Assembly: GCA_026396275.1 (NCBI GenBank)
Contig: JAPLXC010000002.1
Location: forward strand, 74,922 to 138,921
Direction of reading: 5' to 3'
DNA length: 64,000 nt
Source: Candidatus Moraniibacteriota bacterium
Lineage (GTDB): Bacteria > Patescibacteriota > Minisyncoccia > Moranbacterales > JAPLXC01
The notes under the pieces are model-generated. The model searched no databases, had not been told where the DNA came from, and saw only the letters and a program-made list of their open reading frames with translations. The translations under genes and the position numbers were made by a program. Below, in pieces: positions 1 to 64,000 of this stretch; within the stretch, counting starts at the first letter, position 1, and each line of letters starts with the position of its first letter.

Positions 1-221
1 TCTACATCTTCGTAAATCTCTGATTGGGGATCTTTTAATCTCTGAAGCACCGGCCATTGCAATTGCTCCTCTATTTTTAGTATCTTGTCATAGGCCTTAT
101 TCCAGTCTTCCATGGTAGAAAGAGCTACAATCTGCCGGCTAGAAACAGAGAATCTCACGAGTGTCTTTCGCGGAAGATAAGTTTTTTTAAACATTTCAAG
201 GTGCTCTTCTTCGGAAATCAT
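1..221 (-). CDS. hypothetical protein (partial, runs off the window start). Translation begins MISEEEHLEMFKKTYLPRKTLVRF...
   Basis: Open frame on the minus strand. ATG at 219-221 is preceded by a strong RBS (GAGGAGGTGG, reverse complement of 223-232). This frame is not in the supplied ORF track because it runs off the edge. Confidence 0.35.
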   Translation of the reverse strand, partial: MISEEEHLEMFKKTYLPRKTLVRFSVSSRQIVALSTMEDWNKAYDKILKIEEQLQWPVLQRLKDPQSEIYEDV

Positions 222-349
222 ATTCCCACCTCCTCTGTGCGCAATAATAAGTCAAGTAAGAAAAAAAGCAAGAGTAATTCCTCTAGCTTTTTAAAAGAAG
301 TATGGCTGGCAGGGGGAATTAAATATTACACAATAATTTACATACTCTG

Positions 350-1855
350 TCAAAGCTTATACCTCCTTGCTCCCGCCAGTAACCCAGCTGCCAACCAGAA
401 CAAAATCTGCCCCGGCTGGATATCCCAGAGATAATGATCAAAAAGCATAATTACAATAAAAGCAAGAAACAAGACGCTGGCTGTCTGAGATAGTTCTCCG
501 CATAGCGTTCCACGTGGAACACTCTTGAGATGTCGCATTAATTTCCAAATAAACCATACGAATAAGCTCAGTCCGACTAATCCTAGCTCGTTTAATACTA
601 GCAGGAAAACATTATGCACCGGCTGAAATTGCCAAGTTTGGATGCCAGTGAATTCCGGGAAATTGAGAACGAATTGGCCCATTCCGACTCCCAAGAGAGG
701 ATGAGAAAGAAATGTTTCACGTGAAACATTGAGAAAGAACAATCTTTCCTCCCAGCTCTGGGTGAAGAAGGAGTTGATGTCCAGTTTTAAGATTAGAAAA
801 ACAAGGAAAACAATTGCTAGAAAAATAAACGCTCTTTCAAGCCACTTTCTTGGAATAAGATCGTCTTTTCCCTTATAAATAAGGTAAAAAAGAGCGATAA
901 ATAACCCAAGAATGGCTGACTTCGAGAAGGTTAGAATTAATGCCGCTATTTGGATAATAGTGGCTAAAAATAGTGTCATCCCGAGCTTGTCCGCCAAAGG
1001 CGGACGAGGCGAGAGATCTAACTTGATTTCACTCCGCTCAGAATGACAAATATCAATTTGTTCCACGCGGAACATTTTTCGGTACAAGAGTGTAAGAATT
1101 ATAGAAAAAATTAGGAATCCTCCCAAGATATTGGGATGTGGAAATAATCCATAAGCCCGAATGAATTTCTCCCCCCCCAGAATTATTTTGGCTACTCCTG
1201 GCAAGTACGGTGATATAATGCTTTCTTTAAGCCAAAATAATCCGACGGAGTGTTGAAGAACAAACTGCAAAATGGCCATGATTGACTGAAATAGAGCTAT
1301 AATTACTATTATCTTGAAAAAATTAAGGAGAGAGTTGGAGCTATTTTTGTTATTTATAATTGTTCCATGTGGAACAATTCTTAAGGCAATAAAAAAAAAG
1401 AGGAAATACATTTCTAGTAACTTAAAGGATCGAAATAAGGCAATGGTCTCATTTTGGGACCAAAAGATTGAGGTGAAAGACCAAATTACCAGTGCCAGAG
1501 GGATAAATAGCAATAATTGATTTAAAAATGTTCCACTTGCCCGAAATGTCCCGATATCCTTCGGGGCAGGCGGGCGTGGAACATTTATTTCAAAAGGCGA
1601 CGGGAGAGTGGAGTTTATTGACAATTTGCCATTTTTGTTGTATAATAGCAAAATTCCCCAACTTACCAAAGTAAAGAAAAGAAAAATATCGCTTAAATAA
1701 AGGTAAATTCCGGTATATTCGTTAAATTGGCCGTTAATCGGATAGAAAAGAATCACTTTCCTGACTGAAAGTGTAAGGGTAATTAAGAAACCATAAAAAA
1801 ACCAGATGTCTGGATTAGTCTTGAATTTAATCCAGATGAAGTTCAATAAATTCAT
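350..1855 (-). CDS. polytopic membrane protein, O-antigen ligase (Wzy_C)-like. It carries multiple in-frame palindromic insertions.
   Basis: 501 aa with roughly 10-12 hydrophobic segments in an O-antigen-ligase-like arrangement. Contains five GTTCCACGTGGAAC-type palindromes and one 75-bp TGTCATCC...GAATGACA element, all read through in frame. Confidence 0.45.
   Translation of the reverse strand: MNLLNFIWIKFKTNPDIWFFYGFLITLTLSVRKVILFYPINGQFNEYTGIYLYLSDIFLFFTLVSWGILLLYNKNGKLSINSTLPSPFEINVPRPPAPKDIGTFRASGTFLNQLLLFIPLALVIWSFTSIFWSQNETIALFRSFKLLEMYFLFFFIALRIVPHGTIINNKNSSNSLLNFFKIIVIIALFQSIMAILQFVLQHSVGLFWLKESIISPYLPGVAKIILGGEKFIRAYGLFPHPNILGGFLIFSIILTLLYRKMFRVEQIDICHSERSEIKLDLSPRPPLADKLGMTLFLATIIQIAALILTFSKSAILGLFIALFYLIYKGKDDLIPRKWLERAFIFLAIVFLVFLILKLDINSFFTQSWEERLFFLNVSRETFLSHPLLGVGMGQFVLNFPEFTGIQTWQFQPVHNVFLLVLNELGLVGLSLFVWFIWKLMRHLKSVPRGTLCGELSQTASVLFLAFIVIMLFDHYLWDIQPGQILFWLAAGLLAGARRYKL
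974..1048. mobile_element. MITE-like element (TGTCATYC...GRATGACA family), copy 1, inserted in-frame (75 bp = 25 codons) in the membrane protein gene
   Basis: Terminal inverted repeat tgtcatcc/gaatgaca. Internal hairpin ccgccaaaggcgg. Translated through as ...SERSEIKLDLSPRPPLADKLGMT.... Confidence 0.55.
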
Positions 1856-1979
1856 ATCACCGTTAATTATACTATATACTGGACGATATTGCCTAAAGGT
1901 GTATTATATTAATTAAAAGAAAAAATGTTTGCACGAATGTTTTTGACAGTTATTTAAAAAATAAAAAAGGAGGTGAAAA

Positions 1980-3083
1980 ATGTCATCTATTTTGGCACAA
2001 GCACAACCACTTAAAATTGGCGATATAATCGCCAATTTGCCAATAATCCAGGGTGGGATGGGTGTGGGAATTTCCTTGTCTGGTCTGGCATCGGCAGTTG
2101 CCAGTGAAGGAGGAATTGGCGTTATTGCTACCCCCGCGATCGGAATGAATGAACCTGATTTTTTCAAAAATTTCCTGGAAGCCAATGTCAGGGCGTTAAG
2201 AAAAGAGATTAGAAAAGCCAGAGAATTATCACAAGGAATCCTCGGTGTCAATATCATGGTGGCATTGACTAATTTCGCCGATCTGGTGAGAACCTCCATT
2301 GAGGAGGGTATAGATGTTATCTTTTCCGGAGCCGGGTTGCCGCTAAATCTGCCTGAATTTTTGCAGAACACTGCGAAAACAAAGCTGGTACCGATTGTTT
2401 CCTCTGGTAGGGCAATTGATATTATCATAAGAAGATGGTCAGAAAGATACAAATATCTTCCCGATGCTGTTGTTGTGGAGGGACCGCTGGCAGGAGGACA
2501 TCTCGGTTTCAAAGAACAGATGATTAGCAACTCTGAATATTCATTAGAAAAACTTGTCCCGGAAGTGATTCTGGCGATAAAGCCATATGAAAAAAAATAT
2601 GGCAGGCCTATTCCAGTAATCGCCGCCGGAGGAATCTACACAGGAGAAGATATTTATAGATTTTTCCAGTTGGGAGCTTCGGGTGTGCAGATGGCAACGC
2701 GATTTGTCACTACGCATGAATGTGATGCAAATATCAGGTTTAAAGAGGCGTATATAAATGCCAAGGAAAACGATATAACAATTATCAAAAGCCCCGTAGG
2801 GATGCCAGGAAGAGCAATTAGAAATAAATTTCTTGATGATGTCAGTGCGGGCAAAAAGAAACCTTTCAGATGCTTTTTCCACTGCCTGAAAACATGCGAA
2901 TTAGAAAAAAGTCCCTATTGCATTTCCTATGCTCTAATAAGTGCGAAAAAAGGAAACCTTAACCATGGTTTCGCCTTCTGCGGATCAAATGCATGGAAAG
3001 CGGAAAAAATTATCTCTGTTAAGGAAACATTTGAGACTCTCAAGGAAGAGTATCGAAATGCTTCCAGCGGAGAAGATTTGTAA
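1980..3083 (+). CDS. NAD(P)H-dependent flavin oxidoreductase, nitronate monooxygenase / FabK (enoyl-ACP reductase II) family
   Basis: N-terminal motif IIQGGMGVGIS and the overall TIM-barrel NMO-family pattern. Strong RBS AAGGAGGTG upstream. Confidence 0.65.
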   Translation: MSSILAQAQPLKIGDIIANLPIIQGGMGVGISLSGLASAVASEGGIGVIATPAIGMNEPDFFKNFLEANVRALRKEIRKARELSQGILGVNIMVALTNFADLVRTSIEEGIDVIFSGAGLPLNLPEFLQNTAKTKLVPIVSSGRAIDIIIRRWSERYKYLPDAVVVEGPLAGGHLGFKEQMISNSEYSLEKLVPEVILAIKPYEKKYGRPIPVIAAGGIYTGEDIYRFFQLGASGVQMATRFVTTHECDANIRFKEAYINAKENDITIIKSPVGMPGRAIRNKFLDDVSAGKKKPFRCFFHCLKTCELEKSPYCISYALISAKKGNLNHGFAFCGSNAWKAEKIISVKETFETLKEEYRNASSGEDL

Positions 3084-3092
3084 GTCGCTTGA

Positions 3093-3134
3093 CCGGGGTG
3101 CGCTGTGAGTTCAATAGTGCAACCCGGTTTTTTT
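3093..3134 (+). terminator. Rho-independent terminator after the NMO-family gene
   Basis: Hairpin ccggggtgcgc...gtgcaacccgg followed by TTTTTTT. Confidence 0.6.
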
Positions 3135-3190
3135 ATTGACTAACTTTTTTCGCTTGGTATGATATTATGAATTCAGAGAATAAGTTAAAG

Positions 3191-3263
3191 GGGCCGTTAG
3201 CTCAATTGGTAGAGCGCTTCCATGGCATGGAAGAGGCAACCGGTTCGAACCCGGTACGGTCCA
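3191..3263 (+). tRNA. tRNA-Ala(GGC)
   Basis: Cloverleaf folds by hand. Acceptor gggccgt/acggtcc has the G3:U70 Ala identity pair. Anticodon loop aTGGCat. T-loop ttcgaac. No encoded CCA. Confidence 0.8.
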
Positions 3264-3273
3264 CTCTTAAAAT

Positions 3274-3816
3274 ATGCTTAAAAAAATTTTATTACTTTCC
3301 GGCTGGATGACCGATTTAAAATTATACAGAAAATATGATGATCTTACTATCCAAGTAAGTAAATTAAGCAGCGAATCTGAAAAAATCGATTATATAATTG
3401 GTCTAAGTTTGGGTGCTCTGATAGCCTTGCGTGAATGGAATAAAAGTGGGAAGCTGATTTTGATTAATCCGCCTCTTCCAAAAAGAAATATTTTCGTATG
3501 GCTTGGTAAATGGATTAAATTTATTTTGTCAGAAGGTTTATTTTTAGAGCGCCAGAAGTTTACAAAAAATCCATTCAGGTTTATTACTGAAATTATAAAA
3601 TGTGTAAAACTGCTCTCTGTGGATTTTTCAAAGGTTTTAGATAATATACCAGAAGACAAGTTAGTTGTGATTAAAGGCAAAAATGATAATTATTTCTGTG
3701 ATCAGAAAGCCGTAGAATTTATGCGATCAAAAAATATTACGGTTATTGAAGTTGAAAACGCTGGACACAATTGGTGTGAAGAAATTGAAAAAACTGTAAA
3801 TAAATTAATAAATTAA
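3274..3816 (+). CDS. small alpha/beta-hydrolase-fold serine hydrolase (putative esterase)
   Basis: GxSxG nucleophile motif (GLSLG) and a C-terminal His (NAGHNW). About 180 aa. Confidence 0.45.
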   Translation: MLKKILLLSGWMTDLKLYRKYDDLTIQVSKLSSESEKIDYIIGLSLGALIALREWNKSGKLILINPPLPKRNIFVWLGKWIKFILSEGLFLERQKFTKNPFRFITEIIKCVKLLSVDFSKVLDNIPEDKLVVIKGKNDNYFCDQKAVEFMRSKNITVIEVENAGHNWCEEIEKTVNKLIN

Positions 3817-3823
3817 AACATTA

Positions 3824-3898
3824 GCCCCCATAGTTCAACGGATAGAACAGTCCCGTCCTAAGGGATAAATGCGTGTTCAATTCATGCTGGGGGCACCA
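3824..3898 (+). tRNA. tRNA-Arg(CCT), CCA encoded
   Basis: Acceptor gccccca/tgggggc. Anticodon loop gtCCTaa. T-arm gcgtg-ttcaatt-catgc. 3' end ACCA. Confidence 0.8.
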
Positions 3899-3907
3899 AA
3901 TAATTCT

Positions 3908-5464
3908 GTGATTAAAAAAATTCCAAAAGAAGTAATTGAAGTTTTGCGGAAACTTGAAGCCGCAGATTTTGAGGCCTATATCGTAGGCGGGTGCGTGCGG
4001 GATTTGATCGTGGAAAAGGAACCGAAAGATTGGGATGTAACGACTAATGCGAAACCAGAAGAAATTTTAAAATCATTTCCGGACAGTTTTTATGAAAATG
4101 AATTTGGAACAGTCGGCGTAAAAGTAAAGCCGTTTATTAAGAATGGAAACCCAGATCGCGATCATGATGTTATTGAAGTTACTACATACCGCATTGAATC
4201 AAAATATTCCGACAAGCGCCGGCCGGACAAAATCAGGTTTGCCAAGACGCTAAAGGAAGATTTGAGTCGAAGGGACTTTACGATTAACGCGATAGCGTTA
4301 AAAATAAAAAATCAAAATGCAAAAATCAAAAATACTGATTATGAAATTATCGATCCCTATGACGGGAAGAGTGATTTAAAAAATAGAACAATCCGCACGG
4401 TGGGCGATCCTAATGAGCGGTTTGACGAGGACGCGTTGCGGATGATGCGAGCAGTAAGGTTCCACGCGGAACTGGGCTATAAGATAGAAGAAAAAACCCT
4501 AAAAGCGATCAAGAAAAACGCCAAATATCTCAAACACATTACGCTGGAAAGAATTAAAGACGAACTGGCAAGAATTATTTTGTCTGATAGTCCTGCCCGC
4601 AATGCTGCGCCCGTCAGAAGCGTTGCATCTGCTACAGGCTGGCATAGCGTTGCAGGCGGGCCTGCTGAGGGAATTGACATGCTTCATCAAACAGGATTAT
4701 TAAATTATATTATTCCAGAACTTGAAAAAGGCGTGGGGATAAAACAAAATCGCCATCATATCTATACCATATATAAACACAGTATTTTATCCTTAAAACA
4801 TTGCCCTTCTGCCAAACTTGAAGTGCGATTGGCGGCGCTTCTTCACGATATTTCCAAGCCTCAAACCAAAAGAGGCGAAGGCGAATACGCAACTTTTTAT
4901 AACCATGATCATGTTGGAGCCAAAGTAGCCGAAAAAATTCTTACACGCCTGCGTTTTTCTAATGAAGTTATTCAAAAAGTAAAACTTCTCGTGGATAATC
5001 ACATGTTTTACTATAATCCCGATGAGGTCGGAGTAAGCTCTGTTAGAAAATTAATTCAAAAAGTTGGCTTGGAAAACATGAAAGATCTGATTGATCTTAG
5101 AATTTCCGACAGATTGGGCTCGGGCGTGCCGAAAGCCAAGCCGTATAAGCTTCGCCACTTGGAATATATGATTGAGAAAGTTTCTCAGGACGCCATTTCA
5201 GTGAAAATGTTGAAAATCAACGGCAATGATTTGATGAAAGAATTAAAACTAAAACCCGGACCGAAAATCGGAGCGATTCTTGACGTTTTGCTTTCTGAAG
5301 TGATTGAGGACGCTTCTAAAAATAATCGGGATTATTTGCTGTCCCGTGCCAAAGAGCTGGATAAAAAGGACTTGGAAAAGTTAAGAAACATGGCAAAGGT
5401 TAAGATCGAAGAGAAAAAAGAAGAGGAAGACAAGGAAATAAAAAATAAGTATTGGGTTAAATAG
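3908..5464 (+). CDS. cca: CCA-adding tRNA nucleotidyltransferase (poly(A) polymerase family) with HD domain
   Basis: Nucleotidyltransferase motif YIVGGCVRDLI; RAVRFHAELGY helix; HD motif LLHDISKP. The track ORF starts at 3869 inside tRNA-Arg, so the start is moved to an in-frame GTG at 3908; the start is uncertain. Contains a 69-bp GC-rich in-frame insert at 4593-4661. Confidence 0.8.
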   Translation: MIKKIPKEVIEVLRKLEAADFEAYIVGGCVRDLIVEKEPKDWDVTTNAKPEEILKSFPDSFYENEFGTVGVKVKPFIKNGNPDRDHDVIEVTTYRIESKYSDKRRPDKIRFAKTLKEDLSRRDFTINAIALKIKNQNAKIKNTDYEIIDPYDGKSDLKNRTIRTVGDPNERFDEDALRMMRAVRFHAELGYKIEEKTLKAIKKNAKYLKHITLERIKDELARIILSDSPARNAAPVRSVASATGWHSVAGGPAEGIDMLHQTGLLNYIIPELEKGVGIKQNRHHIYTIYKHSILSLKHCPSAKLEVRLAALLHDISKPQTKRGEGEYATFYNHDHVGAKVAEKILTRLRFSNEVIQKVKLLVDNHMFYYNPDEVGVSSVRKLIQKVGLENMKDLIDLRISDRLGSGVPKAKPYKLRHLEYMIEKVSQDAISVKMLKINGNDLMKELKLKPGPKIGAILDVLLSEVIEDASKNNRDYLLSRAKELDKKDLEKLRNMAKVKIEEKKEEEDKEIKNKYWVK

Positions 5465-5502
5465 TCGTGTAAATCGCAAAATTAAAACCTGTAAATAGTC
5501 GA

Positions 5503-5576
5503 CGGGGCATAGTATACCGGTAGTACGTACGATTCGGGTTCGTAAAGACTGGGTTCGATTCCCAGTGCCCCGACCA
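5503..5576 (+). tRNA. tRNA-Pro(CGG), CCA encoded
   Basis: Acceptor cggggca/tgccccg. Anticodon arm tacga-ttCGGgt-tcgta. T-arm ctggg-ttcgatt-cccag. ACCA at the end. Confidence 0.8.
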
Positions 5577-5625
5577 AATGCTTACAAAACAAATTATCCC
5601 TTTTACTATTTTAAAGTGAAAATTG

Positions 5626-5915
5626 AAATTAAAAATATTAGAGGCAATCCCGCGGATCTCTTGCGGCGGGCAGGATATATTTTTCAGAGCCGTAAAGAGG
5701 ATGAAATGGGCTTCGTCCGTCCATTGTCTTCTTCGGGCTACCCGAGGTTTCATATCTTCACCCGCGTTGTCGGAGGCAATCTGATAATCAATATTCACCT
5801 GGACCAGAAAAAAGAAACCTATGGAGAAGCAAAGCGCCATCACGGAGAATATGAGAGCGCGATTATTAAAGAGGAAGCAGAGCGAATTGCTTCGGTATTA
5901 AGACCGGTAGAATAA
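5626..5915 (+). CDS. hypothetical small protein
   Basis: The track ORF 5565..5915 overlaps tRNA-Pro, so the start was moved to an in-frame GTG at 5626. No family recognised. Confidence 0.3.
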
Positions 5916-5943
5916 AATTAGAATTTAGCGAGCTTTTAAATAA

Positions 5944-7662
5944 ATGATTAAGTTAATAAATTACATTGAGGGACTCTCTTTTTGGAAAGTAGCCGTTATT
6001 CTCGCTACTGTCGGTCTGATACTTTACATTAATACTTTCACCAACCAGCTTTTCTGGGATGATTATGACAGCATTGTCAACAATGCCTATGTCAAAAGCT
6101 GGAATTATCTTCCCAACTACTTTTCAGAAAATCTTACCGCCGGATCGGGAATCCGCGACAATTACTGGCGTCCGCTTCTCCTTTTTTCTTTTTCGCTGGA
6201 TTACAAAATAGGAAAACTTACTCCCCTTTTTTATCATCTTCAGAGTTTATTCTGGCACATTCTCTCCGCTGTTTTGGCGTATTGGCTGATTTTTAAATTG
6301 TTTAAAAACAAACTGGCTTCACTTATCGCCGCGCTGATTTTTTTAGCCCATCCTCTGCAGGCGGAGGCAGTTACTTATGTCGCCGGCCGGGCCGATCCGA
6401 TGCATGCGGCTCTGATGCTGGCGGCATTCTTGTTTTTTTACAAGTATGTTGCCGAAAAAGCAGCTTTCAAGTTTTATTTCTGGTCAATTGTCTTTTTCTC
6501 GGCTGCGCTCCTAACTAAAGAACGGGCAATAGTACTGCCGGCTCTTCTGGTTTTGTATTACGTCACTCTTTATCCTGAACCTCTTCTTCAAAATTGGAAG
6601 AAAAAAATTATCAACATTTTACCCTACACCGGAATTGCCGTCCTCTATCTTATTTTAAGAATGACAGTTTTGCACTTCGCGGATGTTTTTGATCTGGGAC
6701 AGCCCAACAATATCGGAGCGCAGAATTGGTACGAAAAATTTCTGGCTTACTGCCAGGGCATAGCAGTGTATGCCGGACTTCTCTTTTGGCCGGCTAAACT
6801 TTATATGGAAAAATCAATCAGTATTCCGCCATCTTTTTGGAACTCTTACGTGATATCCGGTTTAATTATTGTAATTAGCTCATTGGCGGGAATAGTTTAT
6901 TCTTTCAGAAGGAAAAAAATTTTTGCTTTTGGAATGCTTTGGTTTTGGGTCGCTCTTTCTCCCTCTTTTCACATTTATCCCATTCAGGGGCTTCTTTACG
7001 AACACTGGCTGTATTTTCCCATGATTGGATTACTGGCCGTATTCGTGTTGCCGCTGGCGACAATGATCCGGTATACTGAATTTAATTCCTTTCGGATATT
7101 TCTGGTGGCACTACTTACTGTCGGAATCCTGGCTTTAGGTATTCGAACAATTGTCCGCAACCGCGACTGGAACAATCCGATAAGGTTTTACGAAAAAAAT
7201 GTTTCGCTGGGCGGATTGTCTGCCCGGGTATACACTAACTTAGGCATGGCTTACGATGGCGCGGGAAGGCACGAAGAGGCAATCGGAACTTATCAAAAAG
7301 CCATTGCACTGGACAATCGGCTGTTTCAGCCCTGGTACGACACGGGCAACGCTTATTGGGATATGCAAAAATTGGATGAAGCGCTAGCGGCTTATCAAAA
7401 GTCCGTTGAACTCAATCCTTATTTTTTGCCGGCTTATTATAATTTGGCGGGAATTTATGCCGGCTGTAATGATTTCGACAATGCTGCTGGAGTTTTGCAG
7501 AAGGCACTAGCGGTTGATTCCAATAAATCAAGGACATATTATAATTTAGGAATTGTTTACTATCAAAAAGGAGATAAGACAGAGGCAAAAAAATATTTTA
7601 CTGAGGCCTTACGGCTGGAGCCGAGTAATGTTGATTTATTGAATCTGGTTAATGGCTTATAG
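5944..7662 (+). CDS. membrane glycosyltransferase family 39 (PMT/ArnT-like) N-terminal domain fused to C-terminal TPR repeats
   Basis: About 11 TM segments in the N-terminal 400 aa, then three or four TPR units (AYDGAGRHEEAIGTYQKAIALD...; AYQKSVELNP...; YYNLGIVYYQKGDKTEAKKYFTEALRLEP). Confidence 0.5.
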   Translation: MIKLINYIEGLSFWKVAVILATVGLILYINTFTNQLFWDDYDSIVNNAYVKSWNYLPNYFSENLTAGSGIRDNYWRPLLLFSFSLDYKIGKLTPLFYHLQSLFWHILSAVLAYWLIFKLFKNKLASLIAALIFLAHPLQAEAVTYVAGRADPMHAALMLAAFLFFYKYVAEKAAFKFYFWSIVFFSAALLTKERAIVLPALLVLYYVTLYPEPLLQNWKKKIINILPYTGIAVLYLILRMTVLHFADVFDLGQPNNIGAQNWYEKFLAYCQGIAVYAGLLFWPAKLYMEKSISIPPSFWNSYVISGLIIVISSLAGIVYSFRRKKIFAFGMLWFWVALSPSFHIYPIQGLLYEHWLYFPMIGLLAVFVLPLATMIRYTEFNSFRIFLVALLTVGILALGIRTIVRNRDWNNPIRFYEKNVSLGGLSARVYTNLGMAYDGAGRHEEAIGTYQKAIALDNRLFQPWYDTGNAYWDMQKLDEALAAYQKSVELNPYFLPAYYNLAGIYAGCNDFDNAAGVLQKALAVDSNKSRTYYNLGIVYYQKGDKTEAKKYFTEALRLEPSNVDLLNLVNGL

Positions 7663-7681
7663 GCCGATGTGGTGAAACCCG

Positions 7682-7713
7682 CGCACCAGTCCGCCAGCTG
7701 GCGGACTGGTGCG
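7682..7713 (+). terminator. perfect 14-bp-stem hairpin directly after the TPR gene (terminator-like, no T-run)
   Basis: cgcaccagtccgcc-agct-ggcggactggtgcg. Confidence 0.4.
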
Positions 7714-7748
7714 GAGCAAGTTGGCAGATTTAACCCATTATAGCTGGT

Positions 7749-7831
7749 GGGCGAGTGGTGGAATGGTATACACGTAAGGTTTAGGACCTTATGGGAGTAA
7801 TCCCTTGTGGGTTCAAATCCCACCTCGCCCA
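7749..7831 (+). tRNA. tRNA-Leu(TAG)
   Basis: Acceptor gggcgag/ctcgccc. Anticodon arm taagg-ttTAGga-cctta. Long variable arm tgggagtaatccctt. T-arm gtggg-ttcaaat-cccac. Confidence 0.8.
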
Positions 7832-7994
7832 CAAAATAAAAGACGCATCCCGCCTAGGCGGGACTCCCGCAAGAAATTGAGAGTTCGAATCCCTGCCCGT
7901 TGATTTTTAGCGGGGTCTCCCAAGGCACGAAATAAGCTGGACTAATGCAAAAATTAAGTTATAATAATGAAATCAATATTTAAAAGAAATAAAA

Positions 7995-8387
7995 ATGGCA
8001 AACGATCAGGAAATTTTGGAAAAATATGAAAAAGAAAATCCCTGGGGCATGCTTACCAGCATTGATCTTAAAGAATGCAATCCGGAGATTATTCGCAACG
8101 CCGAAAAAATTAAGGACTTTGTCGCCAAACTCTGTGATTTAATCGGTATGAAACGCTTCGGAGAAATACAAGTGGTTCATTTCGGTGAGAACCAGCGGGT
8201 GGCCGGATTTTCAATGACGCAGCTGATTGAGACATCACTTATTTCCGGTCATTTTGCCAACCAGTCCAACGCGGTGTATCTGGATATTTTCAGCTGCGGG
8301 AAATATCCGCCTTACAAATCAGCGGAGTTTTGCAAGGATTTTTTTCAAGCCAAAAGCGCCAAAGTGACTGTTATTTTTCGCCACTAA
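7995..8387 (+). CDS. speH: S-adenosylmethionine decarboxylase proenzyme, archaeal/Bacillus type
   Basis: Processing-site region FSMTQLIETSLISGHF and YLDIFSCG, which match the SpeH pyruvoyl-enzyme pattern. 130 aa. Confidence 0.7.
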   Translation: MANDQEILEKYEKENPWGMLTSIDLKECNPEIIRNAEKIKDFVAKLCDLIGMKRFGEIQVVHFGENQRVAGFSMTQLIETSLISGHFANQSNAVYLDIFSCGKYPPYKSAEFCKDFFQAKSAKVTVIFRH

Positions 8388-8395
8388 AAACAGCA

Positions 8396-9361
8396 ATGAC
8401 TGTAAAATATATTGCCGTCACAAAAGAAAACAGCGGAGAGCGCCTTGATAAATTCCTAAAGCGGGAATTTTTTTCGTATTCTCGGGGAGAAATTATCAGA
8501 AATATCAGAGCCGGAAATATTCTGGTGAACAGCAAAAAAGTAAAGTCCAGCTATGTTTTGAAAGAAGGAGACATTATTAAATCAAAAATTAAAAATCAAA
8601 AATCAAAATTAATTTCCAATTCAAATATAAAATTCAGCGTTATTTATAAGAATGAAGACATTATTATGATCAATAAGCCAGCAGGGTTGAGTGTCCACCC
8701 CGTAAAATCAAATGAAAATGATACTTTAGCAAACGGATTGCTGGCAAAATTTACAGAAATAAAAAATATCCATGATGACTCTAAAAATGCGCATCTGCGC
8801 CCCGGAATTATTCACCGGCTAGATAAAGACACTTCGGGCGTAATGGTTATTGCGAGAAATATGAAAGCGTATGAAGGGTTAAAGAAAATTTTTAAAGAGC
8901 GTAAAGTCGATAAGAAATATTTAGCAATCGTCCGCGGAATCTTAAAGGATAAAAAAGGAGTTATCAAAAAACCGATTGCTCGAGCAAAAACTTATAGAAA
9001 GCAGGTAATTGCCGGAAGGAAAACTAAAACGAAAATTCGCGAAGCTATAACTGAATACAAAGTACTAAAAGAGTTTGATAATTACTCTTTACTGGAAGTT
9101 ACTCCCAAAACCGGCCGGATGCACCAAATTCGGGTGCATTTGTTTTCCATCGGCCATCCGATTGTGGGAGATAAGTTATATAAATTAAAAAAAGCTAAGC
9201 TTTTCCCGGCAAAGCTTAGCTTTAAAATGACTAGGCAACTGCTTCACGCCCAGCAGCTCATCTTTGACTTGGGCGGAAAAAAATATAAATTCAGCGCCAG
9301 GCCACCGAAGGATTTTGCGGATTTTCTGGGTTTTCTTGACGAAGGGAAAATAAAAAGCTAG
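8396..9361 (+). CDS. rluD: RluA-family 23S rRNA pseudouridine synthase (RluD-like) with N-terminal S4 domain
   Basis: Catalytic motif HRLDKDTSGVMVIA. S4-like N-terminus. The track start at 8330 overlaps speH, so ATG 8396 is preferred. Contains an AT-repeat low-complexity insert (KIKNQKSKLISNSNIK). Confidence 0.75.
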   Translation: MTVKYIAVTKENSGERLDKFLKREFFSYSRGEIIRNIRAGNILVNSKKVKSSYVLKEGDIIKSKIKNQKSKLISNSNIKFSVIYKNEDIIMINKPAGLSVHPVKSNENDTLANGLLAKFTEIKNIHDDSKNAHLRPGIIHRLDKDTSGVMVIARNMKAYEGLKKIFKERKVDKKYLAIVRGILKDKKGVIKKPIARAKTYRKQVIAGRKTKTKIREAITEYKVLKEFDNYSLLEVTPKTGRMHQIRVHLFSIGHPIVGDKLYKLKKAKLFPAKLSFKMTRQLLHAQQLIFDLGGKKYKFSARPPKDFADFLGFLDEGKIKS

Positions 9362-9432
9362 TATGAAAAAACTGGACAAAAAGGCAAAAAACTTTGTTTT
9401 TAATTTAAGTAAAAATTAACTATAATTACCAT

Positions 9433-9876
9433 ATGGATAAGAAAATAATTGAATTTAATCAAGTTTCCCGTCAAAAGAAGATGCCGGTTCTGCGAGCGGG
9501 AGATATTATTAAAGTGCATCGTAAAATAATTGAAGGAGGGAAAGAAAGAGTCCAGGTTTTTGAAGGAATCATTATCTCGGTTAAAGGAAAGCAAAGTTCC
9601 TCGCCAATGATAAGGGTGCGCAAAGTTTCAGAAGGCGTGGGAGTAGAATTGATCATTCCTGTCTATTCTCCGCAAGTCAAAAAAATTGAAGTGGTAAGGC
9701 AAGCAAAAGTGCGAAGGGCAAAATTGTATTATCTGCGGGAGCGGTCAGCCAAGTCGCTCAGAATGAAATACAAGGAATTGTCAGAGTTTGCAAAGGGCGA
9801 GGAAGAAGAGAAGAAACCGGACAATACTGAAAAATCAGAAGCCAAACTTCCTTTAGAGAAGCACAAAGAAAAATAG
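9433..9876 (+). CDS. rplS: 50S ribosomal protein L19
   Basis: L19 signature RAGDIIKVHRKIIEGGKERVQVFEGIIISV... plus a Lys/Glu-rich C-terminal tail. Confidence 0.85.
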   Translation: MDKKIIEFNQVSRQKKMPVLRAGDIIKVHRKIIEGGKERVQVFEGIIISVKGKQSSSPMIRVRKVSEGVGVELIIPVYSPQVKKIEVVRQAKVRRAKLYYLRERSAKSLRMKYKELSEFAKGEEEEKKPDNTEKSEAKLPLEKHKEK

Positions 9877-10034
9877 TTTTTAGCGCCCAAGACGCAAAGC
9901 GGCATATTAACTGTTCACTTTACTAAGATTTGCGGATGTGGTGCCTGCCTGCTTGTCTCGCTAAAGCTATGGAGAAGCGGGCGGTCAGGGAACCCGGTAT
10001 ATTTACCCCGCATCAATTTCTGTGTTCTGAAGAA

Positions 10035-10118
10035 AGGGGACGTGGCGGAATTGGTATACGCGATAGGTTGAGGACCTATGCTCGCAAGAGCGTGAGGGTT
10101 CAAGTCCCTCCGTCCCCA
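10035..10118 (+). tRNA. tRNA-Leu(GAG)
   Basis: Acceptor ggggacg/cgtcccc. Anticodon arm atagg-ttGAGga-cctat. Long variable arm gctcgcaagagcgt. T-arm gaggg-ttcaagt-ccctc. Confidence 0.8.
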
Positions 10119-10282
10119 CACAGGAATTGGTGCGGGGCGCATATGCCCCAGTACTAAGTCCAGGGTGGACTAGTACGGGGTAAACTTGAGGTGCATGTGG
10201 GAGTAATCTCCCTAGAGGTTTTTACCCCGTATTTGGAGCGAAGCGACATAGTTCGGGGCAAATCCTCTCATCCGCACTTGAA

Positions 10283-10470
10283 GGATCCTTAGCTCAGTTG
10301 GTAGAGCGCTTCGCTTATTCACCCCGCACCAAAATTAAGGGCAATTAGCTCAGTTGGCTAGAGCGCTTCGTTTACACCGAAGATGTCGTAGGTTCGAGTC
10401 CTACATTGCCCACTAGAATTTGGTGCGGGGCAAACCGAAGATGTCGTAGGTTCGAGTCCTACAGGATCCA
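10283..10470 (+). pseudogene. interrupted tRNA-like gene 'X' (Val-like body). Its 5' half (10283-10320) and 3' half (10436-10470) have complementary acceptor strands ggatcct/aggatcc and are separated by a 115-nt insert that contains a complete tRNA-Val.
   Basis: 5' half: acceptor, D-arm gctcagttggtagagc, stem cttcg, loop cttattc. 3' half: cgaag, atgtc, T-arm gtagg-ttcgagt-cctac, aggatcc. The insert is bounded by the inverted repeat ccccgcaccaaaatt / aatttggtgcgggg. Confidence 0.55.
10339..10412 (+). tRNA. tRNA-Val(TAC), nested inside the split tRNA-like gene X
   Basis: Acceptor gggcaat/attgccc. Anticodon arm cttcg-ttTACac-cgaag. T-arm gtagg-ttcgagt-cctac. Confidence 0.85.
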
Positions 10471-10493
10471 CTAATAATGTTTTTTAAAATTTT

Positions 10494-10565
10494 GCCAGGC
10501 TAGCTCAGTGGTAGAGCGAAGGACTGAAAATCCTTGCGTCCCCAGTTCGATTCTGGGGCCTGGCA
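10494..10565 (+). tRNA. tRNA-Phe(GAA)
   Basis: Acceptor gccaggc/gcctggc. Anticodon arm aagga-ctGAAaa-tcctt. T-arm cccag-ttcgatt-ctggg. Confidence 0.85.
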
Positions 10566-10736
10566 CAATAGGCAAAATTTAGTATGGGGCAAGCTGAAAA
10601 CTTATGTCGGCAGTTTTTACCCCGTCGAATGATTGGGGCGATCCTGTCCCCAAGCACAACGCCAAGCATTCCACTATAACTAATATGATTAAGGAATGCT
10701 AATTACAGTAATGTTACTACTAAGTATTAGTAGTTA

Positions 10737-10809
10737 GGGTCCGTAGCTCAGCGGTTAGAGCGGCCGGCTCATAACCGGTTGGTCGCAAGTTCGAATCTTG
10801 CCGGACCCA
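10737..10809 (+). tRNA. tRNA-Met(CAT), elongator or tRNA-Ile2 (lysidine) type. Not initiator-like (G1:C72 pair).
   Basis: Acceptor gggtccg/cggaccc. Anticodon arm gccgg-ctCATaa-ccggt. T-arm gcaag-ttcgaat-cttgc. Confidence 0.75.
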
Positions 10810-10855
10810 CATAAAAAATTCAAAATTTAAAAATCAAAATGCAAAACTTAAGAAA

Positions 10856-10926
10856 GCGGAATTAGTATAGTGGTAGTACGCCACCTTGCCAAGGTGATGG
10901 CGCCGGTTCGATTCCGGTATTCCGCT
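10856..10926 (+). tRNA. tRNA-Gly(GCC)
   Basis: Acceptor gcggaat/attccgc. Anticodon loop ttGCCaa. T-arm gccgg-ttcgatt-ccggt. Confidence 0.8.
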
Positions 10927-11022
10927 CAATTTTAGGTTCGCTGCAGCACCGCTGAAGGGTGCTAAGCGCCCGGCATTCTTTAGCAGTACCGGGCGATTCC
11001 GCTCACTCGCTCTAAAAGAAAA

Positions 11023-11053
11023 ATTCCTCAAATGGTGAGGAATTTTTCTTTTT
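11023..11053 (+). terminator. Rho-independent terminator
   Basis: aattcctca-aatgg-tgaggaatt followed by TTTCTTTTT. Confidence 0.65.
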
Positions 11054-11100
11054 GTGTTAAAATGAGTCAAAACGTAACTTAGTGCGGTTAAACCTTTAAT

Positions 11101-11175
11101 TGCGACCGTAGTACAGTGGCAGTATACGACCTTCCCAAGGTTGAGACGTGGGTTCCCTGCCTGCCATTGCTCCAA
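11101..11175 (+). pseudogene. degenerate tRNA-Gly(CCC)-like copy
   Basis: Has a Gly-like D-arm gtacagtggcagtat and anticodon arm cgacc-ttCCCaa-ggttg, but the T-arm (gtgggttccctgcctg) and the acceptor 3' strand are degenerate. It aligns to the 3' half of the neighbouring split Gly gene. Confidence 0.4.
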
Positions 11176-11177
11176 AT

Positions 11178-11425
11178 GCGGATGTAGTATAGTGGTAGTG
11201 CCCCAGTACTAAACTTGCCTTACGACAAATTAATACGGGGCAGGCATAACCTTCCCAAGCCCCGCACTAAATCTGCACCGCACTTTGTGCGAGAATAGTA
11301 TAGTGGCATTACACTTGCTTCCCAAGCAAGAAACGCGGGTTCAATTCCCGTTTCTCGCTCCGTTATTTGTGCAGATTTTAGTGCGGGGCAAGGTTGAAGC
11401 GTGGGTTCGATTCCCATCATCCGCT
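11178..11425 (+). pseudogene. interrupted tRNA-Gly(CCC)-like gene. The 5' part (11178-11259) and 3' part (11389-11425) have complementary acceptor strands gcggatg/catccgc. It hosts a complete tRNA-Gly(CCC) and also carries an extra 45-nt hairpin insert after the D-arm.
   Basis: 5' part: gcggatg-ta-gtatagtggtagtg ... taacc-ttCCCaa-g. 3' part: caaggttg-aagc-gtggg-ttcgatt-cccat-catccgc-t. The insert is bounded by ccccgcactaaatctgcac / gtgcagattttagtgcgggg, with a 4-bp direct repeat caag at both junctions. Confidence 0.55.
11289..11359 (+). tRNA. tRNA-Gly(CCC), nested inside the split Gly(CCC)-like gene
   Basis: Acceptor gcgagaa/ttctcgc. Anticodon arm cttgc-ttCCCaa-gcaag. T-arm gcggg-ttcaatt-cccgt. 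Confidence 0.85.
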
Positions 11426-11531
11426 CAGGCATTTGGCAGGCGGGGATTCTCATATCCCGCTCAAAGATTCTCTGAAAAATTGGCTTATTTCAACCCCGAA
11501 TATTTTCCTAGAATAAGCCAAATTTAGACCA

Positions 11532-11556
11532 AAATCCCTTATTTAAGGGATTTTTT
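11532..11556. terminator. symmetric hairpin with T-runs (bidirectional terminator-like)
   Basis: aaatccctta-ttt-aagggattt, followed by TTTTTT. Confidence 0.55.
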
Positions 11557-11713
11557 GGTTTTCCAAGCTTGACTTTCTGCCTGCAATCTGCTAGCATGGT
11601 AGGTTGGCATAATATGCCTTTTTTGTTTGGGCTATTTGCCAGCCCCCTAAACCACAGAAGGTTCAGGGCAGGGCAGTTTCTGAAAAACGTGCCTTAACAA
11701 TTAATGATAGCTT

Positions 11714-12277
11714 ATGGAACTTATTAGTATAATCGCCACTCTGCCGATTGCTGGCGGGCTGACTTTCGGAACGCCAACCATAGTAGAGGAACCAATCAAT
11801 ACTAATACAAAAATAGAATTTGTGGTTGAGAAAAATATACAACTTAATAACGGTTTTGTTGAAAGCAAAAATAATATTCCATATAACTCCGAGAGCTATA
11901 AACCAGTGAAAGGCGAAGAAGAAATTAAAAGAGAAGAAAAACTTTCCAAGTGGGAAGAAAAGCAAGCTCATCTGAAAAGCAATCTTCCTAAAGAAAAATT
12001 TACTGGAAACTTCTCGGCTTATACTGCCGCCGCTGACGAGTGTGGAAAATCGGACGGGATTACCGCGAGCGGCCTTAAGGTTAAAGGAAAAAGAACCCTT
12101 GCCTGTCCTCCGCAGTATCCTTTCGGAACAAAAGTTAAAATTGAAGGATACGGAACTTATGTCTGCGAAGATCGCGGGGGAGCGATCAAGAGTAACCATT
12201 TTGACATTTATATGGAAACTAAATCTCAAGCTTTCGCTTTTGGAAGAAGGCATCTCGAAGCGGAAGTGGTGGATTAA
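11714..12277 (+). CDS. 3D-domain (MltA/RlpA-like double-psi beta-barrel) cell-wall-binding protein
   Basis: C-terminal region ...GLKVKGKRTLACPPQYPFGTKVKIEGYGTYVCEDRGGAIKSNHFDIYMET..., which is typical of the 3D domain. Confidence 0.5.
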   Translation: MELISIIATLPIAGGLTFGTPTIVEEPINTNTKIEFVVEKNIQLNNGFVESKNNIPYNSESYKPVKGEEEIKREEKLSKWEEKQAHLKSNLPKEKFTGNFSAYTAAADECGKSDGITASGLKVKGKRTLACPPQYPFGTKVKIEGYGTYVCEDRGGAIKSNHFDIYMETKSQAFAFGRRHLEAEVVD

Positions 12278-12287
12278 TCCATCCAAA

Positions 12288-12348
12288 TGTCATTCCGGGC
12301 TTGACCCGGAATCTAGAAAATTGGATTCCCGCCTTCGCGGGAATGACA
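12288..12348. mobile_element. MITE-like element (TGTCATYC...GRATGACA family), copy 2, intergenic
   Basis: tgtcattccgggcttgacccggaatc...cccgccttcgcgggaatgaca. It has the terminal inverted repeat and two internal hairpins. Confidence 0.55.
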
Positions 12349-12437
12349 TACTAACAAGCAAAAACACCCAAGGATTTTCCGAGGGTGTTTTTGTATTACC
12401 TTGTTAATTTTGGCTTGTTGGTATAAATTTGTTATAA

Positions 12438-12508
12438 GGTCCGGTGGCCGAGAAGTTAGGCAGAGGTCTGCAAAACCTCTTACAGCAGTGCAAATCTGCT
12501 CCGGACCT
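12438..12508 (+). tRNA. tRNA-Cys(GCA)
   Basis: Acceptor ggtccgg/ccggacc with U73 discriminator (the Cys identity element). Anticodon arm gaggt-ctGCAaa-acctc. T-arm agcag-tgcaaat-ctgct. Confidence 0.75.
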
Positions 12509-12533
12509 CAAAATTATAGTATGGTTTGTCCAA

Positions 12534-12621
12534 GCCCGGGTGATGGAATCGGCAGACATGAGGGACTTAAAATCCCTTGGATGAATAATCCGTGCGAGTT
12601 CGAGTCTCGCCCCGGGCACCA
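12534..12621 (+). tRNA. tRNA-Leu(TAA), CCA encoded
   Basis: Acceptor gcccggg/cccgggc. Anticodon arm aggga-ctTAAaa-tccct. Long variable arm. T-arm gcgag-ttcgagt-ctcgc. ACCA at the end. Confidence 0.8.
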
Positions 12622-12626
12622 AAATT

Positions 12627-12931
12627 ATGACCAATTATACAATAATCTCGAAATTCAGAAATAAAGAACAGGTAGAATATCTCACTCGAAAATTAAAAGA
12701 AAAAGGTAATACTTGTTATACACTTTTAAAAGAGACATGAAAGGACTAGAGGATTGTGAAAAAGTTATTATGCTTCTTCCGGGCGGAAACTCCGCACATA
12801 TTGAAGCTGGCATTGCTTATGGAATAGGCAAACCGCTTATATTGATAGGCGAACCAGAAAAACCAGATACTTTGTATCTGATATTTAAAGAGAGATATAA
12901 AACGATAGAGAAATTTTTGAAGAGTATTTAA
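12627..12931 (+). pseudogene. nucleoside 2-deoxyribosyltransferase-like (YtoQ-type) gene fragment, split by a frameshift
   Basis: Frame 1 (12627-12740) reads MTNYTIISKFRNKEQVEYLTRKLKEKGNTCYTLLKET* and an overlapping frame (12713..12931) reads ...LLPGGNSAHIEAGIAYGIGKPLILIGEPE.... Both pieces together are shorter than typical family members. Confidence 0.35.
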
Positions 12932-13581
12932 AACAATCTTTCCTGCTTATCTTCTTCTGGCTCTATTTTCATATTTTCAACCGCCGGATTTTCTTCCGGT
13001 TTCTTTGCCATTTCCAGAACTTTAGGAATTTTTTTGAAGTCCTCGATTAACACGCTTCGCATTCCGCCGTTATAGAGCGCAGCGGCGGGGTGGTAGAGGG
13101 CATAAAAGACCCATGTGCCAATCTCAGGGATATTTCTTCGTAGCGCTTTTCCGTGAATCTGGGAAATTTTTTGATTGGGCAAGAATCTTTCCATCGCGTG
13201 TTTTCCTAGAAGCACAATTAATTTCGGATCAATTATTTTAATTTGTTCCACAAGCCACGACCAGCAGGCCTCCACTTCTTCCGGAAGGGGATCGCGGTTT
13301 CCCGGCGGGCGACACTTGATTATATTAGCAATATAAGTATCCTCCCTTTTTATATCTATTGTCTCTAATAGTTCATCCAGAAATTTGCCGGCTGCTCCGA
13401 CAAATGGTCTTCCCAACTCATCTTCCCTTTGTCCTGGTCCTTCACCGATAAACATAATTTCGGCTTCAGCGTTTCCCTCGCCGGGAACAACCACCCGGCA
13501 GGTTTCACGTAAAATACACTGGTTGCATTTCATCATGCGGTCATTGAGTTCGTTTAGTTGTTCTTGTTTCCTTTTTGTCAT
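12928..13581 (-). CDS. udg: uracil-DNA glycosylase, family 4 (UdgA type)
   Basis: Motifs GEGPG(x7)GRPFVGAAG, CRPPGNR and HPAAALY. Conserved N-terminal Cys residues. The annotated start codon lies inside MITE copy 3, so an internal Met (MMKCNQC) may be the true start. Confidence 0.8.
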   Translation of the reverse strand: MTKRKQEQLNELNDRMMKCNQCILRETCRVVVPGEGNAEAEIMFIGEGPGQREDELGRPFVGAAGKFLDELLETIDIKREDTYIANIIKCRPPGNRDPLPEEVEACWSWLVEQIKIIDPKLIVLLGKHAMERFLPNQKISQIHGKALRRNIPEIGTWVFYALYHPAAALYNGGMRSVLIEDFKKIPKVLEMAKKPEENPAVENMKIEPEEDKQERLF

Positions 13582-13633
13582 CCTGAACTTGTTTCAGGAT
13601 CTAATTAGATTCCGGATCAGGTCCGGAATGACA
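13576..13633. mobile_element. MITE-like element (TGTCATYC...GRATGACA family), copy 3, overlapping the UDG start
   Basis: tgtcatcctgaacttgtttcaggatc...ccggatcaggtccggaatgaca. Confidence 0.55.
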
Positions 13634-13635
13634 AT

Positions 13636-14169
13636 CTAATTTAGATCGTGAATGCGAATTAATTCAAATTTATCATTGTCAGTATTCCACACTGCAAACG
13701 TCGGTGGGTATATTTCTCCAGCCACGTTTCCAGGATTGAGCATTTTGCAATTGTTTATAATTTCTTCCCACGGTTTGTGAGTATGTCCGTAAAAAACAAA
13801 ATCATACTTGCCAGTTTGGCAAAGCTCTTTGGCAGTTTCGGTGTAATGAGTAAAAGCAATTTTTCTTGCCCCGTGACCGCCTGGTTTTATGGGGTTATTT
13901 TCAATTTCTATTTCGCCATAATCTTTAAAAATCCAGGTATTTTTATACTTCTTGTCGAAGTCATAATTTTTAAGCTGCCCATCATCCATATTCCCGAAGC
14001 AATAATAAATTTCTCCCGAAAAATTATCATTCAAAAAATCTAGCGTTTCCATTGAAGCCAAATCCCCGCAGCAGATTATTTTTTTAATATTGTTATCCCT
14101 GCAATAATTCAAAACTTTTTCAAGGTTAGTTATGTTGTTGTGAATGTCGGAAATAATGGCAATTTTCAT
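13636..14169 (-). CDS. metallophosphoesterase (YfcE/MJ0936-like calcineurin-fold phosphodiesterase)
   Basis: MKIAIISDIHNN...CCGDL...GHTH metal-binding motifs. 177 aa. Confidence 0.7.
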   Translation of the reverse strand: MKIAIISDIHNNITNLEKVLNYCRDNNIKKIICCGDLASMETLDFLNDNFSGEIYYCFGNMDDGQLKNYDFDKKYKNTWIFKDYGEIEIENNPIKPGGHGARKIAFTHYTETAKELCQTGKYDFVFYGHTHKPWEEIINNCKMLNPGNVAGEIYPPTFAVWNTDNDKFELIRIHDLN

Positions 14170-14213
14170 GAAATTCTCTACTAATTACGAATTTGTACGA
14201 ATATACTAATTTT

Positions 14214-15038
14214 TTATTTATCTCTTAATGTTTTCAAAATCTTTATGTCTTCTTCCACTCCCGGCCATTCGGTTTCACAGAGCATATCCATGCTATTTTT
14301 CTTGGCGAAAGAAACTATATTTTTAAATGCTTCCAAGCCAATTTTGCCTTTTCCAATATGTTCATGACGGTCTTTTTGGGATCCGCAGTCCGATTGGCTA
14401 TCGTTGGCGTGGATTAATTTAATATTTTTCATCCCCAGTTCTTTGTCTATTCTTTTGAGAGTGTTTTCAAAATCAGTCCAATCATATCCTGATGCAAAGG
14501 AGTGTTGAGTATCCAAGCATATACCTGCGATAGTAACACTATTTACGCCCTTAATAATTTCTGCCAGTTCTTGTAAATTATCTCCGATAATTTCTCCTGC
14601 TCCAGCGCTGTTTTCTAAAAGTAATTTTGTATTTCCGTCATAACCTTCCAAAGATTTCTTTAACATCTCAATAGTTTTTTTGATTGCTTCTTTTTGTCCT
14701 AGCTCTTTGGCGGTGCCAATATGAGTCATTACGAATTTAGCGCCCAGCATATTTCCTCTTTCCAATTCGTCGCGAATAGTTTTAACGGAACCATAACGGA
14801 TGCGATTATTGAGTGAAGCTAAGTTAATGTAATAAGGAGTATGTATATAAACTTCCTTAATTTTGAATTTTAATTTTTGAATTTTAAATTGTTCACAAAT
14901 TTCATTTGTGAGTATTGGCGCTTTTCCTCCCTGTGGCGGGCGAGTAAAAATCTGAATAACTTCGCAACCCAAATTATGCCCGTTTTTTGGTGCGTTTTGG
15001 ATTCCTCCTGCTACTGAAACATGAGCGCCAATGTTCAT
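14214..15038 (-). CDS. nfo: endonuclease IV (AP endonuclease family 2)
   Basis: MNIGAHVSVAGGIQNAPKNGHNLGCEVIQIFTRPPQGG... and TIM-barrel Nfo motifs (HxxYLINLAS, HANDS). Has an in-frame AT-repeat insert (QFKIQKLKFKIKE). Confidence 0.8.
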   Translation of the reverse strand: MNIGAHVSVAGGIQNAPKNGHNLGCEVIQIFTRPPQGGKAPILTNEICEQFKIQKLKFKIKEVYIHTPYYINLASLNNRIRYGSVKTIRDELERGNMLGAKFVMTHIGTAKELGQKEAIKKTIEMLKKSLEGYDGNTKLLLENSAGAGEIIGDNLQELAEIIKGVNSVTIAGICLDTQHSFASGYDWTDFENTLKRIDKELGMKNIKLIHANDSQSDCGSQKDRHEHIGKGKIGLEAFKNIVSFAKKNSMDMLCETEWPGVEEDIKILKTLRDK

Positions 15039-15305
15039 AAATATTCCCCCGCGAATCTACAAATTTTGCTACAAATCTACAGATACTATGATTGTATTAT
15101 ACATTATTTCTGATTTATTCGTACGTTCGTACAGTTTAGTAATTCGCAGAGATTACACTATTTCCCATCCGTTTTCCGCCCCAGCACCATTTTTCAATAA
15201 AGTTATTTCTTAATAATAAGTTTATTGGACAAAACGGCTTCGCCTTTGATTTTTCATAATTGATAATCTGTGCTGAAAATGGTGCGGGGTAAATCTCCAC
15301 AATTT

Positions 15306-16265
15306 TTAAATAATTTCCCAGCCCTTGTCGGTTTCTACTATGCGACCCTTCACTTCAAATCCGCTGGCTAAGATATGCCCACCTCCCCCAAAATGCCGGG
15401 CAATAGCAGAAACATCCACTCCTTTATAATCCTCCGAGCGCAAGCTCCCTTTGATTACTCCACTCTCGCGTTCAGAAAGTATAAGAGAGAATTTTGTTCC
15501 AGGCACGGTGTTAAGAATAGACGCTAACTGGGCGATATCATCTGTGGAGGCATTACATCCCTCAATATCTTCTTTGGTAAGAGCGGTAATTATCATCCCG
15601 TTTTTAGGGTTGATTTTAGCTTTTTCAAAAGCCCTCCCCCATAGTTTGAGAGTGGAAATTTTCTTGTTGGCTAGTGCGGCATCAATAATTTTGGATAAAG
15701 AAATTCCCTTTCTCATCAGGGAAGAAGCAATTTCCATCACTCGGGCTGTCGTATTGGAATGCTGGAAGTTTCCCGTGTCGGATAAGATTCCCAGCATTAG
15801 GGAGGCGGCAATGTTTTTGCTTATTTGCTCATTGGTGAATTCAAGATAATCGTAAACTATTTCACATACCGAAGAATAAGAAGAATCAATAATATTAATA
15901 TCTCCTTTGAGAGTAATGTCGGGATGGTGGTCGAGAAGAACTATAACTTGGTTTGGAAGAAGTTGATTTTTGATTTTATCGAACCCTCTTTCCACGCTGT
16001 CTGCAGCGATAACCGTTTCGTAGGATTTAAGATCGAGATGGTCCGGATATTCAAATTGTGAAGGAAAGGCAGATCCCAAAAGAGGAGGAAGCGGGTCAAA
16101 ACAGGCAATGTCAGCCAGCTTCCTTTTGTCTTTTAAATATTCTTTTAACGCCAGGACAGATCCCACTGTGTCTCCATCAGGCCCGGAGTGGGCAACTAAT
16201 AGAATTTTGTTGGATTTTTTAATGACGTAACGCAAGGCATTAAATTCACGGGCGAATTTGTGCAT
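15306..16265 (-). CDS. nrnA: DHH-family phosphoesterase NrnA (bifunctional oligoribonuclease / pAp phosphatase)
   Basis: DHH motif (LLDHHPD), the SGPDGDTVGS metal site, and the GGGH motif of the DHHA1 domain. Confidence 0.7.
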   Translation of the reverse strand: MHKFAREFNALRYVIKKSNKILLVAHSGPDGDTVGSVLALKEYLKDKRKLADIACFDPLPPLLGSAFPSQFEYPDHLDLKSYETVIAADSVERGFDKIKNQLLPNQVIVLLDHHPDITLKGDINIIDSSYSSVCEIVYDYLEFTNEQISKNIAASLMLGILSDTGNFQHSNTTARVMEIASSLMRKGISLSKIIDAALANKKISTLKLWGRAFEKAKINPKNGMIITALTKEDIEGCNASTDDIAQLASILNTVPGTKFSLILSERESGVIKGSLRSEDYKGVDVSAIARHFGGGGHILASGFEVKGRIVETDKGWEII

Positions 16266-16366
16266 AAAATTACAGAATTTGGAATTCAGTATTTAGAATC
16301 AAGAATGGGAATTACGAATTATGAATCAAGAATATTATTTATTCAAAATTCTAAATTAAAAATTCA

Positions 16367-16720
16367 CTATTCTAATTCTATAAGTATTTTTTCCACCTCG
16401 TCGGCTTTTGATTCGGTTTTGTCGAGTTGGAATTCAATCCGTGGAAGCGGTTTTGTGGAAAGCTTTTTATTAAGAACGCCCTGAAGGCGGTACATTTCTT
16501 TTTTAAGCGTTTCCATAACATAATTAGCTTCGCGCTCGGGGAAAATACTCACGAATATCCGAGTATAGCGGAGATCAGGAGTAGTGTCAACTTTAGCCAC
16601 AGTGACAAAGACCCCGGGCTTGAGGTCAAGTTCCCGGGTTATAATTTCAGCCACCTGGCGCTTAATTAGTTTGTTTATTTTTTCAAGGCGATGAGACATA
16701 AAATTAAATCCAAATTTCAA
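16367..16720 (-). CDS. rbfA: ribosome-binding factor A
   Basis: RbfA KH-like signature ...RQVAEIITRELDLKPGVFVTVAKVDTTPDLRYTRIFVS.... Sits downstream of infB, which is the conserved operon context. Confidence 0.8.
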   Translation of the reverse strand: MKFGFNFMSHRLEKINKLIKRQVAEIITRELDLKPGVFVTVAKVDTTPDLRYTRIFVSIFPEREANYVMETLKKEMYRLQGVLNKKLSTKPLPRIEFQLDKTESKADEVEKILIELE

Positions 16721-16816
16721 AATCCAAATTTCAAATGAATTTAAAAATCCAAATTTTTAAAATTTTTTCATTTGAGTTTGATTTGAAATTTAAACTTTGG
16801 ATTTTGATTTTTTCGG

Positions 16817-18592
16817 TTAAAGCGTTCTTCTCTTCTCCTCTTCCTTATACACAATCAAAGCATCTCCCTCTTTAATCTTCACGTCTCCTTCAAAAGTGAT
16901 TCCGCATTCATTGCCCTGACTGACTTCATCAGTGTTCGCTTTATTTTGCTGAAGATTAGCTAATTTTCCTCTTCCAATTATTTCGCCGTCTCTTTTTACT
17001 TCAATCAGGGAGCCCTTTATTAATTTCCCTTCAGTTACTCTTCCTCCCACGATCATGTCGCGCTTGCCGGTTTTAAAAATTGCTAAAACATTTAACCTTC
17101 CTAAGTCCTCCCGGATAACTTCCGGCGGAAGCATATCAGCCATTTTGTTTTTTACGTCCTGAACAAGCTCATAAATAATTTTGAAGGACTTAATCTCCGT
17201 GCCGCTGGTTTCGGCCAGGCGCTTTGCCACTGGAGTGGCTTCTACGTTAAAACCATAAATTATAGCACTGGCGCTTTCAGCTAATTTTACGTCCGATTCA
17301 GTAATATTTCCCACGCCAGTACCAATATATTCAATTGACAGTTCTTCTGATTTAATTGCTTTCAAAATTTGTTCAACGGCTTCAAGCGACCCTTGGACAT
17401 CGGCCTTAATAACCAGGTTGAGTTTTTTTATTCCGGCTTCTTCCCTTTCTTGTTTTAATTTGGCTTTATCGCTTATCAATTTTCCGGCCAATTCCTTTGA
17501 TTTAAGCCGCGCTGCTGATTTCCCGCTCATTACCTGAAGAATATCGTTGGTCTGGGGCGTGGAATTTAGCCCCATGATCATAACTGGAGTTGACGGTCCG
17601 GCGCTCATAATGTTTCTTCCGATATAGTCCTCCATTTTTCTTATTCGTCCAAAACTTCCTCCAGCCACAACGTCCTGACCGATTTTAAGCGTTCCTGTTT
17701 TAATCAGGACTATTGCAACGGGACCCTTTTGTGGGTCAAGATGAGCTTCAAGGACAACAGCTAGGCCATCACGCTTTGAATCAGCTTTAAAATCCTCAAC
17801 TTCAGCCAGGAGAATAATTTTTTCCAGAAGTTCGTCAATGCCAATATTTTTCTTGGCGCTGATTTCAGCACTCATAATCTCCCCGCTCCACTCTTCAAGA
17901 AGAATTCCATTGTCAGCCAATTCCTGCTTCACTTTCGCAATATTAGCTCCTGGTTTATCAATTTTGTTAACAGCGACAATTGTTGGAATCTTTTTTTCTT
18001 TCAGGTATTCAATGACTTCTTTGGTTTGAGGGCGGACTCCGTCGTCAGCGGCCACCACCAGGACGGCGATATCCGCGATGCTAACGCCGCGCTCCCGCAT
18101 GGCAGAGAATGCTTCATGCCCGGGAGTATCAACAAAAGTGATGGTAATCCCCTTTTTCTTTACTTGGTAAGCGCTGATATGCTGGGTAATTCCTCCGGCT
18201 TCACCGGCCACCACGTTAGTTTTTCGGATTGTATCAAGCAGAGTCGTTTTTCCGTGATCCACATGTCCTAATATGGTAACCACCGGCGGGCGCGGCTGGA
18301 GATTTTTTCCCGATTCTTTTTCTTTGCGACAGATTTCAACCAGTTTTTCAAGAGTGATTACATCGGCGGCGGAGGACTCCAGGTCTTCTTCGGTTTTAAA
18401 CCCCAGATCCTGGGCAATAATACTGGCTGTTTCAAAGTCAATTTCCTCATTGATGGTCGCCAGTATTTTGTTTTTCAAAAGTTCCATAATAATCCGGGAA
18501 ACAGGGAATCCCAGCAACTCGCTAAAGCGCTTGACTGTAACCGATGACGGAATTCTTACCGTCTTTTCAGTTGTTGATTTTTGAATTTCCAT
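16817..18592 (-). CDS. infB: translation initiation factor IF-2
   Basis: GTPase G1 motif VTILGHVDHGKTTLLD, DTPGH, NKID. Domains II and C-terminal beta-barrels. 591 aa. Confidence 0.9.
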   Translation of the reverse strand: MEIQKSTTEKTVRIPSSVTVKRFSELLGFPVSRIIMELLKNKILATINEEIDFETASIIAQDLGFKTEEDLESSAADVITLEKLVEICRKEKESGKNLQPRPPVVTILGHVDHGKTTLLDTIRKTNVVAGEAGGITQHISAYQVKKKGITITFVDTPGHEAFSAMRERGVSIADIAVLVVAADDGVRPQTKEVIEYLKEKKIPTIVAVNKIDKPGANIAKVKQELADNGILLEEWSGEIMSAEISAKKNIGIDELLEKIILLAEVEDFKADSKRDGLAVVLEAHLDPQKGPVAIVLIKTGTLKIGQDVVAGGSFGRIRKMEDYIGRNIMSAGPSTPVMIMGLNSTPQTNDILQVMSGKSAARLKSKELAGKLISDKAKLKQEREEAGIKKLNLVIKADVQGSLEAVEQILKAIKSEELSIEYIGTGVGNITESDVKLAESASAIIYGFNVEATPVAKRLAETSGTEIKSFKIIYELVQDVKNKMADMLPPEVIREDLGRLNVLAIFKTGKRDMIVGGRVTEGKLIKGSLIEVKRDGEIIGRGKLANLQQNKANTDEVSQGNECGITFEGDVKIKEGDALIVYKEEEKRRTL

Positions 18593-18596
18593 AATT

Positions 18597-19103
18597 CTAA
18601 ACTTTTTCTTCTTTAATCGGGCTGGCGATTTTTATCGCTTGTTTTTCTTCTTCCGTCAGCGGATATTTTTTGGACTCTCCCCTGATAACGGGCTTAGCGT
18701 ATACCCGAGTTCCTTCCCGGGTATGAAGAGAAGAAATTACAATGCCGGAATTTTTTCCATCAAGAAGCGCAATAGCAAAACTCTGATCTCCGCCTATATC
18801 TTTGAAAGGATTAAAACGAATCACTCCTATTTTATGCAGTCCCCGAAATGAAAGCGCGTTGATTTTATTTGATATTTCGAAAAGTTCCTGAATTTCTTTG
18901 TCCAGTTCTTTAAGGGATTTTGAGTGACTGGCGATAAGCGCTTCCAGGTTTTGACCGTCTTTTCCGGCGAAAAATAATTCACTTCTTTTGTTTATTGATC
19001 TTATTTGTAATAGGTTAAAAATGCCAAAGACAATGGCAAGAATTCCCAAAGACAGGGTGCTTATTATCAGTATTGTTATATTGGATTGGACCCAGTCATT
19101 CAT
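18597..19103 (-). CDS. small membrane-anchored protein (DUF4446-like) upstream of infB
   Basis: N-terminal TM followed by a conserved ...IGVIRFNPFKDIGGDQSFAIALLD...LHTREGTRVYAKPV... region. Part of the nusA-infB operon neighbourhood. Confidence 0.4.
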   Translation of the reverse strand: MNDWVQSNITILIISTLSLGILAIVFGIFNLLQIRSINKRSELFFAGKDGQNLEALIASHSKSLKELDKEIQELFEISNKINALSFRGLHKIGVIRFNPFKDIGGDQSFAIALLDGKNSGIVISSLHTREGTRVYAKPVIRGESKKYPLTEEEKQAIKIASPIKEEKV

Positions 19104-19346
19104 AACGTTTTTGATAACTAGAGCTTATTTCACGTTAGCATTTATTTCCCCTTGTGTAAAGAAAAAAAGGCAAATGGCGGTTTTTCTAGAACCCGTAAGA
19201 AAGCGGAGGGTACAGGAGTTGAACCCGTAATCCGCTAGGCGGGAAACCGCATTTTCCGCCAAAGGTGGACCAGCCGTTGGCTGGCGAGTTATATAAGCGA
19301 AAGAGGTGAGATTTTCACCCCGCACCTATAAAAATTTTATAAATTT

Positions 19347-19580
19347 GCGGCGGGAGAGGGATTCGAACCCCCGGTACCCTTTCGGATACACCTGATTTCG
19401 AGTTCCCGCACAAAGCGGAAGGAGTGAGATTCGAACTCACGGTCCCGTTTCCGAGACACCGCATTTCGAGTGCGGCCCATTCAACCACTCTGGCATCCTT
19501 CCACTATATGCGGGACGCAGCAGGCCTACGTGTCCCGCACCAATTTTTGGTGCGGGATTCAACCACTCTGGCATCCCGCC
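19347..19580 (-). pseudogene. interrupted tRNA-Ser(CGA)-like outer gene. The 5' piece (19557-19580; acceptor ggcggga plus D-arm) and the 3' piece (19347-19413; anticodon loop, variable arm, T-arm, acceptor tcccgcc) flank the intact tRNA-Ser(CGA).
   Basis: Acceptor strands ggcggga/tcccgcc are complementary. The D-arm is identical to that of the inner Ser gene. The CCCGCACC/GGTGCGGG inverted repeat flanks the insert. Confidence 0.5.
19416..19502 (-). tRNA. tRNA-Ser(CGA)
   Basis: The reverse complement folds as: acceptor ggaagga/tccttcc, D-arm ccagagtggttgaatgg, anticodon arm ccgca-ctCGAaa-tgcgg, long variable arm gtctcggaaacgggacc, T-arm gtgag-ttcgaat-ctcac. Confidence 0.8.
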
Positions 19581-19599
19581 AAAATTTTGGTGCGGGGCG

Positions 19600-19800
19600 G
19601 GCTCACAAAGGGATTGCTCCCTTACGGCTTTTTCTCGACCCCGTAAGAAAGCGAAGGGTATAAGAGTTGAACCTGTGAGGGGATTGCTCCCCAACCGCAT
19701 TTCGAGTGCGGCGCATTAGACCACTCTGCCAACCCCCCGCTTCTCTACGGGGCGAGGCCGCTTCCTTTATTGAATCTCGGCCACTCTTCCAATTATATAA
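19600..19800 (-). repeat. array of further degenerate tRNA-Ser-like fragments (minus strand)
   Basis: A second ccgca-ctCGAaa-tgcgg anticodon arm at 19698-19715; duplicated variable-arm hairpins ggggagcaatcccc / gggagcaatccc; an unusual T-loop ttcaact; and a class-II-like 5' fragment ggaagag-tg-gccgagattc. Confidence 0.4.
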
Positions 19801-19918
19801 TAGCAGATTCAGGATGATCCCGCCTAGTGGGATCATTTTGCCATTTTTGTTTTTTGTTGTAAAATTGATAATATCTGGGAAATAATGATTACCTCTATTT
19901 TTTAAGTGGTGCTAATTT

Positions 19919-20473
19919 ATGCAAACCGGATCTTCCGCAATTGAGAGATTTATTAACCCCCTGTCTATTATCAGACAACTGGATGTCGTTCCGGGAAATG
20001 TGGTGGCTGACTTTGGTTGCGGAGCCGGATATTTTTCAATACCTTTCGCTCAAAAAATAGGAAAAGAAGGGAAGGTGTACTGTCTAGATGTATTGCCGCA
20101 GGCGCTGGAGGCGGTGGAAAGCCGGGCCAAGATAATGGGAATCACCAATATTATTACCCGACGGGTGAATCTGGAAAACAAGCAGGGATCGAAACTCGAT
20201 AAAGAAAGCGTTGACTGGGTAGTGCTGAAAGATATTCTTTTTCAAAACCAGCAAAAAGAAGCTATTATTGAAGAGGTACATCGGGTGCTAAAACCCCAGG
20301 GAAAAACACTGATAGTGGAATGGAATGATAAAGATTTTTCAATCGGGCCGGATAAAAAATTGAGAGTGTCACTGAAGACATTGTCGAAGACGGTAGGAAA
20401 GCATAAATTTTCCATTGAGAAAGTGCTGGAAGCCGGCAATTTTCATTACGCGATGGTTTTAGCAAAGCACTAA
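19919..20473 (+). CDS. class I SAM-dependent methyltransferase
   Basis: Motif I VADFGCGAGYFSIPFA and post-I acidic residue (CLDVLP). 184 aa. Confidence 0.65.
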   Translation: MQTGSSAIERFINPLSIIRQLDVVPGNVVADFGCGAGYFSIPFAQKIGKEGKVYCLDVLPQALEAVESRAKIMGITNIITRRVNLENKQGSKLDKESVDWVVLKDILFQNQQKEAIIEEVHRVLKPQGKTLIVEWNDKDFSIGPDKKLRVSLKTLSKTVGKHKFSIEKVLEAGNFHYAMVLAKH

Positions 20474-20538
20474 AGCATCTAATCCAAAAAATTAGCAAAT
20501 GCGGATAGTAACTCTTTAACATTTTCGTTCTAAAAACG

Positions 20539-21954
20539 ATGCAATCAAAAATAAAAATACTGGTAGCTTTCATAGTCCTTACTTCTTTGTTTTTTTTCTC
20601 GGGTTGCTTGAAGAAAAAGGAAACCGTTTATAAAGTTAATCTGGAAATCTGGGGCGTTTTTGACAACTCCGATGCCTATGGAAAAATTGCCCAAGCATAC
20701 CGGGAAATAAATCCTTTTGTCGGTGAAATAAAATACCGCAAGTTCGAGGCGGATAATTACAAGAGAGATCTTCTTGACGCTCTGGCTTCCGGACAGGGGC
20801 CGGACATTTTTTTCTTCCACAATACTTGGCTTCCTTCTTTTGCTGATAAAGTCGAGCCGGCTCCCGATTGGCTTCTGGGAGAGCAGGAATTTCGTCAAAA
20901 TTTTGTGGATGTAGCCGCTAATGATTTTTTGGACAAAAGCAAAGTATACGCCGTGCCGCTAAGCGTTGATTCACTGGCACTTTACTATAATAAAGATTTA
21001 TTCAATGCGGAAGGAATTACCTCCCCTCCTGCCACCTGGAAAGAGTTAGTAGAAGATGTTAAACGGCTTACCAAAATCGATCAGTTTGGAAACATCGTCC
21101 AGCAGGGAGCGGCTCTGGGAACAGCTTACAATATCAATCGGTCCACCGATGTTCTGGGTTTGATAATGATGCAAAAAGGTGCCCAAATGATCAATGAAGA
21201 CAGAACTCAAGCTGCCTTTGGCTATCCTGTTACCGTTGGCGAAAAATCCATTCAAGCGGGAGAAGAAGCATTTGATTTTTACACGCAGTTTGCCCGCTCC
21301 AGCTCGCCCCAATACGGCTGGAATTCGCGGATGCATTATTCCATTGATTCTTTTTTTGAAGGAACAGCCGCGATGATGATCAACTATTCTTGGCACTATC
21401 CGACCATCAAAAGCAAAAATTCAAAGCTGAATTTTGCTGTTGCTCCCGTTCCTCAATTCCAGGGAACCCCTCCGGTCAATTACGCTAATTACTGGGGGCT
21501 GGCGGTGGCTAAAAATAAAATAATTTCTTCTCCTTCTAATCCGCAATTGACAGGAAGTGAAGAAGTGGTGCCGGACAACAAAGTGCGTATTCATGAGGCC
21601 TGGCAATTTTTGAAATTTTTGGCGATAAGAAACAACGGAAAAATTACTCTGGTAAACGGCATCACCGGAAACAGCAAGGAATTCCCCGTCAGCATTGATC
21701 CGGTGGTTGAATACCTGAAAGAAACCGGAAATCCGGCGGCGCGAAGGGACATTATTGAAAAACAAAAAAGCGACCCAATTCTCGGCTCCTTTGTTTATGG
21801 CAATTTAATCGCCAAAAACTGGTATCAAACCGAACCGGAAGCCATTGAAACAATACTGGCCGAAGCCATTGATTCGGTTAACCGGGGAAAGATGACTGTC
21901 CGCGACGCGCTGGAGCTGGCCGAAACGCGAGTGAGCCAGCTAATGAGAAAGTAA
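20539..21954 (+). CDS. lipoprotein, extracellular solute-binding protein (ABC-transporter SBP family 1-like)
   Basis: Signal peptide with lipobox (FFFSGC) and SBP-like size and composition (471 aa). No adjacent permease genes are in the window. Confidence 0.45.
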   Translation: MQSKIKILVAFIVLTSLFFFSGCLKKKETVYKVNLEIWGVFDNSDAYGKIAQAYREINPFVGEIKYRKFEADNYKRDLLDALASGQGPDIFFFHNTWLPSFADKVEPAPDWLLGEQEFRQNFVDVAANDFLDKSKVYAVPLSVDSLALYYNKDLFNAEGITSPPATWKELVEDVKRLTKIDQFGNIVQQGAALGTAYNINRSTDVLGLIMMQKGAQMINEDRTQAAFGYPVTVGEKSIQAGEEAFDFYTQFARSSSPQYGWNSRMHYSIDSFFEGTAAMMINYSWHYPTIKSKNSKLNFAVAPVPQFQGTPPVNYANYWGLAVAKNKIISSPSNPQLTGSEEVVPDNKVRIHEAWQFLKFLAIRNNGKITLVNGITGNSKEFPVSIDPVVEYLKETGNPAARRDIIEKQKSDPILGSFVYGNLIAKNWYQTEPEAIETILAEAIDSVNRGKMTVRDALELAETRVSQLMRK

Positions 21955-21997
21955 TTTTTCTTTATTGCTAATAATTATTAATATCAACTAATTCCCT

Positions 21998-22609
21998 ATG
22001 AATTTTAAAAAATATTATTTAATAGCGACTGCCAGTGTTATTCTCGCCTTAATTTTTCCTTTTGTTTCTTTAGCCCAATGCAAGGCGGAAGGAAATGTAA
22101 TAGAGTTTTGCAATCCTCTCCGGTTCAACACGGTGCAGGAAGTTTTAGCGAGCTTAATGGCTTCCCTTCAAGGAGTAATTGTAGTCATCTCTATTATTTT
22201 CATAATTATCGGGGCGGTGTTTTACATTACTTCGGGCGGGAGCGAAGATCGGATAAAAACCGCCAAGAAAGCCATTCTTGCCTCAATGATCGGACTAGCT
22301 ATTGGAATTGCGGCACCGACATTCCTAAAGGAAATATCAAGCATCTTAGGATGGACAAATCAGCCACCGGAGTTACAACAGGCGAAAAGCATTGCCGAAA
22401 TAGCTCTTAGTGTCCTGAATTTTCTTCTGGGAATTGTCGGGGCTCTGGCGCTCATTATGATGATAATTGGGGGAATTATGTATCTCACCGCAGCGGGAAA
22501 CGAGGACCGAATTGATGCAGGCAAAAAGATTTTCAAGTTTTCCCTAATTGGAATTGCCGTGGCGCTGGCATCGCTGGTTATTATCAGACAAATTGCCTTG
22601 TTTTTTTAA
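21998..22609 (+). CDS. T4SS-type pilin (TrbC/VirB2-like) with two tandem pilin domains
   Basis: Signal peptide, then two copies of the hydrophobic-YxTxGG(S/N)EDRI(x)AKK-hydrophobic module (FYITSGGSEDRIKTAKKAILASMIGLAIGI and MYLTAAGNEDRIDAGKKIFKFSLIGIAVAL). Confidence 0.6.
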   Translation: MNFKKYYLIATASVILALIFPFVSLAQCKAEGNVIEFCNPLRFNTVQEVLASLMASLQGVIVVISIIFIIIGAVFYITSGGSEDRIKTAKKAILASMIGLAIGIAAPTFLKEISSILGWTNQPPELQQAKSIAEIALSVLNFLLGIVGALALIMMIIGGIMYLTAAGNEDRIDAGKKIFKFSLIGIAVALASLVIIRQIALFF

Positions 22610-22641
22610 TCAATATTTTTTAACGCAAAGAATTTAGACCA

Positions 22642-23097
22642 ATGCTATTCAATGTTCCCCAATTTATTGATGTGGAAGACAAAGTGGCCGGTCCCTTCAC
22701 GGCCAAGCAGCTTCTTTGGATGTTTGGAATGGGCGCGGTACTGCTAGTGCTCTGGAACATACTTGAAAAACCGGCTTTTTTTGTTTCCGCTGTTCCGATA
22801 GTTGCTCTTTTTATGGCTTTGGCTTTTTATCGCCCCTATAACCAGCCACTAATAAGATTTATTCTTTTTTCTTTACTGTTCCTTTTCCGCCCCAAGGTGT
22901 ATGTGTGGAAAAGAATTCCTCATAAAATAGCATCTCAGGCAGGAAAGAAAAAAACGCCTGCTACGATGGAAAAAGAAAAAAAGAAAATGCTCAATCCGGA
23001 AAATATAGAAGCGTTAGCGCGAGTGCTGGACAGCGAGGGCAGGGAACGGAATGAAAAAATTATGGAGATAATAAAGAGAAATCAAAAATCAAAATGA
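22642..23097 (+). CDS. VirB3/PrgI-like small membrane protein of the T4SS-like system
   Basis: 151 aa with two adjacent TM helices after an N-terminal ...FIDVEDKVAGPFTAKQLLWM... segment. Sits immediately upstream of the VirB4 ORFs. Confidence 0.4.
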   Translation: MLFNVPQFIDVEDKVAGPFTAKQLLWMFGMGAVLLVLWNILEKPAFFVSAVPIVALFMALAFYRPYNQPLIRFILFSLLFLFRPKVYVWKRIPHKIASQAGKKKTPATMEKEKKKMLNPENIEALARVLDSEGRERNEKIMEIIKRNQKSK

Positions 23098-23185
23098 AAA
23101 AATCAAGATTCTAAATCAAAATTAAAAAATTTTTAAGTTCTAAGGTCTCTTAATTTCAATTTTTTATCTTTTTGCATTTTGATAT

Positions 23186-23890
23186 TTGATTTTTAATATT
23201 GCTATGGAGTTACTACATTCGAAAAAATTAACCGCCGGGAGTGGAGCCAGCACGCAAAAGTACGTGGACGTTGAAGAGATTAAAAACGGAGTTATCGTTC
23301 TTAAAAACGGGTCTTTGAGGGCCATTCTTTTGGTCTCTTCCATAAATTTCGAGCTTAAGTCCACGGAAGAGCAGGACGCAATCGTCGGCCAATATCAAAA
23401 CTTCCTTAATTCTCTGGATTTCCCTGTTCAGATTATTGTCAGTTCCCGACGGCTCAATATTGGTCCCTATCTGGATTTTTTAGGGGATAAAGAAAGTCAG
23501 CAGACGAATGAATTATTGCGGCTCCAGATTTCCGAATACATAAACTTCATTAAAAATCTCACCGAGGTCTCCAATATAATGTCCAAGTTTTTCTATATCG
23601 TGATCCCCTTTTCTCCAGTGGAAACAAAAGAAGGAGGGCCTTTCCGGAAACTCACTTCAATGTTCAACCCTCGACAGTCAATACTGCGCAAGCGAGAACT
23701 TTTTGAGACATACGAAAACCAGCTGTGGCAAAGAGTGGATCACGTGGTTGCCGGGCTGAGCGGAACAGGAGTAAAAGTTACTCCTCTGGGTACTGAAGAG
23801 GTAATTGAGCTGCTGTATAATTCCTATAATCCAACAATCTATACCAACTCAATCGTCCGGGAGATTGAAAATATTGAACTAGGAAAATAA
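23186..23890 (+). CDS. VirB4/TrbE-like N-terminal domain, encoded as a separate ORF
   Basis: 234 aa ending 4 nt before the ATPase ORF. Together the two ORFs reach the normal VirB4 length (~840 aa). Own RBS (AGGAAA) precedes the downstream ATG. Confidence 0.5.
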   Translation: MIFNIAMELLHSKKLTAGSGASTQKYVDVEEIKNGVIVLKNGSLRAILLVSSINFELKSTEEQDAIVGQYQNFLNSLDFPVQIIVSSRRLNIGPYLDFLGDKESQQTNELLRLQISEYINFIKNLTEVSNIMSKFFYIVIPFSPVETKEGGPFRKLTSMFNPRQSILRKRELFETYENQLWQRVDHVVAGLSGTGVKVTPLGTEEVIELLYNSYNPTIYTNSIVREIENIELGK

Positions 23891-23894
23891 AATT

Positions 23895-25706
23895 ATGTTT
23901 GATCTGGGAAAAAATAAAAAAGAAAAAGACACACTGCTGGAAAGCGAAGAACTTTATCAAGCAGGAGAGGCAACTATTAAGGACTTGATTGCTCCGGCGG
24001 CGGTGAAGATTAATGCCAACTATATCCAAATTGGCGAGACCTACACCCGAACACTTTTTGTCATTACCTACCCCCGTTATCTTCACACTAGCTGGTTTTC
24101 GCCGATTATCAACATTGATTTTCCGCTGGACATCGCCATGTTTATTCATCCGGTTGATACCAACGAAATCCTGAAAACTTTGCGCAAATCCACCACCCGG
24201 GTGCAGTCAGAAATTCACTTGGAGGAAGAAGCCGGAAAAATTCGCGACCCGATTTTGGAAACCGCCCTTCGGGATATTGAGGACTTGCGCGACAAGCTTC
24301 AGCAAGGGACTGAAAAATTCTTTCGATTCGGTCTTTACATGACCGTTTACGGGAAGAGTTATGATGAAGTAAGCAAGATCTGCCAGCAAATTGAGGCCAT
24401 TTTAGAAGCGCAACTGGTTTACGTGAAGCCGGCGGTACTTAAAACCGAACAGGCCTTTTCTTCCACGCTGCCGCTGGCTAACGACGAGCTGGATGTCGGG
24501 AATAATCTCAATACCTCCCCTCTTTCCACCACTTTTCCTTTCGTTTCTTCCGACCTTTCCTCCAATGAAGGAATTCTTTACGGCATCAACCGGCACAACA
24601 ATAGTTTAATTCTTTTTGACCGGTTCAATATGGAGAATGCTAATATGGTGATTTTCGCCAAATCCGGAGCCGGGAAAAGTTATTCCGTGAAACTGGAGGT
24701 GCTGCGCTCGATGATGCTGGGGACAAACGTGATGATTATTGACCCGGAAAACGAATATAAATATCTGTGCGAAACGGTCGGCGGAACCTTTGTTAAAATT
24801 TCTTTGGACTCCCATTTTCACCTCAATCCCTTTGATCTTCCTAAAATCAAAGAAGACGAAGATCCGGAAGGAGTTATCCGCAATACCATCGCTAATATTA
24901 TCGGTCTTCTTCATCTCATGCTCGGATCAGTCACGCCGGAAGAGGATTCAATTTTGGATCGAGCCATTCGAGAGACCTACGCGGTGCGCGACATTACTCC
25001 CCAGAGCAACTTCCAGTCGTTTACTTCCAATTCTTTCCCGACGATGTCCGATCTTTATGAAGTGCTGCGCAATATGGAGGGAGCGGAATCGCTGGCGATG
25101 CGTCTTGAAAAATACACCGAAGGAATTTTTTCCGGCTTTCTCAATAATCCCACCAACGTGAATATTGACAACCAGCTGGTAGTGTTCAACATTCGCGATT
25201 TGGAAGAGGAACTTCGCCCAGTGGCGATGTACGTTGTTTTACAATTCATCTGGAATGAGATGCGTTCGGAGCTAAAGAAGCGTTTAGTAGTAGTGGATGA
25301 GGCCTGGGTAATGATGCAAAATGAAGACGCCGCTTCTTTTATGTTTGGCATTGCCAAAAGGTGCCGCAAGTACTACACGGGACTTACCACTATTACTCAA
25401 GACATTACTGACTTTTTGGCTTCCCGCTACGGAAAGCCGATTGTCACCAACTCCTCGATTCAGTTGCTTCTCCGCCAGTCGCCAGCGGCCATTGAAACAG
25501 TAGTGGAGACGTTTTACCTTACCGATCAGGAGAAATTTCTGCTTTTGGAAAGCAACGTCGGGGAAGGAATATTTTTTGCCGGCACCAAGCATGTGGCGAT
25601 TAAAATCATCGCTTCCTATAGTGAGGATCAGATTATTACTTCCGATCCACGCCAGCTGCTGGAAATAGAGCAAGCCAAAAAAGAATTTGGCGAGGAAAAA
25701 ATGTAG
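23895..25706 (+). CDS. virB4: VirB4/TrbE/CagE-family T4SS ATPase (C-terminal ATPase portion)
   Basis: Walker A IFAKSGAGKSYSVK, Walker B LVVVDEAWVMMQNEDAA, and the TTITQDITDF motif. Confidence 0.85.
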   Translation: MFDLGKNKKEKDTLLESEELYQAGEATIKDLIAPAAVKINANYIQIGETYTRTLFVITYPRYLHTSWFSPIINIDFPLDIAMFIHPVDTNEILKTLRKSTTRVQSEIHLEEEAGKIRDPILETALRDIEDLRDKLQQGTEKFFRFGLYMTVYGKSYDEVSKICQQIEAILEAQLVYVKPAVLKTEQAFSSTLPLANDELDVGNNLNTSPLSTTFPFVSSDLSSNEGILYGINRHNNSLILFDRFNMENANMVIFAKSGAGKSYSVKLEVLRSMMLGTNVMIIDPENEYKYLCETVGGTFVKISLDSHFHLNPFDLPKIKEDEDPEGVIRNTIANIIGLLHLMLGSVTPEEDSILDRAIRETYAVRDITPQSNFQSFTSNSFPTMSDLYEVLRNMEGAESLAMRLEKYTEGIFSGFLNNPTNVNIDNQLVVFNIRDLEEELRPVAMYVVLQFIWNEMRSELKKRLVVVDEAWVMMQNEDAASFMFGIAKRCRKYYTGLTTITQDITDFLASRYGKPIVTNSSIQLLLRQSPAAIETVVETFYLTDQEKFLLLESNVGEGIFFAGTKHVAIKIIASYSEDQIITSDPRQLLEIEQAKKEFGEEKM

Positions 25707-25722
25707 ATATTGAATTATCTTT

Positions 25723-26253
25723 ATGTCCGAGCATGATCACAGGAGACGTTTGGCAGAAGCCAGAAAAAAATATCAGGATACGAAAAAAATTGCGGCTGAA
25801 GCCAAGACCTTGGTAAAATCCGCCACTCCCTGGGGAGTGTTTTCTTTACTTTCCCAATTTAATTTATTTGCTGACTGGGTCTACGCAGCAGCGCTCGCAG
25901 CAGCTATTTTTAAAGATTTTTTTTTAGACCTTATATTTGGTTTTATTCCTGCTGTTGGAGCAGTAATAACTTGGCTCGTTTCAATTTTTATTTTTTTCAT
26001 GATGATTCTTTCCAATACGCTAGAAAAAGACCGCACTGTCTTTCAGCGAACACTTATAAGATACATAACTCGTTTTCTAATCCTGATCCTAGTTACAATT
26101 TGTGAGTCTATCCCAGCGATAGAAGTATTACCACTGGAGACAATTGGAGTCATTGCAATTTATTTGTTTACTTTAGCAGCTAGGAAAAATGCAGAAGAAG
26201 TTAAAAAGAAAGCAAGGACCGCTCAGGCGTCAATGGAGGAAGAATATGTATAA
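25723..26253 (+). CDS. small integral membrane protein, T4SS-associated by position
   Basis: 176 aa with about 4 TM segments. Translationally coupled to virB4. Confidence 0.3.
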   Translation: MSEHDHRRRLAEARKKYQDTKKIAAEAKTLVKSATPWGVFSLLSQFNLFADWVYAAALAAAIFKDFFLDLIFGFIPAVGAVITWLVSIFIFFMMILSNTLEKDRTVFQRTLIRYITRFLILILVTICESIPAIEVLPLETIGVIAIYLFTLAARKNAEEVKKKARTAQASMEEEYV

Positions 26254-26336
26254 TAAATCAAAAATCAAATATCAAAATGCAAAATTTTATCCTTTTTAAA
26301 TTTTGATTTTTACATTTTGATTTTAGCGCAGCGCTT

Positions 26337-27863
26337 ATGCCTTCTAAAATACTTTCCGCTGCTACTATTGGCCTTGATAGTGAAATTGTAGAAGTGGAAG
26401 TGGATGTTCTGGGCCAGGGACTCCATAATTTTACCATCGTTGGTCTCCCCGACACGGCTATCAAAGAATCACGCGACCGGGTTAGTTCGGCCCTCAAGAA
26501 CAGCGGCTTCAAGCCGGCTCATCGCTGCGGCCGGATTACCGTGAATCTGGCTCCGGCTGATCTTCCCAAGCTAAGTCCGATTTATGATCTTCCCATTGCC
26601 CTTGGACTCATTTTAGCTACCAATCAGGTCCATTTTGACTTCAAAGGAAAAATGTTTGTGGGAGAGCTGGCTCTAGACGGAACAGTGCGCCCGATTCACG
26701 GAACTCTTCCCATCGCGCTTCTTGCCAAAGAAAAAGGAATAAAAGAACTTTATGTTCCACGAGAAAACGCGCCTGAAGCCAGCGTGGTCAGGGAAGTCAG
26801 AATTATTCCGGCGGATAATTTTTATTCTCTGGTCAGTCATCTTATCGGAGAGCAAATTATTGATTTTTTTCCGGAAGTGAATTTTGAGGAATTATTTCAA
26901 AAAGAAGAATATCCGCTGGATATGTCCCACATCCACGGTCAGGAACATGCTAAACGAGCTCTTGAGATTGCCGCCGCCGGCGCCCACAACGTGATTCTCA
27001 ACGGTCCTCCCGGATCAGGAAAAACGCTCCTGGCCAGGACAATGCCTTCCATTCTTCCCCGCCTCAATTTTTCCGAATCGCTGGAAATCACCAAAATATT
27101 TTCCGTGGCGGGGAAGTTGTCCAAGAACAGTGGTTTGATTACCGAGCGCCCTTACCGCTCTCCTCATCACAGCGCGAGTGCTGTGTCATTGGTGGGCGGA
27201 GGAACTTATCCCAAGCCCGGTGAAATAAGCTTAGCCCACCGGGGAGTGTTATTTTTGGACGAATTCGCCGAGTTCCCCCGAAACGTGATGGAGAATCTCC
27301 GCCAGCCGCTGGAAGACGGAGTGATATCAGTATCTCGCGCCAAGGGATCGCTTGAATTTCCGGCTCGCTTCACTTTGATCGCGGCCATGAACCCCTGCCC
27401 GTGCGGCAACGCGACTGATCCAGAGCGCCTCTGCTCCTGCAGCCCGGCGCAGATCATCAAGTACCAGCGAAAAATTTCCGGTCCGATCTTAGACCGTATT
27501 GACCTTCATGTAGAAGTACCGCGGCTCAAGTTTGAAAAATTGCGTGAGGATGGCCGCGGAGAAACCAGTGTTCAAATCAGGGAACGGGTAGAAAAAGCCA
27601 GAGAAGTTCAAAAAAAGCGTTTTAAAAATCTGGATATTATTACTAATAGCGAAATGAGTTCCAATCAGATAAAAAACTTCTGTCTTCTGGACAATCAGTG
27701 TATTGAACTCCTTCGCAGTGCTGTCACCACGCTGCACTTGAGCGCCCGGGCATATCATCGTATTATTAAGATCGCTAGAACCATCGCGGATCTCGCCGGA
27801 GTGGAAAAAATCCAGCCGGCCTACATTGCCGAAGCGGTACAGTATCGGTTTAAGACGGAGTAA
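26337..27863 (+). CDS. comM: YifB/ComM-family Mg-chelatase-like AAA+ ATPase (competence protein ComM)
   Basis: Lon-like N-domain, Walker A ILNGPPGSGKTLLAR, LFLDEFAEF, the C4 zinc motif CPCGN...CSC, and a C-terminal Mg-chelatase domain. Confidence 0.85.
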   Translation: MPSKILSAATIGLDSEIVEVEVDVLGQGLHNFTIVGLPDTAIKESRDRVSSALKNSGFKPAHRCGRITVNLAPADLPKLSPIYDLPIALGLILATNQVHFDFKGKMFVGELALDGTVRPIHGTLPIALLAKEKGIKELYVPRENAPEASVVREVRIIPADNFYSLVSHLIGEQIIDFFPEVNFEELFQKEEYPLDMSHIHGQEHAKRALEIAAAGAHNVILNGPPGSGKTLLARTMPSILPRLNFSESLEITKIFSVAGKLSKNSGLITERPYRSPHHSASAVSLVGGGTYPKPGEISLAHRGVLFLDEFAEFPRNVMENLRQPLEDGVISVSRAKGSLEFPARFTLIAAMNPCPCGNATDPERLCSCSPAQIIKYQRKISGPILDRIDLHVEVPRLKFEKLREDGRGETSVQIRERVEKAREVQKKRFKNLDIITNSEMSSNQIKNFCLLDNQCIELLRSAVTTLHLSARAYHRIIKIARTIADLAGVEKIQPAYIAEAVQYRFKTE

Positions 27864-27889
27864 AACTATTAATTTTTAATAAAACAAAA

Positions 27890-28402
27890 ATGAAAAGCAT
27901 AATCCCACAGGAAGTCATTGAAAATAAAATACTTCTCATAAGAGGTAAGAAAGTTATTCTGGACAAGGATTTAGCCGCTTTTTATCAGGTTGAAACTAAA
28001 GTTCTTAACCGGGCTGTTAAAAGAAATATTGACCGTTTCCCGGAAGATTTTATGTTCCGCTTAAATAAAAACGAGTTTGACAATTTGAGGTTCCATTTTG
28101 GCACCTCAAGTTACGGAGGAAGGCGCTATATTCCTTTTGTCTTTACCGAACAAGGCGTGGCTATGCTTTCCAGCGTTTTAAAAAGCAAAAGGGCTATACA
28201 GGCCAACATACAAATTATCCGGACTTTTACCCGGCTCAGGGAAATAATAATCAGTAACCGCGAACTTCGTATTAAAATTGAAGAAATGGAAAGAAAAAAT
28301 GAAAGCAAATTCAAGGTTATTTTTGATATTATTAAAAAACTTATAGCCACCCGGGAAAAAGAGATAAATCCAAATAAACGGATCGGCTTTAAAGCTAAAT
28401 AA
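27890..28402 (+). CDS. ORF6N-domain protein (KilA-N/anti-repressor-like DNA-binding)
   Basis: LIRGKKVILDKDLAAFYQVETKVLNRAVKRNIDRFPEDFMFRL, followed by a coiled-coil C-terminal domain. Confidence 0.7.
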   Translation: MKSIIPQEVIENKILLIRGKKVILDKDLAAFYQVETKVLNRAVKRNIDRFPEDFMFRLNKNEFDNLRFHFGTSSYGGRRYIPFVFTEQGVAMLSSVLKSKRAIQANIQIIRTFTRLREIIISNRELRIKIEEMERKNESKFKVIFDIIKKLIATREKEINPNKRIGFKAK

Positions 28403-28770
28403 TCCTGGGTGGTTTTAGAATATTTAGAAGGTATCCTAGGCGCGTTTCAGCAAAATAAAAGAGGCAGAACGCGGTTGCGAACTGCCTCAAACCTTATTAT
28501 TACTTTCCTAACAAATTGTTAAGAAAGTTGACTATTATCCCTTTCCACCTCTTATTATACCACGGTAGGTTTTTGGAAGTGTTATACGGGATTTTCCTGG
28601 TTTTCAACTGTGGCATTTTTATTCCTCCTTTATTTCATATGCCATTCCTGCGAAAGCAGAAATCCAGTAAACAAATTTTATCTTATTTCTCTTTTTCAAA
28701 ACCACTTTTCACAAAATGATTTTAAAAAGAGAGGCAAGAGAATCAGATTCAATCCTCTTGCCTCAAATTA

Positions 28771-29139
28771 TCATAATTTCACCCCTTTCAATATTTTGGA
28801 ACAATGCTTATCACAATCCTCTTTTTGATATAAGTTAAGTCCGTGCTTGCAGATAATACAAATGCCAAACTTTTTCTTTAGAAAAATAATTATCTCCCTC
28901 GCTTCTTCTTCCTCTTTCCATTCCTTGCCTTTTTTATCTAGCGTCTTTATTAAATTGGGAACATCTCCTTCGTAACATCCTATTCCATCATCAACAAATG
29001 TGACTCTGCAATCGCCTTTTTTCTCGTCGTAAATACCTTCCCGATTCCATTTAATATCCAAGACATCATTTAAATCCCAAAGATCAATACAATTATCATT
29101 TCTGATTTCTTTCACTATTTCTTCCAAATTCTTCTTCAT
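28771..29139 (-). CDS. hypothetical Cys-containing small protein
   Basis: 122-aa ORF with clean boundaries. No family recognised. Confidence 0.3.
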   Translation of the reverse strand: MKKNLEEIVKEIRNDNCIDLWDLNDVLDIKWNREGIYDEKKGDCRVTFVDDGIGCYEGDVPNLIKTLDKKGKEWKEEEEAREIIIFLKKKFGICIICKHGLNLYQKEDCDKHCSKILKGVKL

Positions 29140-29408
29140 TTTAATCCCCTTATCCCTGCCTTTCTTATATTTCCATCAAAGATGGATTATACAAGTTAAG
29201 GACTTATAGGTATATTTTTCTGAGGTGATTTATCAAAGAACTGCGTTAAGATTTTTGTATTCGTATGTGCCCATTCGTAGTGGGCTATTCGGATACCTCA
29301 TCTTAACAGCCCATTATACTCCTAAATTATGGAAATGTCAATATTAAGCGTCAAGCAAATCAGAATAATTACTAATCTTAAATAAATAATCCTTTAGTAA
29401 AGCCATTA

Positions 29409-29436
29409 TTGACAAATTATGCCAGTTTGATATAAT
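29409..29436 (+). promoter_or_regulatory. sigma70-like promoter for the TrmB-family gene
   Basis: TTGACA, 16-nt spacer, TATAAT. A second TTGACG box lies 30 nt downstream. Confidence 0.5.
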
Positions 29437-29498
29437 ATAAATGTTGACGGATAATGCCGACATAATTAAGTAGAAAGTTTATAAAGTATGTAAAGGAA

Positions 29499-30308
29499 AT
29501 GGAGATAAAAAGTGTTTTAAAACAATTCGGGCTGGAAGGTAAAAAGGCGGATGTATATTTGGCGGCTTTGGAGTTGGGAAGCGCGACGGTAATTGAAATT
29601 GCTAAAAAGGCAGAAATTAAAAGAACGACAGGATATGATATTTTGCTGGATCTGGAAAAGCTGGGCTTGATTTCGGAAACTATGAAAGGCAGAAGAAGAT
29701 TTTTTATCGGCGAAGACCCGGAAAATATCCAGAAAAAGTTAAAGGAAAAAGAAAGCTTGTTTTCTGAAATACTCCCCCAGTTAAAGTCGGTATATAATAT
29801 TAAAGGCGTAAAGCCAAAAATAAGATTTTACGAAGGAAAAGAGGGATTAAGAGAAGTTTATGCTGATACTCTAAAATATTCCGGTGAAATGCTGGCTTTC
29901 GCCTCGGAAGACGTAGCAAAGGTTTTAGGAACGGACTGGGTGAATAATTATCTCAAAACTCGAACAAAAAAAGGGATTCGTGTTAGGGCAATTATGCCGG
30001 GCACCGAATTTCTGACCAAGGAAATAATTTCCCGTGACCGGGAACAGCTTCGGACGACAAAAACAATTAATCCTAAAAAATATCCGTTTTCCATTGAAAT
30101 AAATATATATGGCTATCAAAAAGTGGCTTTAATGTCTTCAAAGGAAGAAACCGGCTTGATTATTGAAGGCGCGGAGATTTATAATACTATGAAGCTTATT
30201 TTTGAACTTTTGTGGGATAATTTGCCGGAAATAAAGTTGAAGCCGAAAGAGGAACTTGATAAAAAGACCAACATAGCTGAAGATGATGAAGATGACTTGG
30301 ATTATTGA
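29499..30308 (+). CDS. TrmB-family transcriptional regulator
   Basis: N-terminal winged HTH (ADVYLAALELGSATVIEIAKKAEIKRTTGYDILLDLEKLGLI) plus a TrmB C-terminal sensing domain. Confidence 0.6.
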   Translation: MEIKSVLKQFGLEGKKADVYLAALELGSATVIEIAKKAEIKRTTGYDILLDLEKLGLISETMKGRRRFFIGEDPENIQKKLKEKESLFSEILPQLKSVYNIKGVKPKIRFYEGKEGLREVYADTLKYSGEMLAFASEDVAKVLGTDWVNNYLKTRTKKGIRVRAIMPGTEFLTKEIISRDREQLRTTKTINPKKYPFSIEINIYGYQKVALMSSKEETGLIIEGAEIYNTMKLIFELLWDNLPEIKLKPKEELDKKTNIAEDDEDDLDY

Positions 30309-30362
30309 ATGAAGCGCTGAAAAATCGCGGATTAAAAAGATTAAAGAACTGCTTAAAATCTA

Positions 30363-31328
30363 ATGTTAAATATTGAAAACAGAAAATTAGCACGGCAAAT
30401 TGAAGCCGCATTTTTGGCGGTTTCATTGTCTTGGATTATCGCTAGTTGCACCTTTGCCAAAGGAAAAAATCCGGATTTTTCAGATGTTGATAAAAAGATA
30501 GTGTTTAATGACGACGGATTGGTTTTTGAAAATATTTCTTCCCAAGCCGGCACGGTCGGTGAATTTTTAGAGGAACAAAAAATAAGCATCAAGGAAGGGG
30601 ATAATATCATTCCTTCTCTGGACAATAAAATATTTTCCGGACTGAAAATAATTATTCAGCGGGGAAAAGAAGTTGTAATAAGCGTGGATAAAAAGAAAAT
30701 AGAAAGTCATACCTTACTGGCAAATGTTGAAGGAGTGCTTTGGGAAAATGGAGTAAGTATAAGCGAAGATGATGTTACTTCTCCGACTAGATTATCGCCA
30801 ATTTCTGACGGGAGCGAAATAAAAATTACCCGGGTTGTTATTAAAGAAGAAGTTAAAAAGGAGAACATTAACTTTAAAACAATAACACAGGAAGATGAAA
30901 AACTTAGCTGGCGGACCAGAAAAGTGACCCAAAAAGGGGAGAAAGGAATAAAAGAACTGCGCTACCGAGTTGTGTTTCATAATGGGCAGGAAATTTCCCG
31001 GAAACTTTTGGAAACACAAATCACAAAAGAGCCAGTTTCGGAAATGGTGGTGCAAGGAACATACGTGAAGGTGGGCAAATCCCATACTGGCACAGCCACC
31101 TGGTATTCTTTTCGCGGCGGGCTTTTCGCCGCCAGCCCCTGGCTGCCGATAGGAAGTTATGCCCGGGTGACTAACAAAGAAAATGGGAAACAAATAATTG
31201 TAAAAATCAACGACCGCGGTCCGTTTGGAGATGGGCGCATTATTGATCTGGACAAAGTAGCATTTGCCAAAATCGCGCCGCTGGGACAGGGCGTAATTTC
31301 CGTAAAAGTGGAAGAGATCATAAATTAA
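30363..31328 (+). CDS. G5 domain plus RlpA-like double-psi beta-barrel (septal-ring lytic-transglycosylase-like) protein
   Basis: G5 region (...KENINFKTITQEDEKLSWRTRKVTQKGEKGIKELRYRVVFHNGQEISRKLLE...) and C-terminal DPBB (GTATWYSFRGGLFAASPWLPIGSYARVTNKENGKQIIVKINDRGP). Confidence 0.6.
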   Translation: MLNIENRKLARQIEAAFLAVSLSWIIASCTFAKGKNPDFSDVDKKIVFNDDGLVFENISSQAGTVGEFLEEQKISIKEGDNIIPSLDNKIFSGLKIIIQRGKEVVISVDKKKIESHTLLANVEGVLWENGVSISEDDVTSPTRLSPISDGSEIKITRVVIKEEVKKENINFKTITQEDEKLSWRTRKVTQKGEKGIKELRYRVVFHNGQEISRKLLETQITKEPVSEMVVQGTYVKVGKSHTGTATWYSFRGGLFAASPWLPIGSYARVTNKENGKQIIVKINDRGPFGDGRIIDLDKVAFAKIAPLGQGVISVKVEEIIN

Positions 31329-31361
31329 TTTTGAGAAATAAAAAGGCGCGTGGAGATTGCA

Positions 31362-31393
31362 TTACACAATACTGCGGCCGCAGTATTGTGTAA
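31362..31393. promoter_or_regulatory. 32-bp perfect palindrome (NotI GCGGCCGC core) between the RlpA-like gene and ksgA
   Basis: ttacacaatactgc-ggccgc-agtattgtgtaa. Candidate operator or terminator. No T-run follows. Confidence 0.45.
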
Positions 31394-31415
31394 CACGAAC
31401 TTCATTTGTTATTAT

Positions 31416-32198
31416 ATGCCCACCAAGTTAGGTCAAAATTTTCTGGTTAATAAAGATGTCGTTAAAAAGATTATTAAAACGGCAGGTCTAACGCCTGATG
31501 ATTTTGTTCTGGAAATCGGGCCGGGGAAAGGGATATTGACAGAAGAATTGGCAAAACACGAGGGAAAAGTTATCGCTGTTGAAATTGATAAAAAACTGGT
31601 GAATTTGTTACGTAACAAATTACATAACTGCAAAAATGTTGAAATTGTGAAAGGAGATATTTTAAAGATTAATTTAACTAAACAACTTACAACTAACTAC
31701 TTACAACGTATAAATTACAAAGTAATTGCGAATTTACCTTATTATATTACGTCGCCGATCATTAGGCTTTTTCTGGAAGCTGATAATCCACCGAGCGAAA
31801 TGATATTGATGGTTCAAAAAGAAGTAGCCGAGCGGATTGTCGCCCAGCCGGGCAAGATGAGCATTCTATCAGTGGCGGTTCAATATTACGCAAAGCCGGA
31901 ATTATTATTCACAGTCGGGAGGGAAAATTTTGATCCGGTGCCGGAGGTGGATAGCGCAGTAATAAAAATATCAAATATCAAAAATCAAATATCAAAATTA
32001 GAGAGTAAAGAATTTTTTAGAATAGTGCGGGCGGGATTTTGCGCCAAGAGGAAAACGCTTGCCAATAATTTGACCAACAGTTTTCATCTGGGGAAATATG
32101 AAGTGGAAGAAAAAATAAAAAAAACCGGATTTTTGCCAAATGTCCGAGCACAGGAGCTTTCAGTTGAAAATTGGAAGAAATTGGCGGGATTGTTCTAA
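31416..32198 (+). CDS. ksgA: 16S rRNA (adenine1518/1519-N6)-dimethyltransferase
   Basis: LGQNFLVNKDVVKKII and SAM motif LEIGPGKGILTEEL. The start was moved from the track's 31350 to ATG 31416 to exclude the palindrome. Contains an AT-repeat insert (ISNIKNQISKLESK). Confidence 0.8.
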   Translation: MPTKLGQNFLVNKDVVKKIIKTAGLTPDDFVLEIGPGKGILTEELAKHEGKVIAVEIDKKLVNLLRNKLHNCKNVEIVKGDILKINLTKQLTTNYLQRINYKVIANLPYYITSPIIRLFLEADNPPSEMILMVQKEVAERIVAQPGKMSILSVAVQYYAKPELLFTVGRENFDPVPEVDSAVIKISNIKNQISKLESKEFFRIVRAGFCAKRKTLANNLTNSFHLGKYEVEEKIKKTGFLPNVRAQELSVENWKKLAGLF

Positions 32199-32205
32199 GG
32201 AAGCT

Positions 32206-33861
32206 CTACAGGAAAACTACTTTCATCATTATCATTCCGTACAAAACCACTACTCCCAAAATCCACCACGGCAGGCGCCGCGGATTTATACTTTTATTAA
32301 TAATTATCCAGAAGGCGAGACCGCCGAAAAACAGCGCCCACCAGAACAGCCGCGGTTCGTTAAATAATATCACACTCAAAACGAACGAAAGAAAAATTCC
32401 CGCGCCCACGATAATTTTTCCCCACTGTTCGCCAAAAAGGACGGGAACGGTGTACACCCCGTTTTTTTTATCTCCTTCAACGTCCTTGAAATCCTTGATG
32501 GGAAGCGCCAAAGTATAACCAATTACTAGAAGCGCCACAATGGAAAAGGGAAGGCCTTTTATATTCTGCTCAGGCGAAACCAGTATAAAACCGGAAAACA
32601 AAATCAGAAGTGATGCAATGGCGCTCACAAAGGTCGAAACAAAGGCAAATCGTTTGAGCCGCAGGGGCCAGCAAGAGTACAACCAGGCGATGGCTTGATA
32701 AACCAGAAGTAGCAAGGCGATTTTAAAATTAACAATGGCGGAAAACAAAATTGAAACCAAAAACAAAATCCAGCCGATGGTCTTGTATTCTTCCAGCGTA
32801 AATGTTCCTGTGGCCAGCGGTCTCGTCTGGTTGGTTATTTTATCAATATCTTTATCCTGAATGTCATTGATCACCACTGATGCTAGCCAGGCGCAGAAAA
32901 TGGATGACAAAAGAACCAAAAAACTGGAAACATTAAAAAAATTAAATGTGATCCAGCTATCAGTAAAAATAACTGCCAGTCCCATTCCCACCATAAGCAA
33001 GCCGCCGTGATAGATGAGCTGAGGGAATCTGGCATTTTTCAAAAAAGCTAAAAATCTGTTTTTCCAGTCAAAGAACACCCCCAGCAAGACAATTCCAATT
33101 AAAACCAAGGAATAAACCAAGCTCATCTTTATATTAAGGGTACTGACAATATCAGGGATTTCCCGCGAAAAAATTCTTGCCGGCGTCAAAAACATCTGGG
33201 CGACGTCTACATCCGTAACCGCTAAAAATCCTTTGGAAAAGCCCTTGACAGCAATAGTTATCCAGGAAGGAAAAGTCCCTAAAACAAAAAAGACAAGATA
33301 GGAAAGAAGGAAAAGGAACAAGGATTTTAGAATATTTTTTGATTTCAGAAAACTGTATAAGCCGATAAAGAGTATGGCAATAGCTACTTCTATTCTCACT
33401 CCGTAAGTCACTCCGATTTCCGGCGTGCTGCCGAAAAATGTAAAGAATCTAGTTATCAGTCCTTTGAGCCCGTCGAATTCATAAAAACTCCAGAATCCTT
33501 TTCCGTGGGAAATAATATAGTCCGCGATGGGAGGAGTAAGAATAATTAAATATCCCCAAAGGAGGACATTGGAAATTTTTCGAAAATCAGCGGATAAAAT
33601 TCTTTTTAAAATCCACAAGAAAAGCAGATAGGCGATCAGGAAGAAGAGGAAGGTGTGAGTGAACTCGTAAAAAATAAAAAGTCCGGATCGGGAGCGAAAA
33701 CCTTCCAGCCAGTTTTCAATGAGAATTCGAATTATTATAATGGCTGAAAAAGAAGCCAGCCAGAACCAGAAAGTAACGGGGCTGTTTTCAATCCGGTCAA
33801 TAATTTTAGGCAAGAACTTAGCCATAATTTTAAATCTGGCATTAAAAGTATTCTGTATCAA
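32206..33861 (-). CDS. polytopic membrane protein with a C-terminal UbiA-family prenyltransferase domain
   Basis: UbiA Asp-rich motifs NDIQDKDIDKI and KDFKDVEGDKK in the C-terminal ~280 aa. The N-terminal ~270 aa is an extra multi-TM domain. Confidence 0.5.
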   Translation of the reverse strand: MIQNTFNARFKIMAKFLPKIIDRIENSPVTFWFWLASFSAIIIIRILIENWLEGFRSRSGLFIFYEFTHTFLFFLIAYLLFLWILKRILSADFRKISNVLLWGYLIILTPPIADYIISHGKGFWSFYEFDGLKGLITRFFTFFGSTPEIGVTYGVRIEVAIAILFIGLYSFLKSKNILKSLFLFLLSYLVFFVLGTFPSWITIAVKGFSKGFLAVTDVDVAQMFLTPARIFSREIPDIVSTLNIKMSLVYSLVLIGIVLLGVFFDWKNRFLAFLKNARFPQLIYHGGLLMVGMGLAVIFTDSWITFNFFNVSSFLVLLSSIFCAWLASVVINDIQDKDIDKITNQTRPLATGTFTLEEYKTIGWILFLVSILFSAIVNFKIALLLLVYQAIAWLYSCWPLRLKRFAFVSTFVSAIASLLILFSGFILVSPEQNIKGLPFSIVALLVIGYTLALPIKDFKDVEGDKKNGVYTVPVLFGEQWGKIIVGAGIFLSFVLSVILFNEPRLFWWALFFGGLAFWIIINKSINPRRLPWWILGVVVLYGMIMMKVVFL

Positions 33862-33929
33862 GTATAATGTATTATGTATAATGAATAAAGAGTGATGAAT
33901 TTAAAAAATTGTGTTAATGTAACATAGTT

Positions 33930-36164
33930 ATGAAGGGTATTTTGGCTAATCTCAACCCCCAGCAGAAAGAGGCAGTCGCGACAACCGACGGACCGATTTT
34001 GATTATCGCCGGAGCGGGATCGGGGAAAACCAGGACTCTCACCCATCGGGTGGCATATTTGATAAGAGAAAAAAAGATCAATCCCCAAAACATTTTGGCG
34101 GTAACTTTTACCAACAAGGCGGCCGATGAGATGAGGGGAAGAATCATTAAATTACTAAAAACTGACAACCAACCTGCCTCGCCGGCAAGCGGGCAACTAA
34201 CAACTGCTTTGCCCCACGTCGGAACCTTCCACGCCATTTGCGCTAAGATTTTACGCCGGGAAATTGGAAAACTTGGCTACAAGAGTTCTTTTAATATCAT
34301 TGACGATCAGGATCAACTGGCTCTGGCGAAAAAAATTTGCAAAACACTGGAAGTTAATACTGATCAGTTTAATCCTCTTACTTTACTGGATGCAATCAGC
34401 CGCGCGAAAAATGAACTGGTTGATGTTGACCGGTACGAAGAAAATATTGGCGGATACTACGAAGAAATAGTAGTGAAAGTTTACAAAGAATATCAGAAAA
34501 CGCTTTTGGAAAACAATTCAGTTGATTTTGATGACCTTATTGCACTTACCGTGAAAATTTTTCAAAAGTTCCTCGATGTTTTGAGGAAATATCAAAAACT
34601 TTTTCGCTATGTTCTGGTAGACGAATATCAAGACACTAACCATGCTCAATACGTTCTGGTGAATATGCTCGCGAAAGAGCACCGCAATCTTTGCGTCGTG
34701 GGGGACGACTGGCAGTCAATTTATGGCTGGCGCCAGGCGGATATCAGAAATATCTTGAGTTTTGAAAAGGACTACCCGGAAGCCAAAGTGATTGCTCTGG
34801 AGCAGAACTACCGGTCCACTCAAGTGATCCTTGACGCCGCTTATGGGGTAATCTCAAAAAATATAAATCGCACTGACAAAAAACTCTGGACTGAAAAATC
34901 CGGCGGGCATTTAATTTCGGTGTATGAAGCGGAAGACGAAAAGGAGGAGGCGGAGTTTGTGACAGAGGAAATAATTAGATTAGTCGGAGAAAAAAGTTCG
35001 GGATCCTTCGACAGGGCTCGGGACGACAAAAATGGAAAATTTTCATTTTCCAATTTTGCCGTATTTTACCGAACTCACGCCCAATCCCGGATGCTAGAAG
35101 AGATGTTTTTGCGCCAATCCATTCCCTACCGGATCGTCGGCGGAATTAAATTCTATCAGCGCAAAGAAGTGAAAGACATTATTGCTTATCTGCGGCTCAT
35201 TCAAAATCCCAACGACTATATTTCGCTAGAGCGGATTATTGATGAACCAAAAAGGGGCATTGGAGAAAAGACACTGGAGTACTGGTCAGCGATTGCTAAA
35301 AAAAATCGTCTAGATTTAATTATAATGGGTCTCCAAATTTCTAATTCCAAATTTCTAATTTCTAATCAAATCCCAAATTCCAAATCCCAAATTAATTCCA
35401 AAATGGATGCAGTAGTTAAGTTCTGTGATTTTATCAAGCGAATGAGGAAATTAAGCAGAAAAGTAAAACTGACTGACCTGATAGAGAAAGTTATCAAGGA
35501 AAGCGGTTATGAAAAAATGCTTTTGGATGGAACAATGGAGGGAGAAACACGCTGGGAAAATATTCAGGAACTTTTGTCGGTGGCTAAAAAATATGACGAT
35601 CTTAAAGGAGAAGCGGCGCTGGAGGGGTTTCTTGAGGAAGTGGCGCTGGTGACCAGCACTGAAGATATTGATCAAAGCAAAAACGCGGTGCATCTGATGA
35701 CGCTTCACAGCGCCAAAGGACTGGAATTCCCTTTTGTTTTTATCGTCGGGCTGGAAGAGGGATTGTTGCCGCATTCACGAAGCACTTTATCAGCAGAGGA
35801 GATGGAAGAAGAAAGGCGGCTGATGTACGTGGGAATCACCCGCGCAAAAGTTAAGGTTTATCTTCTTTTCGCCAGAGAACGAACAATTTTTGGCTCCACT
35901 CAAGCTAATTTTCCCTCACGGTTTTTGGACGACATACCGCCGCATCTTATTGAAGATGCGGAAATAAAAAATTATTTTTCTAGCGGAACTAATGAAGCTA
36001 ATAAACTAAAAGCTAAATTTAAAGATGGTGACCGGGTAAAACATGATGAATTTGGCGAAGGGATTGTGATTTCTGTTCAAGATGATATCGCCACGGTAGC
36101 TTTCAGAAAAGCCGGAGTTAAAAATATTTCTTTAGAGTTTTCAGGACTTAGGAAATCAAAATAA
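33930..36164 (+). CDS. pcrA: UvrD/PcrA-family ATP-dependent DNA helicase
   Basis: Motif I AGAGSGKTRTLTHR, Ia VTFTNKAADEM, II VLVDEYQDTN, and VI VGITRAK. Contains a low-complexity AT-repeat insert (QISNSKFLISNQIPNSKSQINSK). Confidence 0.85.
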   Translation: MKGILANLNPQQKEAVATTDGPILIIAGAGSGKTRTLTHRVAYLIREKKINPQNILAVTFTNKAADEMRGRIIKLLKTDNQPASPASGQLTTALPHVGTFHAICAKILRREIGKLGYKSSFNIIDDQDQLALAKKICKTLEVNTDQFNPLTLLDAISRAKNELVDVDRYEENIGGYYEEIVVKVYKEYQKTLLENNSVDFDDLIALTVKIFQKFLDVLRKYQKLFRYVLVDEYQDTNHAQYVLVNMLAKEHRNLCVVGDDWQSIYGWRQADIRNILSFEKDYPEAKVIALEQNYRSTQVILDAAYGVISKNINRTDKKLWTEKSGGHLISVYEAEDEKEEAEFVTEEIIRLVGEKSSGSFDRARDDKNGKFSFSNFAVFYRTHAQSRMLEEMFLRQSIPYRIVGGIKFYQRKEVKDIIAYLRLIQNPNDYISLERIIDEPKRGIGEKTLEYWSAIAKKNRLDLIIMGLQISNSKFLISNQIPNSKSQINSKMDAVVKFCDFIKRMRKLSRKVKLTDLIEKVIKESGYEKMLLDGTMEGETRWENIQELLSVAKKYDDLKGEAALEGFLEEVALVTSTEDIDQSKNAVHLMTLHSAKGLEFPFVFIVGLEEGLLPHSRSTLSAEEMEEERRLMYVGITRAKVKVYLLFARERTIFGSTQANFPSRFLDDIPPHLIEDAEIKNYFSSGTNEANKLKAKFKDGDRVKHDEFGEGIVISVQDDIATVAFRKAGVKNISLEFSGLRKSK

Positions 36165-36328
36165 AACAACTCTCTCGTTTTTGGCTCATTTCTAAAATAA
36201 AGGCGCGAAGACATTGTTGTAGAAAAAGGTCAAATTTATTATAATAAAAACGTAAGTATAAATTCTCAAGTTTGCTTGATATTTAAAAAATGAGAGCTAT
36301 TTAGCTAGGAATACTTAGGATCAAATAC

Positions 36329-36357
36329 TGGACAAGACAAAAAAAGTATGATATACT
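36329..36357 (+). promoter_or_regulatory. strong sigma70-like promoter (extended -10)
   Basis: TGGACA, 17-nt spacer, TGaTATACT. Confidence 0.5.
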
Positions 36358-36384
36358 ATAAATAACTGAAAGGGGGCGCGAAAG

Positions 36385-36424
36385 CGGCTTTTCAGGAAAA
36401 AAACGGGTGAAAGCCGTTTTTTTT
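36385..36424 (+). terminator. intrinsic terminator / leader hairpin about 30 nt downstream of the promoter (candidate attenuator or small RNA)
   Basis: cggcttt-(18-nt loop)-aaagccg followed by TTTTTTTT. Confidence 0.45.
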
Positions 36425-36487
36425 ATTTGTTTTTTCTTGAATATATTCAGTCTATTCAGATAGCTATTAAATTGAAACCAAATTTTT

Positions 36488-36694
36488 ATGGGTTATGTAA
36501 GAGTAAAAGATATTGAGAAAATAATAGATCGCGACCGCAACACTATTCTACGCTGGGAGCGGGAAGGAAAAATTCCGCCGCCTCAAAAAGACAGCCGGGG
36601 CTGGCGTTTTTACACGGAAACGGATATTGAAACTATCCGCCGCTATGTTGCCAAATCCAATCCTTATTATGGAAATTTCAACCAAAACTGTTAA
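36488..36694 (+). CDS. small MerR/excisionase-type HTH DNA-binding protein directly upstream of the giant gene
   Basis: 68 aa: VRVKDIEKIIDRDRNTILRWEREGKIPPPQKDSRGWRFYTETDIETIRRY, an HTH_17-like pattern. Confidence 0.5.
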   Translation: MGYVRVKDIEKIIDRDRNTILRWEREGKIPPPQKDSRGWRFYTETDIETIRRYVAKSNPYYGNFNQNC

Positions 36695-36741
36695 AGCCAG
36701 CTAATTTTTTGCCGTGTTTGGAGAAATAAAAATGAAAATCA

Positions 36742-39700
36742 ATGCTCAAGGAAAAATGCGAAAAAATTTACGGTAAAATAAAAAATTGGGCGATCATTGT
36801 CCGCGATTCTAGCCGGCGCCACTTCCCGCTGGTTTTGGCGATTATTTTTTTGACTCCGGCTTTTATTCTACTTTTTCTTTTTGTTAATTCGCAACTACAT
36901 AAGCAGTCTTCTTACGCGGCCACTTTTACTGGAAAAGTCAAAGTTTCCAAGCAGACAACGACTTTGTCAACCAGCGGGGACTGGTATACTTCCATGGCTC
37001 ATTCCGGCGACGGAGTCAACGGTGACGCGGAATCGGGCACTTTCAATCCAATTCATCCGGGCCAGGGAGCGGGAACCGAGCCGGGAGCTGGCGGAATCGC
37101 TATGGGCCATGTGGCCATGGGAGCAACAACCACTTACGCGGCCGCCCAGTTCATCGGTTTTAAACCAAGCGCCACAGGAAACTTGGACGGGGTCCAGCTG
37201 GTTTTTGAAAATTTGACTTCAACCAATCTTTCCAATGTGGACTTGGTGGTTGAATTTGTTCGTTTTCCCTCAGCGACGTATAGCGGGGGTTGGACCAATT
37301 ATGTGACCGGCACCCAAGGCGCTTATACATATCCTTCCGACACGCAAGTTTTGCGCCGGACGGTCTGGCAGTTCAATCAGGAGCTTTCCGGGGAAAACGC
37401 GGCGCCGGGTCAGTTCGGGCGGGCAACTTTTGACTTTCGCTTTGATCCACCGGTAGCAGTAACAACCGGCGGAGGGGCCGGCGATCATTACGGCATCCGG
37501 ATTATCAACATGGGCGCCAGCACTCCGGTTTTTGGCACTTGGGCGCAAGCGCCTCAGTCCAACGGCTTCCCTTCAATCAACGGCACGATCCGGACAATCG
37601 GCTTCAATGATCTTGATACAACTAACGCCCCAACCGTTACTATGCCAGTGGTTTTGGGAGGAAATACGGTTTTGACAACCGGCGCGATGGTGGCGGCTAA
37701 TTCGGTTCCGGGAATCGGATTGCCGACAGTGCGCAGAACGGAAAACGAACACTGGACAGCCACTTATTCTTCAGCCAATGGAAATTGGACAGTTGCTGGA
37801 TCGGTTTCCGGAACACAAACCAATAAATTAACTACATCCACTAATGGCGGAACCGGCGCCAGCTGGCTCAATGACAGCGCTGTCTATACCACTCTGACCT
37901 CGGACATTACCGGCACAACCAACAAACTTTGCGTGGATTCAATCACCGGTTTTGCGGCCAACCAATATATTGATGTTTGGGACAGCGATACGGCTTCGGC
38001 TCAATTTACTATTCTTTCAGTAAATTCTTCAGACGGCAGTTGTCCGTTAAGCGGACCGTCCATTACTACAACCGCCAACCTGACTAACACCAATAACTAC
38101 ACCCAATCCAAAAACGCCACCGTAGCCAGAACCACCTGGAAGCAAAGAATTATTCAGGGAGCAATCCAGGTCTTTACCCAGGATATGCCCTCAACCACTA
38201 AAATCTGCGTGGCCGATTCAAGCAGATTCAGCGCGCCGACAGCCGGAACAGCCAATAACATCGTGGTTTGGGACAATAACACAACAACAATCAACACCAA
38301 CCGCGTCGTATCCACTTCGCAGGCGGATGGAAGCTGTACCAGCAATAACAGCATTACAATATCAACAGCGATTACTGCCGGAACTTATACTACCGCTCAA
38401 AGCGCTTATGTGGCGGAATATTCGGCTCATCTTTCCAATTCGGCCGCACCGTCCAATGGAGCGGTTTTACGCTGGACGACTTTTAATCATCCGCAAAATC
38501 CAACCAATTCAACTTTGCTGGCGCGGACTACTTCAGTTAATTTGGCTTACGCTAAATCACAGTCGCCGGCCACTTCCAGCACCAACTATCCTTATCTATC
38601 CAACCGCCATATTTTCTTTGTGGCTTATGGCGACGCGGACACGACCGCGCCGGCTGACGGTGATATTGTTATCGTCGGCAACGGCAAATCCGATCCTGAT
38701 TCCGGCGATTCATCCAATTTGACCAGCGACATCAACTGGGCGACCAAGGAATCGCATGTGGTGACGATTGACCGCAGTTGGGACGCGCCGATGGCATATA
38801 GCGGAACCAACGCAGCGGCGGTGGGCGACGGCGCCGGTTCTCGTGCCAACTTTGCCGCCTGGAGCCAGAACGGCGGCTGGGTATCAGCGCTGGTTACTCC
38901 CAGTTCGCAATTGGGGATAGACAACAGCACCAACAAGCATTACCGGATTACCATTCCCGGAAAAATTGTGGTTGACTCGGACGCATCGGTGGCGCTTGGG
39001 AAATCCGGAGCAGCCATTCCGGAAAGTTCTGGCCACGACATATATTTTGACACGGTGAGTCCCGCGGCTTCAACGCTTTTGACTGTTGACTCGGCGGCTA
39101 CTACGACTTTGACCGTAGCTTCCACCACTAATTTTATGCCCGGAGACACGATTGTCTTGGACGATAACAATTCCGTTCCGATAACGAGAATTATCGCGGC
39201 GGTTGAAAATTCTACCACCATAACTTTAACCGCGGCGGCGGTAACCGGCTATACCGTGGCACAGAGCGCATTTATCGCCAAAGGTCCGACCACTGAACTG
39301 CCAACTGGTTCTGATAGAAGAGCCGGGATTTATACAATGACCGGCCTTAACGGAGCATCCACGCCGGCGCAAAGCAATACCCGTACCGGAAGAGTGGCGC
39401 TTTATGCCGACGGTTCGGAAGATTTCAGAACTTCCAAAAGTGATTTGGCAGTGGATGTTGACGGCAATATTGACACTGGATATTTAGGAAATAATTCAAC
39501 TGATGCCGGCAATACCTGGGTGGATGTGGAAGATGATGTAGTTGGCAACTGGCAGCCGCTGGATCAGGTGGCTGTTGCCGGAGGGACCAATCAGCTGGCG
39601 GACAATAATTATTCCTCAACTGAGTTGGGCGGGACGGATGACGCCAACCAGATGCCGGTTTGGACAGGAGCCACAACCAAGGTTGACGCCGGAGCCGGGG

Positions 39701-42700
39701 GCCGAAACGCTCTGCCGACGCCCAATATGGAAGTGGCCGAGATCGGCACGATTCCGATGACCAATATTTATAACAGCGATTATAACGGCGGATCGCCTTT
39801 GTATTCTTCCAATTACAACAATTCGTCCAGTTTGACGATTTTTAATGACGGCGCCAACACGGAAGTGAACGACGCGGTTTATTTTGGTGATCAGGGAAGT
39901 AATATGCCTTATGCTTTGGAATTCAATATTGGAACGGCCATGGTAGCCAGCGCCGATTATGTCTGGGAATACTATAAGTCCGGAGTCGGCTGGACGGAAT
40001 TTACTCCCCGGGACGCATATCTTTATCAAACCAGGACCGGAGTGACGCTTCCTTTGTCAGTGGATACGGTTAATAATTCTCTTGCGATTACTCTGGCAGA
40101 AGGCGGAACAGTTTTTGGGCTGGATCAAATTGTGATGATTGACGACAACGATTCCGATCCGATTTACCGCCGATTGGGAACTTCCGCTCCGACAGCGACC
40201 ACTTTAACTTTTTCTGAACCGGTTCCTTCCGGATATACAGTAGCGCAGGGAGCGACAGTTACGCGTTTGAACGGCGGCCAATGGCAGTCAATGGACCCGA
40301 CTGGAATTTTTACCAGTGGCACCGGCAGAAGGATTATTTCCTGGACACCTACGAACCTAAATGGTACTCCCGCCAAGACAACGGTAAACGGTGTTAGCGC
40401 CTATTGGGTGCGAGCTAGAATTTCCTCTTTTACTTCCTGGACCACTTCGCCAACCAATCAGACAACTCCGGTGGGAATGGGAGGAATAGAAAGAATGTCT
40501 TCAGGCGTGTTTAATGTTTCTTCAGGCGTTCAAGAAGCCAAAGTTTCCGAAGTGACGGCCGGGAGCAGTTTTGATCCCAATGAAACTTATATTTTAGAAT
40601 ACGGCAATTCTCCCAGCTGGACGCAAGTTCTGCCGATTGTGCCTTCGGCGCCGTATACCTGGCATATAAACAGTACCGGCATGTTAAGCCAAAATACGGC
40701 GACGGCTGATTTTCATACGGCTAACGGCGATTTGTCTTGGGGGAATTATACGGTGACAGCCAAAGTGCAGATGAGGACGGCCAATGACGCGACTTCCAGA
40801 AAAATCGGAGTGGTTTTGAGAAATTCGCTGGACGGCAATGGCTATGGAGCTTTAATTGAAAAAACCAGCTCCCAGCAAAGAGTCGGTCTTTATCCGATGG
40901 CTCTGGGCGCGGAAGGTACGGTTTTTGCCAACACTACCAAAGCCTTTTCGGAAAACAGCTGGTATTGGATCAAGGCTAATGTTACCGGCACTGGCGCTTC
41001 CACAGTCTTGAGCGCCAAGTTCTGGGCTGACGGATCAGGTGAACCGGGTAGCTGGGATGTGACTTACACGACCACGGCCGGACAAGGACTTTGGAATACC
41101 GGTAAAATTGGTCTTTTTGCCGACGCGATGATTGCCGATTTTGACGATGTTTCGGTGGACAACGGGTCGGTAGTTTTTTCTGATTCATTTACCAGCACCG
41201 GCACCTGGAAACTTAAAGGTTCTATTAATGGCGATTTGGGAACAATTACTCCCGGAACACCTTTTACCAGCAACTATATTAATTTCACTTTGAAGCATAA
41301 AGGCGGCTGGAATGGAACAATTAATCCGGAAATCGGAGATAAAATTTATATCAGTCCCACTTCAACCAGAAGCTACAAAGGTTTATCCGGAACAGGATCT
41401 TCGGCCATAACTACCAGCGACACGAACACGGTCTATGAAAATGTTGATTTTGAATGGAATCCGGGGAGTAGCAATTACACTGTGACTGGAAGTGCTACCG
41501 GCGCGATGGGAACGGCCACGCCCGGAAGCGCTTACACGGCCACTGGCGGAAAAATCGGTCTGACCATTCCCTCCGGATCTCCGACCGCCACTAAATTCGG
41601 AAACAGAATGCTTTTGCTTCAAGATAATCTGCGCAGAAACACCGGTTCGTGGGTTGGCAACAATGGTTTGGGAAGCGCGGCTTTGGTCTGGCCGTCTTAT
41701 ACCTTAACTTCCAGCGCCATCACGCCCCGCTACAATATTGAAGGTGTTAGCGGAACGGCCACGGCCCGGCAAAACGGCACGATTGATTTTTGGTTCAAGG
41801 CCAATTATTCCGGTTCGCCTTCTTCTGCCACTCATCCCAAGGGAATGTATCTGGTGGATTATGCCAACCAAGGAAATTCGGAACGTCTTTTTATTCGGCA
41901 TACAAACGATGGCTATCTGGAAGCGGCGGTATTTGGAGGAGCGACTCAAAACACATTGCTTCGGAAAAGTTTTTCCGCCACTGCCGGACAGTGGTATCAT
42001 TTCCGTTTGGCCTGGGATGAAACTTTAAATACCAAAAGAGCCTGGCTAGATGAAACAGCTTTCACCTCCGGCGAAGGGCAAGCTTCAACGGTGGGAACCA
42101 GAGGCGCTAATGCCGGAATTATAAGAATTGGAAATACTTGGACTTATGACGCGCCCTTTGATGGATCAATTGACGAGTTTGCTATTTTTGACGATGCGAT
42201 TGACACTTCCGACGCTTGCGATTGGGGAGTATCTGTGGGAATTCCAATTCCCAGCGCGGCCTGGACCAATGGCCAGACAGCCGGATGCGACGACGCGGAC
42301 AGCAACATCGGAACTAATATTTTCCGAGCCAGTTTTGATCAAACTATGAATCCGCAGGAAGGGTCAATTATGGCGGATTACGCTTTTGGCAATCCGGCCA
42401 TGATTTTCACCAACGGAGCTGATACCGGCAATGAAAGAATCAGAATAGTCACCTATCCGCAAAGAACGCGTGTTTGGGTGGACAATACCGGAGAAAAATA
42501 TACGCCTTCAGCCAGAATCAAATTCGGTTCCGGTTATGAAGAAAACGCGACTCTGGCCACGCTGGCCGGCTGGAGCCATAATTACACTTATCATCACAAG
42601 GCGGTCCGACAATCTTCTTCCAGCCCGACTTATTCGCCGGTTCTTAATCTTAAGCGCAATACTCACATCTGGTCGGTGGAACCAATAACGCAAAACGGGG

Positions 42701-45700
42701 CGACGATGGGCGCGCCGATCAATGCCGGTATGGGATATGGAATGGGAACAATCGGACTTTCAGGGTTGGGAACCATCAATTTTTCCGATGTTTCCATGGA
42801 AAACCAATATACCAATTTTGCGATTGTTACCAATCCCTTTACTTTTTTGGCGGCCAAGCCCGCACAAACGATTTCCAATTCAGTTTTCTATAATTTCTAC
42901 GACCGCGCCTACACCATTGCCAGTAAAACGCAGGGAACCAATTATGTGGGCGCTTATTTCGTCACCACTCATTTTGCCGCCGCCAACATCGGCAGTGGCT
43001 ATAACGCCAGTCTTTCCCAGAATGTCGGAATTGACGGCAGTATTTTTATGGGCAACCGTAACGCTTACGTGACTGTGCCGCCGGTGGCGGCTAACGGCGC
43101 GGCGTCTTTTTTCTCCGGCCGGCTGTATACGGTTCAAAACAGCGAATTTTATAACAACGGTGTCACCGGCGCCGGAACATCGGGCGCTTTGAACTTTTCT
43201 TCTGGCGTGGCGAAAGTGACGATTGCCGATAATATTTTTTCCATCAACACCAATGGCATCCGGCTTTACGGAAACTCGTTTTTTACCATGAATGACAATA
43301 TTTTTGAAGGCCATGTAGCGGATGATGTGACGACATTAGGCGCCAATTATGGCGCCGGCATCAGGGTAGCGCAAACCTCATCGTCAGTGGCGATCGTGGA
43401 TACGGACAGTATTTTCGGCCGGGGGCTTTGGAATGAGGCGGATGTCGGCTTGCCGCCCAACACCGGAACTTTTGAAGCTGAATCGCTCATCCAGTTTACC
43501 GGCGAGGGCAGCCAGTTGAGAAGTCCCATTTTGTTTGGAACGGCTGATTACGATAATATGCCGAGAGTCGCCGATCACTATCTGGGATCCACTATTCCGG
43601 GTACGGATATACGAGGAACCCATTCTACCAATGAAAAGAATATTATCAATGCCACCACTTTTGGCTATATGCGCACCACCGGAGCGGGCTTGCCGGATAC
43701 GCTTTTGCGCACCAGCGGGGGCTATGGCTGGCGGTTGGAACCGATCAATGCCGACATCGGATTGGACTATACAGCTAAGCTTGTAGGCGTGGCCGATAAG
43801 CCACTGGCGGCGACCGGCTATTTGAGAATCAATTCCAATTACGGCACGACTAATTTGCCGACTGTTACACTTTCCGGACTGGGAATGACTGGAGCCAATT
43901 TGACTTGGACAGCGGAGCCGACAGCGGACGAATGGCAGCAATTCGTGGTTTCCGGCACGCCGACAGAGTCAGCTTTAGCGGAACTCAAAATTTCCACCAA
44001 GCTGGATTATGTGGTATCCGATTCCGGCACGAGCGAAATTGTTTCCAATGCCACCGGGAATTATCTTCCGGCCTTGGTTGAAGATGTGGATAAATCCTGG
44101 ACGCCCAATCAATGGGTGGGATATAAATTCAAAGACGCCAACGGAAAAGTTTTTGATATCGTGAAAAATACCAGTCAGATTCTCTATCTCAAAGGCACGG
44201 TAGTTCCGCATCTATTAAGCACTACTTTCGCGGCCTTAACTCCGGGCGATTATGTCATTTATAACGAGCCGTATGTTTATCTGGATGATGTTTCGGTTTT
44301 GTCTGGAACAGTGGATACGGGAACTCTTGATTTTCATTCCAGTGGACAGCCGGTTTCTCCTTGGCTGGCGACCGGTCTTACGGCCGAAGGAGTTTGGAAC
44401 GCGCAGTTCAGCACTTTTTCCGACAGCGCCGGTTCTTTTGGTCAGCTTTTGGGTGACGCATTAGTAGCTCAGTACGCGGATGTTTCTGATCTTTCACCTA
44501 CAACAACCGAGTTCGATACCAGCTTAAGTTCTACGACCGATGATTTTTATCTAAACGGCGCGATTATTTTTACCGAAGGGCAAAATAAGGGAGCGGTCCG
44601 AAGAATTTCCGATTATACTGGTGCTTCAAAAACAATAACTGTTGACCCAGCCCTGTCTTTTGCTCCGGCTGATGAGGATCGATTTGCCATTTTGGCGGCG
44701 ACCGCTTCCAGCGGTGGAAGTGGAGGAGGAGCTACGGCGGCTGAAATTTGGAGCTATGCGATAAGAAGGCTTACCGACAGCACTTTGTCAGGCGGAGGAA
44801 CATTGGCAACACAGTCATATCTGGATACGATGAAGGCGGACATCATCGCTGAAATTGATGAAAATGAAGCTTTGATTAGCGGCCTTAACGACATATCGGC
44901 TGCCGATGTCTGGAGTTATGCTAATCGTTCCATCACCGATCCAGACGCGATTTGGGAATACGCTCTCACTTCCATCGGAGAAACCGGATCGGTTGGAAAA
45001 TTAATCAAGGACAATCTTGATGCCACTATCTCCAGCCGGGGAACCAGCGACTTGACGGCGGCCGATGTTTGGACGAACGCCACTCGAACTCTGACTGATT
45101 ATTCAACTGACGCTATTTCTCTGGCAGTTTGGCAAAATGCCACCAGAACATTAACTGCTTATGGAAACGATATAACCGCGGCGGATGTATGGAATGTTTT
45201 AAGTTCATCGCTTACCACAGTTGGAAGTATTGGCAAACAACTGGCGGAAAATGTGGATGTGGCAGTCTCTTCTCGAGCCTCCCAAGCTTCGCTGGACGCC
45301 TTAAATGATATTTCTGCTGCTGATGTCTGGAGCTATTCCAACCGAACGATTACTGATCCGGATAACATTTGGGAATACGCCCTCACTTCCATCGGAGAAA
45401 CCGGATCGGTTGGAAAATTAATCAAGGACAATCTTGATGCCACTATCTCCAGCCGGGGAACCAGCGACTTGACGGCGGCCGATGTTTGGCTGGCAACGGA
45501 AAGAACCTTAACTTCCAACGCTAATTTCAACGATCCGACCACAGCGCAAATTGCCACAGCCGTTTGGGGGGAAGCCAATAGAACTCTTACTAGTTACGGC
45601 AATGACATTACCGCTGCCGACGTTTGGAGCATATTAAGCTCATCACTAACTACAGTCGGTTCGATTGGCAAGCAGCTGGCGGAGAATGTAGATGTGGCGA

Positions 45701-48700
45701 CCTCCACGCGGGCTTCCCAATCTTCAGTAGATGCCCTAAATGATATTTCCGCGTCTGATGTATGGACTTACGCTACTAGAACTTTGACTGGTGAAGTGGC
45801 GCTTACTTCCGATTCCAGAAAAGCGATCTGGGACACGGCCTGTTCTATCCTCAATACTTCCGGTAGCGTGGGAAAACTGGTTTGCGACAATTTAGACGCA
45901 GCCGTTTCTTCCCGTTCGACGCTTACGGCCGCTGATGTCTGGAGCAGCGCTACTCGAACAATTACCAATTTGGAAAATCCGGCCCTTTCGGCGATTGCCA
46001 ACAGCGTTTGGAGCAATGCCACTCGCGAACTGACTGCCTATGGCAACGACATCACGGCGCAGGATGTTTGGGATGTTTTAACTTCCAGTATGACTACTAT
46101 TGATTCTATCGGAGAGCTCCTAATAACCAATGTGGATGAGGAAATTTCCTCCCGGTCATCCCAAAGCAGTCTGGATGATGTTTCAACCAATGTCAGTGAT
46201 ATTGAATCCAATGTGGATGTGCCGGTTTCAACCCGTTCTTCGCAGGCCAGTCTTGACACCCATGAATCGTCCGAATCAACTTTTAGAACCAATACAACCA
46301 ATACCCTATCCGACATTTCCAGCGATGTTGGCGATATTTACATTAATGTAGTGGCTATTCAGAGCGATCTCTCTTCCATTGATACGAAAATTGATACTCT
46401 AACAACCACTCTCAACTCCGTTGACGCGAAAATTGACACTCTTGACACTAATATTGACAGTATAAAAACAACCGTGGAAGACACCAATATTAAAGTCAGC
46501 GCCATCCAAACGGTGACTAACAGTATTCTTAATAAGTGGGGCAGTTATTCTGCCGCGGATATCATCGGCTATGTTGACGCGCTGGAAGATTATGTGGGAA
46601 CGCCGGATGACGAAGCCAGCGCAGAAACTCTTTTTGGAAGGATAAAGGAAGTAAAGGAAGCGACGGGAAGCGGCGGGACGATTGATTTAATTTACGCCCA
46701 AGTCCAGGCCACGCATAACAAGCTTCTGGACGTTGAGTTGGAATTGGGATATAACGGAAAAACCACCAGCGCCTATGACGATATCACGGCTGTTAAAAAT
46801 TATGTGGACACGGTGGAGAACAGTCTGGCGACTTTGGATTCAAGAACTTCCGATATTTCTTCTTCAGTGAGTGATATTTCATCCGATCTCAAAGACGTGA
46901 CTGACAAGATTGGAAAAGTCAGTTCAGATTCCTTTTCCCAGCATTTCGAGATCAAGAAAACAGATATTGATTATCTCAAAAATAAAGTGATTGAGCTTAA
47001 AGCTATCGCTGAAATAGACCGCCAGCTGATCGAAAGAACGATCAGCGAGCCGATAGTCAAAGTGATTATGGAATGGGGGTCGGTAGTGATTAAATTTATT
47101 ATTGTCAATCCTTCTGATTCAACTGATCAGAAAATTCCTTTCAAGGCCTATCTTCCCAAAGAAGTGCGTCAGGAATATATAATAGATCTGAGCGGGCTTT
47201 CCTTAAATTACGACGCGACTACAGAGCAATACTATGTTACCGCGGACATCGCACTTAAAGCTGGCGAGTCGGTAACGCGCGCGGTGGAAATAAAAGACAT
47301 CTGGATAATTAGCTATGACGAAATTGATTCCCTAAGAAAGCAAGCCGAAGAAATGGCAGTGGGATTGACCGATACTTTCTACAACGCGCAAGCCATAACC
47401 TTAAAGACTGATATTAATACCCGGCTGGATAAGGTTGCAAGAAAGCAAAAAGATAATAATGCCACTCCGCAAGACCATATCCTGGCTTATCGGGAAAATC
47501 AGGAGGAATTGAAAGCAATTAATGAAAATTTAAAAGGAATGAAGGATTTAGTTTTGAATTCCGGCACCGGGAAAAACTTCCTAGCCTCTATCGGGGGCAT
47601 TCAGACCTTTGCCACCTGGGGAATAGTCCTAATTTTAATTTTTGGCATGGGAGCTCTCGGGTTTTTCTACTACGCTCTCTGGAGGAAAAAAATCGTGTCC
47701 GATGGAAAGTCGGAAACCGGCGGGCTGCCAGCCGGCCAGAAAACGGATGATATGAATCCTGTCCAACCAGTAGTCACTCCTGGCGCTCCGAATCAAAATA
47801 TCGAGTTGCCGACACCTTCGCCGCTCGCTCTTCCGGGATTCAATTTTTCCTGGGCCAAAAAGATTGTTTTGGGGTTAGTTATCCTGTCCAAGGATATCTC
47901 GAGCCTTATATATAGCTTGTTCAAAAAAGTTGCGGCCAAGGTGGCTTCTCTTCCCAAGAAGGTCTTATTAGTCATAGGCATATTAGTCATCGTCACGGCT
48001 GGCACCCTGGCTTTCGTAAAATACCATGATTACCAGAAAGAAAAATCAGAAAAAGAAAAAGAGATTGTTTTAAGCGTTTCTCAAAGCCAGGTTCCGGATG
48101 AAGCGGATGAAAAGAAGAAAAAAGTCCTGGAATTAGTCGCTGAAATCGATAAAAAAGCCGGAGAAAAAGCGGAGATGAACAAAAAAATAGATGAGATAAT
48201 GAAAAAAGATGAGAATCCAGAGGATGCTTCGCAGGAGGAAAAAATAGAAAACAAATCCGAAGCTTCCAAATCCAGCCGGCTGACCGTAAAAGACACGCCT
48301 ACCGGCTGGCTGAATGTTCGTGAGAGCGCTTCAACCGGCGGGAATGTTATTGGCAAGGTTTATCCGAAAGAAAGTTATAATTATATCGAAAATCAAGATA
48401 ACTGGTATAGGATAGTTCTAAAAGATAAAAAAGAAGGCTGGGTTAACGGTGAATATGTTCAATTGGAAGAAACGGTTGGCGGCGCAACTACGGAAAATAA
48501 TTCAGGGGAGACTCCATCTGTCAAGGCAAAAGAAAATGAACTAACTATCAAAGATACGCCCACGGGCTGGCTGAATGTTAGAGAACAGCCCTCTGCTAGC
48601 GGCGCACTGGTAGCTAAAATTTATCCGGGAGAAAAGTATATTTATTTGGAATCCGAAAACGGCTGGTACAAAATAATTCTCAAAGATAAAAAAGAAGGCT

Positions 48701-49200
48701 GGGTTATCGGAGAGTATGTGAAAACAAATAGTCCGGCTTTGTTAGGCAGCAATGACAATCAGGAAAAAGTCGAGGGAGCGAGCATCGGCGATACCGGAGA
48801 GGCGGCAATCAGACAGACAAATATGGAGTTTTACGGTGTTTACGAAAATCCGTCTTATACGGAAAAAATAATCGCTCGGGCTTATCCGGGAGAAATCTAT
48901 TCTTTTTCAGAAATTCTGGGCGGCTGGTACAAAATAATCCTCAAAGATAAAAAAGAAGGCTGGATCCTGGGCGAGTATATTGAGCCGGCCGGCAATTTGG
49001 AAAACCGGGAATTCGTGAAAATTATTCCCAATGACAGCTCTTATGTTAATATCAGGGAGATTCCCTCTCAATCAGGGAAAGTTGTCAAGAAAATTTATGT
49101 TAGCAACCAGTTTGAAAAACTTGAAGAAAAAGATGGTTGGGTTAAAATAGAACTTTTGGACGGAAGTTTTGGGTGGGTATCAAACCAATTCGCTAAATAA
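36742..49200 (+). CDS. giant (4152-aa) membrane-anchored surface protein. Order: N-terminal TM; Thr/Ser/Gly/Asn-rich beta regions; two LamG/ConA-like lectin domains; PbH1 parallel beta-helix repeats; three ~140-aa DVW-motif super-repeats; a coiled-coil; two TM helices; four C-terminal SH3b domains.
   Basis: A continuous 12.46-kb ORF. TM at aa 27-49. LamG-like regions ...WYWIKANVTG...IADFDDVSV and ...DGSIDEFAIFD. Beta-helix NSEFYNNGVTGAG...ADNIFSINTNGIRLYGNSFFTMNDNIFEGH. Tandem repeats AADVW..R.LT. TM helices at about aa 3614 and 3745. SH3b copies TGWLNVRE...WY(R/K)I(V/I)LKDKKEGWV. Confidence 0.8.
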   Translation: MLKEKCEKIYGKIKNWAIIVRDSSRRHFPLVLAIIFLTPAFILLFLFVNSQLHKQSSYAATFTGKVKVSKQTTTLSTSGDWYTSMAHSGDGVNGDAESGTFNPIHPGQGAGTEPGAGGIAMGHVAMGATTTYAAAQFIGFKPSATGNLDGVQLVFENLTSTNLSNVDLVVEFVRFPSATYSGGWTNYVTGTQGAYTYPSDTQVLRRTVWQFNQELSGENAAPGQFGRATFDFRFDPPVAVTTGGGAGDHYGIRIINMGASTPVFGTWAQAPQSNGFPSINGTIRTIGFNDLDTTNAPTVTMPVVLGGNTVLTTGAMVAANSVPGIGLPTVRRTENEHWTATYSSANGNWTVAGSVSGTQTNKLTTSTNGGTGASWLNDSAVYTTLTSDITGTTNKLCVDSITGFAANQYIDVWDSDTASAQFTILSVNSSDGSCPLSGPSITTTANLTNTNNYTQSKNATVARTTWKQRIIQGAIQVFTQDMPSTTKICVADSSRFSAPTAGTANNIVVWDNNTTTINTNRVVSTSQADGSCTSNNSITISTAITAGTYTTAQSAYVAEYSAHLSNSAAPSNGAVLRWTTFNHPQNPTNSTLLARTTSVNLAYAKSQSPATSSTNYPYLSNRHIFFVAYGDADTTAPADGDIVIVGNGKSDPDSGDSSNLTSDINWATKESHVVTIDRSWDAPMAYSGTNAAAVGDGAGSRANFAAWSQNGGWVSALVTPSSQLGIDNSTNKHYRITIPGKIVVDSDASVALGKSGAAIPESSGHDIYFDTVSPAASTLLTVDSAATTTLTVASTTNFMPGDTIVLDDNNSVPITRIIAAVENSTTITLTAAAVTGYTVAQSAFIAKGPTTELPTGSDRRAGIYTMTGLNGASTPAQSNTRTGRVALYADGSEDFRTSKSDLAVDVDGNIDTGYLGNNSTDAGNTWVDVEDDVVGNWQPLDQVAVAGGTNQLADNNYSSTELGGTDDANQMPVWTGATTKVDAGAGGRNALPTPNMEVAEIGTIPMTNIYNSDYNGGSPLYSSNYNNSSSLTIFNDGANTEVNDAVYFGDQGSNMPYALEFNIGTAMVASADYVWEYYKSGVGWTEFTPRDAYLYQTRTGVTLPLSVDTVNNSLAITLAEGGTVFGLDQIVMIDDNDSDPIYRRLGTSAPTATTLTFSEPVPSGYTVAQGATVTRLNGGQWQSMDPTGIFTSGTGRRIISWTPTNLNGTPAKTTVNGVSAYWVRARISSFTSWTTSPTNQTTPVGMGGIERMSSGVFNVSSGVQEAKVSEVTAGSSFDPNETYILEYGNSPSWTQVLPIVPSAPYTWHINSTGMLSQNTATADFHTANGDLSWGNYTVTAKVQMRTANDATSRKIGVVLRNSLDGNGYGALIEKTSSQQRVGLYPMALGAEGTVFANTTKAFSENSWYWIKANVTGTGASTVLSAKFWADGSGEPGSWDVTYTTTAGQGLWNTGKIGLFADAMIADFDDVSVDNGSVVFSDSFTSTGTWKLKGSINGDLGTITPGTPFTSNYINFTLKHKGGWNGTINPEIGDKIYISPTSTRSYKGLSGTGSSAITTSDTNTVYENVDFEWNPGSSNYTVTGSATGAMGTATPGSAYTATGGKIGLTIPSGSPTATKFGNRMLLLQDNLRRNTGSWVGNNGLGSAALVWPSYTLTSSAITPRYNIEGVSGTATARQNGTIDFWFKANYSGSPSSATHPKGMYLVDYANQGNSERLFIRHTNDGYLEAAVFGGATQNTLLRKSFSATAGQWYHFRLAWDETLNTKRAWLDETAFTSGEGQASTVGTRGANAGIIRIGNTWTYDAPFDGSIDEFAIFDDAIDTSDACDWGVSVGIPIPSAAWTNGQTAGCDDADSNIGTNIFRASFDQTMNPQEGSIMADYAFGNPAMIFTNGADTGNERIRIVTYPQRTRVWVDNTGEKYTPSARIKFGSGYEENATLATLAGWSHNYTYHHKAVRQSSSSPTYSPVLNLKRNTHIWSVEPITQNGATMGAPINAGMGYGMGTIGLSGLGTINFSDVSMENQYTNFAIVTNPFTFLAAKPAQTISNSVFYNFYDRAYTIASKTQGTNYVGAYFVTTHFAAANIGSGYNASLSQNVGIDGSIFMGNRNAYVTVPPVAANGAASFFSGRLYTVQNSEFYNNGVTGAGTSGALNFSSGVAKVTIADNIFSINTNGIRLYGNSFFTMNDNIFEGHVADDVTTLGANYGAGIRVAQTSSSVAIVDTDSIFGRGLWNEADVGLPPNTGTFEAESLIQFTGEGSQLRSPILFGTADYDNMPRVADHYLGSTIPGTDIRGTHSTNEKNIINATTFGYMRTTGAGLPDTLLRTSGGYGWRLEPINADIGLDYTAKLVGVADKPLAATGYLRINSNYGTTNLPTVTLSGLGMTGANLTWTAEPTADEWQQFVVSGTPTESALAELKISTKLDYVVSDSGTSEIVSNATGNYLPALVEDVDKSWTPNQWVGYKFKDANGKVFDIVKNTSQILYLKGTVVPHLLSTTFAALTPGDYVIYNEPYVYLDDVSVLSGTVDTGTLDFHSSGQPVSPWLATGLTAEGVWNAQFSTFSDSAGSFGQLLGDALVAQYADVSDLSPTTTEFDTSLSSTTDDFYLNGAIIFTEGQNKGAVRRISDYTGASKTITVDPALSFAPADEDRFAILAATASSGGSGGGATAAEIWSYAIRRLTDSTLSGGGTLATQSYLDTMKADIIAEIDENEALISGLNDISAADVWSYANRSITDPDAIWEYALTSIGETGSVGKLIKDNLDATISSRGTSDLTAADVWTNATRTLTDYSTDAISLAVWQNATRTLTAYGNDITAADVWNVLSSSLTTVGSIGKQLAENVDVAVSSRASQASLDALNDISAADVWSYSNRTITDPDNIWEYALTSIGETGSVGKLIKDNLDATISSRGTSDLTAADVWLATERTLTSNANFNDPTTAQIATAVWGEANRTLTSYGNDITAADVWSILSSSLTTVGSIGKQLAENVDVATSTRASQSSVDALNDISASDVWTYATRTLTGEVALTSDSRKAIWDTACSILNTSGSVGKLVCDNLDAAVSSRSTLTAADVWSSATRTITNLENPALSAIANSVWSNATRELTAYGNDITAQDVWDVLTSSMTTIDSIGELLITNVDEEISSRSSQSSLDDVSTNVSDIESNVDVPVSTRSSQASLDTHESSESTFRTNTTNTLSDISSDVGDIYINVVAIQSDLSSIDTKIDTLTTTLNSVDAKIDTLDTNIDSIKTTVEDTNIKVSAIQTVTNSILNKWGSYSAADIIGYVDALEDYVGTPDDEASAETLFGRIKEVKEATGSGGTIDLIYAQVQATHNKLLDVELELGYNGKTTSAYDDITAVKNYVDTVENSLATLDSRTSDISSSVSDISSDLKDVTDKIGKVSSDSFSQHFEIKKTDIDYLKNKVIELKAIAEIDRQLIERTISEPIVKVIMEWGSVVIKFIIVNPSDSTDQKIPFKAYLPKEVRQEYIIDLSGLSLNYDATTEQYYVTADIALKAGESVTRAVEIKDIWIISYDEIDSLRKQAEEMAVGLTDTFYNAQAITLKTDINTRLDKVARKQKDNNATPQDHILAYRENQEELKAINENLKGMKDLVLNSGTGKNFLASIGGIQTFATWGIVLILIFGMGALGFFYYALWRKKIVSDGKSETGGLPAGQKTDDMNPVQPVVTPGAPNQNIELPTPSPLALPGFNFSWAKKIVLGLVILSKDISSLIYSLFKKVAAKVASLPKKVLLVIGILVIVTAGTLAFVKYHDYQKEKSEKEKEIVLSVSQSQVPDEADEKKKKVLELVAEIDKKAGEKAEMNKKIDEIMKKDENPEDASQEEKIENKSEASKSSRLTVKDTPTGWLNVRESASTGGNVIGKVYPKESYNYIENQDNWYRIVLKDKKEGWVNGEYVQLEETVGGATTENNSGETPSVKAKENELTIKDTPTGWLNVREQPSASGALVAKIYPGEKYIYLESENGWYKIILKDKKEGWVIGEYVKTNSPALLGSNDNQEKVEGASIGDTGEAAIRQTNMEFYGVYENPSYTEKIIARAYPGEIYSFSEILGGWYKIILKDKKEGWILGEYIEPAGNLENREFVKIIPNDSSYVNIREIPSQSGKVVKKIYVSNQFEKLEEKDGWVKIELLDGSFGWVSNQFAK
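44870..46130 (+). repeat. three tandem near-identical repeats of about 420 bp inside the giant gene. Some stretches over 100 bp are 100% identical between copies.
   Basis: For example 44958-45070 and 45378-45490 are identical (cctcacttccatcggagaaaccggatcggttggaaaattaatcaaggacaatcttgatgccactatctccagccggggaaccagcgacttgacggcggccgatgtttgg). Confidence 0.85.
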
Positions 49201-49216
49201 TTATAAATATAAATTT

Positions 49217-50188
49217 ATGAAAAAGTTTTTTATTTTGCATCGGAAGCTTTGTTTCATTGTATTTTTTTTGATTATTTTTATGCCGGCTTCGGGTGTGGCT
49301 TTTCTGAATTCCTTAAAAATTTACAGTATGGAGAAAATTAATATTCAAGAACAGTCTATGTTTTTAGCAAAATTAACAGCAGTTCTTCAGGAACAAACTA
49401 TCAACGAAACTCGGGAATTTCTTTCCTTTTTGTCCAAGCTTCCGCAGTTGCAAGATTCTGAGTCTTCTAAATGCGATGAAATTTTGGCTAAGCTTTTAAA
49501 GCAGTATAAAGAATATACGAATATCACTTTGCTCGGGGCAGACGGAAATCTCATTTGCAGCGGACTTGAAAACGACCAATCAATCAATGTCGCTTATCAG
49601 CCCTATTTCCAGAGAATGCTCGAAGAACGGGATTTTATAACGGGGAAATATGTGGCTGGAACAATAAGTAATAAACCAATCATTCCTTTTATCCAGCCAA
49701 TTTTTAATTCTCAAGGTGAAATTAAAAGTGCTGTCGTGGCTTTTCGAGATTTATCGTGGCTTTATGATCTCAACAGCAAAATTTCTTTGCCTTACGGAAC
49801 ATCACTTTTGATTTTTGACGAAAACGGAGTAGTTTTAGATTGCTTTTCCGAAGAAAAAGATTGCGTTGGGAAAAATCTTAAAGGTAAATCTTTAGTGCGA
49901 AAGGCTATAGAAAATGGAAATGAAGGCGCGGTGTACGCCGAAGGATTAGATGAAAATGAAAAAATTTACCTGTTTATTTCTACTTCTCCCGACTCTTCTC
50001 AAGATAAAATTTATATAGCAGTGGGGAGAGAGGATGTATTGCCTTTTTCAGTTCTTTTTTCCAATCTTTTATTAAACTTTATTTTGCTTTTAGCCGTAGC
50101 CATTTTAGCCTGGTTGGTGGCTAAAAAAGAGTGTTCTTCCTGCAGTTATTATAATCCCCCAAGGGATGAAAAAGATTTGCATAGCTGA
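49217..50188 (+). CDS. Cache-like extracellular sensor domain protein with a C-terminal TM and no output domain
   Basis: Signal/TM, then a double-Cache-like fold (...AYQPYFQRMLEERDFITGKYVAGTISNKPIIPFIQPIF...), then TM LLLNFILLLAVAILAWLVA and an 18-aa tail. The start was moved from the track's 49169 to ATG 49217 to avoid overlap with the giant gene. Confidence 0.45.
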   Translation: MKKFFILHRKLCFIVFFLIIFMPASGVAFLNSLKIYSMEKINIQEQSMFLAKLTAVLQEQTINETREFLSFLSKLPQLQDSESSKCDEILAKLLKQYKEYTNITLLGADGNLICSGLENDQSINVAYQPYFQRMLEERDFITGKYVAGTISNKPIIPFIQPIFNSQGEIKSAVVAFRDLSWLYDLNSKISLPYGTSLLIFDENGVVLDCFSEEKDCVGKNLKGKSLVRKAIENGNEGAVYAEGLDENEKIYLFISTSPDSSQDKIYIAVGREDVLPFSVLFSNLLLNFILLLAVAILAWLVAKKECSSCSYYNPPRDEKDLHS

Positions 50189-50219
50189 TTTGTTTGCCTC
50201 GGTCAATTAGGAACTCATA

Positions 50220-50675
50220 TTATTTGAGTAAAAACATAACGGATTGATTATAGAAATAATGGATGAGCATCGCCAGAAGTGCGGCTGGAAAAATAAGGCG
50301 GCGGTTTTTTTGAGCAGAAAGCAGAATAATCAGAATAGTGAATATATGCAAGATTGAAGCCAAGAAAAATCTTTCAATAAAGATAGCGGGCGATCCATAA
50401 AGGATTGAATTGGAAAGGTAAAAAAAATTTTCTGAAAGAGCAAAGAAAAATCCCAGAAAAATAGTCAGCTTTATTTGAAATGATTTCCCGGGAATTGTTA
50501 GGATTAAAAAAACCATAGTGGCCTTAAACATTTCTTCTAGAATGTAAGGATAAGGAATAATTTTTTCAATAGGCAATAAAATAACTGGCGCGATTAAAGC
50601 TAAAATCGGCAACAGAAAAAAAAGATAAGAGACATCAGTTTTATTTTGATTATTATTTTTGAGAAATGGATTCAT
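50220..50675 (-). CDS. hypothetical integral membrane protein
   Basis: 151 aa with about 4 TM segments. Confidence 0.3.
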   Translation of the reverse strand: MNPFLKNNNQNKTDVSYLFFLLPILALIAPVILLPIEKIIPYPYILEEMFKATMVFLILTIPGKSFQIKLTIFLGFFFALSENFFYLSNSILYGSPAIFIERFFLASILHIFTILIILLSAQKNRRLIFPAALLAMLIHYFYNQSVMFLLK

Positions 50676-51588
50676 AAATAATTTTGGATAAGTTCGCTAT
50701 AAGCTCTTTAGCTTTGGGCACTTCCATGTCACGGGTCATTATGCAAATAAAATAAGTACTTTTGGGATGATAGACTATTCCACAATCAGAAAGTCCATCT
50801 GGTCTCTCGCCGTACTTATGCGCTATCTGAACTTCATAAGGAATGCCGGCAGAAAGCAGGTTTTCCATTTTTGTGTCAGTGGTAATTTCAAGCGCTTTAT
50901 CGGATAATTCCGGAGAAAGATAGGTCGAAAAATAGAGACTCTTGAAAAACCGCGTGTAACCGCGCGGTGTTACCAGTGAATCATTGGTTTGGGCGTAGGG
51001 ATTAGGGATACCGACATGAGCGAAAACCGAGTTTAACTCTGCGTCAGTCAGTTGTCTTTTTAAAACTTCCTTAGCTGTATTATCTGATGCAAGAATCATT
51101 TCTTCAATAAAATCCCAGACCGACATTTTATATCCGGTGCCTTTTTTGTATAATTCGCCGGAATTTTTATCCAAATCGTCCGGAGTAATTTCTAAAATAG
51201 TATTAAGAGATAATTCATTAAGATCAATTTGTCTTAAGACAGCTAGCATAATAGGAATTTTTAAAAGACTGGCCGGATTAAATCCTTCCCTTTCATTTAT
51301 TCCCAGCCAAGCGCCTGTTCGGCTGTCTTGCAAAAAAATCCCAATGTTTTTTTGAGCATCAAAATTGTTAATTTCTTGCTCAAGTTGGGGTTTTAAGCCA
51401 TTAAAATGCAAAATCGCATTTCCTTCTTGAATATTGGAATCTATAAACTGTTTTTGGTTATCACTTATCATTTTAAACAGTTTGGTTGTGTTTTTCGCGG
51501 GTTCTTCTTTGAAAGATAGCTTGAAAACAAAAAAGACATTAATTAGCAATGAAACGGTCAAAAAAATATAGATGATTTTTTTACGCAT
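50653..51588 (-). CDS. class A beta-lactamase-like / PBP-like serine hydrolase (secreted)
   Basis: N-terminal TM/signal. SxxK (ASLLK), SDN and an H-KYG (KTG-like) motif in the expected order. Confidence 0.55.
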   Translation of the reverse strand: MRKKIIYIFLTVSLLINVFFVFKLSFKEEPAKNTTKLFKMISDNQKQFIDSNIQEGNAILHFNGLKPQLEQEINNFDAQKNIGIFLQDSRTGAWLGINEREGFNPASLLKIPIMLAVLRQIDLNELSLNTILEITPDDLDKNSGELYKKGTGYKMSVWDFIEEMILASDNTAKEVLKRQLTDAELNSVFAHVGIPNPYAQTNDSLVTPRGYTRFFKSLYFSTYLSPELSDKALEITTDTKMENLLSAGIPYEVQIAHKYGERPDGLSDCGIVYHPKSTYFICIMTRDMEVPKAKELIANLSKIIYESISQK

Positions 51589-51978
51589 TTTTTTGGATAA
51601 TTAACATTAGTGACAGTATAGCATTTTTTTAAAATGCACTCTACAAAAAGCTGGGCATGTATCCCATCCTAAAAATCCGTGGTTTTGATTGCCAAACAAC
51701 TAAAAGGTATTTATATTTGTCTAAGTGTGGACGCACGGGTGGGATATTGGGGCAAACACGCTTTCCTTTTTATATAAAGTCGTAGCATTGCTTCCGCCGT
51801 TCCGATTTCTTAGAACGCAAATTTCTTCAAAATTCGCGGGCGGAAGCTAAGCTAAATTTTGGAAAAAAGTTCAAGCGCAGCACTTCCTATTTCAACCGCC
51901 TGGCGCTTTTCACAAAAAGCCAAACGCTAGAAGCTTTTCTGTCAAAGCTTAGCTTCGACAGAACTTTCCTTCCTGAGG

Positions 51979-52977
51979 TCAAGCCCTGAGAAGTTTTGTT
52001 CTTCTTCTCCTCGCATGAAACGCCTGATGCACTTCTTTGAGCTGTTGATTGGTTACATGGGTGTAAATTTGCGTTGTCGTAATAGAAGAATGCCCCAGCA
52101 TCGCCTGGACGCTTCTGATATCGGCACCGCTGGCCAGAAGATCAGTCGCAAAACTGTGGCGCAAAGTGTGGGGATGAACGTCTTTAACAAGACCGGCTTT
52201 GGCAGCGTAAAACTTCACAATTCTTTGGACGGAGCGGGGAGTAATTCTTAGAGAAGAGTCGCTTTTTTTATTGTCATTCCGGACTTGATCCGGAATCTCT
52301 TTAGATCCTGAATCAAGTTCAGGATGACATTTGCGATGGATTTTTTTGGCGATTCGCACGAATAGCGCCGGATCAATATCCATTCTTTTATTTAAATATT
52401 TTTCCAATGCCTTTTTAGCAGTGTCGGAGACAAAAACAATCCGGATTTTTCCTCCTTTACCCCGAACGCTGAATTCCTGTTTGGCCAAATTTATCTGGTC
52501 GCGATTGATGTTCACCAGTTCCGAAACGCGAAGTCCGGCTGAAAAAAGAAGTTCCAAAATCGCCCGGTCGCGCAGCGTTTTCAAATCATCTCCGGAAGCA
52601 CTTTCCAGGAGGCGGTCCAGTTCATCGGCTTCCAGAAACTCAACGGCCTGAACCGGATTTTTTCCCACTTCTATTTTTTCCGGCTGAAGCGCCTCAATGT
52701 CGCGTTTGGCCAGATATTTCAAAAAGTTGCGAAGAGCAATGACATGGTAATTCTGGGTGATTTTTTTAAGTTCTTTACCCTTCTTGTCTTGGTAGCGGTT
52801 AAGACGCAAACGGTATTTTCTCACCAGATCATCCGTGATTTCCCCGGGGCTGGTAACTCCGGCCCAATTCAAAAACCGCTCGAGATAATGCCGGTAGTTT
52901 TCAATCGTTTTAGGGGACCGGCCGCGCTCAATTTCGAGATATTCCAGGAAATCTTTGAGAAGACCGTTTAAATCCAT
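51979..52977 (-). CDS. xerC: tyrosine site-specific recombinase, XerC/XerD-like, carrying an in-frame MITE insertion
   Basis: Core-binding N-domain; catalytic R...HPHTLRHSFAT...LGHSSITTTQIYTHV (Tyr). An extra segment ...CHPELDSGSKEIPDQVRNDNKKSDS... corresponds to MITE copy 4. Confidence 0.8.
   Translation of the reverse strand: MDLNGLLKDFLEYLEIERGRSPKTIENYRHYLERFLNWAGVTSPGEITDDLVRKYRLRLNRYQDKKGKELKKITQNYHVIALRNFLKYLAKRDIEALQPEKIEVGKNPVQAVEFLEADELDRLLESASGDDLKTLRDRAILELLFSAGLRVSELVNINRDQINLAKQEFSVRGKGGKIRIVFVSDTAKKALEKYLNKRMDIDPALFVRIAKKIHRKCHPELDSGSKEIPDQVRNDNKKSDSSLRITPRSVQRIVKFYAAKAGLVKDVHPHTLRHSFATDLLASGADIRSVQAMLGHSSITTTQIYTHVTNQQLKEVHQAFHARRRRTKLLRA
52272..52329. mobile_element. MITE-like element (TGTCATYC...GRATGACA family), copy 4, in-frame inside xerC/D
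   Basis: tgtcattccggacttgatccggaatc...cctgaatcaagttcaggatgaca. Confidence 0.55.
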
Positions 52978-53283
52978 TTTGCCTTAAATCAAAAATCAAA
53001 TATCAAAAATCAAAATTAAGGTATCGCTTTGCGATAGATATTTATTATGGAAAAGTCGTGAGCGTAGCGCCTGCCTGTCGGCAGACAGGAACACCAAAAT
53101 TTTGAATTTTACACTTTGATTTTTAATTTTTTACGTCGTACAACCCAATTGTCACTTTCTAGTGCATTCTATCACAGTCCTGTTCTTAGAGAAAGAGAGA
53201 AAAAAGTCCCGCGCGGGCACTGTATCACCTTTTGCCCTACCTAAGCCGCCAAACAAAAGAAGAAAAACTTGTAAATTTCTCGG

Positions 53284-53312
53284 TTGACAAACCCGAGAGT
53301 ATTTCCTATACT
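53284..53312 (+). promoter_or_regulatory. sigma70-like promoter for the LysM-CHAP gene
   Basis: TTGACA, 17-nt spacer, TATACT. Flanked by AGCGTTAG / CTAACGCT repeats. Confidence 0.5.
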
Positions 53313-53395
53313 AGATAGCGTTAAAAATTAGAGCGTTAGCCGATGAGCCGAGTACCGGCAATTTTGGTTGATGTTGCTTCGGAAGCTAACGCTAA

Positions 53396-54601
53396 TTGGA
53401 AGGATCAAATTCTATTAGTAAACAATTGTTGGTATCACGCTTTCCGTTTCTGGGACGCTTGCGGCTGAAAAATATCCACACAAAAGTTTACAAATATCAG
53501 CGGGATCTGGCCGACTTTATCAAAAAACGCAGGACCGTCAAATTGCTTCATCTGCTCCGCAATTATTCGGCGCTGGTGGTAGTAATTTCCAGCGCCATAC
53601 TTGTCGCGGCGACCAATGTGGCAGCTAGCAAAGGTTCAGGCGGTTTTTTGTTTGGCTCCGGGAGCGGAGACGAAGAGCAACTTATAGCTGTCAGCAAAAA
53701 AATTGACGCCCAGTCAAGCCGCAAGAGTAATCTGGCCCTTGTCCCCTTGGCTAAATCCGGCATAGCGGTTGATCCGGATGCGAAAGACGATTTTGAATCC
53801 GAGGCCATTAATCCCATCCAGGGCCAGGTAATGATGGTTAGCGTCAATACCTCACTTAGAGATCCCGAGGAAGAGGGGGGAGTGGAAATTTACACAGTGC
53901 GCACGGGAGACACGGTGAGCGCCATCGCGGCCCGCAACAGCATTACTGTCAACACGATTCTTTGGGCCAATGATATTGATAACGTTGACTCCATTATGCC
54001 GGGAGATAAAATTTTCATTCTTCCGGTCGCCGGCGTCGGTCATACCGTGAAAAGTGGAGACACTCTGGATTCTATTGCGAAGAAATATAAAGCGGATAAA
54101 GAAAAGATTATTACTTTCAACGGCCTTCCGGCCGATGGAACAATCCGGGAAGGCGACGAGATTATTATTCCTGGCGGGCAAAAGGAAGTTCCCCAAAGTC
54201 CTGGAACAGCCAGTGGCCTTCTTCGGCAGTACGCCACTCCTTTGGGCGGCACTCCGCTTATTTCCGGCTGGAGAAAGCTGGATGGAAGAGCGGGAGCGGG
54301 GCACAGATTTCCTTATGGATATTGTACCTGGTATGTTTCCCAGCGGCGCTTTATTCCCTGGGGCGGAAATGCCGGGGCTTGGCTTTATAACGCCAAAGCC
54401 GGCGGTTATCAAACCAGCAAGGCCCCCCGAGTGGGAGCAATTATCGTCACTGCCGAATCCTGGTGGGGACATGTCGGGATAGTGGAAAAAGTAAGCGGCG
54501 GATCAGTCACTATTTCGGAGATGAATTACAATCGATGGGGAAAAGTGAACAAACGGACACTGGCGACTTCCAGTCGAGTGATAAAAGGATATATTTATTA
54601 A
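53396..54601 (+). CDS. secreted peptidoglycan hydrolase: two LysM domains plus a C-terminal CHAP amidase/peptidase
   Basis: LysM motifs (YTVRTGDTVSAIAARNSITVNTILWAN; HTVKSGDTLDSIAKKY). CHAP catalytic Cys (GYCTWYV) and His (WGHVGIV). Confidence 0.75.
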   Translation: MEGSNSISKQLLVSRFPFLGRLRLKNIHTKVYKYQRDLADFIKKRRTVKLLHLLRNYSALVVVISSAILVAATNVAASKGSGGFLFGSGSGDEEQLIAVSKKIDAQSSRKSNLALVPLAKSGIAVDPDAKDDFESEAINPIQGQVMMVSVNTSLRDPEEEGGVEIYTVRTGDTVSAIAARNSITVNTILWANDIDNVDSIMPGDKIFILPVAGVGHTVKSGDTLDSIAKKYKADKEKIITFNGLPADGTIREGDEIIIPGGQKEVPQSPGTASGLLRQYATPLGGTPLISGWRKLDGRAGAGHRFPYGYCTWYVSQRRFIPWGGNAGAWLYNAKAGGYQTSKAPRVGAIIVTAESWWGHVGIVEKVSGGSVTISEMNYNRWGKVNKRTLATSSRVIKGYIY

Positions 54602-54878
54602 CTGACAACTTTACAACTGACAACTGATAACTGATGACGAAAAACTAGCAACAAGACGGCTCGCTGAAAATCGGGCTGTTTTTATTGCATTTTTTATTCT
54701 TTCTGTTATATTAAGGGCAGAAAATTGTAGTACCTTTTAGAGCGTTAGGATTGACAAAACAAGAAATTTGAACTTTAATAGAGCATCAAGATCTTTAACA
54801 ATCTATAAGTTAGCTATTTTCGAAAGAGAAACACTTAAAAAAACAGCCAATATTTTGGCGGAAAACAAGGAGGGAAAG

Positions 54879-55322
54879 ATGAGAAAAATAGTAGGAATAT
54901 TTATCGCTATTATGCTGTTACTAACAGCAAACTGTTTACAGGCAGGATCAGGAGATAATCTGGAGAAAAAAATCGAAAGAAAAATTATAAAGCAGATAAT
55001 TTCATTTGTGGACGAAAGACCCATTGAAATTGTATGGGCAGACAAACTTAAAATCATAAGAAAAGAATCGCAACCTTACTGGACTGGCAGAATAATTCAT
55101 TTCCGTGCTGGCTACCTTCCTGCGGAGATAAAGTTAAAAAAAGGAAAGAAAATCAGAAAAGCTGATATTATGTTTATGGCTGGATACGGGGAAGAGGATG
55201 GGAAAATAGTTTCAGAAGCGTGTGAGATTTTAAACATCGCTTATCAAGACAGTCCAAATTACGAGTCAGAAAAGAAAAAATTCATGGGACTGGTAAAAGC
55301 TACCAAGCCATTCGAACGCTAA
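54879..55322 (+). CDS. hypothetical secreted protein
   Basis: Signal peptide MRKIVGIFIAIMLLLTANCLQA. RBS AAGGAGGG. The start was moved from the track's 54768 to ATG 54879. Confidence 0.35.
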   Translation: MRKIVGIFIAIMLLLTANCLQAGSGDNLEKKIERKIIKQIISFVDERPIEIVWADKLKIIRKESQPYWTGRIIHFRAGYLPAEIKLKKGKKIRKADIMFMAGYGEEDGKIVSEACEILNIAYQDSPNYESEKKKFMGLVKATKPFER

Positions 55323-55332
55323 TATCTTTTTG

Positions 55333-55380
55333 CCCGCGGATTTGATAGATAAAAACAGTCCGCGGGTTTCTTATTTTTTA
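55333..55380 (+). terminator. Rho-independent terminator
   Basis: cccgcgga-(18 nt)-tccgcggg followed by TTTCTTATTTTTT. Confidence 0.6.
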
Positions 55381-55490
55381 ATTAGTTTTGCATTTAGTAA
55401 GTTATTGCTTACTTAATTATCCACAGCTTCCCCTTTTTTGTTTTTCTGGTATAATTAAAGGCAAAAGGAATCACTCTTTTTGCTTTTATT

Positions 55491-57476
55491 GTGCAGAAGA
55501 AAATAAAAAATAAAAGTGGTATTTTTTACAAAAGGCAACTTTTTAAAATGTTAGCTTTTTTGGCGTTTGCCTTTTTTTTGCTAAATCTTCGTCTTAGTTT
55601 AGAAATGGATTTTTCCGGCAAAAACGAGGGATACTTATATACAGTATCTTTTACAAAAACTTTAGGCCAGGGACTTTCTGGTCCCCTTGTAGTAGATCCA
55701 AATTCTGAACTATGGAAAGGCGATAACTGGAAAAAGTGGGAAAATGTTAACAAGGATCTACAGAAGAAATTAAAATCATACGAAGCACCCTGTGGACCTA
55801 CCGACATCGGCTGTTGGTTTAAACAGTTGCTTTACTCGGTATTTCGCGTTGTAGCTTTGTTTTTGGGAATTGCTGGTGTCTTGTTTGGTTGGGTAATAAA
55901 GCCGGATAACGTTTATCTTGTTCTTAGAGATAATGAAGCGATTTATGCTGGCTGGAAAGCAGTTCGTGACTTTTTAAATTTAACTTTCATTTTAGTTTTG
56001 CTTTTCAGTGCTTTTTGTACCATATTTCAAGTTGAAAAATATAATCTCAAAAAAATACTTCTCACTCTAGTAATAATGGCACTACTGGTTAATTTTAGTT
56101 TTCCTATCGCTCGCTTTATCATTGATGTTTCTAATGTCACTTTTTACTTTATCATTAACAATGCATTCAGTGGTGGCAACGGTGAAGGAATTTTCACTTC
56201 TTTTGCTAATTACTCCGAGCTTGTTGGCATTCTTACAGCTAAACAGGCAGGGCAAGCCGACTTTTGGTATCTCATTATGATAATTATCTTTACCTTTATT
56301 TTAATGATCACACTTTTTGTTATTGCTATTCTTTTTATAATTCGATTAGCAGTTCTCGCCATCCTCATTATTCTTTCTCCCGTTGGCTTTGTAGCTGCGA
56401 TCTTCCCCTCAACCAAACACTATGCTGATGAATGGTGGGAATCACTTTTTAAATACTCTTTTTTCGCCCCTATAATGGGCTTTGCAATGTATCTTTCCCT
56501 GAGAGTTTTAGAGGCAATGAAACAAAAAGGTATAGATATTAGTTTTCTTAAAGAGGCACAAAAAAATGTTAGTGGAGATATTGATCCCAATATGTTTGGC
56601 AAAATGGCATTCTTTGCTATCCCCGTTATAATGCTCTGGGTAGGCATAATTGCCTCTACAAAATTGGCCGGCGGAGCTGGAAACTGGGTGGCTGGGCAAG
56701 CTAAAAAATTCGCCGGGTGGGCGAGAAGACAACCCTGGCGAGGAACAAAGGCGCTGGTAGGTGCAACAGGAATTCCGGGAGGGGCCAAACAAGCATGGAG
56801 TCAATTCAGGAGAACGGGAAAATTATTTGGCAAACAAACGCCTATATACCGCGGTTCTGAAAGCAGAGCCGAGTCGGAAGCCAAATGGGCGACCCGTTTT
56901 GGTGTTAGGGGGGCGAGGGAACAAGATATTAAAAGAAGAGCGGAGGAAATGAAAAAGAATAATGTAAGTGTTACGGAGCGAAAAGATTTGGCGGCAAGGG
57001 GAAATGCAGCAGCTGTTTATAGCTTGGCTGATGATAAATTGATAGATCAAGAAACTTACGATAAGTTTTTGGCAGCGAATAAGGATAAAGATATTCATGA
57101 AACCCTTGACTTTAAGTTGAAGCAAACTAGGACAGACCTTATTGCAATTAGAAAATCTGGGGACCAAGAGGAGATACAGAAAGTTCAGAATGCCAATCCA
57201 AACTGGAATATCAATCAGGTTATGGATCACATTGTCCGCCAGGAGATGGGCAAAATGAACGCTGAAAAATGGTCCGATCAAGATTGGGATAAAATACTTG
57301 CTCCTCCTCCCCAAGGTGCTACTCCTACACAGGTTCAGGACTGGCAAAGAAAAATTGCGGCAACCCAATGGACATTTTCTCCTCAAAATATGACTGCATC
57401 AGCACAAAGCGAAATTAGAAAACGGATAAATCCAAATAAAAAAGCCGCGCTTAATGCGCAAAACATACCAGTCTAA
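55491..57476 (+). CDS. VirB6/TrbL-like polytopic membrane protein with a long soluble C-terminal extension (T4SS-like system)
   Basis: 661 aa, about 8 TM helices in the first 400 aa, then a hydrophilic C-terminal domain. Sits in the same locus as the four pilin paralogs. Confidence 0.4.
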   Translation: MQKKIKNKSGIFYKRQLFKMLAFLAFAFFLLNLRLSLEMDFSGKNEGYLYTVSFTKTLGQGLSGPLVVDPNSELWKGDNWKKWENVNKDLQKKLKSYEAPCGPTDIGCWFKQLLYSVFRVVALFLGIAGVLFGWVIKPDNVYLVLRDNEAIYAGWKAVRDFLNLTFILVLLFSAFCTIFQVEKYNLKKILLTLVIMALLVNFSFPIARFIIDVSNVTFYFIINNAFSGGNGEGIFTSFANYSELVGILTAKQAGQADFWYLIMIIIFTFILMITLFVIAILFIIRLAVLAILIILSPVGFVAAIFPSTKHYADEWWESLFKYSFFAPIMGFAMYLSLRVLEAMKQKGIDISFLKEAQKNVSGDIDPNMFGKMAFFAIPVIMLWVGIIASTKLAGGAGNWVAGQAKKFAGWARRQPWRGTKALVGATGIPGGAKQAWSQFRRTGKLFGKQTPIYRGSESRAESEAKWATRFGVRGAREQDIKRRAEEMKKNNVSVTERKDLAARGNAAAVYSLADDKLIDQETYDKFLAANKDKDIHETLDFKLKQTRTDLIAIRKSGDQEEIQKVQNANPNWNINQVMDHIVRQEMGKMNAEKWSDQDWDKILAPPPQGATPTQVQDWQRKIAATQWTFSPQNMTASAQSEIRKRINPNKKAALNAQNIPV

Positions 57477-57487
57477 ATTCAAATTAC

Positions 57488-58513
57488 ATGAAGATACCTT
57501 TTATTAAACTTAATAGGGAAATACAAATGGAGTTTTGTACAATTCCAAGTGTTGTTTCTTCAACAAAAAATCCTGACGATGAGACAAGAGAAAATATAAT
57601 AAAGAGACATGAGAAATTTCTAAAACTACCTGAAGAAATAAAAGACAAACTTGTTTTCCAAGAAACCGGTAAAAGAATTCAAGAAATTGGACAAGCATCT
57701 AGTTTGCAATTGTTGCAACTGGCTGACATCGCCCGGGCGGTGAGGAATTATTATTTCGGTGAGCTGAAACTGGAAGACATGCCGGCGGTTTTAGCGAGGG
57801 AAATTGGGATTGATTTAAATAAAGCTCGGGAAATTGCCAATCAAGTTGTTCAGAAAATAATCAGGGATAAGTCATATATTAAAACCGCTGAGACGATTTC
57901 TCTTCCTCTCTCCCAAGCGCTCCAGAAATATCCCGCCTTGGGTGAGCAGTTGATTACGGTAAATCCCATTCGGCTCAAAATCCTTCCCACTCCCGTCCGC
58001 CCTTCGGCAAAAAACTGGATTACCGATTACCACGAAAAACTGGGCGTAGGAAAGCACGAGGTAATGGAGCGGGGAAATTATCTTTACCATAGCGAAAACA
58101 CCAAGCGCCTGACGCCGGGAGAAAGGCAGAAACTGGCAGTGATCTTGAAGTCGCTGGATGAAAATGAGCCGATTGCGGTGGACGCGGAGAAGCAGGAAAT
58201 TGTGTTCCCTCACCCCGAGACCCTCTCCCAAAGGGAGAGGGGGCAAGTTAACAAAGCTAATTCAGCTAATAAAGTTGGCTATCGTTTCTCCTCGCCCCAG
58301 AGGTTCGCGGTTGAGAAACAAGAACCAGCGCCGCCTCCCCAACGGCCTACGTCTCCTCCTGCGCCGCCAGAGGTACCACCAGCTTTTCACAAGCCGCCGC
58401 GGCATGAGCACCAGCCTTATCATATTTATCCTTTGGGATATCCAGAACCGCCCAGACCGCCCGAGAAGACAGAGCCGAAAATTGATGGAAACACAGTAGA
58501 TCTAAGAAATTAA
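57488..58513 (+). CDS. hypothetical protein with a Pro-rich C-terminus (T4SS-associated by position)
   Basis: 341 aa. C-terminal PAPPPQRPTSPPAPPEVPPAFHKPP.... Contains the GC-rich hairpin ccctctccc-aaa-gggagaggg in frame. Confidence 0.3.
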   Translation: MKIPFIKLNREIQMEFCTIPSVVSSTKNPDDETRENIIKRHEKFLKLPEEIKDKLVFQETGKRIQEIGQASSLQLLQLADIARAVRNYYFGELKLEDMPAVLAREIGIDLNKAREIANQVVQKIIRDKSYIKTAETISLPLSQALQKYPALGEQLITVNPIRLKILPTPVRPSAKNWITDYHEKLGVGKHEVMERGNYLYHSENTKRLTPGERQKLAVILKSLDENEPIAVDAEKQEIVFPHPETLSQRERGQVNKANSANKVGYRFSSPQRFAVEKQEPAPPPQRPTSPPAPPEVPPAFHKPPRHEHQPYHIYPLGYPEPPRPPEKTEPKIDGNTVDLRN

Positions 58514-58566
58514 CCTAATTTCTAGTTTTTAATTTTAAAAATCCAAATTGTTTCAAAATCCAAATT

Positions 58567-58950
58567 ATGCCAAATCAAATCCAAAACCCAAAGGCAAAAA
58601 AGAGTTATGACTTGGAAGAGAGAACGGCAAAATTTGGAGAAAACGTGATTGGATTTGTCCGCACCCTGCCAAAAGATCCGGTAAATGTTCCCTTGATAAA
58701 CCAGGCAGTTAGATCAGCTACAAGCATTGGAGCTAATTATATGGAAGCAGATGGCGCGGAATCAGGGAAAGATTTTAGACATAAAATCGCGATTTGTAAG
58801 AAAGAAGCCAAAGAATCAATGCACTGGCTAAGAATGATTGCCAAAGCCAATGCCGGAAAAAAAGACGAGTGCAGAAAACTTTGGAAGGAAGCTCATGAAT
58901 TAGCCCTCATCTTTTCAGCTATTTTACGGACAGCTGGTAAGAAAAAGTGA
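58567..58950 (+). CDS. four-helix-bundle protein (23S rRNA IVS-encoded protein family)
   Basis: SIGANYMEADGAESGKDFRHKIAICKKEAKESMHWLRMIA, the signature of the TIGR02436-like family. Confidence 0.65.
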   Translation: MPNQIQNPKAKKSYDLEERTAKFGENVIGFVRTLPKDPVNVPLINQAVRSATSIGANYMEADGAESGKDFRHKIAICKKEAKESMHWLRMIAKANAGKKDECRKLWKEAHELALIFSAILRTAGKKK

Positions 58951-59015
58951 TTTTAATATTTGAGCATTTGAAATTGATTTGGAACAATTTGAACTTTGGT
59001 ATTTGGATTTACAAG

Positions 59016-59342
59016 ATGCTTAATAATCTAGTTAAAATTAGTGTTTGGAAACGTGATTTCTGCTTCATAATTCCATTTGTAGCTGTTGCTAATGCTGGTG
59101 TAATCACCGACGCTCCCACGGTGGCGGAAGTCCTTTACAAAGCCCTCCAGTTTCTTTTGTCGGTTTTCGGATTTCTTGCTATAATAGGACTGGTAATTTC
59201 CGGAGTTCTTTACCTTACCGCGGCGGGCGATCAAAGAAGAATTGAAAAAGCTAAGAAAGCGTTTTATTATTCAATTGTAGGAATTGTAATAGCGCTGGGA
59301 GGATGGGTAACTATTAAAACGGTTATTTCATTAACGGGTTAA
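59016..59342 (+). CDS. T4SS-type pilin (TrbC/VirB2-like) paralog 1
   Basis: Hydrophobic LYLTAAGDQRRIEKAKKAFYYSIVGIVIAL core. The start is uncertain (track start 58947). Confidence 0.55.
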   Translation: MLNNLVKISVWKRDFCFIIPFVAVANAGVITDAPTVAEVLYKALQFLLSVFGFLAIIGLVISGVLYLTAAGDQRRIEKAKKAFYYSIVGIVIALGGWVTIKTVISLTG

Positions 59343-59422
59343 TGAGTTAAGTTTTTTCAGCCCGTTGGCTCGTGAACTCGTTAACTGAAAAATAAATAAT
59401 AAAGATAGAAAGGCGGTGAGTT

Positions 59423-59782
59423 ATGAAAACAAAAATCAAAAGAATCGGCTATAGCATAGCGTCGGCTGCGGTTTTAGCGGCTCCGCTGGTGGTGCTGGCT
59501 CAATTTGACCGTCCAGGCGGAACCAACCTTCCCGAGGGAAGAATGTTTGATATTGTCACCAACGCGATGATGTGGCTCTTAGCAATCGTCGGAATCATCG
59601 GCGTTATCGGTTTTGCCATTGCTGGAATTTTGTACCTCACGGCGGCGGGGGACGAGACCCGAATTGAAAAAGCCAAGTCGGCAATGCTGATGTCAATCAT
59701 TGGAGTAGTAGTAGCGCTGGTAGGACTGGTGATTATGCGGGCGGTACAGACCTGGCTGGGAGGAAGCGCGAGCCGGTTTTAA
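59423..59782 (+). CDS. T4SS-type pilin (TrbC/VirB2-like) paralog 2
   Basis: Signal peptide ...VVLAQFD. Core ILYLTAAGDETRIEKAKSAMLMSIIGVVVAL. Confidence 0.6.
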   Translation: MKTKIKRIGYSIASAAVLAAPLVVLAQFDRPGGTNLPEGRMFDIVTNAMMWLLAIVGIIGVIGFAIAGILYLTAAGDETRIEKAKSAMLMSIIGVVVALVGLVIMRAVQTWLGGSASRF

Positions 59783-59960
59783 GCTGCTGCGCAAGAAGCA
59801 AGTGCCAATTTACGAATATTTTTTAAATTTTGGAAATTAACGGATTAAAGGATTAACGAATTATCTCAATTCGTTAATTCGTTGACTTGTTAATAAATAA
59901 TAAAGTTTCAACCTCTTTCAATTCCGCTTCGGCGGGGAAGAGGCCAAATCTTTTGGAAAT

Positions 59961-60320
59961 ATGAGAAAAATAAAAAAACAAATCTTAATTTCCTTTTCAG
60001 CCCTGCTGTCTCTTGCTCCTCTGGCAGCTATCGCCCAGTGGGATCCAGCCAATTACAGCACTACCAATCTCCCGGCCGGAAGGGTCTATGATATTATCTT
60101 CAATATCCTGTTTTGGCTCTTGGCGATTTTTGGAGCCGTCGGCATTATCGGTTTTGTGATTTCCGGAATACTTTATTTAACAGCTGCGGGAAATGAAGAG
60201 CAGATCACTAAAGCCAAGTCGGCAATGAAATGGTCGCTGGTGGGAGTGGTAGTGGGGCTGGCGGGATTGGTTATTCTTCGGGCGGCAACTACCGCTCTTG
60301 GAGGATTTTTCTATTTTTAG
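59961..60320 (+). CDS. T4SS-type pilin (TrbC/VirB2-like) paralog 3
   Basis: Signal peptide ...LAAIAQWD. Core ILYLTAAGNEEQITKAKSAMKWSLVGVVVGL. Confidence 0.6.
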   Translation: MRKIKKQILISFSALLSLAPLAAIAQWDPANYSTTNLPAGRVYDIIFNILFWLLAIFGAVGIIGFVISGILYLTAAGNEEQITKAKSAMKWSLVGVVVGLAGLVILRAATTALGGFFYF

Positions 60321-60335
60321 AATTATTTTGAAGAA

Positions 60336-60818
60336 ATGAAAAAAACCAAAATACTTATTTTACTAGCTTTAGGAGTTATTCTGCTTTTAAGTGCGAGTGT
60401 TTCTAACGGTCAACAGTGTCCTGAGGGCTACACGTGGGACCCGGAAGGGCAGCAGTGTATACTGACTGGTAGCCCCGGACCAGGTCCAGGACCTTCGCCA
60501 ACTGGAACTTGTCCTAATGGTTTTGAAAAAAAAGCGGGCGTGTGTTTCCCAACCAACACCGGGCTTTCCGATACACCGGTAGCAGATATTATCGAGAATT
60601 TCCTGATGTGGCTCTTGGGAATCTTTGGATTTATCGCCATCATTGCTTTCATAATTTCCGGTATCCAATATCTTACTTCAGCTGGTGAAGAGAAAGCGAT
60701 TGAAACCGCCAAGCGCAATATGAAATGGTCAATCGTCGGAGTGATTATAGCGCTGGCGGGATTTGTTATTATTTTGGCAGTTGATGCGGCCTTAAAAGCA
60801 TCATCGACATATTTTTAG
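60336..60818 (+). CDS. T4SS-type pilin paralog 4 with an extra Cys-rich N-terminal module
   Basis: Signal peptide; CPEGYTWDPEGQQC...GPGPGP...CPNGFEKKAGVC; then core IQYLTSAGEEKAIETAKRNMKWSIVGVIIAL. Confidence 0.6.
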   Translation: MKKTKILILLALGVILLLSASVSNGQQCPEGYTWDPEGQQCILTGSPGPGPGPSPTGTCPNGFEKKAGVCFPTNTGLSDTPVADIIENFLMWLLGIFGFIAIIAFIISGIQYLTSAGEEKAIETAKRNMKWSIVGVIIALAGFVIILAVDAALKASSTYF

Positions 60819-60842
60819 TTACTTTTAATAAACAAAAACAAA

Positions 60843-60881
60843 GAGAGGCACAGTTTGTTAGCTGTGCCTCTTGATTTTTTA
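60843..60881. terminator. bidirectional Rho-independent terminator between the pilin operon and the convergent minus-strand genes
   Basis: agaggcacag-tttgttag-ctgtgcctct followed by TTGATTTTTT. Confidence 0.6.
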
Positions 60882-61538
60882 AGCGATTTTTTTGATTTTC
60901 ACGAAAAATCCTCCCCGGTTTTTCGTGAAATTGTCCGGATTGTCTTGAGTATTGTTGATACTTAAGTACAAATCCGTTTTTTCCGTTATGGTAATTGACT
61001 CCCTCCAGCCGATGGGAATTATTTTGCCATTAACTTTGGCAATTAGATATCCCACCAGCTTGTCAGTAGCAGGAAAAGTATACTGGAGCGGAGAGATCCA
61101 GGGATTTCCCATGGCGTCTCTTGCACCATGGGGCTTAATTTTCCAAGGGTAAGTTCTACCACCATTGGAAAATATTTGCTCATATTCCCCGCTGGCATCC
61201 AGTTCATATTGTCCTACTTCCAGCTCCAGTTTTTTCTGCCACCCTTTGTCTGTGTGGCTCCACTGGCTCGGAGAAAAAATTATTGTTTTTTCCCAAGTTC
61301 TTATAACTGGCGGAGGCGGAGTGACGGGAGCAGGAGCAAAAGCCGGAGCAGAAGCAACTGGTGCTGGAGTTTGTAAATTTGTTTGTTTCACTTCGGCGGG
61401 CGGCTTTGGCCATGACCACAAGGTTCTTATACCTGGAGAGAAGTGGAAATAGAAAGCGAGAAATATTGTGATTAAACTGACTAGTAGAATAACCACAGCT
61501 TTAACATTTCCACTATTGCCGTTTAAGATTCTGTTCAT
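60879..61538 (-). CDS. hypothetical membrane-anchored secreted protein with a Pro/Ala-rich linker
   Basis: N-terminal TM. PAPVASAPAFAPAPVTPPPPV linker. C-terminal beta-rich domain. Confidence 0.3.
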   Translation of the reverse strand: MNRILNGNSGNVKAVVILLVSLITIFLAFYFHFSPGIRTLWSWPKPPAEVKQTNLQTPAPVASAPAFAPAPVTPPPPVIRTWEKTIIFSPSQWSHTDKGWQKKLELEVGQYELDASGEYEQIFSNGGRTYPWKIKPHGARDAMGNPWISPLQYTFPATDKLVGYLIAKVNGKIIPIGWRESITITEKTDLYLSINNTQDNPDNFTKNRGGFFVKIKKIA

Positions 61539-61544
61539 TTTCTA

Positions 61545-63074
61545 TCACCTCCTGCTCCGAGATCTGGCTCTAGGCTTGGCTTTAGGCTTAAAGAGCTTTT
61601 CAAGAGCAGAGGACAGCACTTCATTCAAGCCGGGAATGTTGTATATTTTTTCCTCTTTGCTGGGGGTCATTTTTCCCCTCGTTGCCAGTATGTAATCAGC
61701 AAATTCTTTGTCGGCAAGATACGGCAGTTGTTCTTTTAAGAGTTGGAGGACTTTCTTGGTTGTCGCGTATTCGGTTACAATTGCTTCCTGTTTATATTTC
61801 ATGGTAACCTTCGCATCGCGAGCTACTTTCGCCTTTTCGTCAAGCGTCGGGTTATACAGCCGGGACCCGATGATATTTATGTGGAAATCTTTTTCCAGCC
61901 CAGTTCTTTCTCTTCCGGTTTCTTTTTTGTCTCCAACTTCAACCGGCACCTTTTTAACTTCAGAACAAGCTTTCTCTAGGTTATTAAGGTTGCCTTTTAT
62001 CACTTCAATCCATTCCTTACTTTTGGAACTTTTTTCCAGCGGAAGGTCAGCAAATGAAAGCCTTAATTCATTGATATCTTTTGAAATTTGTTTTGCAGTG
62101 GCGGTGCCCGGAGAGCTTAATATTTCCTGCGACCTGATAATCAACTCTTGAATGAGTTCTGCTGCCAAATTCAACCGCCTATTCTGGGATTCAACCAACT
62201 TGTCCCTTTCTTTTTCGGAATCAATCTTTGTGCGCTTGATTAATTCTTTCTCACTCTTTTCCTTGTTCTCAGTGGCTGTTTCAAGACGCTTGATCAATTC
62301 CTCAAGTATTTGTTTTTTCCCCTCGAGGTCGGCGATTTTGCGGCGGTTTATTCCAAGTCTCCCGAGGAGTATTTCGGTGCGTGAACCCGTAAGTTCCGTC
62401 CGCAGTTGCTCGCTCAAAGATCTTTGCTCGGTGATTACTTCGTCAGTAGTTCTGTCTCCAGTTTCGGACTGGAATAACTCCTGAACCCCGGATGCTAAAG
62501 CATTTTTTAATTCCACTTCCACTATGAGGAAGTCTTTCAATTCAGGCGGGTATATTGTGTAGAAAACGGTGTTCGTGAGCGTAATGCTTCCATCCATAGT
62601 CAGATAATCCTCTGTAACATCAAAACGCTTGACTTCTATAGATTTGGTGCTTATCTTGTCCGTGGGAAGGGTGATAATTATTCCTTCCGTTCCAACCTCA
62701 TCCGTCCTCCCGGTAAATTTGTCAATCAGCAGGCTGACCTCAAGAGGATTAACCCAGCGGATAATTCTTTTCCCCAAAAGTTCATAGAGAGCGTAAATCA
62801 GTCCGCAAAAAGCGATGAAAAGAAAAATTTTACCCCACCAGCCTAATACCAACATTCCCATAGTGAACACGGCTGCTAAAAATATGAATAAGGCTGTCAC
62901 TGTCCAGCGGAAAATTTTCCACTCGAGCTTTCTAATTCCCCTTACATCCTCTTTTGCCCTTAAGTTTAGGATTTTTTGGAATATGTTATCCCCTTTTTCT
63001 TTTTTTGAAACCCTGACCAATAAAATCTTTTTAAGAAAAGTACCGAATTTAGTAAAGTGCCTTAAAATGTTCAT
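61545..63074 (-). CDS. SPFH (band-7/flotillin-like) domain membrane protein with a long coiled-coil tail
   Basis: N-terminal TM, SPFH-like core (...KRFDVTEDYLTMDGSITLTNTVFYTIY...), and about 250 aa of coiled-coil. Confidence 0.45.
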   Translation of the reverse strand: MNILRHFTKFGTFLKKILLVRVSKKEKGDNIFQKILNLRAKEDVRGIRKLEWKIFRWTVTALFIFLAAVFTMGMLVLGWWGKIFLFIAFCGLIYALYELLGKRIIRWVNPLEVSLLIDKFTGRTDEVGTEGIIITLPTDKISTKSIEVKRFDVTEDYLTMDGSITLTNTVFYTIYPPELKDFLIVEVELKNALASGVQELFQSETGDRTTDEVITEQRSLSEQLRTELTGSRTEILLGRLGINRRKIADLEGKKQILEELIKRLETATENKEKSEKELIKRTKIDSEKERDKLVESQNRRLNLAAELIQELIIRSQEILSSPGTATAKQISKDINELRLSFADLPLEKSSKSKEWIEVIKGNLNNLEKACSEVKKVPVEVGDKKETGRERTGLEKDFHINIIGSRLYNPTLDEKAKVARDAKVTMKYKQEAIVTEYATTKKVLQLLKEQLPYLADKEFADYILATRGKMTPSKEEKIYNIPGLNEVLSSALEKLFKPKAKPRARSRSRR

Positions 63075-63313
63075 TTCTCCTTCTCCTTTCTTTCCTATCT
63101 TTTCTAAATTTTTATTTAATTTTTAAGGACCAAGAGCCCTTGTTTTTTACTTCAGACCCATTATCTGGTGTCCGAATGGCCTTTTAGTAGAGGCCGAATC
63201 GTTATCCACGATAACGCCTTATCCTAGTATAAAAGCAAAGAAAAGTCAAATGTTAAATTGTTAGGCGGCTATGCCATTAAATTGTTACATTGTCACATCA
63301 TTAAACTGTGAAG

Positions 63314-63342
63314 TTGACAAGTATGAATAGTGTTGCTAATAT
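63314..63342 (+). promoter_or_regulatory. sigma70-like promoter upstream of nusA
   Basis: TTGACA, 17-nt spacer, TAATAT. Confidence 0.45.
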
Positions 63343-63492
63343 GGCATTGTAATGATGTATTACGGAAGGTTCGCGGAAAGCGAATCTTCTTTGTTAAAAA
63401 GCTACTAATTACGAATTATGTACTAATATACTAATAACTAATTGATAATTCGTGTATTTGTACGTGATTAGTATTTAGTAGACAAAATAATT

Positions 63493-64000
63493 ATGGCAAG
63501 ATCAAAAAAGCTTAGTGATACACAAAGCCCAAGTGGGAAACTTGGCGAATTTGGCAGTGCAATTTTGCAGATTGCCGAAGAAAAAGGAATCTCCAAGGAC
63601 AAAGTAATTGAGACAATTGAAGCAGCCCTGTCCGCTGCCTATAAAAAGGACTACGGAAAAAGGGGCCAGCACATCCGGGCGGAATTCAACGAGGTTAGTG
63701 GCGAGGCAAAATTTTATTTAATCAAAGAAGTGGTGGATGAAACAACGCGCGAATTCCCCTCTCCTGAGGCAGCAGAAGAAAAAACAGAATCGGCCGCAGT
63801 CACTAAAAAAGCGGAAACGGAAAAGAAAACTGGAAAAAAGAAGGTGAGAAAAAAGAAAAGGCAGGTAAGAAAAAAACTGTTTCCACTGAAACTACTGCCG
63901 AAGAATCTGCCTCACCGGCCGGCGAGGAAAAAATCCCCCGTTATAATCCGGAAAGAGACATCCTTCTTGAAGAAGCGAAAAAACTAAACAAAAAAGCTAA
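63493..64000 (+). CDS. nusA: transcription termination/antitermination factor NusA (5' part; runs off the window, probably in a different frame after ~63835)
   Basis: NusA N-domain IAEEKGISKDKVIETIEAALSAAYKK...IRAEFNEVSGEAKFYL. After a Lys/Glu-rich insert, the NusA-like continuation (IPRYNPERDILLEEAKKLNKKA...) is in frame 3, so the track's stop at 63987 is probably an artefact of a frameshift in an A-run. Confidence 0.6.

Follow-up and report, generated by a model that had tools for sequence, protein, structure and literature searches.

The window, by which we mean the whole 64 kb stretch of Moranbacteria (CPR) DNA that was analysed, carries on its minus strand an intact tRNA-Ser(CGA) gene that lies within the two halves of another gene of the same type (denoted O2); the O2 pair lies in turn within the T-loop of a further gene, O1. 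Inverted repeats that share the core CCCCGCAC/GTGCGGGG enclose every layer of this Ser locus. Read along the minus strand, the features are:

19835-19863, minus: promoter-like site found by consensus scan ahead of the entire Ser locus, with TTTACA and TG-CAAAAT separated by a 17-nt spacer
19776-19790, minus: GGAAGAGTGGCCGAG, the O1 5' fragment, covering the acceptor 5' strand and the first part of the D-arm
19739-19752, minus: left inverted repeat CCCCGTAGAGAAGC of the Ser_B cassette, pairs with 19639-19650
19652-19738, minus: Ser_B, a tRNA-Ser(CGA) of the 'type 3' allele (ARAGORN, Rfam, lineage model)
19639-19650, minus: right inverted repeat TTTCTTACGGGG of the Ser_B cassette
19602-19621, minus: O1 variable arm and T-stem 5' strand gggagcaatccctttGTGAG, from the sequence
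19581-19597, minus: CCCCGCACCAAAATTTT, the left-hand terminal inverted repeat of the O1 T-loop cassette
19557-19580, minus: O2 5' piece ggcgggatgccagagtggttgaat, acceptor strand GGCGGGA and D arm as far as the D-loop
19534-19556, minus: cargo-free palindrome CCCGCACC-AAAAATT-GGTGCGGG, a hairpin in the minimum-energy fold
19509-19514, minus: inverted-repeat left arm CCCGCA at the inner gene, pairs with 19405-19410 in the minimum-energy fold
19416-19502, minus: inner tRNA-Ser(CGA), intact (ARAGORN, Rfam tRNA, lineage Ser(CGA) model)
19405-19411, minus: inverted-repeat right arm GTGCGGG at the inner gene (sequence and minimum-energy fold)
19348-19404, minus: O2 3' piece, with CUCGAAA anticodon loop, 3' stem strand, long variable arm, T arm, TCCCGCC and discriminator G
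19318-19326, minus: GGTGCGGGG, the right-hand terminal inverted repeat of the O1 T-loop cassette
19297-19317, minus: O1 3' end: T-loop remnant TGAAAAT, T-stem 3' strand CTCAC, acceptor 3' strand CTCTTTC, then GC
19203-19256, minus: orphan 3' half of another 'type 3' Ser(CGA) allele (gaaaatgcgg...acgggttcaactcctgtaccctccgc), with only weak support from the Ser model (8.5 bits, E 0.065)
19192-19202, minus: second TTTCTTACGGG, after the orphan 3' half

The inner gene scores 56.5 bits on the Rfam tRNA model (gathering score 29 bits) and 105 bits on a lineage Ser(CGA) covariance model built from 41 Moranbacteria genes, and ARAGORN calls it Ser(cga). All its stems are standard and its discriminator is G, so that the criteria for a bacterial tRNA-Ser are satisfied (cloverleaf, long variable arm, 7-nt anticodon loop, G73, above-threshold score). 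From sequence alone we presume it to be the functional copy.

An earlier note, made without database searches, had described this intact gene together with an orphan 5' piece sharing its D-arm, an orphan 3' piece running from a ctCGAaa loop through variable arm and T-arm to tcccgcc, complementary orphan acceptor strands and flanking CCCGCACC/GGTGCGGG repeats. All of this held, and we further read the repeats as terminal inverted repeats of inserted units. The O2 5' piece is identical to positions 5-24 of the inner gene (20/20; blastn within the window, E 4e-6), and the O2 acceptor strands are complementary at 7/7 positions. Failure on a Ser covariance model, which the note had named as a possible refutation, did not occur: the Ser(CGA) model gives the O2 3' piece 35.2 bits (E 9e-9), and under the same antisense Rfam family this piece scores similarly to the 3' half of the inner gene. 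Truncated-hit Rfam scans of the fragments gave T-arm matches only, the tRNA model being masked by clan competition, which the lineage model resolved. The note had also proposed reassembling the fragment pairs in silico. Joined O2 pieces are called tRNA-Ser(cga) by ARAGORN at 12 of 440 junction choices, those with defective stems; the outer genes of the metagenome contigs L076 and L130 and of the Gly(CCC) locus described below reassemble easily. O2 lacks the D-stem 3' strand and the anticodon-stem 5' strand and fails the four-stem criterion for a functional tRNA. Because these two strands are missing, we infer that O2 is likely to be a dead shell and not a spliceable gene.

O1, which we read as older, is at least one further outer layer that the earlier note had missed. 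Its 5' fragment matches the start of the intact tRNA-Ser(CGA) in L067, L104, L131 and L137 at 15/15 positions and pairs with CTCTTTC at 19299-19305. The segment at 19602-19621 is a weak match on the Ser model (9.1 bits, E 0.045), with its junction as in L076, and the whole anticodon arm is gone. The GGGG-TGAAAAT-stem-acceptor junction of O1 is also found in L076, in L130 and in an Arg shell in L141.

The earlier note had further reported an upstream array of Ser(CGA)-like fragments with a duplicated variable arm and the T-loop ttcaact. The elements themselves held; the 'array' held only in part and is better described as further shells of one onion, namely O1 and the Ser_B cassette. Ser_B has a mismatched T stem along with that T-loop and scores 41.7 bits on the Rfam model and 82.4 bits on the lineage model; its nearest alleles are in L115, L088 and L056. 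Its state points to a gene that is probably decaying, again by inference. The duplex formed by its flanks (-30.4 kcal/mol) lies past the 1% control level of -27.4, and the variable-arm sequence ggagcaatccc is found again at 19610-19621. The acceptor strand ACCCTCC of the orphan 3' half at 19203-19256 pairs with GGGGGGT at the start of Ser_B. The promoter-like site upstream of the Ser locus is conserved: its motif (tttacaacaaaaa..atgacaaaat) likewise lies 5' of tRNA-Ser(CGA) at related loci.

At minimum energy, positions 19290-19625 fold into a strict nest, in which the O1 T stem encloses a repeat, the O2 acceptor stem, a further repeat and finally the inner cloverleaf (z = -8.4, with 0 of 100 shuffled sequences equally stable).

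Three further nested loci in the window

The same anatomy is shown at three more tRNA loci, all on the plus strand:

9932-10277, plus: nested Leu(GAG) locus, shell from GCGGATG (9932-9938) to CATCCGC (10269-10275)
10006-10023, plus: repeat of the Leu locus
10036-10119, plus: inner tRNA-Leu(GAG)
10120-10137, plus: repeat of the Leu locus
10283-10470, plus: nested Val locus, outer 5' part at 10283-10317
10322-10336, plus: repeat of the Val locus
10339-10413, plus: inner tRNA-Val(TAC)
10417-10430, plus: repeat of the Val locus
10431-10470, plus: outer Val 3' part
11178-11426, plus: nested Gly locus, outer 5' part at 11178-11199
11200-11241, plus: hairpin insert in outer Gly
11242-11259, plus: outer Gly anticodon arm
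11260-11278, plus: repeat of the Gly locus
11289-11361, plus: inner tRNA-Gly(CCC)
11369-11388, plus: repeat of the Gly locus
11389-11426, plus: outer Gly 3' part

Inner and outer genes share the anticodon at each of the four nested loci (Ser, Val, Gly and Leu(GAG)). The earlier note had claimed such sharing for three clusters. The sharing held and the Val and Gly loci are present, but the count is corrected to four, the Leu(GAG) locus having been missed.

The outer genes differ in what is left of them. At the Val locus the 3' parts of shell and inner gene match at 30/30 nt, and the acceptor stems differ; the fold is the same type of nest (z = -4.6), and at the predicted junction an asymmetric 8/5-nt internal loop separates the 5-bp anticodon stem from the repeat helix. 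No junction choice in in silico joining restores the TAC anticodon of outer Val. Removal of both inserts from outer Gly in silico yields a tRNA-Gly(ccc) call. CAAG is duplicated at the junctions of this locus, and a perfect anticodon arm returns when the element and one CAAG are taken out. The Leu outer shell has hairpin inserts in its D- and T-loops and is without the D-stem 3' and anticodon-stem 5' strands; its 18-bp repeat contains two mismatches, both of them U-G pairs on the tRNA strand.

A palindromic repeat family and its occurrence in other genomes

The repeats form a family. The 8-mer CCCCGCAC is present 8 times in the window against 1.1 expected, a number reached in 0 of 100 shuffles. 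Inverted repeats of the form CCCCR..YGGGG and at least 9 bp long number five in the 64 kb, and four of the five enclose a tRNA (Leu, Val, Gly, Ser). Termini with CCCCGCAC are found at five elements of the window, which meet the terminal-inverted-repeat criterion for a MITE; four contain a tRNA and the remaining one does not:

15179-15289, minus: cargo-free family member TTTA-CCCCGCACCATTTT ... AAAATGGTGCTGGGG, 111 nt, intergenic, no tRNA inside

Together with this element, cargo-free members lie at non-tRNA sites and in other tRNA shells in L001, L002, L049, L123, L128, L141 and L264. In about 14 of 16 family members (manual count), CCCCG on one strand is immediately preceded by TTTA or TTCA, and the inner genes are all co-oriented with their shells, irrespective of which end of the element has this TTYA tag. 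Family copies are of low density in the window and concentrated at tRNA loci. Strong tRNA-flanking stems are essentially limited to the window loci, L076, L130 and L141; only 10 of 246 tRNAs (143 sequences) lie past the 1% control level, mostly cassettes, and the idea of processing stems flanking tRNAs throughout the lineage was rejected on this count.

The Ser cassette recurs elsewhere. L076 and L130, two unrelated contigs from another metagenome project, carry this cassette in the orthologous gene, inserted at the identical point of the T-loop. A 14-mer of the cassette repeat (CCCCGCACCAAAAT) is identical in the window and both contigs, the trailer (AATTTAT..) is homologous, and the T-loop junction is identical to the base in the Ser shells of the three genomes and in the Arg shell. 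Apart from the T-loop insert, L076 and L130 have complete outer genes, which are readily called tRNA-Ser(cga) after in silico joining. Acceptor and T stems are still paired in the outer shells of both contigs and of the window, with compensatory differences between the genomes. In L130, as at the Val locus, the outer gene equals the inner gene except in the acceptor stems. L141 shows the nested architecture with other repeats.

Presence and absence of the insert differ between relatives. L067 has the un-split version of the L076 outer gene, with an intact T-loop (TTCGAAT), and in L076 that gene contains the insert. Upstream of its gene, L067 further shows an older shell and a repeat, both decayed. 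L074/L078 and L075/L069, close relatives of L076 (DUF4446 distance 0.13-0.17, as for L067), hold the cassette-type allele only. L123 and L128 carry different family members at the same site, both between TTTA flanks. The filled/empty-site criterion is met for L067 versus L076 and for L123 versus L128, the junction bases giving no clean insertion. Target-site duplications are inconsistent: CAAG at Gly and TTTA at L123/L128, with none at the T-loop, Val or Leu junctions. Each allele type stacked in the window is the sole gene at this locus in some other sequence.

Other relatives show other arrangements, among them L263-L265, the nearest retrievable ones. From the T arm onward the DNA of L264 and L265 is identical, but the gene is Ser(CGA) in L264 and Ser(GGA) in L265. 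In L029, L087, L091 and L070 a repeat of the tRNA 3' end lies 100-190 nt beyond an intact tRNA, and at many related loci a lone 5' or 3' fragment lies beside an intact tRNA with the CCCCGCAC repeat absent. Across the sequences examined, a partial copy lies no more than 400 nt from about 50 of the 249 tRNAs. In L046 a larger element with a serine recombinase is integrated at this locus. Its repeat-bounded segment was considered as the site of a transposase and rejected, as its two ORFs match no Pfam family; the ORF just upstream of the segment is a large serine recombinase and belongs to the larger, different element. The comparison set has no strain-level relative of the window genome: a search with the DUF4446 protein found an identical protein in one NCBI Moranbacteria MAG only, the next best being at most 77% identical, and exact look-ups of three window proteins returned no record.

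Machinery for movement was not found in the 64 kb. The inserts of 100-280 nt contain no ORF, and the scanned window ORFs near the loci are housekeeping genes, without a transposase, recombinase or nuclease linked to the elements; the sole recombinase noted in the window is a Xer-like tyrosine recombinase 32 kb away (51979-52977). Excised circles would be expected to leave GGTGCGGGG joined to CCCCGCACC over a short spacer; a search of all loci for CGGGG-N3-10-CCCCG, the mark of a circle junction or head-to-tail element, gave nothing informative. No identical cassette copy was found at two unrelated sites in the sequences compared, and for that reason movement is only inferred.

Proposed serial insertion and its rivals

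With moderate confidence, and well ahead of its rivals, we favour a model in which palindrome-ended, non-autonomous units inserted one after another into tRNA-gene loops, each bringing a replacement tRNA. Observed directly, and in its favour, are the anatomy of the loci, the repeat family, its recurrence in other genomes and the presence/absence differences between relatives. That the units move, in what order they arrived, how selection kept them and how the RNA is processed are inferred from sequence alone. A small unit with CCCCGCAC...GTGCGGGG ends and a full tRNA-Ser(CGA) as cargo would insert co-directionally into the resident gene, at a position that encodes a loop. Once split, the resident would die and remain as two complementary half-gene shells, while the cargo tRNA would take over, its transcription driven by the resident promoter. 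At least two serial events would be needed at the Ser locus: a cassette carrying O2 would have split O1 in the T-loop, and a later unit with the present intact gene would have split O2 between the D-loop and the anticodon loop. The Ser_B cassette would have entered the region of O1 from the D arm to the variable arm, and the dead shells may afterwards have gathered more cargo-free palindromes. In the long precursor the repeat stems would clamp the inner tRNA, so that it folds separately from the homologous shell, and may be cut by a double-strand RNase ahead of RNase P and 3' processing. The shared anticodon of outer and inner genes would arise because insertion into a needed tRNA gene survives only with a working copy; homology possibly helps. 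The absence of a linked enzyme, the inconsistent target-site duplications, the lack of an identical cassette at two unrelated sites and of a strain-level relative all count against this reading, and two further observations sit uneasily with it. Paired shell stems with compensatory differences are unexpected in long-dead DNA unless the insertions were recent and independent, and the outer/inner identity in Val and L130 is not predicted by plain import of foreign cassettes and would need later gene conversion.

The strongest rival, which we nevertheless regard as unlikely, is allele replacement by recombination without a mobile cassette. Foreign tRNA alleles taken up as DNA would be patched in through one homologous and one illegitimate joint, the tRNA genes being the sole stretches similar enough between diverged genomes to anchor exchange; partial duplicates of the same anticodon type would be left behind, and the inverted repeats would be RNA-processing or insulating stems selected later, or hairpins marking break points. 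In its favour, whole alleles were swapped without the repeat among close relatives (L074 versus L075 versus L067), L264 and L265 switch isoacceptor next to identical DNA, lone fragments without the CCCCGCAC repeat are common, the identical outer and inner bodies of Val and L130 would be homologous exchange between copies, and on the transcribed strand both mismatches of the Leu repeat form G-U pairs. Against it stand the same repeat termini at four tRNA species in one genome, and at the Ser cassette in two others, the cargo-free members at non-tRNA sites and the base-exact T-loop junction in the Ser shells of three genomes and the Arg shell; stems selected purely for RNA folding need no conserved sequence. 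It is far less probable that the outer genes still function, the insert being excised from the RNA and the outer halves ligated or used as a two-piece tRNA, to give two tRNAs per nested gene. Support comes from the L076/L130 outer genes, which are called tRNA-Ser(cga) once the insert is removed, from the outer Gly(CCC) anticodon arm, perfect after removal of the element and one CAAG, and from the paired shell stems with their compensatory differences in a precursor that folds as a clean nest. However, O2 and outer Leu lack two stem strands, outer Val regains no TAC anticodon at any junction choice, O1 has no anticodon arm, and the T-loop after excision would read UGAAAAU, without the U55 and C56 required by the tRNA elbow. 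Archaeal-type splicing was rejected, since no fitting bulge-helix-bulge (two 3-nt bulges 4 bp apart at the exon-intron junctions) was found at the Ser, Val, Gly or Leu junctions by inspection and from the Val fold; no EndA splicing endonuclease or ligase is among the scanned ORFs, which cover 64 kb only, and to our knowledge no bacterial enzyme performs such tRNA splicing. Group I/II introns were rejected as well: the Rfam scan of the window at gathering threshold returned 14 tRNAs only, no intron family came up when the locus was scanned permissively, and the intron mode of ARAGORN (introns up to 300 nt) left the outer genes uncalled.

Classical integrase scars are similarly improbable. Here phages or islands in tRNA-Ser, each with a partial tRNA copy, would later have been almost entirely deleted to leave att-type duplicates. 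tRNA loops with symmetric flanking stems are indeed the classical targets of integrases (Islander, PMC4383910; PMC1762012), the L046 element occupies this very locus, 3'-end repeats follow the intact tRNA in the four sequences named above, and the layout of the junction, a 9-bp arm followed by 7 nt and a 5-bp stem strand, is similar to a recombinase core site. Such a history predicts direct repeats of one tRNA part around an element with an integrase gene, whereas we observe complementary halves of a different allele, an insert of 100-280 nt, a whole tRNA and inverted-repeat ends; moreover, four loci would each need near-total deletion ending exactly at the repeats. A phage origin of the repeat was rejected: CCCCGCACCAAAAT gave 120 single hits in viral contigs, only one of them with GTGCGGG within 450 nt, and that one not a paired element, so that we ascribe the hits to chance. 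The repeat is similar to the Haemophilus uptake sequence, but its clustering at tRNA loci, and not scattered over the window, speaks against a DNA-uptake signal. An assembly artefact, in which a metagenome assembler concatenated or collapsed strain variants of the tRNA-Ser locus, had been raised in the earlier note as a possible refutation and can be set aside almost entirely. The region is repeat-rich, contig L263 ends here, 87 nt short of the neighbouring gene, and L265 may contain an assembler switch at a shared 28-nt tRNA end. We argue against an artefact because the independent assemblies L076 and L130 share the cassette, with identical repeat and junction, and relatives are un-split (L067) or have the cassette-type allele only (L074). 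The nested architecture also exists with other repeats in L141, one rule holds at four window loci, junctions lie at inverted repeats and not at sequence shared between copies, and the acceptor halves of a shell match each other and not the neighbouring copy.

Serial insertion, our preferred reading, admits a bolder form that we consider no more than possible: the units may be an undescribed selfish element, a miniature mobile cassette with a tRNA gene as its only cargo. Such a cassette would invade loop-coding positions of its cognate tRNA gene, destroy the gene and so become indispensable. Differences between the acceptor stems of cargo and shell would block the recombinational return of the old gene, and repeated invasions would drive the turnover of tRNA alleles among Moranbacteria and build Russian-doll genes. 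We found no published description of such a nested tRNA arrangement in the literature searched. If the cassettes are truly mobile and self-enforcing, they would be a new type of selfish gene.

Comparison with known systems

If serial insertion is true, bacteria with very small genomes replace essential RNA genes by means of a tiny splitting cassette, and the leftover layers record the history. Palindromic elements that prefer tRNA loops in the CPR may explain the frequent tRNA fragments and pseudo-tRNAs beside tRNA genes. For annotation, tRNA finders report decaying copies such as Ser_B as genes and overlook shells. The loci would also be a bacterial, DNA-level counterpart to the debate over the origin of split and intron-containing tRNA genes.

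Islander islands and prophages integrate into tRNA genes and restore them (PMC4383910), and tRNA fragments are left (PMC9897764). The nested loci resemble them in that a tRNA gene is split, the insert keeps a working tRNA, a displaced fragment marks the end, and the targets are anticodon loops or T-loops. They differ in that the cassette is only 100-280 nt, without an integrase, has a complete tRNA as cargo and terminates in inverted repeats; the old gene, displaced in both its halves, is not rebuilt, and events are nested and not side by side.

REPs are tagged palindromes with a GTAG or CGTC head that are thought to be moved by RAYT transposases (PMC3733652); MITEs (PMC3184786) are also comparable. 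Like REPs, the repeats described here are short, G+C-rich palindromes with a conserved unpaired tetranucleotide (TTTA or TTCA before CCCCG), and like REPs and MITEs they have diverged sub-families and paired or longer-stem copies, some within genes, that are probably transcribed into RNA hairpins. Unlike REPs and MITEs, they have other head and palindrome sequences, a low copy number in the window and a concentration at tRNA genes, and no RAYT or other transposase was found in the 64 kb. REPs or MITEs are not known to hold a tRNA gene in the loop or to be regularly sited in tRNA loops.

Group I introns of the same phylum likewise interrupt tRNA genes (in the anticodon loop) and are missed by standard annotation, but they are self-splicing ribozymes of a few hundred nt, whereas the inserts described here consist of a repeat stem and a tRNA. 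Archaeal disrupted tRNA genes comprise introns at many positions, split genes and permuted genes (reviewed in PMC4390854 and PMC4033280), and at the Caldiarchaeum tRNA-Thr locus a mobile element left a 5' fragment beside the replacement gene (PMC3293823). The likeness lies in breaks at loop positions, complementary sequences that join the halves, a proposed mobile element and allele differences within populations. However, the archaeal copies are rescued as RNA by a splicing endonuclease acting at a bulge-helix-bulge, whereas the bacterial shells described here are without this motif and appear dead, and the DNA that intervenes in them is another tRNA of the same kind.

Layers of the nested tRNA-Ser locus

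The elements described for this locus in the earlier note, an intact tRNA-Ser(CGA) lying between two orphan pieces of a Ser(CGA)-like gene with further Ser-derived fragments upstream, were all found on the minus strand. The nested reading held, and more layers are present than had been noted (O1, the Ser_B cassette and the half at 19203-19256).

Features of the tRNA-Ser locus (window coordinates)
19416-19502, minus strand: intact inner tRNA-Ser(CGA)
19557-19580, minus strand: 5′ piece of O2, the split Ser(CGA) gene (shell) around the inner gene, ggcgggatgccagagtggttgaat; 20/20 identity with the D-arm region of the inner gene
19348-19404, minus strand: 3′ piece of O2; CUCGAAA loop, long variable arm, T arm, tcccgcc, discriminator G
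19581-19597 and 19318-19326: repeats immediately flanking O2, CCCCGCACCAAAATTTT and GGTGCGGGG
19776-19790, 19602-19621 and 19297-19317: remnants of O1, the outermost Ser shell
19652-19738: Ser_B, a weaker tRNA-Ser(CGA)
19203-19256: additional orphan 3′ half, related to Ser_B
19534-19556: bare palindrome, 8-bp arms, 7-nt spacer

ARAGORN and Rfam both detect the inner gene (56.5 bits against Rfam) and Ser_B (41.7 bits against Rfam). With a covariance model trained on 41 distinct Moranbacteria tRNA-Ser(CGA) genes, the inner gene scored 105 bits, Ser_B 82.4 bits (its T stem has non-standard pairs), the O2 3′ piece 35.2 bits (E 9e-9) and the remaining Ser fragments 8-14 bits. Failure of the fragments to match a Ser model would have refuted the nested reading; since they score on this model, it is not refuted on that count. 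The acceptor strands of the two O2 pieces are complementary at 7/7 positions, and CCCCGCAC occurs eight times in the window (1.1 expected).

Beyond the repeats flanking O2 lie GTGAG-cccg on the left and TGAAAAT-CTCAC-CTCTTTC-GC on the right, which are both T-stem strands and the acceptor 3′ strand of O1. The acceptor 5′ partner, GGAAGAGTGGCCGAG (19776-19790), directly follows a promoter-like site. O1 lacks D and anticodon arms, which are replaced by a second repeat-bounded unit, CCCCGTAGAGAAGC - Ser_B - TTTCTTACGGGG. The predicted RNA fold of 19290-19625 is a strict nest (z = -8.4) in which the O1 T stem encloses a repeat, followed inwards by the O2 acceptor stem, a short repeat and finally the inner cloverleaf.

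Housekeeping genes surround the locus (IF-2, RbfA, DHH phosphoesterase, endonuclease IV, ribosomal protein L19 and CCA-adding enzyme). The nearest IF-2 sequences (≤ 72% identity) come from Candidatus Moranbacteria (Moraniibacteriota, Patescibacteria/CPR), and the adjoining DUF4446 protein is identical to one from an NCBI Moranbacteria MAG. Elsewhere in the window, a 4152-aa ORF (36742-49200) occupies a block of higher G+C (0.44-0.51 versus ∼ 0.40). Two type-IV-secretion-like gene groups (21998-25706, 55491-60818) contain pilin-like ORFs, a putative VirB4-like ATPase (assigned from sequence, no domain scan) and a weak TrbL/VirB6-like match under the Pfam cut-off. An ORF at 58567-58950 belongs to the 23S-rRNA-intervening-sequence protein family, and an AT-rich motif, AAATCAAAAATCAAA(T), forms inverted pairs in several intergenic regions (16706-16812, 23079-23201, 26255-26324, 52986-53129). 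tRNA-Cys(GCA) (12438-12509) has an unusual T-loop, GTGCAAATC, yet reaches 55.6 bits with the Rfam tRNA model.

Other nested loci and the state of the outer genes

Inverted repeats of 12-20 bp, with the same CCCCGCA core as at the Ser locus, bracket tRNA-Val(TAC), tRNA-Gly(CCC) and tRNA-Leu(GAG), each within a split gene of the same anticodon and orientation. The earlier claim that outer and inner genes share one isoacceptor type thus held at every nested locus, including Leu(GAG), which it had not listed. At this fourth locus (9932-10277), tRNA-Leu(GAG) with 18-bp flanking repeats lies inside a Leu(GAG) shell that carries extra hairpin inserts in the D-loop (9944 to ∼ 9990) and T-loop (∼ 10222-10259). 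The 64 kb contain just five CCCCR..YGGGG inverted repeats of 9 bp or longer, of which four enclose a tRNA; the tRNA-free member is intergenic (15179-15289). All insertion points are at loop-coding positions: the anticodon loop in Val and Gly, and the T-loop in O1 and outer Leu; O2 and, at a second site, outer Leu are interrupted from D-loop to anticodon loop and have lost the segment in between.

Upstream of nested Gly, a further degenerate copy resembling tRNA-Gly(CCC) (11102-11174) has unpaired acceptor strands, and ARAGORN calls it only when the threshold is lowered; two relatives (L001, L025) have no Gly(CCC) anywhere in this tRNA cluster. The left repeat CCCCGCACCAAAAT (10322-10335, 19584-19597) resembles the 3′ end of a tRNA whose CCA is encoded, followed by a trailer. 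The tRNA-Leu(TAA) 3′ end (12605-12631) reads CCCCGGGCACCAAAATTATG; this may reflect derivation or chance.

The outer tRNA-Gly(CCC) became callable again after in silico removal of its inserts. Joining O2 gave a defective Ser(CGA) call in 12 of 440 junction choices, and no junction choice for outer Val gave the TAC anticodon. O2 and outer Leu miss two stem strands, O1 has no anticodon arm, and neither a bulge-helix-bulge motif at the shell junctions nor a group I or group II intron match was found. We conclude that the window's shells are dead genes.

Related loci in other genomes

We compared 62 IF-2 loci from species-representative genomes and 80 DUF4446 loci from metagenomes (L-numbers). In many Moranbacteria this position holds just one simple tRNA-Ser(CGA) gene (e.g. 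L005, L020, L023, L056). In L076 and L130, two contigs from another project, the T-loop of a complete outer tRNA-Ser(CGA) is interrupted by a cassette consisting of CCCCGCACCAAAAT, a spacer, an intact tRNA-Ser(CGA), a trailer (AATTTAT..) and TTTTGGTGCGGGG; TGAAAAT and the remainder of the outer gene follow. Repeat and junction are those of O1, which argues strongly against an assembly artefact. The close relatives of L076 diverge at this single locus: L067 has an un-split ortholog of L076's outer gene with an older, decayed shell in front of it, the sole allele of L074/L078 resembles the inner gene, and L075/L069 have a different allele again. Three allele types are stacked in the window, each of which is elsewhere the sole gene. 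In L141 a tRNA-Arg shell has three inserts, among them an intact tRNA-Arg bounded by different repeats and a bare T-loop hairpin followed by TGAAAAT as in the Ser shells. Among the 249 tRNAs of the examined sequences, ∼ 50 have a partial self-copy within 400 nt; strong flanking stems, by contrast, are essentially limited to the cassettes. The nested tRNA feature is real and recurrent in this lineage, and the earlier interpretation of the Ser locus gains support and is extended.

Palindromes that have CCCCG...CGGGG ends but no cargo occur at scattered points in related loci, and almost all have TTTA or TTCA in front of them on one strand; L123 and L128 have different family members at one site, with TTTA flanks.

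Further features were observed near tRNA-Ser. A conserved ∼ 95-nt element (a variable-sequence hairpin, GGGTYNCAAAAGNRACCC and, in most of five loci, CAGTTTTTT) lies between a 19-nt tRNA-Ser 5′ fragment and intact tRNA-Ser(CGA). In four loci, an antisense Ser-like fragment (GATTCGAA .. CCAGATTTCGAGTCGG) lies downstream of tRNA-Ser(CGA), and beyond it the tRNA 3′ end is repeated in sense orientation.

Loci with these features
∼ 95-nt element: L007 7860-7970; L080 9560-9674; L095 5050-5272; L131 1084-1192; L264 2553-2660
Antisense Ser-like fragment: L080 9763-9890; L087 9699-9815; L091 215-330; L070 191-400

The tRNA-Ser/DUF4446 site also takes in larger elements: in L046 (596-6144) the gene for a large serine recombinase adjoins a 3.4-kb segment that has 149-nt inverted copies at its ends, immediately upstream of the DUF4446 gene. 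L264 (2661-2749) and L265 (188-278) have the same DUF4446 protein, and their DNA is identical starting at the tRNA T arm, but they carry tRNA-Ser(CGA) and tRNA-Ser(GGA), respectively, in different upstream contexts; this reflects either recombination or a switch made by the assembler at the common 28-nt 3′ end.

Origin of the nested arrangement

With moderate confidence we favour insertion of palindromic elements as the likeliest mechanism; the enzyme is unknown. Small non-autonomous palindromic elements would insert at loop-coding positions of tRNA genes, and an insertion into a needed gene would survive only if it brought a working copy (cargo) of the same anticodon, oriented to use the resident promoter. 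The split gene would decay and gather more palindromes, and a later hit on the cargo gene itself would build up the nest. Repeat stems would keep the inner tRNA apart from the homologous shell in a long precursor and might serve as substrate for a double-strand RNase. Since shell and cargo acceptor stems differ, we infer that recombination between them would yield a mismatched, useless tRNA, stabilizing the arrangement. The identical shell and cargo bodies in Val and L130 are best explained, we infer, by gene conversion halting at the heterologous ends.

Allele patching driven by recombination, without any mobile unit, is a serious, though less likely, alternative. It accounts for the allele swaps and identical bodies, but leaves unexplained the cargo-free copies and the termini that four tRNA species have in common. 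That the outer genes are alive and spliced at the RNA level is unlikely, given the defective joins and the absence of intron or bulge-helix-bulge signatures at the shells. Misassembly is improbable in view of the independent contigs. We likewise doubt that the shells are scars of classical integrase events, although islands do integrate into tRNA genes (PMC4383910) and such events leave tRNA fragments (PMC9897764). The only recombinase seen in the window, Xer-like and of the tyrosine type (51979-52977, minus strand; Phage_integrase and SAM-like N-terminal domains), lies 32 kb from the Ser locus and has no demonstrated tie to the palindromic elements. No enzyme linked to these elements was found, and a scan of viral contigs for related elements returned nothing related.

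tRNA genes nested in cognate tRNA genes via repeat-bounded mini-cassettes were undescribed in the literature searched, whose coverage was incomplete, so that absence is not proof. The kinds that the feature falls under, tRNA-targeting insertions and palindromic mini-elements, are known. Patescibacteria tRNAs contain group I introns (PMC13011429), and disruption of an archaeal tRNA by a mobile element has been proposed (PMC3293823). The palindromes resemble tagged REP families (PMC3733652) in that a G+C-rich palindrome carries a conserved tetranucleotide at its head; the geometry of the T-loop junction (9-bp arm, 7 nt, stem strand) is, by contrast, reminiscent of the core site of a site-specific recombinase.

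Follow-up and report, generated by a model that had tools for sequence, protein, structure and literature searches.

Between positions 21998 and 27863 of the window (the whole 64-kb stretch of a Candidatus Moranbacteria genome that was analysed) lie six ORFs, whose coordinates and plus-strand orientation agree with those given in an earlier note on this DNA (Table 1). Five of them encode a VirB2-like pilin that is secreted and has two modules, a PrgI/VirB3 membrane anchor, a VirB4 made as two polypeptides and a small membrane protein; the sixth ORF is comM. A second cluster in the window, at 53-61 kb and 27 kb from the first, contains genes for a CHAP hydrolase, a VirB6-like protein, the protein o341 and four pilins.

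Table 1. Features of the two clusters, with positions counted from the first nucleotide of the window.
Feature	Position	Strand	Length	Basis or detail
Two-module (fused tandem) VirB2/TrbC-like T4SS pilin	21998..22609	+	203 aa	PF18895, internal repeat, module HMM, structure model
PrgI/VirB3-like small membrane protein	22642..23097	+	151 aa	PF12666 PrgI
TrsD-like protein, VirB4 N-terminal sub-domain as a separate soluble polypeptide	23204..23890 (23186-23890 from TTG)	+	228 aa (234 aa from TTG)	VirB4 models, fold, hhalign
Split junction	23881..23897	+		AGGA 23881-23884, TAA 23888-23890, aatt, ATG 23895-23897
VirB4-type ATPase without first sub-domain	23895..25706	+	603 aa	NCBIfam CD1110-family VirB4, PDB 4AG5
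mem176, small membrane protein	25723..26253	+	176 aa	Positional companion of VirB4
ComM/YifB Mg-chelatase-like AAA+ ATPase	26337..27863	+	508 aa	TIGR00368, three Pfam domains
Tyrosine recombinase	51979-52977			Adjoins second cluster
LysM-CHAP peptidoglycan hydrolase (VirB1-like role)	53396..54601	+		LysM E 3e-24, CHAP E 5e-18
Single-TM protein between CHAP and VirB6-like genes	54768..55322	+	184 aa	Assigned by position only
VirB6/TrbL-like polytopic membrane protein	55491..57476	+	661 aa	PF04610, hydropathy, position
o341, conserved soluble protein, proline-rich C-terminus	57488..58513	+		Between VirB6 and PrgI in type-B relatives
Four single-module T4SS pilin genes	58947..60818	+		58947-59342, 59423-59782, 59961-60320, 60336-60818

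The suggestion that the first gene fuses two TrbC/VirB2-like pilin modules was borne out. The protein matches the T4SS_pilin family PF18895 in two stretches (E 8e-16, 58.3 bits, cutoff 26.6), contains an internal repeat whose copies are 32% identical across 71 aa (E 7e-15) and yields two domains with an HMM of the module; the two-module form is kept in all 28 window-like (type-A) loci and the architecture also occurs in more than 120 cluster representatives. A signal peptide (about residues 5-30) precedes modules at about residues 37-118 and 125-203, each of which is predicted to form a helix-loop-helix hairpin, and the structure model (pLDDT 85.6) places helices at 46-77, 83-117, 132-163 and 169-202. 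Two papers on related T4SSs (PMC12102498 and PMC10633639) make no mention of a fused pilin of the VirB2 type. The second gene product is indeed VirB3/PrgI-like, as had been proposed, matching PF12666 above its cutoff (E 1.9e-8, 35.2 bits against 27) and displaying hydrophobic stretches at 19-65 and 70-88; its gene lies directly 5' of the TrsD-like gene in 77 of 80 related loci.

The 603-aa ATPase comprises the rest of a VirB4 N-terminal domain (PF03135 region, residues 45-193) and a P-loop C-terminal domain (CTD; residues about 219-582). It scores 380.6 bits (cutoff 325) against the CD1110-family VirB4 model NF045971 over model positions 176-734 of 752, also matches P-loop_TraG/AAA_10, and aligns with the VirB4 CTD of PDB 4AG5 (E 3e-53). 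The P-loop (AKSGAGKS) and Walker B (LVVVDE) motifs are intact, and as judged from these matches the protein is a VirB4 of the monoderm (FATA/CD1110-like) type. The product of the following gene, mem176, begins with a polar, basic N-terminal part, after which come two long blocks of hydrophobic residues; it matches no Pfam or NCBIfam family and has only 11 sequence homologs. A sequence match to mem176 is found directly after VirB4 in 20 of 22 type-A loci and in 23 of 38 loci of the alternative arrangement (type B), and a similarly built ORF occupies the position in 14 of the other 18 loci examined. mem176 is a fast-evolving companion that travels with VirB4; the T4SS literature (PMC12102498, PMC10633639) gives no function to a component of this type.

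The second cluster is the other half of the same T4SS. In 44 loci o341 lies directly 5' of PrgI-TrsD-VirB4, most of these displaying the full Xer-CHAP-VirB6-o341 block, and because about 44 relatives have CHAP-VirB6-o341 contiguous with PrgI-TrsD-VirB4 we regard the window as containing one system in two pieces. The CHAP hydrolase gene, which is the first of the second half, heads the contiguous CHAP-VirB6-o341-PrgI-TrsD-VirB4 cluster of type-B loci. Assignment of the VirB6-like protein draws on six hydrophobic segments in a hydropathy scan, a position conserved in type-B clusters and a match to TrbL (PF04610) that is under the family cutoff (E 1.7e-4, 21.9 bits against 25.9). Profile searches returned no family match for o341 or for the 184-aa protein, which has one hydrophobic segment (38-62). 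In the pilin array all four genes match the module HMM (E 1e-24 to 2e-18), and PF18895 is matched with E 2e-10 and 5e-9. No VirB8-like component was identified.

The earlier note pointed to comM directly downstream and suggested that the set may be a DNA-uptake, pilus or adhesion apparatus. It could be argued that a T4SS-like machine takes up DNA as the Ced system of archaea does, working in functional coupling with ComM, the branch-migration helicase encoded downstream. The identity of ComM is secure (612 bits against TIGR00368, YifB/ComM, cutoff 362; ChlI, Mg_chelatase and C-terminal Pfam domains), its gene directly follows the cluster in 22 of 22 type-A loci, a search of the 83-nt spacer upstream of it found no terminator-like site, and the window has no relaxase. 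The adjacency itself stands, but it is specific to one lineage: comM adjoins none of the 38 type-B clusters, even though these are the more complete, so that its position follows a rearrangement in this region instead of the T4SS module, and constitutes weak evidence for DNA uptake. ComM/YifB is, moreover, a widespread housekeeping protein, and comM is probably a neighbouring housekeeping gene outside the module. To our knowledge T4SS-like import is established only for Ced (CedA/CedB). This archaeal machinery shares with the window system a VirB4-like ATPase and a VirB2-like pilus without a relaxase, and the ATPase resembles CedB weakly (E 1.8e-14); the match, however, is 53.3 bits against a cutoff of 700 (21 bits for CedD), far weaker than that to conjugative VirB4 families, and no CedA-type protein was found among the locus proteins scanned. 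In the class ABY1, comF, recG and radA are found near virB4 (PMC12102498), which favours uptake. In the only relative tested genetically, S. epibionticum, in contrast, competence depends on comEC, the deletion of which leaves viability unaffected, whereas the T4SS is essential (PMC12857230), a result that speaks against DNA uptake being the core function. We therefore consider an uptake machine quite unlikely.

A second possibility is that the cluster belongs to an integrative conjugative element (ICE) with its relaxase and coupling protein encoded beyond the ends of the window. In favour of this view, the closest characterized homologs, VirB4/TraE and TrsD, are conjugation proteins encoded by plasmids of Firmicutes, a tyrosine recombinase adjoins the second half, and homologs of the coupling protein (T4CP) are common elsewhere in Patescibacteria genomes (PMC12102498). 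The flanking genes, however, are IF2, tRNAs, KsgA, UvrD and NusA, this neighbourhood is repeated in 80 species-level genomes, and the GC content of both halves (0.422) does not deviate from that of the window (0.423); the locus sits in the conserved core chromosome and not in an ICE. The recombinase, with UvrD beside it, itself keeps this position in dozens of genomes, a pattern that fits a housekeeping Xer protein and not an ICE integrase. The statement that the window contains neither VirD4 nor a relaxase holds at the level of Pfam domains in every ORF of at least 120 aa across the 64 kb, five of these ORFs being without any Pfam match. It should be emphasized, however, that the missing VirD4, which had been taken to speak against conjugation, is uninformative, because coupling proteins are usually far from virB4 in Patescibacteria: of 5,713 T4CP homologs in 2,918 genomes only 148 are near virB4 (PMC12102498), and a T4CP is likely to be encoded elsewhere in the same genome. 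Relaxases were recorded in only 103 genomes of the same survey, rarely near virB4 (PMC12102498). A conjugative element is thus very unlikely.

The junction of the divided VirB4 was read in the sequence as proposed, a 4-nt spacer separating the TAA of the small ORF from the ATG of the ATPase, with AGGA 10 nt upstream of that ATG. Although a mechanical ORF call begins the small ORF at TTG 23186, ATG 23204 is most likely the start, because all homologs begin there. The small ORF aligns with the N-terminal part of three full-length VirB4 models (positions 99-233 of 894, 2-119 of 752 and 18-124 of 792), and the 603-aa ORF continues these models collinearly; the predicted fold agrees (pLDDT 87.3), the top 14 PDB fold matches all being TrwK/VirB4. 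A natural fusion of 797 aa (P0270) also exists, residues 225-793 of which are 54% identical to the window ATPase. The break is, however, not at the boundary between N-terminal domain and ATPase, as the two-ORF division had been described, but within the N-terminal domain and near position 120-175 of the 752-position model, because the PF03135 part of that domain and about 218 residues preceding the CTD remain in the 603-aa ORF. The 4-nt gap and the fused version would be compatible with a remnant locus in which VirB4 had been disrupted by a nonsense mutation, a frameshift or an assembly error, but such decay is effectively refuted by two ORFs kept separate in 70 of 70 related loci with spacers of -4 to about +250 nt and all relative frames, 62-78% identity of the small protein across species-level genomes, 6,801 homologs (the best 120 all of 225-249 aa) with nearly all of 2,421 representatives stand-alone, intact ATPase motifs, the same layout in functional-type Gram-positive plasmids, and the reported essentiality of the TrsD homolog in S. 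epibionticum (PMC12102498). The split is genuine, as the note had supposed, and ancient.

This split VirB4 is the published TrsD and VirB4 gene pair, a layout already described and hence not novel; a 2025 report ranks TrsD first in abundance among the T4SS components of Patescibacteria (PMC12102498). The small ORF scores 29.7 bits (E 5e-7) against the TrsD/TraD model NF041427, below the curated cutoff of 200, but hhalign pairs it at a probability of 99.1% with a plasmid TrsD-family protein that is itself the best match to NF041427 (69 bits), and its homology to the TrsD family is clear.

The window locus is thus a chromosomal copy of the pilus-bearing, relaxase-less T4SS of Patescibacteria (CPR), here in a Moranbacteria genome, and is mostly known. 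With high confidence we view it as one half, the energising part with pilin, of a system that is fixed in the chromosome, inherited vertically and a member of the Patescibacteria clade, which stems from the conjugation machinery of monoderms (MPF-FATA). We place it in this clade by its gene content and nearest homologs: every close homolog retrieved is from Patescibacteria/Moranbacteria, the best plasmid matches being at most 36% identical. Patescibacteria commonly carry TrsD, PrgI, VirB2-like pilins and VirB6, and rarely relaxases (PMC12102498). The closest known systems are the Patescibacteria-clade T4SS (Quinonero-Coronel et al. 2025, PMC12102498) and SEML1_0006-0019 of S. epibionticum ML1 (Wang et al. 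2023, PMC10633639). Similar to both, the window system has an MPF-FATA-type VirB4 after a TrsD homolog, PrgI/VirB3, VirB2-like pilins, some of them in an array, a probable VirB6 and a peptidoglycan hydrolase, and is chromosomal, with KsgA nearby and no relaxase close by. In contrast with both, it is from Moranbacteria, lies in two blocks 27 kb apart, and has a fused two-module pilin and a small conserved membrane protein after VirB4, while in its sub-lineage comM abuts the cluster.

The gene pair also resembles the TrsC-TrsD-TrsE/TraD-TraE layout of monoderm conjugative plasmids (the pGO1 subclass of MPF-FATA), which was checked on Bacillus cereus p30102_3 and Macrococcoides canis pMiCAN82a. 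There a TrsD-family protein of about 216 aa is encoded directly 5' of a VirB4 of about 617-634 aa, and a cell-wall hydrolase, shared with the window system, follows VirB4. Unlike the window system, these are plasmid-borne conjugation machineries and, according to the literature, lack VirB2-like pilins. The TrsD-VirB4 layout is viewed as inherited, because in the B. cereus plasmid the 216-aa TrsD-family ORF overlaps the 617-aa traE.

In the R388 structure the N-terminal domain of VirB4 binds VirB3. Within the R388 inner-membrane complex of TrwK (VirB4) and TrwM (VirB3; PDB 7O41, 8RTB, 8RTD) TrwK chains alone match the fold predicted for the small ORF, and the CTD of the window ATPase also matches TrwK; TrwK, however, is a single 823-aa chain from a diderm system with an outer-membrane core complex, and identity is about 12-14%. 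Because of this fold match the TrsD-like domain is proposed to contact VirB3. By analogy with R388, TrsD would dock on PrgI at the membrane and recruit the VirB4 hexamer; the ATPase would then power pilin extraction and the assembly of a pilus-like fibre through a VirB6 channel, and the LysM-CHAP hydrolase would open the cell wall. A more speculative scheme, which we consider unlikely, is that the two-module pilin, as a covalent pseudo-dimer or as a polyprotein cut at a conserved ILGW linker, builds or primes the T4SS pilus of a monoderm CPR bacterium, that the fast-evolving membrane protein always trailing VirB4 serves it as a lineage-specific assembly factor, and that in the window-type sub-lineage ComM is co-transcribed and the machine feeds imported host DNA into recombination.

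Returning to the vertically inherited Patescibacteria T4SS, the non-conjugative role suggested in the earlier note agrees with the published view of these systems (PMC12102498, PMC10633639), and S. epibionticum cannot grow as an epibiont without its T4SS and the pilins (PMC10633639, PMC12857230). By analogy with this literature, the machine may serve not conjugation but epibiotic interaction with a host cell, through contact, the export of effectors or the uptake of host molecules.

All six ORFs that the earlier note placed at 21998-27863 are present, on the forward strand and with those coordinates, and the junction between the two parts of its proposed split VirB4 is as described: the small, TrsD-like ORF ends in TAA (23888-23890), followed by aatt and the ATG (23895) of the 603-aa ATPase, with AGGA 10 nt before that ATG. 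The ATPase, whose P-loop and Walker B motifs are unbroken, matched the CD1110-family VirB4 model of NCBIfam (380.6 bits, cutoff 325), the 508-aa ORF matched YifB (612 bits, cutoff 362), and the PrgI/VirB3-like protein suggested by the note matched the PrgI profile. The 176-aa membrane protein (mem176) matched no family in the profile search. A scan for promoters and terminators gave counts near the shuffled expectation and did not settle the operon boundaries.

Features of the two T4SS half-clusters and their surroundings (positions in the window)
Feature	Position	Strand	Remarks
Eight-gene tRNA cluster	10036-12621	+	
Tandem tRNA-Ser(CGA) pair	19415-19502, 19651-19738	-	Just upstream of locus
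Pilin ORF	21998-22609	+	PF18895 T4SS_pilin, two stretches, E 8e-16
PrgI ORF	22642-23097	+	PrgI match, E 2e-8
Small (TrsD-like) ORF	23204-23890	+	
603-aa ATPase ORF	23895-25706	+	P-loop_TraG, AAA_10; weak CagE_TrbE_VirB N-domain, residues 45-193
mem176	25723-26253	+	
508-aa ComM/YifB ORF		+	All three ChlI/Mg-chelatase domains present
ORF6N/KilA-N-type DNA-binding protein	27890-28402	+	Directly after comM
Low-GC (0.35) stretch	28-30 kb		After ORF6N gene
Giant 4,152-aa ORF	36742-49200	+	C-terminal bacterial SH3 domains; GC 0.48 vs 0.42
dCache protein, PrsW-like protease, beta-lactamase-family gene	49169-51588		With giant ORF between UvrD and Xer
Xer	51979-52977	-	Second cluster
LysM-CHAP	53396-54601		Second cluster
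184-aa protein			Second cluster, between LysM-CHAP and VirB6-like
VirB6-like	55491-57476		Second cluster
o341 (conserved soluble protein)	57488-58513		Second cluster
23S rRNA-intervening-sequence protein (PF05635, four-helix bundle)	58567-58950		Inside T4SS cluster
Four single-module pilin genes	58947-60818		Close second cluster
Inverted repeat copies	23079-23195, 26255-26323, 52986-53129		
Further arm-like matches	4309, 8579-8608, 31975		

Four independent lines identify the small ORF as the front of VirB4, a homology that emerged only with profiles and fold comparison. A phmmer search of PDB sequences returned nothing meaningful (best match NusG, E 0.034) and no Pfam model matched, the sole hint being TraC_F_IV (E 0.23); PF26593, precomputed for its homologs, lay outside the Pfam set searched. 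With three full-length VirB4 models, however, the small ORF aligned to N-terminal positions (99-233 of 894, 2-119 of 752 and 18-124 of 792), and the 603-aa ORF took up the same models at positions 281, 176 and 240 and covered all that follows. An exhaustive search covering 1.84 billion representatives recovered 2,421 relatives of the small ORF, nearly all short and stand-alone, and a single natural fusion, the 797-aa metagenomic protein P0270, in which residues 5-211 match the small ORF (41% identity) and residues 225-793 the window ATPase (54%). P0270 is either a secondary re-fusion or an artefact of gene calling or sequencing. The AlphaFold model of the small ORF (pLDDT 87.3) gave, as its top 14 matches among PDB folds, exclusively R388 TrwK/VirB4 chains (probability 0.87-1.0, best TMq 0.54), the next match lying at E 0.25. 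Alignment to 4AG5 starts the C-terminal domain of the ATPase at residue ~219, such that the 228 plus 218 residues ahead of it make up the usual size of a VirB4 N-terminal domain (NTD). The break thus falls within the NTD and not at the NTD/ATPase boundary.

The split is both real and old. A word-indexed search found 6,801 homologs of the small ORF, the best 120 of which are all 225-249 aa long, and their lengths and starts make ATG 23204 the likely start of a 228-aa protein. In a synteny sample of 80 related species-level genomes (Moranbacteria-like only, 62-72% identity, retrieved with a 28-sequence alignment), both genes were found in 70 loci. A frameshift, which the earlier note had also thought unlikely, or a pseudogene is ruled out because the two ORFs are separate in 70/70 of these loci; their relative frame takes every value, and the spacer between them can be as long as some 250 nt or give way to a 4-nt overlap. 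Many VirB4 ORFs in one class of loci (type B, described below; for example L055, L068, L053 and L077, 750-796 aa) are 60-190 aa longer than that of the window, and TrsD remains separate there; the extra length may be a C-terminal extension or a start codon called too far upstream.

The split VirB4 is not new. One match of the small ORF, under the curated cutoff, is to NF041427 (E 5e-7), the TrsD/TraD family of stand-alone proteins encoded by conjugative plasmids of Gram-positive bacteria. Plasmid p30102_3 of Bacillus cereus carries a 617-aa traE whose start lies within the end of a 216-aa 'hypothetical' ORF. This ORF belongs to the TrsD family and is homologous to that of the window (hhalign probability 99.1%, E 1.3e-18), and a Macrococcoides plasmid has the same layout. 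The TrsD plus VirB4 layout is an inheritance from Gram-positive plasmids. Quinonero-Coronel et al. (PMC12102498) reported 2,272 TrsD homologs, 1,664 of them adjoining virB4, together with PrgI/VirB3, VirB6 and pilins resembling VirB2, some of them in arrays of 2-11 genes, and concluded that the machinery descends from MPF-FATA and was co-opted to a non-conjugative role. The pair described here is their TrsD/VirB4 pair, and the whole system is an already known hallmark of Patescibacteria. Among the points that go beyond that survey are the inheritance of the layout from plasmids and the direct demonstration, by profile collinearity, fusion and fold, that TrsD and the short VirB4 rebuild a full VirB4.

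The two pilin modules recognized in the first ORF of the locus are borne out by an internal repeat (32% identity over 71 aa, E 7e-15) in addition to the two PF18895 stretches. Sequence and model give an N-terminal signal sequence and then four long helices, and more than 120 cluster representatives cover both modules. The gene just upstream of PrgI carries two modules in 28/28 loci of type A, the gene order found in the window; a single-module pilin gene usually precedes it in such loci and is missing from the window. Since the 2025 survey (PMC12102498) describes pilin arrays and no fused pilins, the fused double pilin, conserved in one Moranbacteria sub-lineage, is a small undescribed variant that extends the published picture. 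It may work intact or be cut at a conserved ILGW linker. A Foldseek search with the tandem pilin returned generic helical proteins only (best E 0.23), giving no structural support for a likeness to VirB2.

The related loci follow two gene orders. Type A runs IF2-DUF4446-methyltransferase-SBP-pilin(s)-PrgI-TrsD-VirB4-mem176-ComM-G5-KsgA and, further on, UvrD-Xer. Type B is a single contiguous cluster, UvrD-Xer-CHAP hydrolase-VirB6-o341-PrgI-TrsD-VirB4-mem176, and in 44 loci the gene next to PrgI on its upstream side is o341. It follows from this contiguity that the first locus of the window and its second cluster are two halves of one machine. The PrgI-TrsD-VirB4-mem176 block is relocated: it has moved some 10-27 kb away from its partners and has nonetheless been retained, which is again beyond the published survey and indicates that the two halves need not be co-transcribed. 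The earlier note was right that comM lies directly downstream; among type-A loci with sufficient sequence, 22/22 have comM after the cluster, against 0/38 of type B. Adjacency to comM goes with the rearrangement and lends little support to a functional link, and the relocated block warns against inferring function from it.

The homology search with mem176 found 11 homologs and no family, its sequence being poorly conserved. Nevertheless, in almost every locus, whether of type A or type B, the ORF after VirB4 is mem176 or a look-alike in which a polar N-terminus precedes two long hydrophobic blocks, and mem176 is probably an unnamed T4SS component. Past mem176 the type-B loci L046 (13467-17016) and L042 (14622-18634) encode an Rce1-like CAAX protease, a ~900-960-aa protein without a Pfam match and a ~430-aa protein with one T4SS_pilin module, possibly additional parts of the T4SS, or its substrates, that are specific to the lineage.

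Several other features accompany the two halves. The PF05635 gene shares 4 nt with the gene that opens the pilin array and occurs also in L054, L057, L059 and L074, its position in the cluster differing between genomes. UvrD directly adjoins Xer in relatives (for example L009, L023 and L028), and the UvrD-Xer interval of the window therefore looks like a ~15-kb insertion with a giant surface protein. In some type-A relatives (L010, L011, L014 and L019) the place of the ORF6N homologs varies, suggesting that this small gene is mobile or regulatory. A dispersed AT-rich inverted repeat, with arms of about AAATCAAAAATCAAATATCAAAA / TTTTGATTTTTACATTTTGATTT, has eight arm matches with at most three mismatches against 0.01 expected by chance; two intergenic copies flank TrsD-VirB4-mem176 and a third separates Xer from the CHAP gene. 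None of the 80 related loci contains the exact 15-mer arm, and the repeat is thus genome-specific. It could be a MITE/REP-like element, a terminator or a shared operator, although copies resembling the arm also occur within unrelated genes, and a role as rearrangement breakpoints, or as operators common to both halves, was set aside.

On synteny and composition, an integrative conjugative element (ICE) is very unlikely. The locus is surrounded by core genes and 14 tRNAs, both halves have the average GC of the window (0.42), and the tyrosine recombinase beside the second half recurs as a neighbour of UvrD in dozens of genomes, as would be expected of a housekeeping Xer and less so of the integrase of an ICE. 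The earlier note had also argued from the lack of VirD4 and relaxase. Indeed no ORF of at least 120 aa in the 64-kb window contains a T4CP or relaxase domain, but the lack of VirD4 carries no weight as an argument because only 148 of the 5,713 T4CP homologs in 2,918 Patescibacteria genomes lie near virB4 (PMC12102498). The same survey found relaxases in just 103 genomes.

By analogy with the R388 architecture, this bipartite but conserved gene set, its components identified and its VirB4 made of two polypeptides, may operate as follows: the TrsD-like domain would touch PrgI/VirB3 at the membrane and dock the VirB4 hexamer, which would drive pilin extraction and fibre assembly via the VirB6 channel, and the CHAP hydrolase would breach the cell wall. 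The literature points to a role in host interaction rather than conjugation. Tn-seq in S. epibionticum showed the T4SS and its pilins to be essential for growth as an epibiont (Wang et al. 2023, PMC10633639), and deletion of comEC ends competence with viability unaffected (2025 review, PMC12857230), which argues that T4SS essentiality does not act via ComEC-dependent DNA uptake. The sightings of the earlier note were correct and its interpretation reasonable. The locus itself is one more example, adding little beyond the four points stated, and the remaining interest is modest, lying in the double pilin, in the relocation of one half-cluster and in the small membrane protein conserved after VirB4. 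The class to which it belongs, however, is the sole T4SS known to be essential to its bearer, and is probably central to the exploitation of hosts by ultrasmall CPR bacteria.

Follow-up and report, generated by a model that had tools for sequence, protein, structure and literature searches.

A predicted giant lectin-domain surface protein and its PrsW-family neighbour in a Moraniibacteriota bacterium

Results

A 4152-residue protein with full-length relatives

We analyzed a 64,000-nucleotide stretch of contig JAPLXC010000002.1 (the window) from a Candidatus Moraniibacteriota bacterium, an uncultured organism of tiny size. Between positions 36742 and 49200 of its + strand lies a single 12.46-kb ORF that encodes 4152 amino acids without an internal stop, just as the initial annotation had described. 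This ORF is a real gene: about ten orthologues with 43-75% identity and lengths of 3639-4253 aa, all of them on Moraniibacteriota-like CPR contigs, were collinear with the protein over its full length. The protein is a member of a small family of giant proteins, of a kind that is interesting but not unprecedented. Sequence comparison also bore out the proposed CPR origin of the DNA, as the pcrA gene that flanks the giant-gene block was 55-66% identical to its counterparts in Moraniibacteriota genomes. The conservation profile of the protein combined a variable tip with a strongly conserved transmembrane (TM) helix 2.

Head, stalk and anchor

A hydrophobic segment was found by hydropathy at residues 26-53 (36817..36921, +). 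When orthologue N-termini were aligned, an RR(H/N)xPL motif ahead of it and an SYA|ATFTG site behind it proved to be conserved. Because of this conserved site the segment resembles a cleavable signal; a signal peptide is the probable reading, with a signal anchor as the alternative. Cleavage would leave the giant protein with an anchor at its C-terminal end, and not at its N-terminus as first annotated. The h-region is very hydrophobic and ~21 residues long, such that it might be retained and serve as another anchor, which would make a loop of the ectodomain.

The first part of the distal head (residues ~61-1328; 36922..40725, +) gave no match in Pfam, PHROG, NCBIfam or PDB and its fold was not recognisable, and just 38 matches were retrieved among 1.84 × 10^9 representative proteins. 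Self-comparison uncovered an internal duplication (residues 727-878 and 1050-1213), and the first ~800 residues were the least conserved stretch of the ectodomain. Next to this part, an AF2 model analyzed with Foldseek contained a ConA-like jelly roll without Pfam match (residues ~1329-1474; 40726..41163, +). The model segment was of moderate confidence (pLDDT 60-83), and the best PDB matches of the region were tandem LG/galectin pairs over ~500-600 columns (best E 7e-7). Another lectin domain, at residues 1675-1822 (41764..42207, +), matched Pfam Laminin_G_3 (E 1.1e-11), which was present in 5 of the 7 giant-family members, and the family profile had a weak match to a pentraxin (3flp, E 0.014). 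The two LamG/ConA-like modules that had been annotated are hence one Pfam LamG domain and one jelly roll seen in the AF2 model alone.

Residues ~2040-2330 (42859..43731, +) are a probable right-handed parallel beta-helix. Pfam beta-helix models had no match in the 4152-aa protein, and the TIGR03804 match (residues 2159-2189, E 0.012) stayed under the cut-off of that model. Two of the 7 family members had a Pfam Beta_helix match (best E 1e-10), and in the orthologue P0124 this model matched residues 2184-2338, which map to residues ~2060-2225 here, above cut-off (E 1e-7). Short-strand periodicity was visible in the AF2 model that covers the jelly roll and this region (mean pLDDT 48), with a local pLDDT of just 50-68. 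HMM searches with LamG, PbH1 and SH3b models thus returned one LamG and four SH3b domains, while the PbH1 repeats of the initial annotation are weaker than it stated and have indirect support only, as from the homologous position in P0124. At the head-stalk junction, residues 2602-2652 (44545..44697, +) form a small Phage_BR0599-like domain (E 0.086 here), which 3 of the 7 orthologues carry (best E 1.6e-7).

Self-comparison recovered three DVW super-repeats of ~140 residues (2707-2845, 2846-2990 and 2991-3138; 44860..46155, +), as annotated, all of them alpha-helical. At the DNA level, however, the copies were not the near-identical ~420-bp repeats that had been reported: 206 nt were 86% identical (spacing 417) and 232 nt 71% identical (spacing 435), TRF reported no array in the region and simple-sequence tracts were absent. 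Repeat number did vary, from 0 to 3 copies across orthologues, but the suggested proneness to phase or size variation found no support in repeats that are only 71-86% identical. Moreover, the orthologue P0121, which is just 69% identical overall, shares the arrangement of three copies down to the u2-specific SNANFNDPTTAQIATAVW insert, which indicates that the array is old and stable. Structure prediction of the repeats with AF2 yielded short helices (mean pLDDT 60) without a match among PDB folds. With more than 517 homologues in CPR, the DVW repeats are, by sequence similarity, a large CPR family. Their motifs recur in genuine phage contigs, in virion-region proteins near baseplate and portal genes; a tblastn search of the DVW segment against 50,697 phage genomes gave no match. 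The annotated coiled-coil stalk was confirmed by a heptad scan, whose signal was limited to residues 3176-3268 and 3338-3410 (46267..46971, +); coiled-coil and fibritin-type profile matches were sub-threshold.

The stalk is followed by a membrane-proximal domain of no known family (residues ~3430-3535; 47029..47346, +; conservation 0.58-0.72), which judging from its sequence is beta-rich and which is common to the shorter relatives P0035 and P0160. Hydropathy placed TM helix 2 at residues 3613-3647 (47578..47682, +; conservation 0.73, unusually high) and TM helix 3 at residues 3730-3762 (47929..48027, +), in agreement with the two helices annotated near residues 3614 and 3745. A charge count of the loops suggests that the basic loop between them (residues 3648-3729) is cytoplasmic. 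The C-terminus consists of the four expected SH3b domains (SH3_3, E 4e-39; 48235..49197, +), located by self-comparison at residues 3832-3907, 3923-3994, 4007-4081 and 4089-4152. They matched EntA/EntFM-type wall-binding models, the giant-family profile matched the PDB SH3b structure 2kt8, and we predict that the four domains lie outside the cytoplasm, where they would bind the cell wall.

Upstream region

Upstream of the giant gene we located a match to a sigma-70-like promoter (TGGACA-17 nt-TATACT, the -10 being preceded by TG; 36329..36357, +; 10 of 12 positions matching) and two hairpins (36366..36432, +; MFE -24.5 kcal/mol, z -2.8 against shuffles). In the second hairpin (36396-36424) an A-tract, stem, loop, stem and T-run follow each other, which makes it terminator-like in both directions. 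Similar A/T-flanked hairpins were found in the pcrA-xer spacers of relatives, and most simply this one would be a bidirectional terminator of pcrA. Promoter-like sites numbered 4 in the region, which is no enrichment over an expectation of 2.8 +/- 2.0; for terminator-like sites the count was 3 and the expectation 0.9 +/- 0.9. An Rfam search of the leader gave no family match, and neither the leader nor the promoter match and hairpin showed conservation of sequence or structure across 100 related loci. The next gene (36488..36694, +), 48 nt upstream of the giant gene and on the same strand, encodes the annotated 68-aa excisionase/MerR-like protein, a winged HTH of the MerR superfamily with a DNA-binding domain only (Pfam MerR_1 E 5e-10, MerR 7e-7, HTH_17 2e-4, Exc 2e-4). 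Just 2 of ~10 lineages have a small HTH gene ahead of the giant gene: this one, and L086-88, where a 59-aa HTH_17 gene lies 6 nt upstream of the orthologue. It was absent from six other loci.

Downstream neighbours and the 15.8-kb insertion

Directly downstream lies the gene for the orphan Cache sensor that had been annotated (49217..50188, +), a TM-dCache_1-TM protein of 323 aa (E 6e-19) that lacks an output domain and ends in a 22-aa tail. Translation probably begins at the ATG at 49217 and not at the TTG at 49169. Cache orthologues directly follow the giant gene in L083/84 and L090.

On the opposite strand, 50220..50675 (-) encodes a mini PrsW-family intramembrane protease (151 aa, ~5 TM; Pfam PrsW-protease E 2e-6, above cut-off). 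The catalytic-type motifs EExxK, SEN..YL, LHxxT and HxxxN were invariant in an alignment of these PrsW-like proteins. In each of the 12 giant-family loci for which sequence downstream was available, a PrsW-like gene (139-170 aa) comes after the giant gene (among them L081, L082, L083, L085, L086, L089-L092, L094 and L103). The short relatives P0035 and P0160, whose only common part with the giant protein is the C-terminal anchor module, have a PrsW-like neighbour as well, and DVW proteins ending in MG2 and dockerin have none. A further gene (50653..51588, -) encodes a membrane-anchored class-A beta-lactamase-like or PBP-like serine hydrolase of 311 aa (Beta-lactamase2 E 3e-44) with SLLK, SDN and KYG motifs in its translation; orthologues adjoin the giant gene in L083, L089, L091, L092 and L094.

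Compared with ~30 related genomes, a 15.8-kb block (36165..51978) is inserted between pcrA and xer and missing from the conserved backbone order G5-ksgA-(ubiA)-pcrA-xer-CHAP-virB6. No direct repeats were found at the flanks of the block, and its GC3 was within the range of its neighbours. The block has a GC excess at codon position 2, which reflects the T/S/A/G-rich protein. The initial annotation had not included the PrsW-like gene that is strictly conserved, the beta-lactamase-like gene that recurs, the lineage-specific insertion or the cleavable-looking N-terminal signal; its observations were otherwise partly confirmed and its interpretation partly supported.

Discussion

Our data make it probable that the giant protein forms a lectin-tipped fibre on the surface of the Moraniibacteriota cell, held by both membrane and wall, and its PrsW neighbour may process it. 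The overall anatomy is that of the adhesin proposed initially, with a lectin and beta-helix head, a stalk of repeats and coiled coil, a membrane anchor and wall-binding SH3b domains. We infer that the protein would be exported via its N-terminal signal, with cleavage after SYA. The first ~2600 residues would then form a distal head, built from beta-sandwich modules without a known family, a pair of ConA/LamG-type jelly rolls and the right-handed beta-helix. This tip would recognise, and possibly cleave, carbohydrates, and may contact glycans of a partner or host cell or of a surface. Residues ~2660-3420 would provide an extended stalk of alpha-helical DVW super-repeats and coiled coil, and the membrane-proximal domain and highly conserved TM helix would hold the fibre in the membrane. 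After the cytoplasmic loop and the second TM helix of this anchor, the four SH3b domains on the outside would fasten the base of the fibre to the peptidoglycan of the same cell. PrsW possibly acts on the giant protein at the conserved TM/juxtamembrane region, in maturation, shedding or quality control, and both the Cache protein, which lacks an output, and the beta-lactamase-like wall enzyme may be frequent accessory partners.

The same parts could be read as mainly an enzyme, with the beta-helix as polysaccharide lyase or hydrolase (a tailspike-like depolymerase) that acts on the envelope of a host or prey or on environmental polymers, and the rest of the protein positioning it. The family-level support for the beta-helix, the lectin modules that flank it and the link between giant proteins of other ultra-small predatory bacteria and cell-wall degradation (bioRxiv 10.1101/2023.11.21.568195) point in this direction. 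Nevertheless, we consider it unlikely, as no catalytic family was matched in Pfam, NCBIfam or PDB, the beta-helix model is too poor for active-site inspection, and beta-helices also serve as purely binding or structural modules. That the ORF is a chimera or a product of collapsed repeats is extremely improbable: full-length collinear orthologues were obtained from independent samples and assemblers, including 691- and 841-kb contigs, the divergence of the DVW DNA repeats makes them easy to resolve, and their layout is shared with P0121. These findings outweigh the metagenome-type sequence, a scaffold gap within the DVW region of the relative L081, and the family member P0122, which terminates in an unrelated Peptidase_M32 segment.

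A derivation of the 15.8-kb block from a mobile element or prophage, in which the excisionase-like HTH would mark the island and the giant protein would be phage-fibre-derived cargo, is distinctly unlikely. The insertion does lie beside a tyrosine recombinase, the cassette occupies a different chromosomal site in each lineage, and in L086 it begins just past tRNA-like genes and an HTH_17/Xis-like gene; the DVW motifs in phage contigs and the Phage_BR0599-like domain fit as well. Yet the block lacks integrase, replication and virion genes, xer is a conserved backbone gene outside the insert, and the flanks and GC3 are unremarkable. PHROG structural families had no match, nor did the DVW segment in the phage genomes, and the signal, TM anchors and wall-binding domains are typical of a cellular surface protein. 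The dedicated promoter-leader-HTH arrangement of the initial annotation, with a leader ending at 36424 as attenuator or small RNA and the HTH protein as specific regulator of the giant gene, is unlikely too. The promoter-like and terminator-like matches do exist where they had been placed, the leader folds better than its shuffles, and the HTH gene lies close upstream here and in one other lineage. On the other hand, the number of promoter-like matches was within the range of chance, the A- and T-tracts resemble those of bidirectional pcrA-xer spacer terminators, and both Rfam and the 100 related loci were negative. In L086 the HTH gene comes ~30 nt after a promoter-like site and no hairpin separates the two, and six orthologous loci have no HTH gene at all.

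The surface-fibre reading can be compared with known systems. Fibrillar adhesins have an adhesive tip, a stalk of repeats with variable copy number and a cell anchor. The giant protein likewise has a variable lectin-type tip, stalk repeats that vary among orthologues and an anchor at the opposite end; its stalk, however, is alpha-helical DVW and coiled coil instead of Ig-like beta-sandwich repeats, and its anchor is a TM hairpin with SH3b domains instead of LPXTG/sortase, T1SS or an autotransporter. In Bacillus subtilis, PrsW is the site-1 protease of the anti-sigma factor RsiW. There, as here, a multi-pass PrsW with EExxK and H-containing motifs has a genetic link to a protein that is anchored in the membrane and has an extracytoplasmic domain, but PrsW has ~218 aa against 139-170 aa here, where no sigma or anti-sigma factor is nearby and a giant structural protein would be the substrate. 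The ten longest proteins of Vampirococcus lugosii (1392-4163 aa) are giant membrane proteins that were proposed to be host-attachment fibres (PMC8080830). They resemble the present protein in their ultra-small CPR origin, size class, predicted membrane location, interaction or adhesion domains and proposed role in host recognition and attachment. Compared by description, their domains are WD40, PKD, integrin, fibronectin and DUF11, whereas LamG, beta-helix, DVW and SH3b are found here; unlike V. lugosii, this Moranbacteria lineage has no known host, and a conserved PrsW partner was not described for V. lugosii.

The DVW repeat itself occurs in other contexts. CPR DVW-MG2-dockerin proteins (P0001-P0120; 600-950 aa) carry 1-3 copies of the ~140-aa super-repeat at 40-60% identity, but combine it with a small Ig-like N-domain, MG2 and dockerin in place of TM hairpin, coiled coil and SH3b, and their genes lie downstream of tatC-tatA without a PrsW neighbour. 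Phage fibre-like proteins on the IMG/VR contigs L098 and L099 have 'LNDI(S/T)AADVW..TRxLT' and 'IADAVWDE..H..G(S/T)xG' repeats and share the short motifs of the giant protein, including an SNANFNDPTxAxIAxAVW stretch. These proteins are 480-520 aa long, are encoded in phage structural-gene regions, differ in unit length (~38 aa in L098) and have no anchor modules.

Giant gene and its orthologues

The giant gene (36742..49200, plus strand) is a single uninterrupted reading frame of 4152 codons. An N-terminal extension like that of the orthologues was considered and rejected as impossible, since no start codon lies between the preceding stop and the one at which the frame already opens. Looking up the exact protein sequence gave no match, and neither did a word-indexed search with aa 1250-2400, in an index that evidently lacks the giant orthologues. 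This empty result is no evidence of uniqueness, because an exhaustive HMMER search later recovered them. That search, run with aa 55-1250 against 1.84 billion representative proteins, returned only 38 matches, some of them full-length orthologues (3639-4253 aa). Adding a metagenome scan brought the total to about ten independent orthologous loci (L082-L094), whose proteins are collinear with the window protein along its whole length at 43-75% identity. The giant frame proposed from the sequence alone was thus confirmed as real by its lack of interruption and its full-length collinear orthologues. An assembly artefact is very unlikely, given that the orthologues come from independent assemblies, among them contigs of 691 and 841 kb.

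In a conservation profile of the family, values within the ectodomain were lowest over the distal ~800 residues (0.26-0.48). Most conserved were aa 1000-1250, aa 2350-2650, the membrane-proximal domain (aa ~3450-3500) and the first C-terminal transmembrane (TM) helix (0.73); the cytoplasmic loop, the last TM helix and the SH3b linker were poorly conserved. Two family members deserve a separate remark. At L086 (5194-17105, also in L087 and L088) the orthologue is split into two overlapping frames, one of 939 (or 914) aa and one of 3034 aa, and the switch between them falls near the equivalent of aa ~735. Judging from its recurrence in contigs of several samples, this frameshift is real (a split gene, a pseudogene or recoding) and not a one-off error. 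In the 2732-aa member P0122, the C-terminal ~70 aa match Peptidase_M32 (E 1.6e-26), which is probably a chimeric gene call or misassembly in the source.

Head of the protein

Pfam searches with the full-length protein recognised only four C-terminal SH3_3 domains, and searches with overlapping 450-aa segments added one domain, Laminin_G_3 at aa ~1675-1822 (E 1e-11). We assigned a module to the LamG/ConA group if it had either a profile match or a jelly-roll fold. The second lectin module belongs there by profile (45.5 bits against a cut-off of 27.6). The first gave no profile match and is assigned with lower confidence by its predicted fold. In an AF2 model of aa 1260-2420, which was based on a seven-sequence alignment and was poor overall (mean pLDDT 48), the better-defined beta-sandwich segments lay at aa ~1329-1474 and ~1679-1779. 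When the model was compared with the PDB by Foldseek, tandem LG or galectin pairs, for example neurexin L2-L3, came out best (E 7e-7); the pLDDT of the segment that supports module 1 was 60-83. Both LamG/ConA-like modules of the initial annotation can therefore be kept at these two levels of confidence. Among seven family members, Laminin_G_3 was found in five and a small Phage_BR0599-like domain in three.

The right-handed beta-helix is only indirectly supported in the window protein. We asked for an above-threshold hit to either Beta_helix (PF13229) or para_beta_helix (TIGR03804), or for a confident model. The window protein gave a sub-threshold TIGR03804 match at aa 2159-2189 (E 0.012, 15.3 bits, cut-off 19.45) and no match to the Pfam beta-helix models, and the pLDDT of 50-68 over the putative region did not confirm the fold structurally. 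Beta_helix was found in two of the seven family members (best E 1e-10); in P0124 the match at residues 2184-2338 (32.1 bits, cut-off 25.9) corresponds to aa ~2060-2225 in the window protein. Pfam, PHROGs, NCBIfam and PDB sequence searches, run on nine or ten overlapping segments, assigned no family to aa 61-1328 or aa 2340-2600, and self-comparison revealed an older internal duplication (aa 727-878 versus 1050-1213).

Stalk and DVW repeats

Self-comparison resolved three super-repeats of ~140 aa at aa 2707-3138, named after their DVW motif. At the protein level, identity is 78% between copies 1 and 2 and 48-60% between either of these and the third. Describing the underlying DNA repeats as near-identical was an overstatement: identity was 86% over 206 nt and 71% over 232 nt, and TRF called no array. 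An HMM of the DVW unit counted three copies in the window and in L082, two in L091, one in seven other orthologues and none in L085, from which it follows that stalk length varies in evolution. To this extent the suggested variation in repeat number holds. Phase variation through the repeats is not supported: the three-copy layout and a copy-2-specific insert, SNANFNDPTTAQIATAVW, are common to the window protein and P0121 (the giant protein of L082) despite an overall identity of only 69%, which argues that the array is old and stable, and there are no simple-sequence tracts. Coiled-coil periodicity was restricted to aa 3176-3268 and 3338-3410 in a heptad scan.

The DVW region has more than 517 database homologues, mostly CPR proteins of 600-950 aa with a signal, a small Ig-like domain, one to three DVW super-repeats, MG2 and a dockerin. 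The repeat falls under none of the Pfam, NCBIfam or PHROG families; it is an unannotated family, abundant in CPR and shared with phages. AF2 modelling on a 91-sequence alignment predicted runs of short alpha-helices (pLDDT 60), and a PDB fold search with this model found no match. In two genuine phage contigs, proteins are built from the same DVW-type motifs. In L098 (7575-9020), upstream of a baseplate-wedge gene, about seven units of ~38 aa read LNDI(S/T)AADVW..TRELTAGGVTAIQ (also written LNDI(S/T)AADVW..TRxLT). In L099 (7128-8684), between the terminase and portal genes, they read ...RTLTSNANFNDPTAATIADAVWDE..H..GSFG or IADAVWDE..H..GxFG. A tblastn search of the INPHARED phage genomes with the DVW region gave no match. 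The stalk thus consists of a fibre-type repeat that CPR cells share with (presumably CPR) phages. A phage tail fibre or tailspike would be expected to show homology to phage structural families and to lie in a virion gene module. The giant protein does not fit this description: it has only short repeat motifs in common with phage proteins, its PHROG structural matches were not significant except for coiled-coil noise, and there are no phage genes around it in its block.

Other stalk elements and DVW contexts were also seen. P0121 (aa ~3180-3400) and a further orthologue, P0125 (aa ~2080-2230), carry an extra array of a ~13-aa repeat, TD(T/S)I(N/D)W(G/S/N/A)D(I/V)(T/S)G(I/L)K, as a second variable stalk module that is absent from the window protein. 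Three DVW proteins outside the giant family (P0035, P0002 and P0057) each lie directly downstream of tatC-tatA (L081 7378-12170, L095 5011-8823, L096 4821-7920). In L095 and L096, tatC-tatA is preceded by ~945-aa and 200-290-aa proteins without a Pfam match, and the arrangement looks like a conserved CPR cluster.

Anchor and export signal

Hydropathy analysis gave three strong hydrophobic segments, at aa 26-53, 3613-3647 and 3730-3762. Within aa 23-60 (36808-36921), most orthologues show a conserved RR(H/N)(F/L/Y)PL(F/V)LA motif just ahead of the N-terminal hydrophobic segment, and after it a basic c-region with an AxA-like site. The paired arginines may represent a twin-arginine (Tat)-like signal or a plain positive-inside feature. 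At the other end, the conserved C-terminal module consists of the coiled coil, the proximal domain and FLASIGGIQTFATWGI. For SH3b domains we asked for repeated C-terminal modules above the PF08239 gathering score; the profile matched four stretches with 132.9 bits (cut-off 27), self-comparison also separated four units, and NCBIfam wall-binding EntA/EntFM models matched the same region. The four SH3b domains and most other domain calls of the initial annotation were hence borne out by profile searches, self-comparison, hydropathy and the heptad scan.

As a working definition, a fibrillar adhesin combines a surface-anchoring signal, a stalk with a variable number of repeats and an adhesive domain distal to the anchor. 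The predicted counterparts here are a TM hairpin with SH3b domains as a non-canonical anchor, the zero to three DVW units among orthologues and the lectin-type domains.

A PrsW-like partner and other neighbours

The flanking housekeeping genes differ at every orthologous locus (UDG/pth, gyrA/L32, wzy/mreB, femAB-like, ndk). A PrsW-family membrane protein of 136-170 aa directly follows the giant gene at all loci with downstream sequence (the window, L082, L083/84, L085, L086-88, L089-L092 and L094). In the window it is encoded at 50220..50675 (minus strand). We required PF13367 above cut-off together with conserved EExxK and histidine motifs within TM helices: the window protein scored 28 bits (cut-off 23.5), and EExxK, LHxxT and HxxxN are invariant in six homologues, as is SEN..YL in the homologue alignment, which places the product in the PrsW family of predicted intramembrane proteases. 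A PrsW gene also adjoins the short relatives P0035 (L081) and P0160 (L103), which share only the coiled-coil/proximal-domain/TM-loop-TM module. In contrast, DVW proteins ending in MG2 and dockerin follow tatC-tatA and have no PrsW neighbour, nor do more distant proximal-domain proteins beside ATP synthase, which indicates that the PrsW link is specific to the C-terminal anchor module. We found no literature linking PrsW with Patescibacteria.

The gene at 50653..51588 (minus strand) matches Beta-lactamase2 (E 2.8e-44). Class A beta-lactamase-like or PBP-like proteins are marked by this profile and by SxxK, SDN and K(T/S)G motifs; here SLLK and SDN are present and the third motif is KYG rather than KTG, so the product is predicted to be of this type. 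The gene recurs in six loci. Directly after the giant gene, an ORF starting most plausibly at ATG 49217 encodes a TM-dCache_1-TM protein with a 22-aa tail. A Cache transducer would have an extracytoplasmic Cache domain between two TM helices and a cytoplasmic output domain (HK, MCP, GGDEF etc.); the Cache domain and both helices are there and the output domain is absent, just as first described. Since the same output-less form occurs in orthologous loci L083 and L090, comparison indicates that the gene is a real short form and not a pseudogene. It recurs in three loci.

An insertion between pcrA and xer

The flanking pcrA/uvrD helicase shares 55-66% identity with its counterparts in MAGs of Candidatus Moraniibacteriota and other Patescibacteria, in agreement with the CPR assignment made at the outset. 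In about 30 relatives the gene order is G5 protein, ksgA, (ubiA), pcrA, xer (opposite strand), LysM/CHAP hydrolase, VirB6/TrbL-like protein and orf341, with pcrA and xer only ~25-400 bp apart. In the window, pcrA ends at 36164 and xer at 51979, and the 15.8 kb between them hold the hairpin region and the HTH, giant, Cache, PrsW-like and beta-lactamase-like genes. By gene order this block is an insertion relative to the relatives, and none of its genes had a homologue in 80 related loci.

The giant gene has raised G+C. The excess sits at codon position 2 (0.53), as a consequence of a Thr/Ser/Ala/Gly-rich protein, and GC3 (0.45-0.54) lies within the range of neighbouring genes, so we rejected a foreign-composition signal. 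The insertion borders have no flanking direct repeats of at least 10 nt, and the block carries no integrase of its own, the nearby xer being conserved backbone. Repeats and GC3 thus give no sign of recent foreign origin or of a classical integrative element. The small HTH gene in the block likewise does not qualify as an excisionase, a small wHTH protein beside a cognate integrase and att sites (Exc 21.5 bits against a cut-off of 23, HTH_17 22.1 against 27).

Beyond xer, 53396-58513 encodes a LysM/CHAP hydrolase, a 184-aa ORF, a VirB6/TrbL-like protein of 661 aa and orf341, which stay together beside xer in most Moranbacteria loci. They probably belong to patescibacterial T4SS-like machinery, which one study reportedly describes. 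The beta-lactamase-like gene and xer are separated by 390 nt of non-coding sequence (51589-51978), which contains strong local hairpins, e.g. GCTTCCGCC...GGCGGAAGC, and had no Rfam match and no similarity in related loci.

A model for the giant fibre

To our knowledge, how CPR/Patescibacteria recognise and attach to partners is largely unknown outside Saccharibacteria, and we know of no cultured representative of Moranbacteria. The locus offers a candidate attachment fibre, whose variable, lectin-bearing tip could help to predict a host or ligand or serve as bait for one. The protein would be exported via its N-terminal signal, with the conserved SYA|ATFTG-like sequence after the RR(H/N)xPL motif as the putative cleavage site. 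Its lectin and beta-helix head might bind, and perhaps cut, glycans on a partner, while the DVW and coiled-coil stalk would be long enough to span the wall and any S-layer. The conserved TM helix would anchor the fibre; beyond it, the chain would form a basic loop in the cytoplasm, cross the membrane again in a second TM helix and end outside in SH3b domains that may grip the cell's own peptidoglycan. The miniature PrsW would process the giant protein, and their genetic link could reflect a new maturation or shedding mechanism.

Taken further, the giant fibre and the mini-PrsW might form an undescribed, dedicated CPR substrate-protease pair with the Cache and beta-lactamase-like proteins as accessories, the DVW repeat being a new alpha-helical fibre module exchanged between CPR and phages. 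We offer this reading tentatively and hold it, as a whole, to be unlikely. The protease would recognise and cut the unusually conserved TM2/juxtamembrane segment, so that the fibre is matured or released, and the output-less Cache protein and beta-lactamase-like wall enzyme may link deployment of the fibre to how the cell wall or a host surface is faring. The logic of such a pair would be analogous to that of sortase/exosortase systems. 

As for the attachment-fibre model itself, something similar has been proposed for giant membrane proteins of the CPR predator Vampirococcus (PMC8080830). The window protein resembles these in its proposed mechanism, and fibrillar adhesins in general, but differs from both by its helical stalk, unusual anchor and conserved protease partner. 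Giant CPR surface or attachment proteins are thus already known as a kind; new here are the specific family, its partners and its modular evolution. Three leads stand out: a PrsW-like partner that is strictly conserved, a DVW fibre repeat that phages also have, and the insertion in a conserved syntenic block beside a probable patescibacterial T4SS-like cluster.

Region upstream of the giant gene

The HTH gene at 36488..36694 encodes 68 aa that match MerR_1 (5e-10) and, weakly, HTH_17 and Exc. A MerR regulator has an N-terminal wHTH followed by a C-terminal coiled-coil dimerisation/effector region (~120-150 aa); the protein consists of the wHTH alone (MerR_1 profile positions 2-48 of 69) and resembles short Xis/HTH_17-type proteins instead. 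Of the excisionase/MerR-like label, the MerR_1 similarity stands; a full MerR regulator it is not, and Exc remains below cut-off.

A dedicated promoter-leader arrangement was also proposed, with the leader as a candidate attenuator or small RNA. Matches to promoters and terminators do exist, in numbers that chance would account for. The second hairpin, with an A-tract on one side and a T-tract on the other, has the bidirectional-terminator form seen in the pcrA-xer spacers of relatives. An attenuator or known small RNA should match Rfam or recur, in sequence or structure, ahead of orthologous genes; the best Rfam E-value was 0.66, far below gathering, about 100 related loci showed no similarity to the leader or hairpin, and the L086 region upstream of its HTH gene had nothing like them. 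Dedicated regulation is therefore not supported. The simplest reading is the pcrA terminator followed by an ordinary promoter region, next to which a ~65-nt small RNA from the leader is conceivable.

Small HTH genes lie upstream of the giant gene in only two loci, the window and L086-88. At L086 ~4560-4730, visual inspection of the alignment picked out two tRNA-like sequences that directly precede the cassette of HTH_17, giant and PrsW genes. Elsewhere in the window, 14 tRNA genes occupy ~16.5 kb (3191-19738), with tight clustering at 10036-12621; two of them, both tRNA-Ser(CGA) on the minus strand, are separated by 236 bp.
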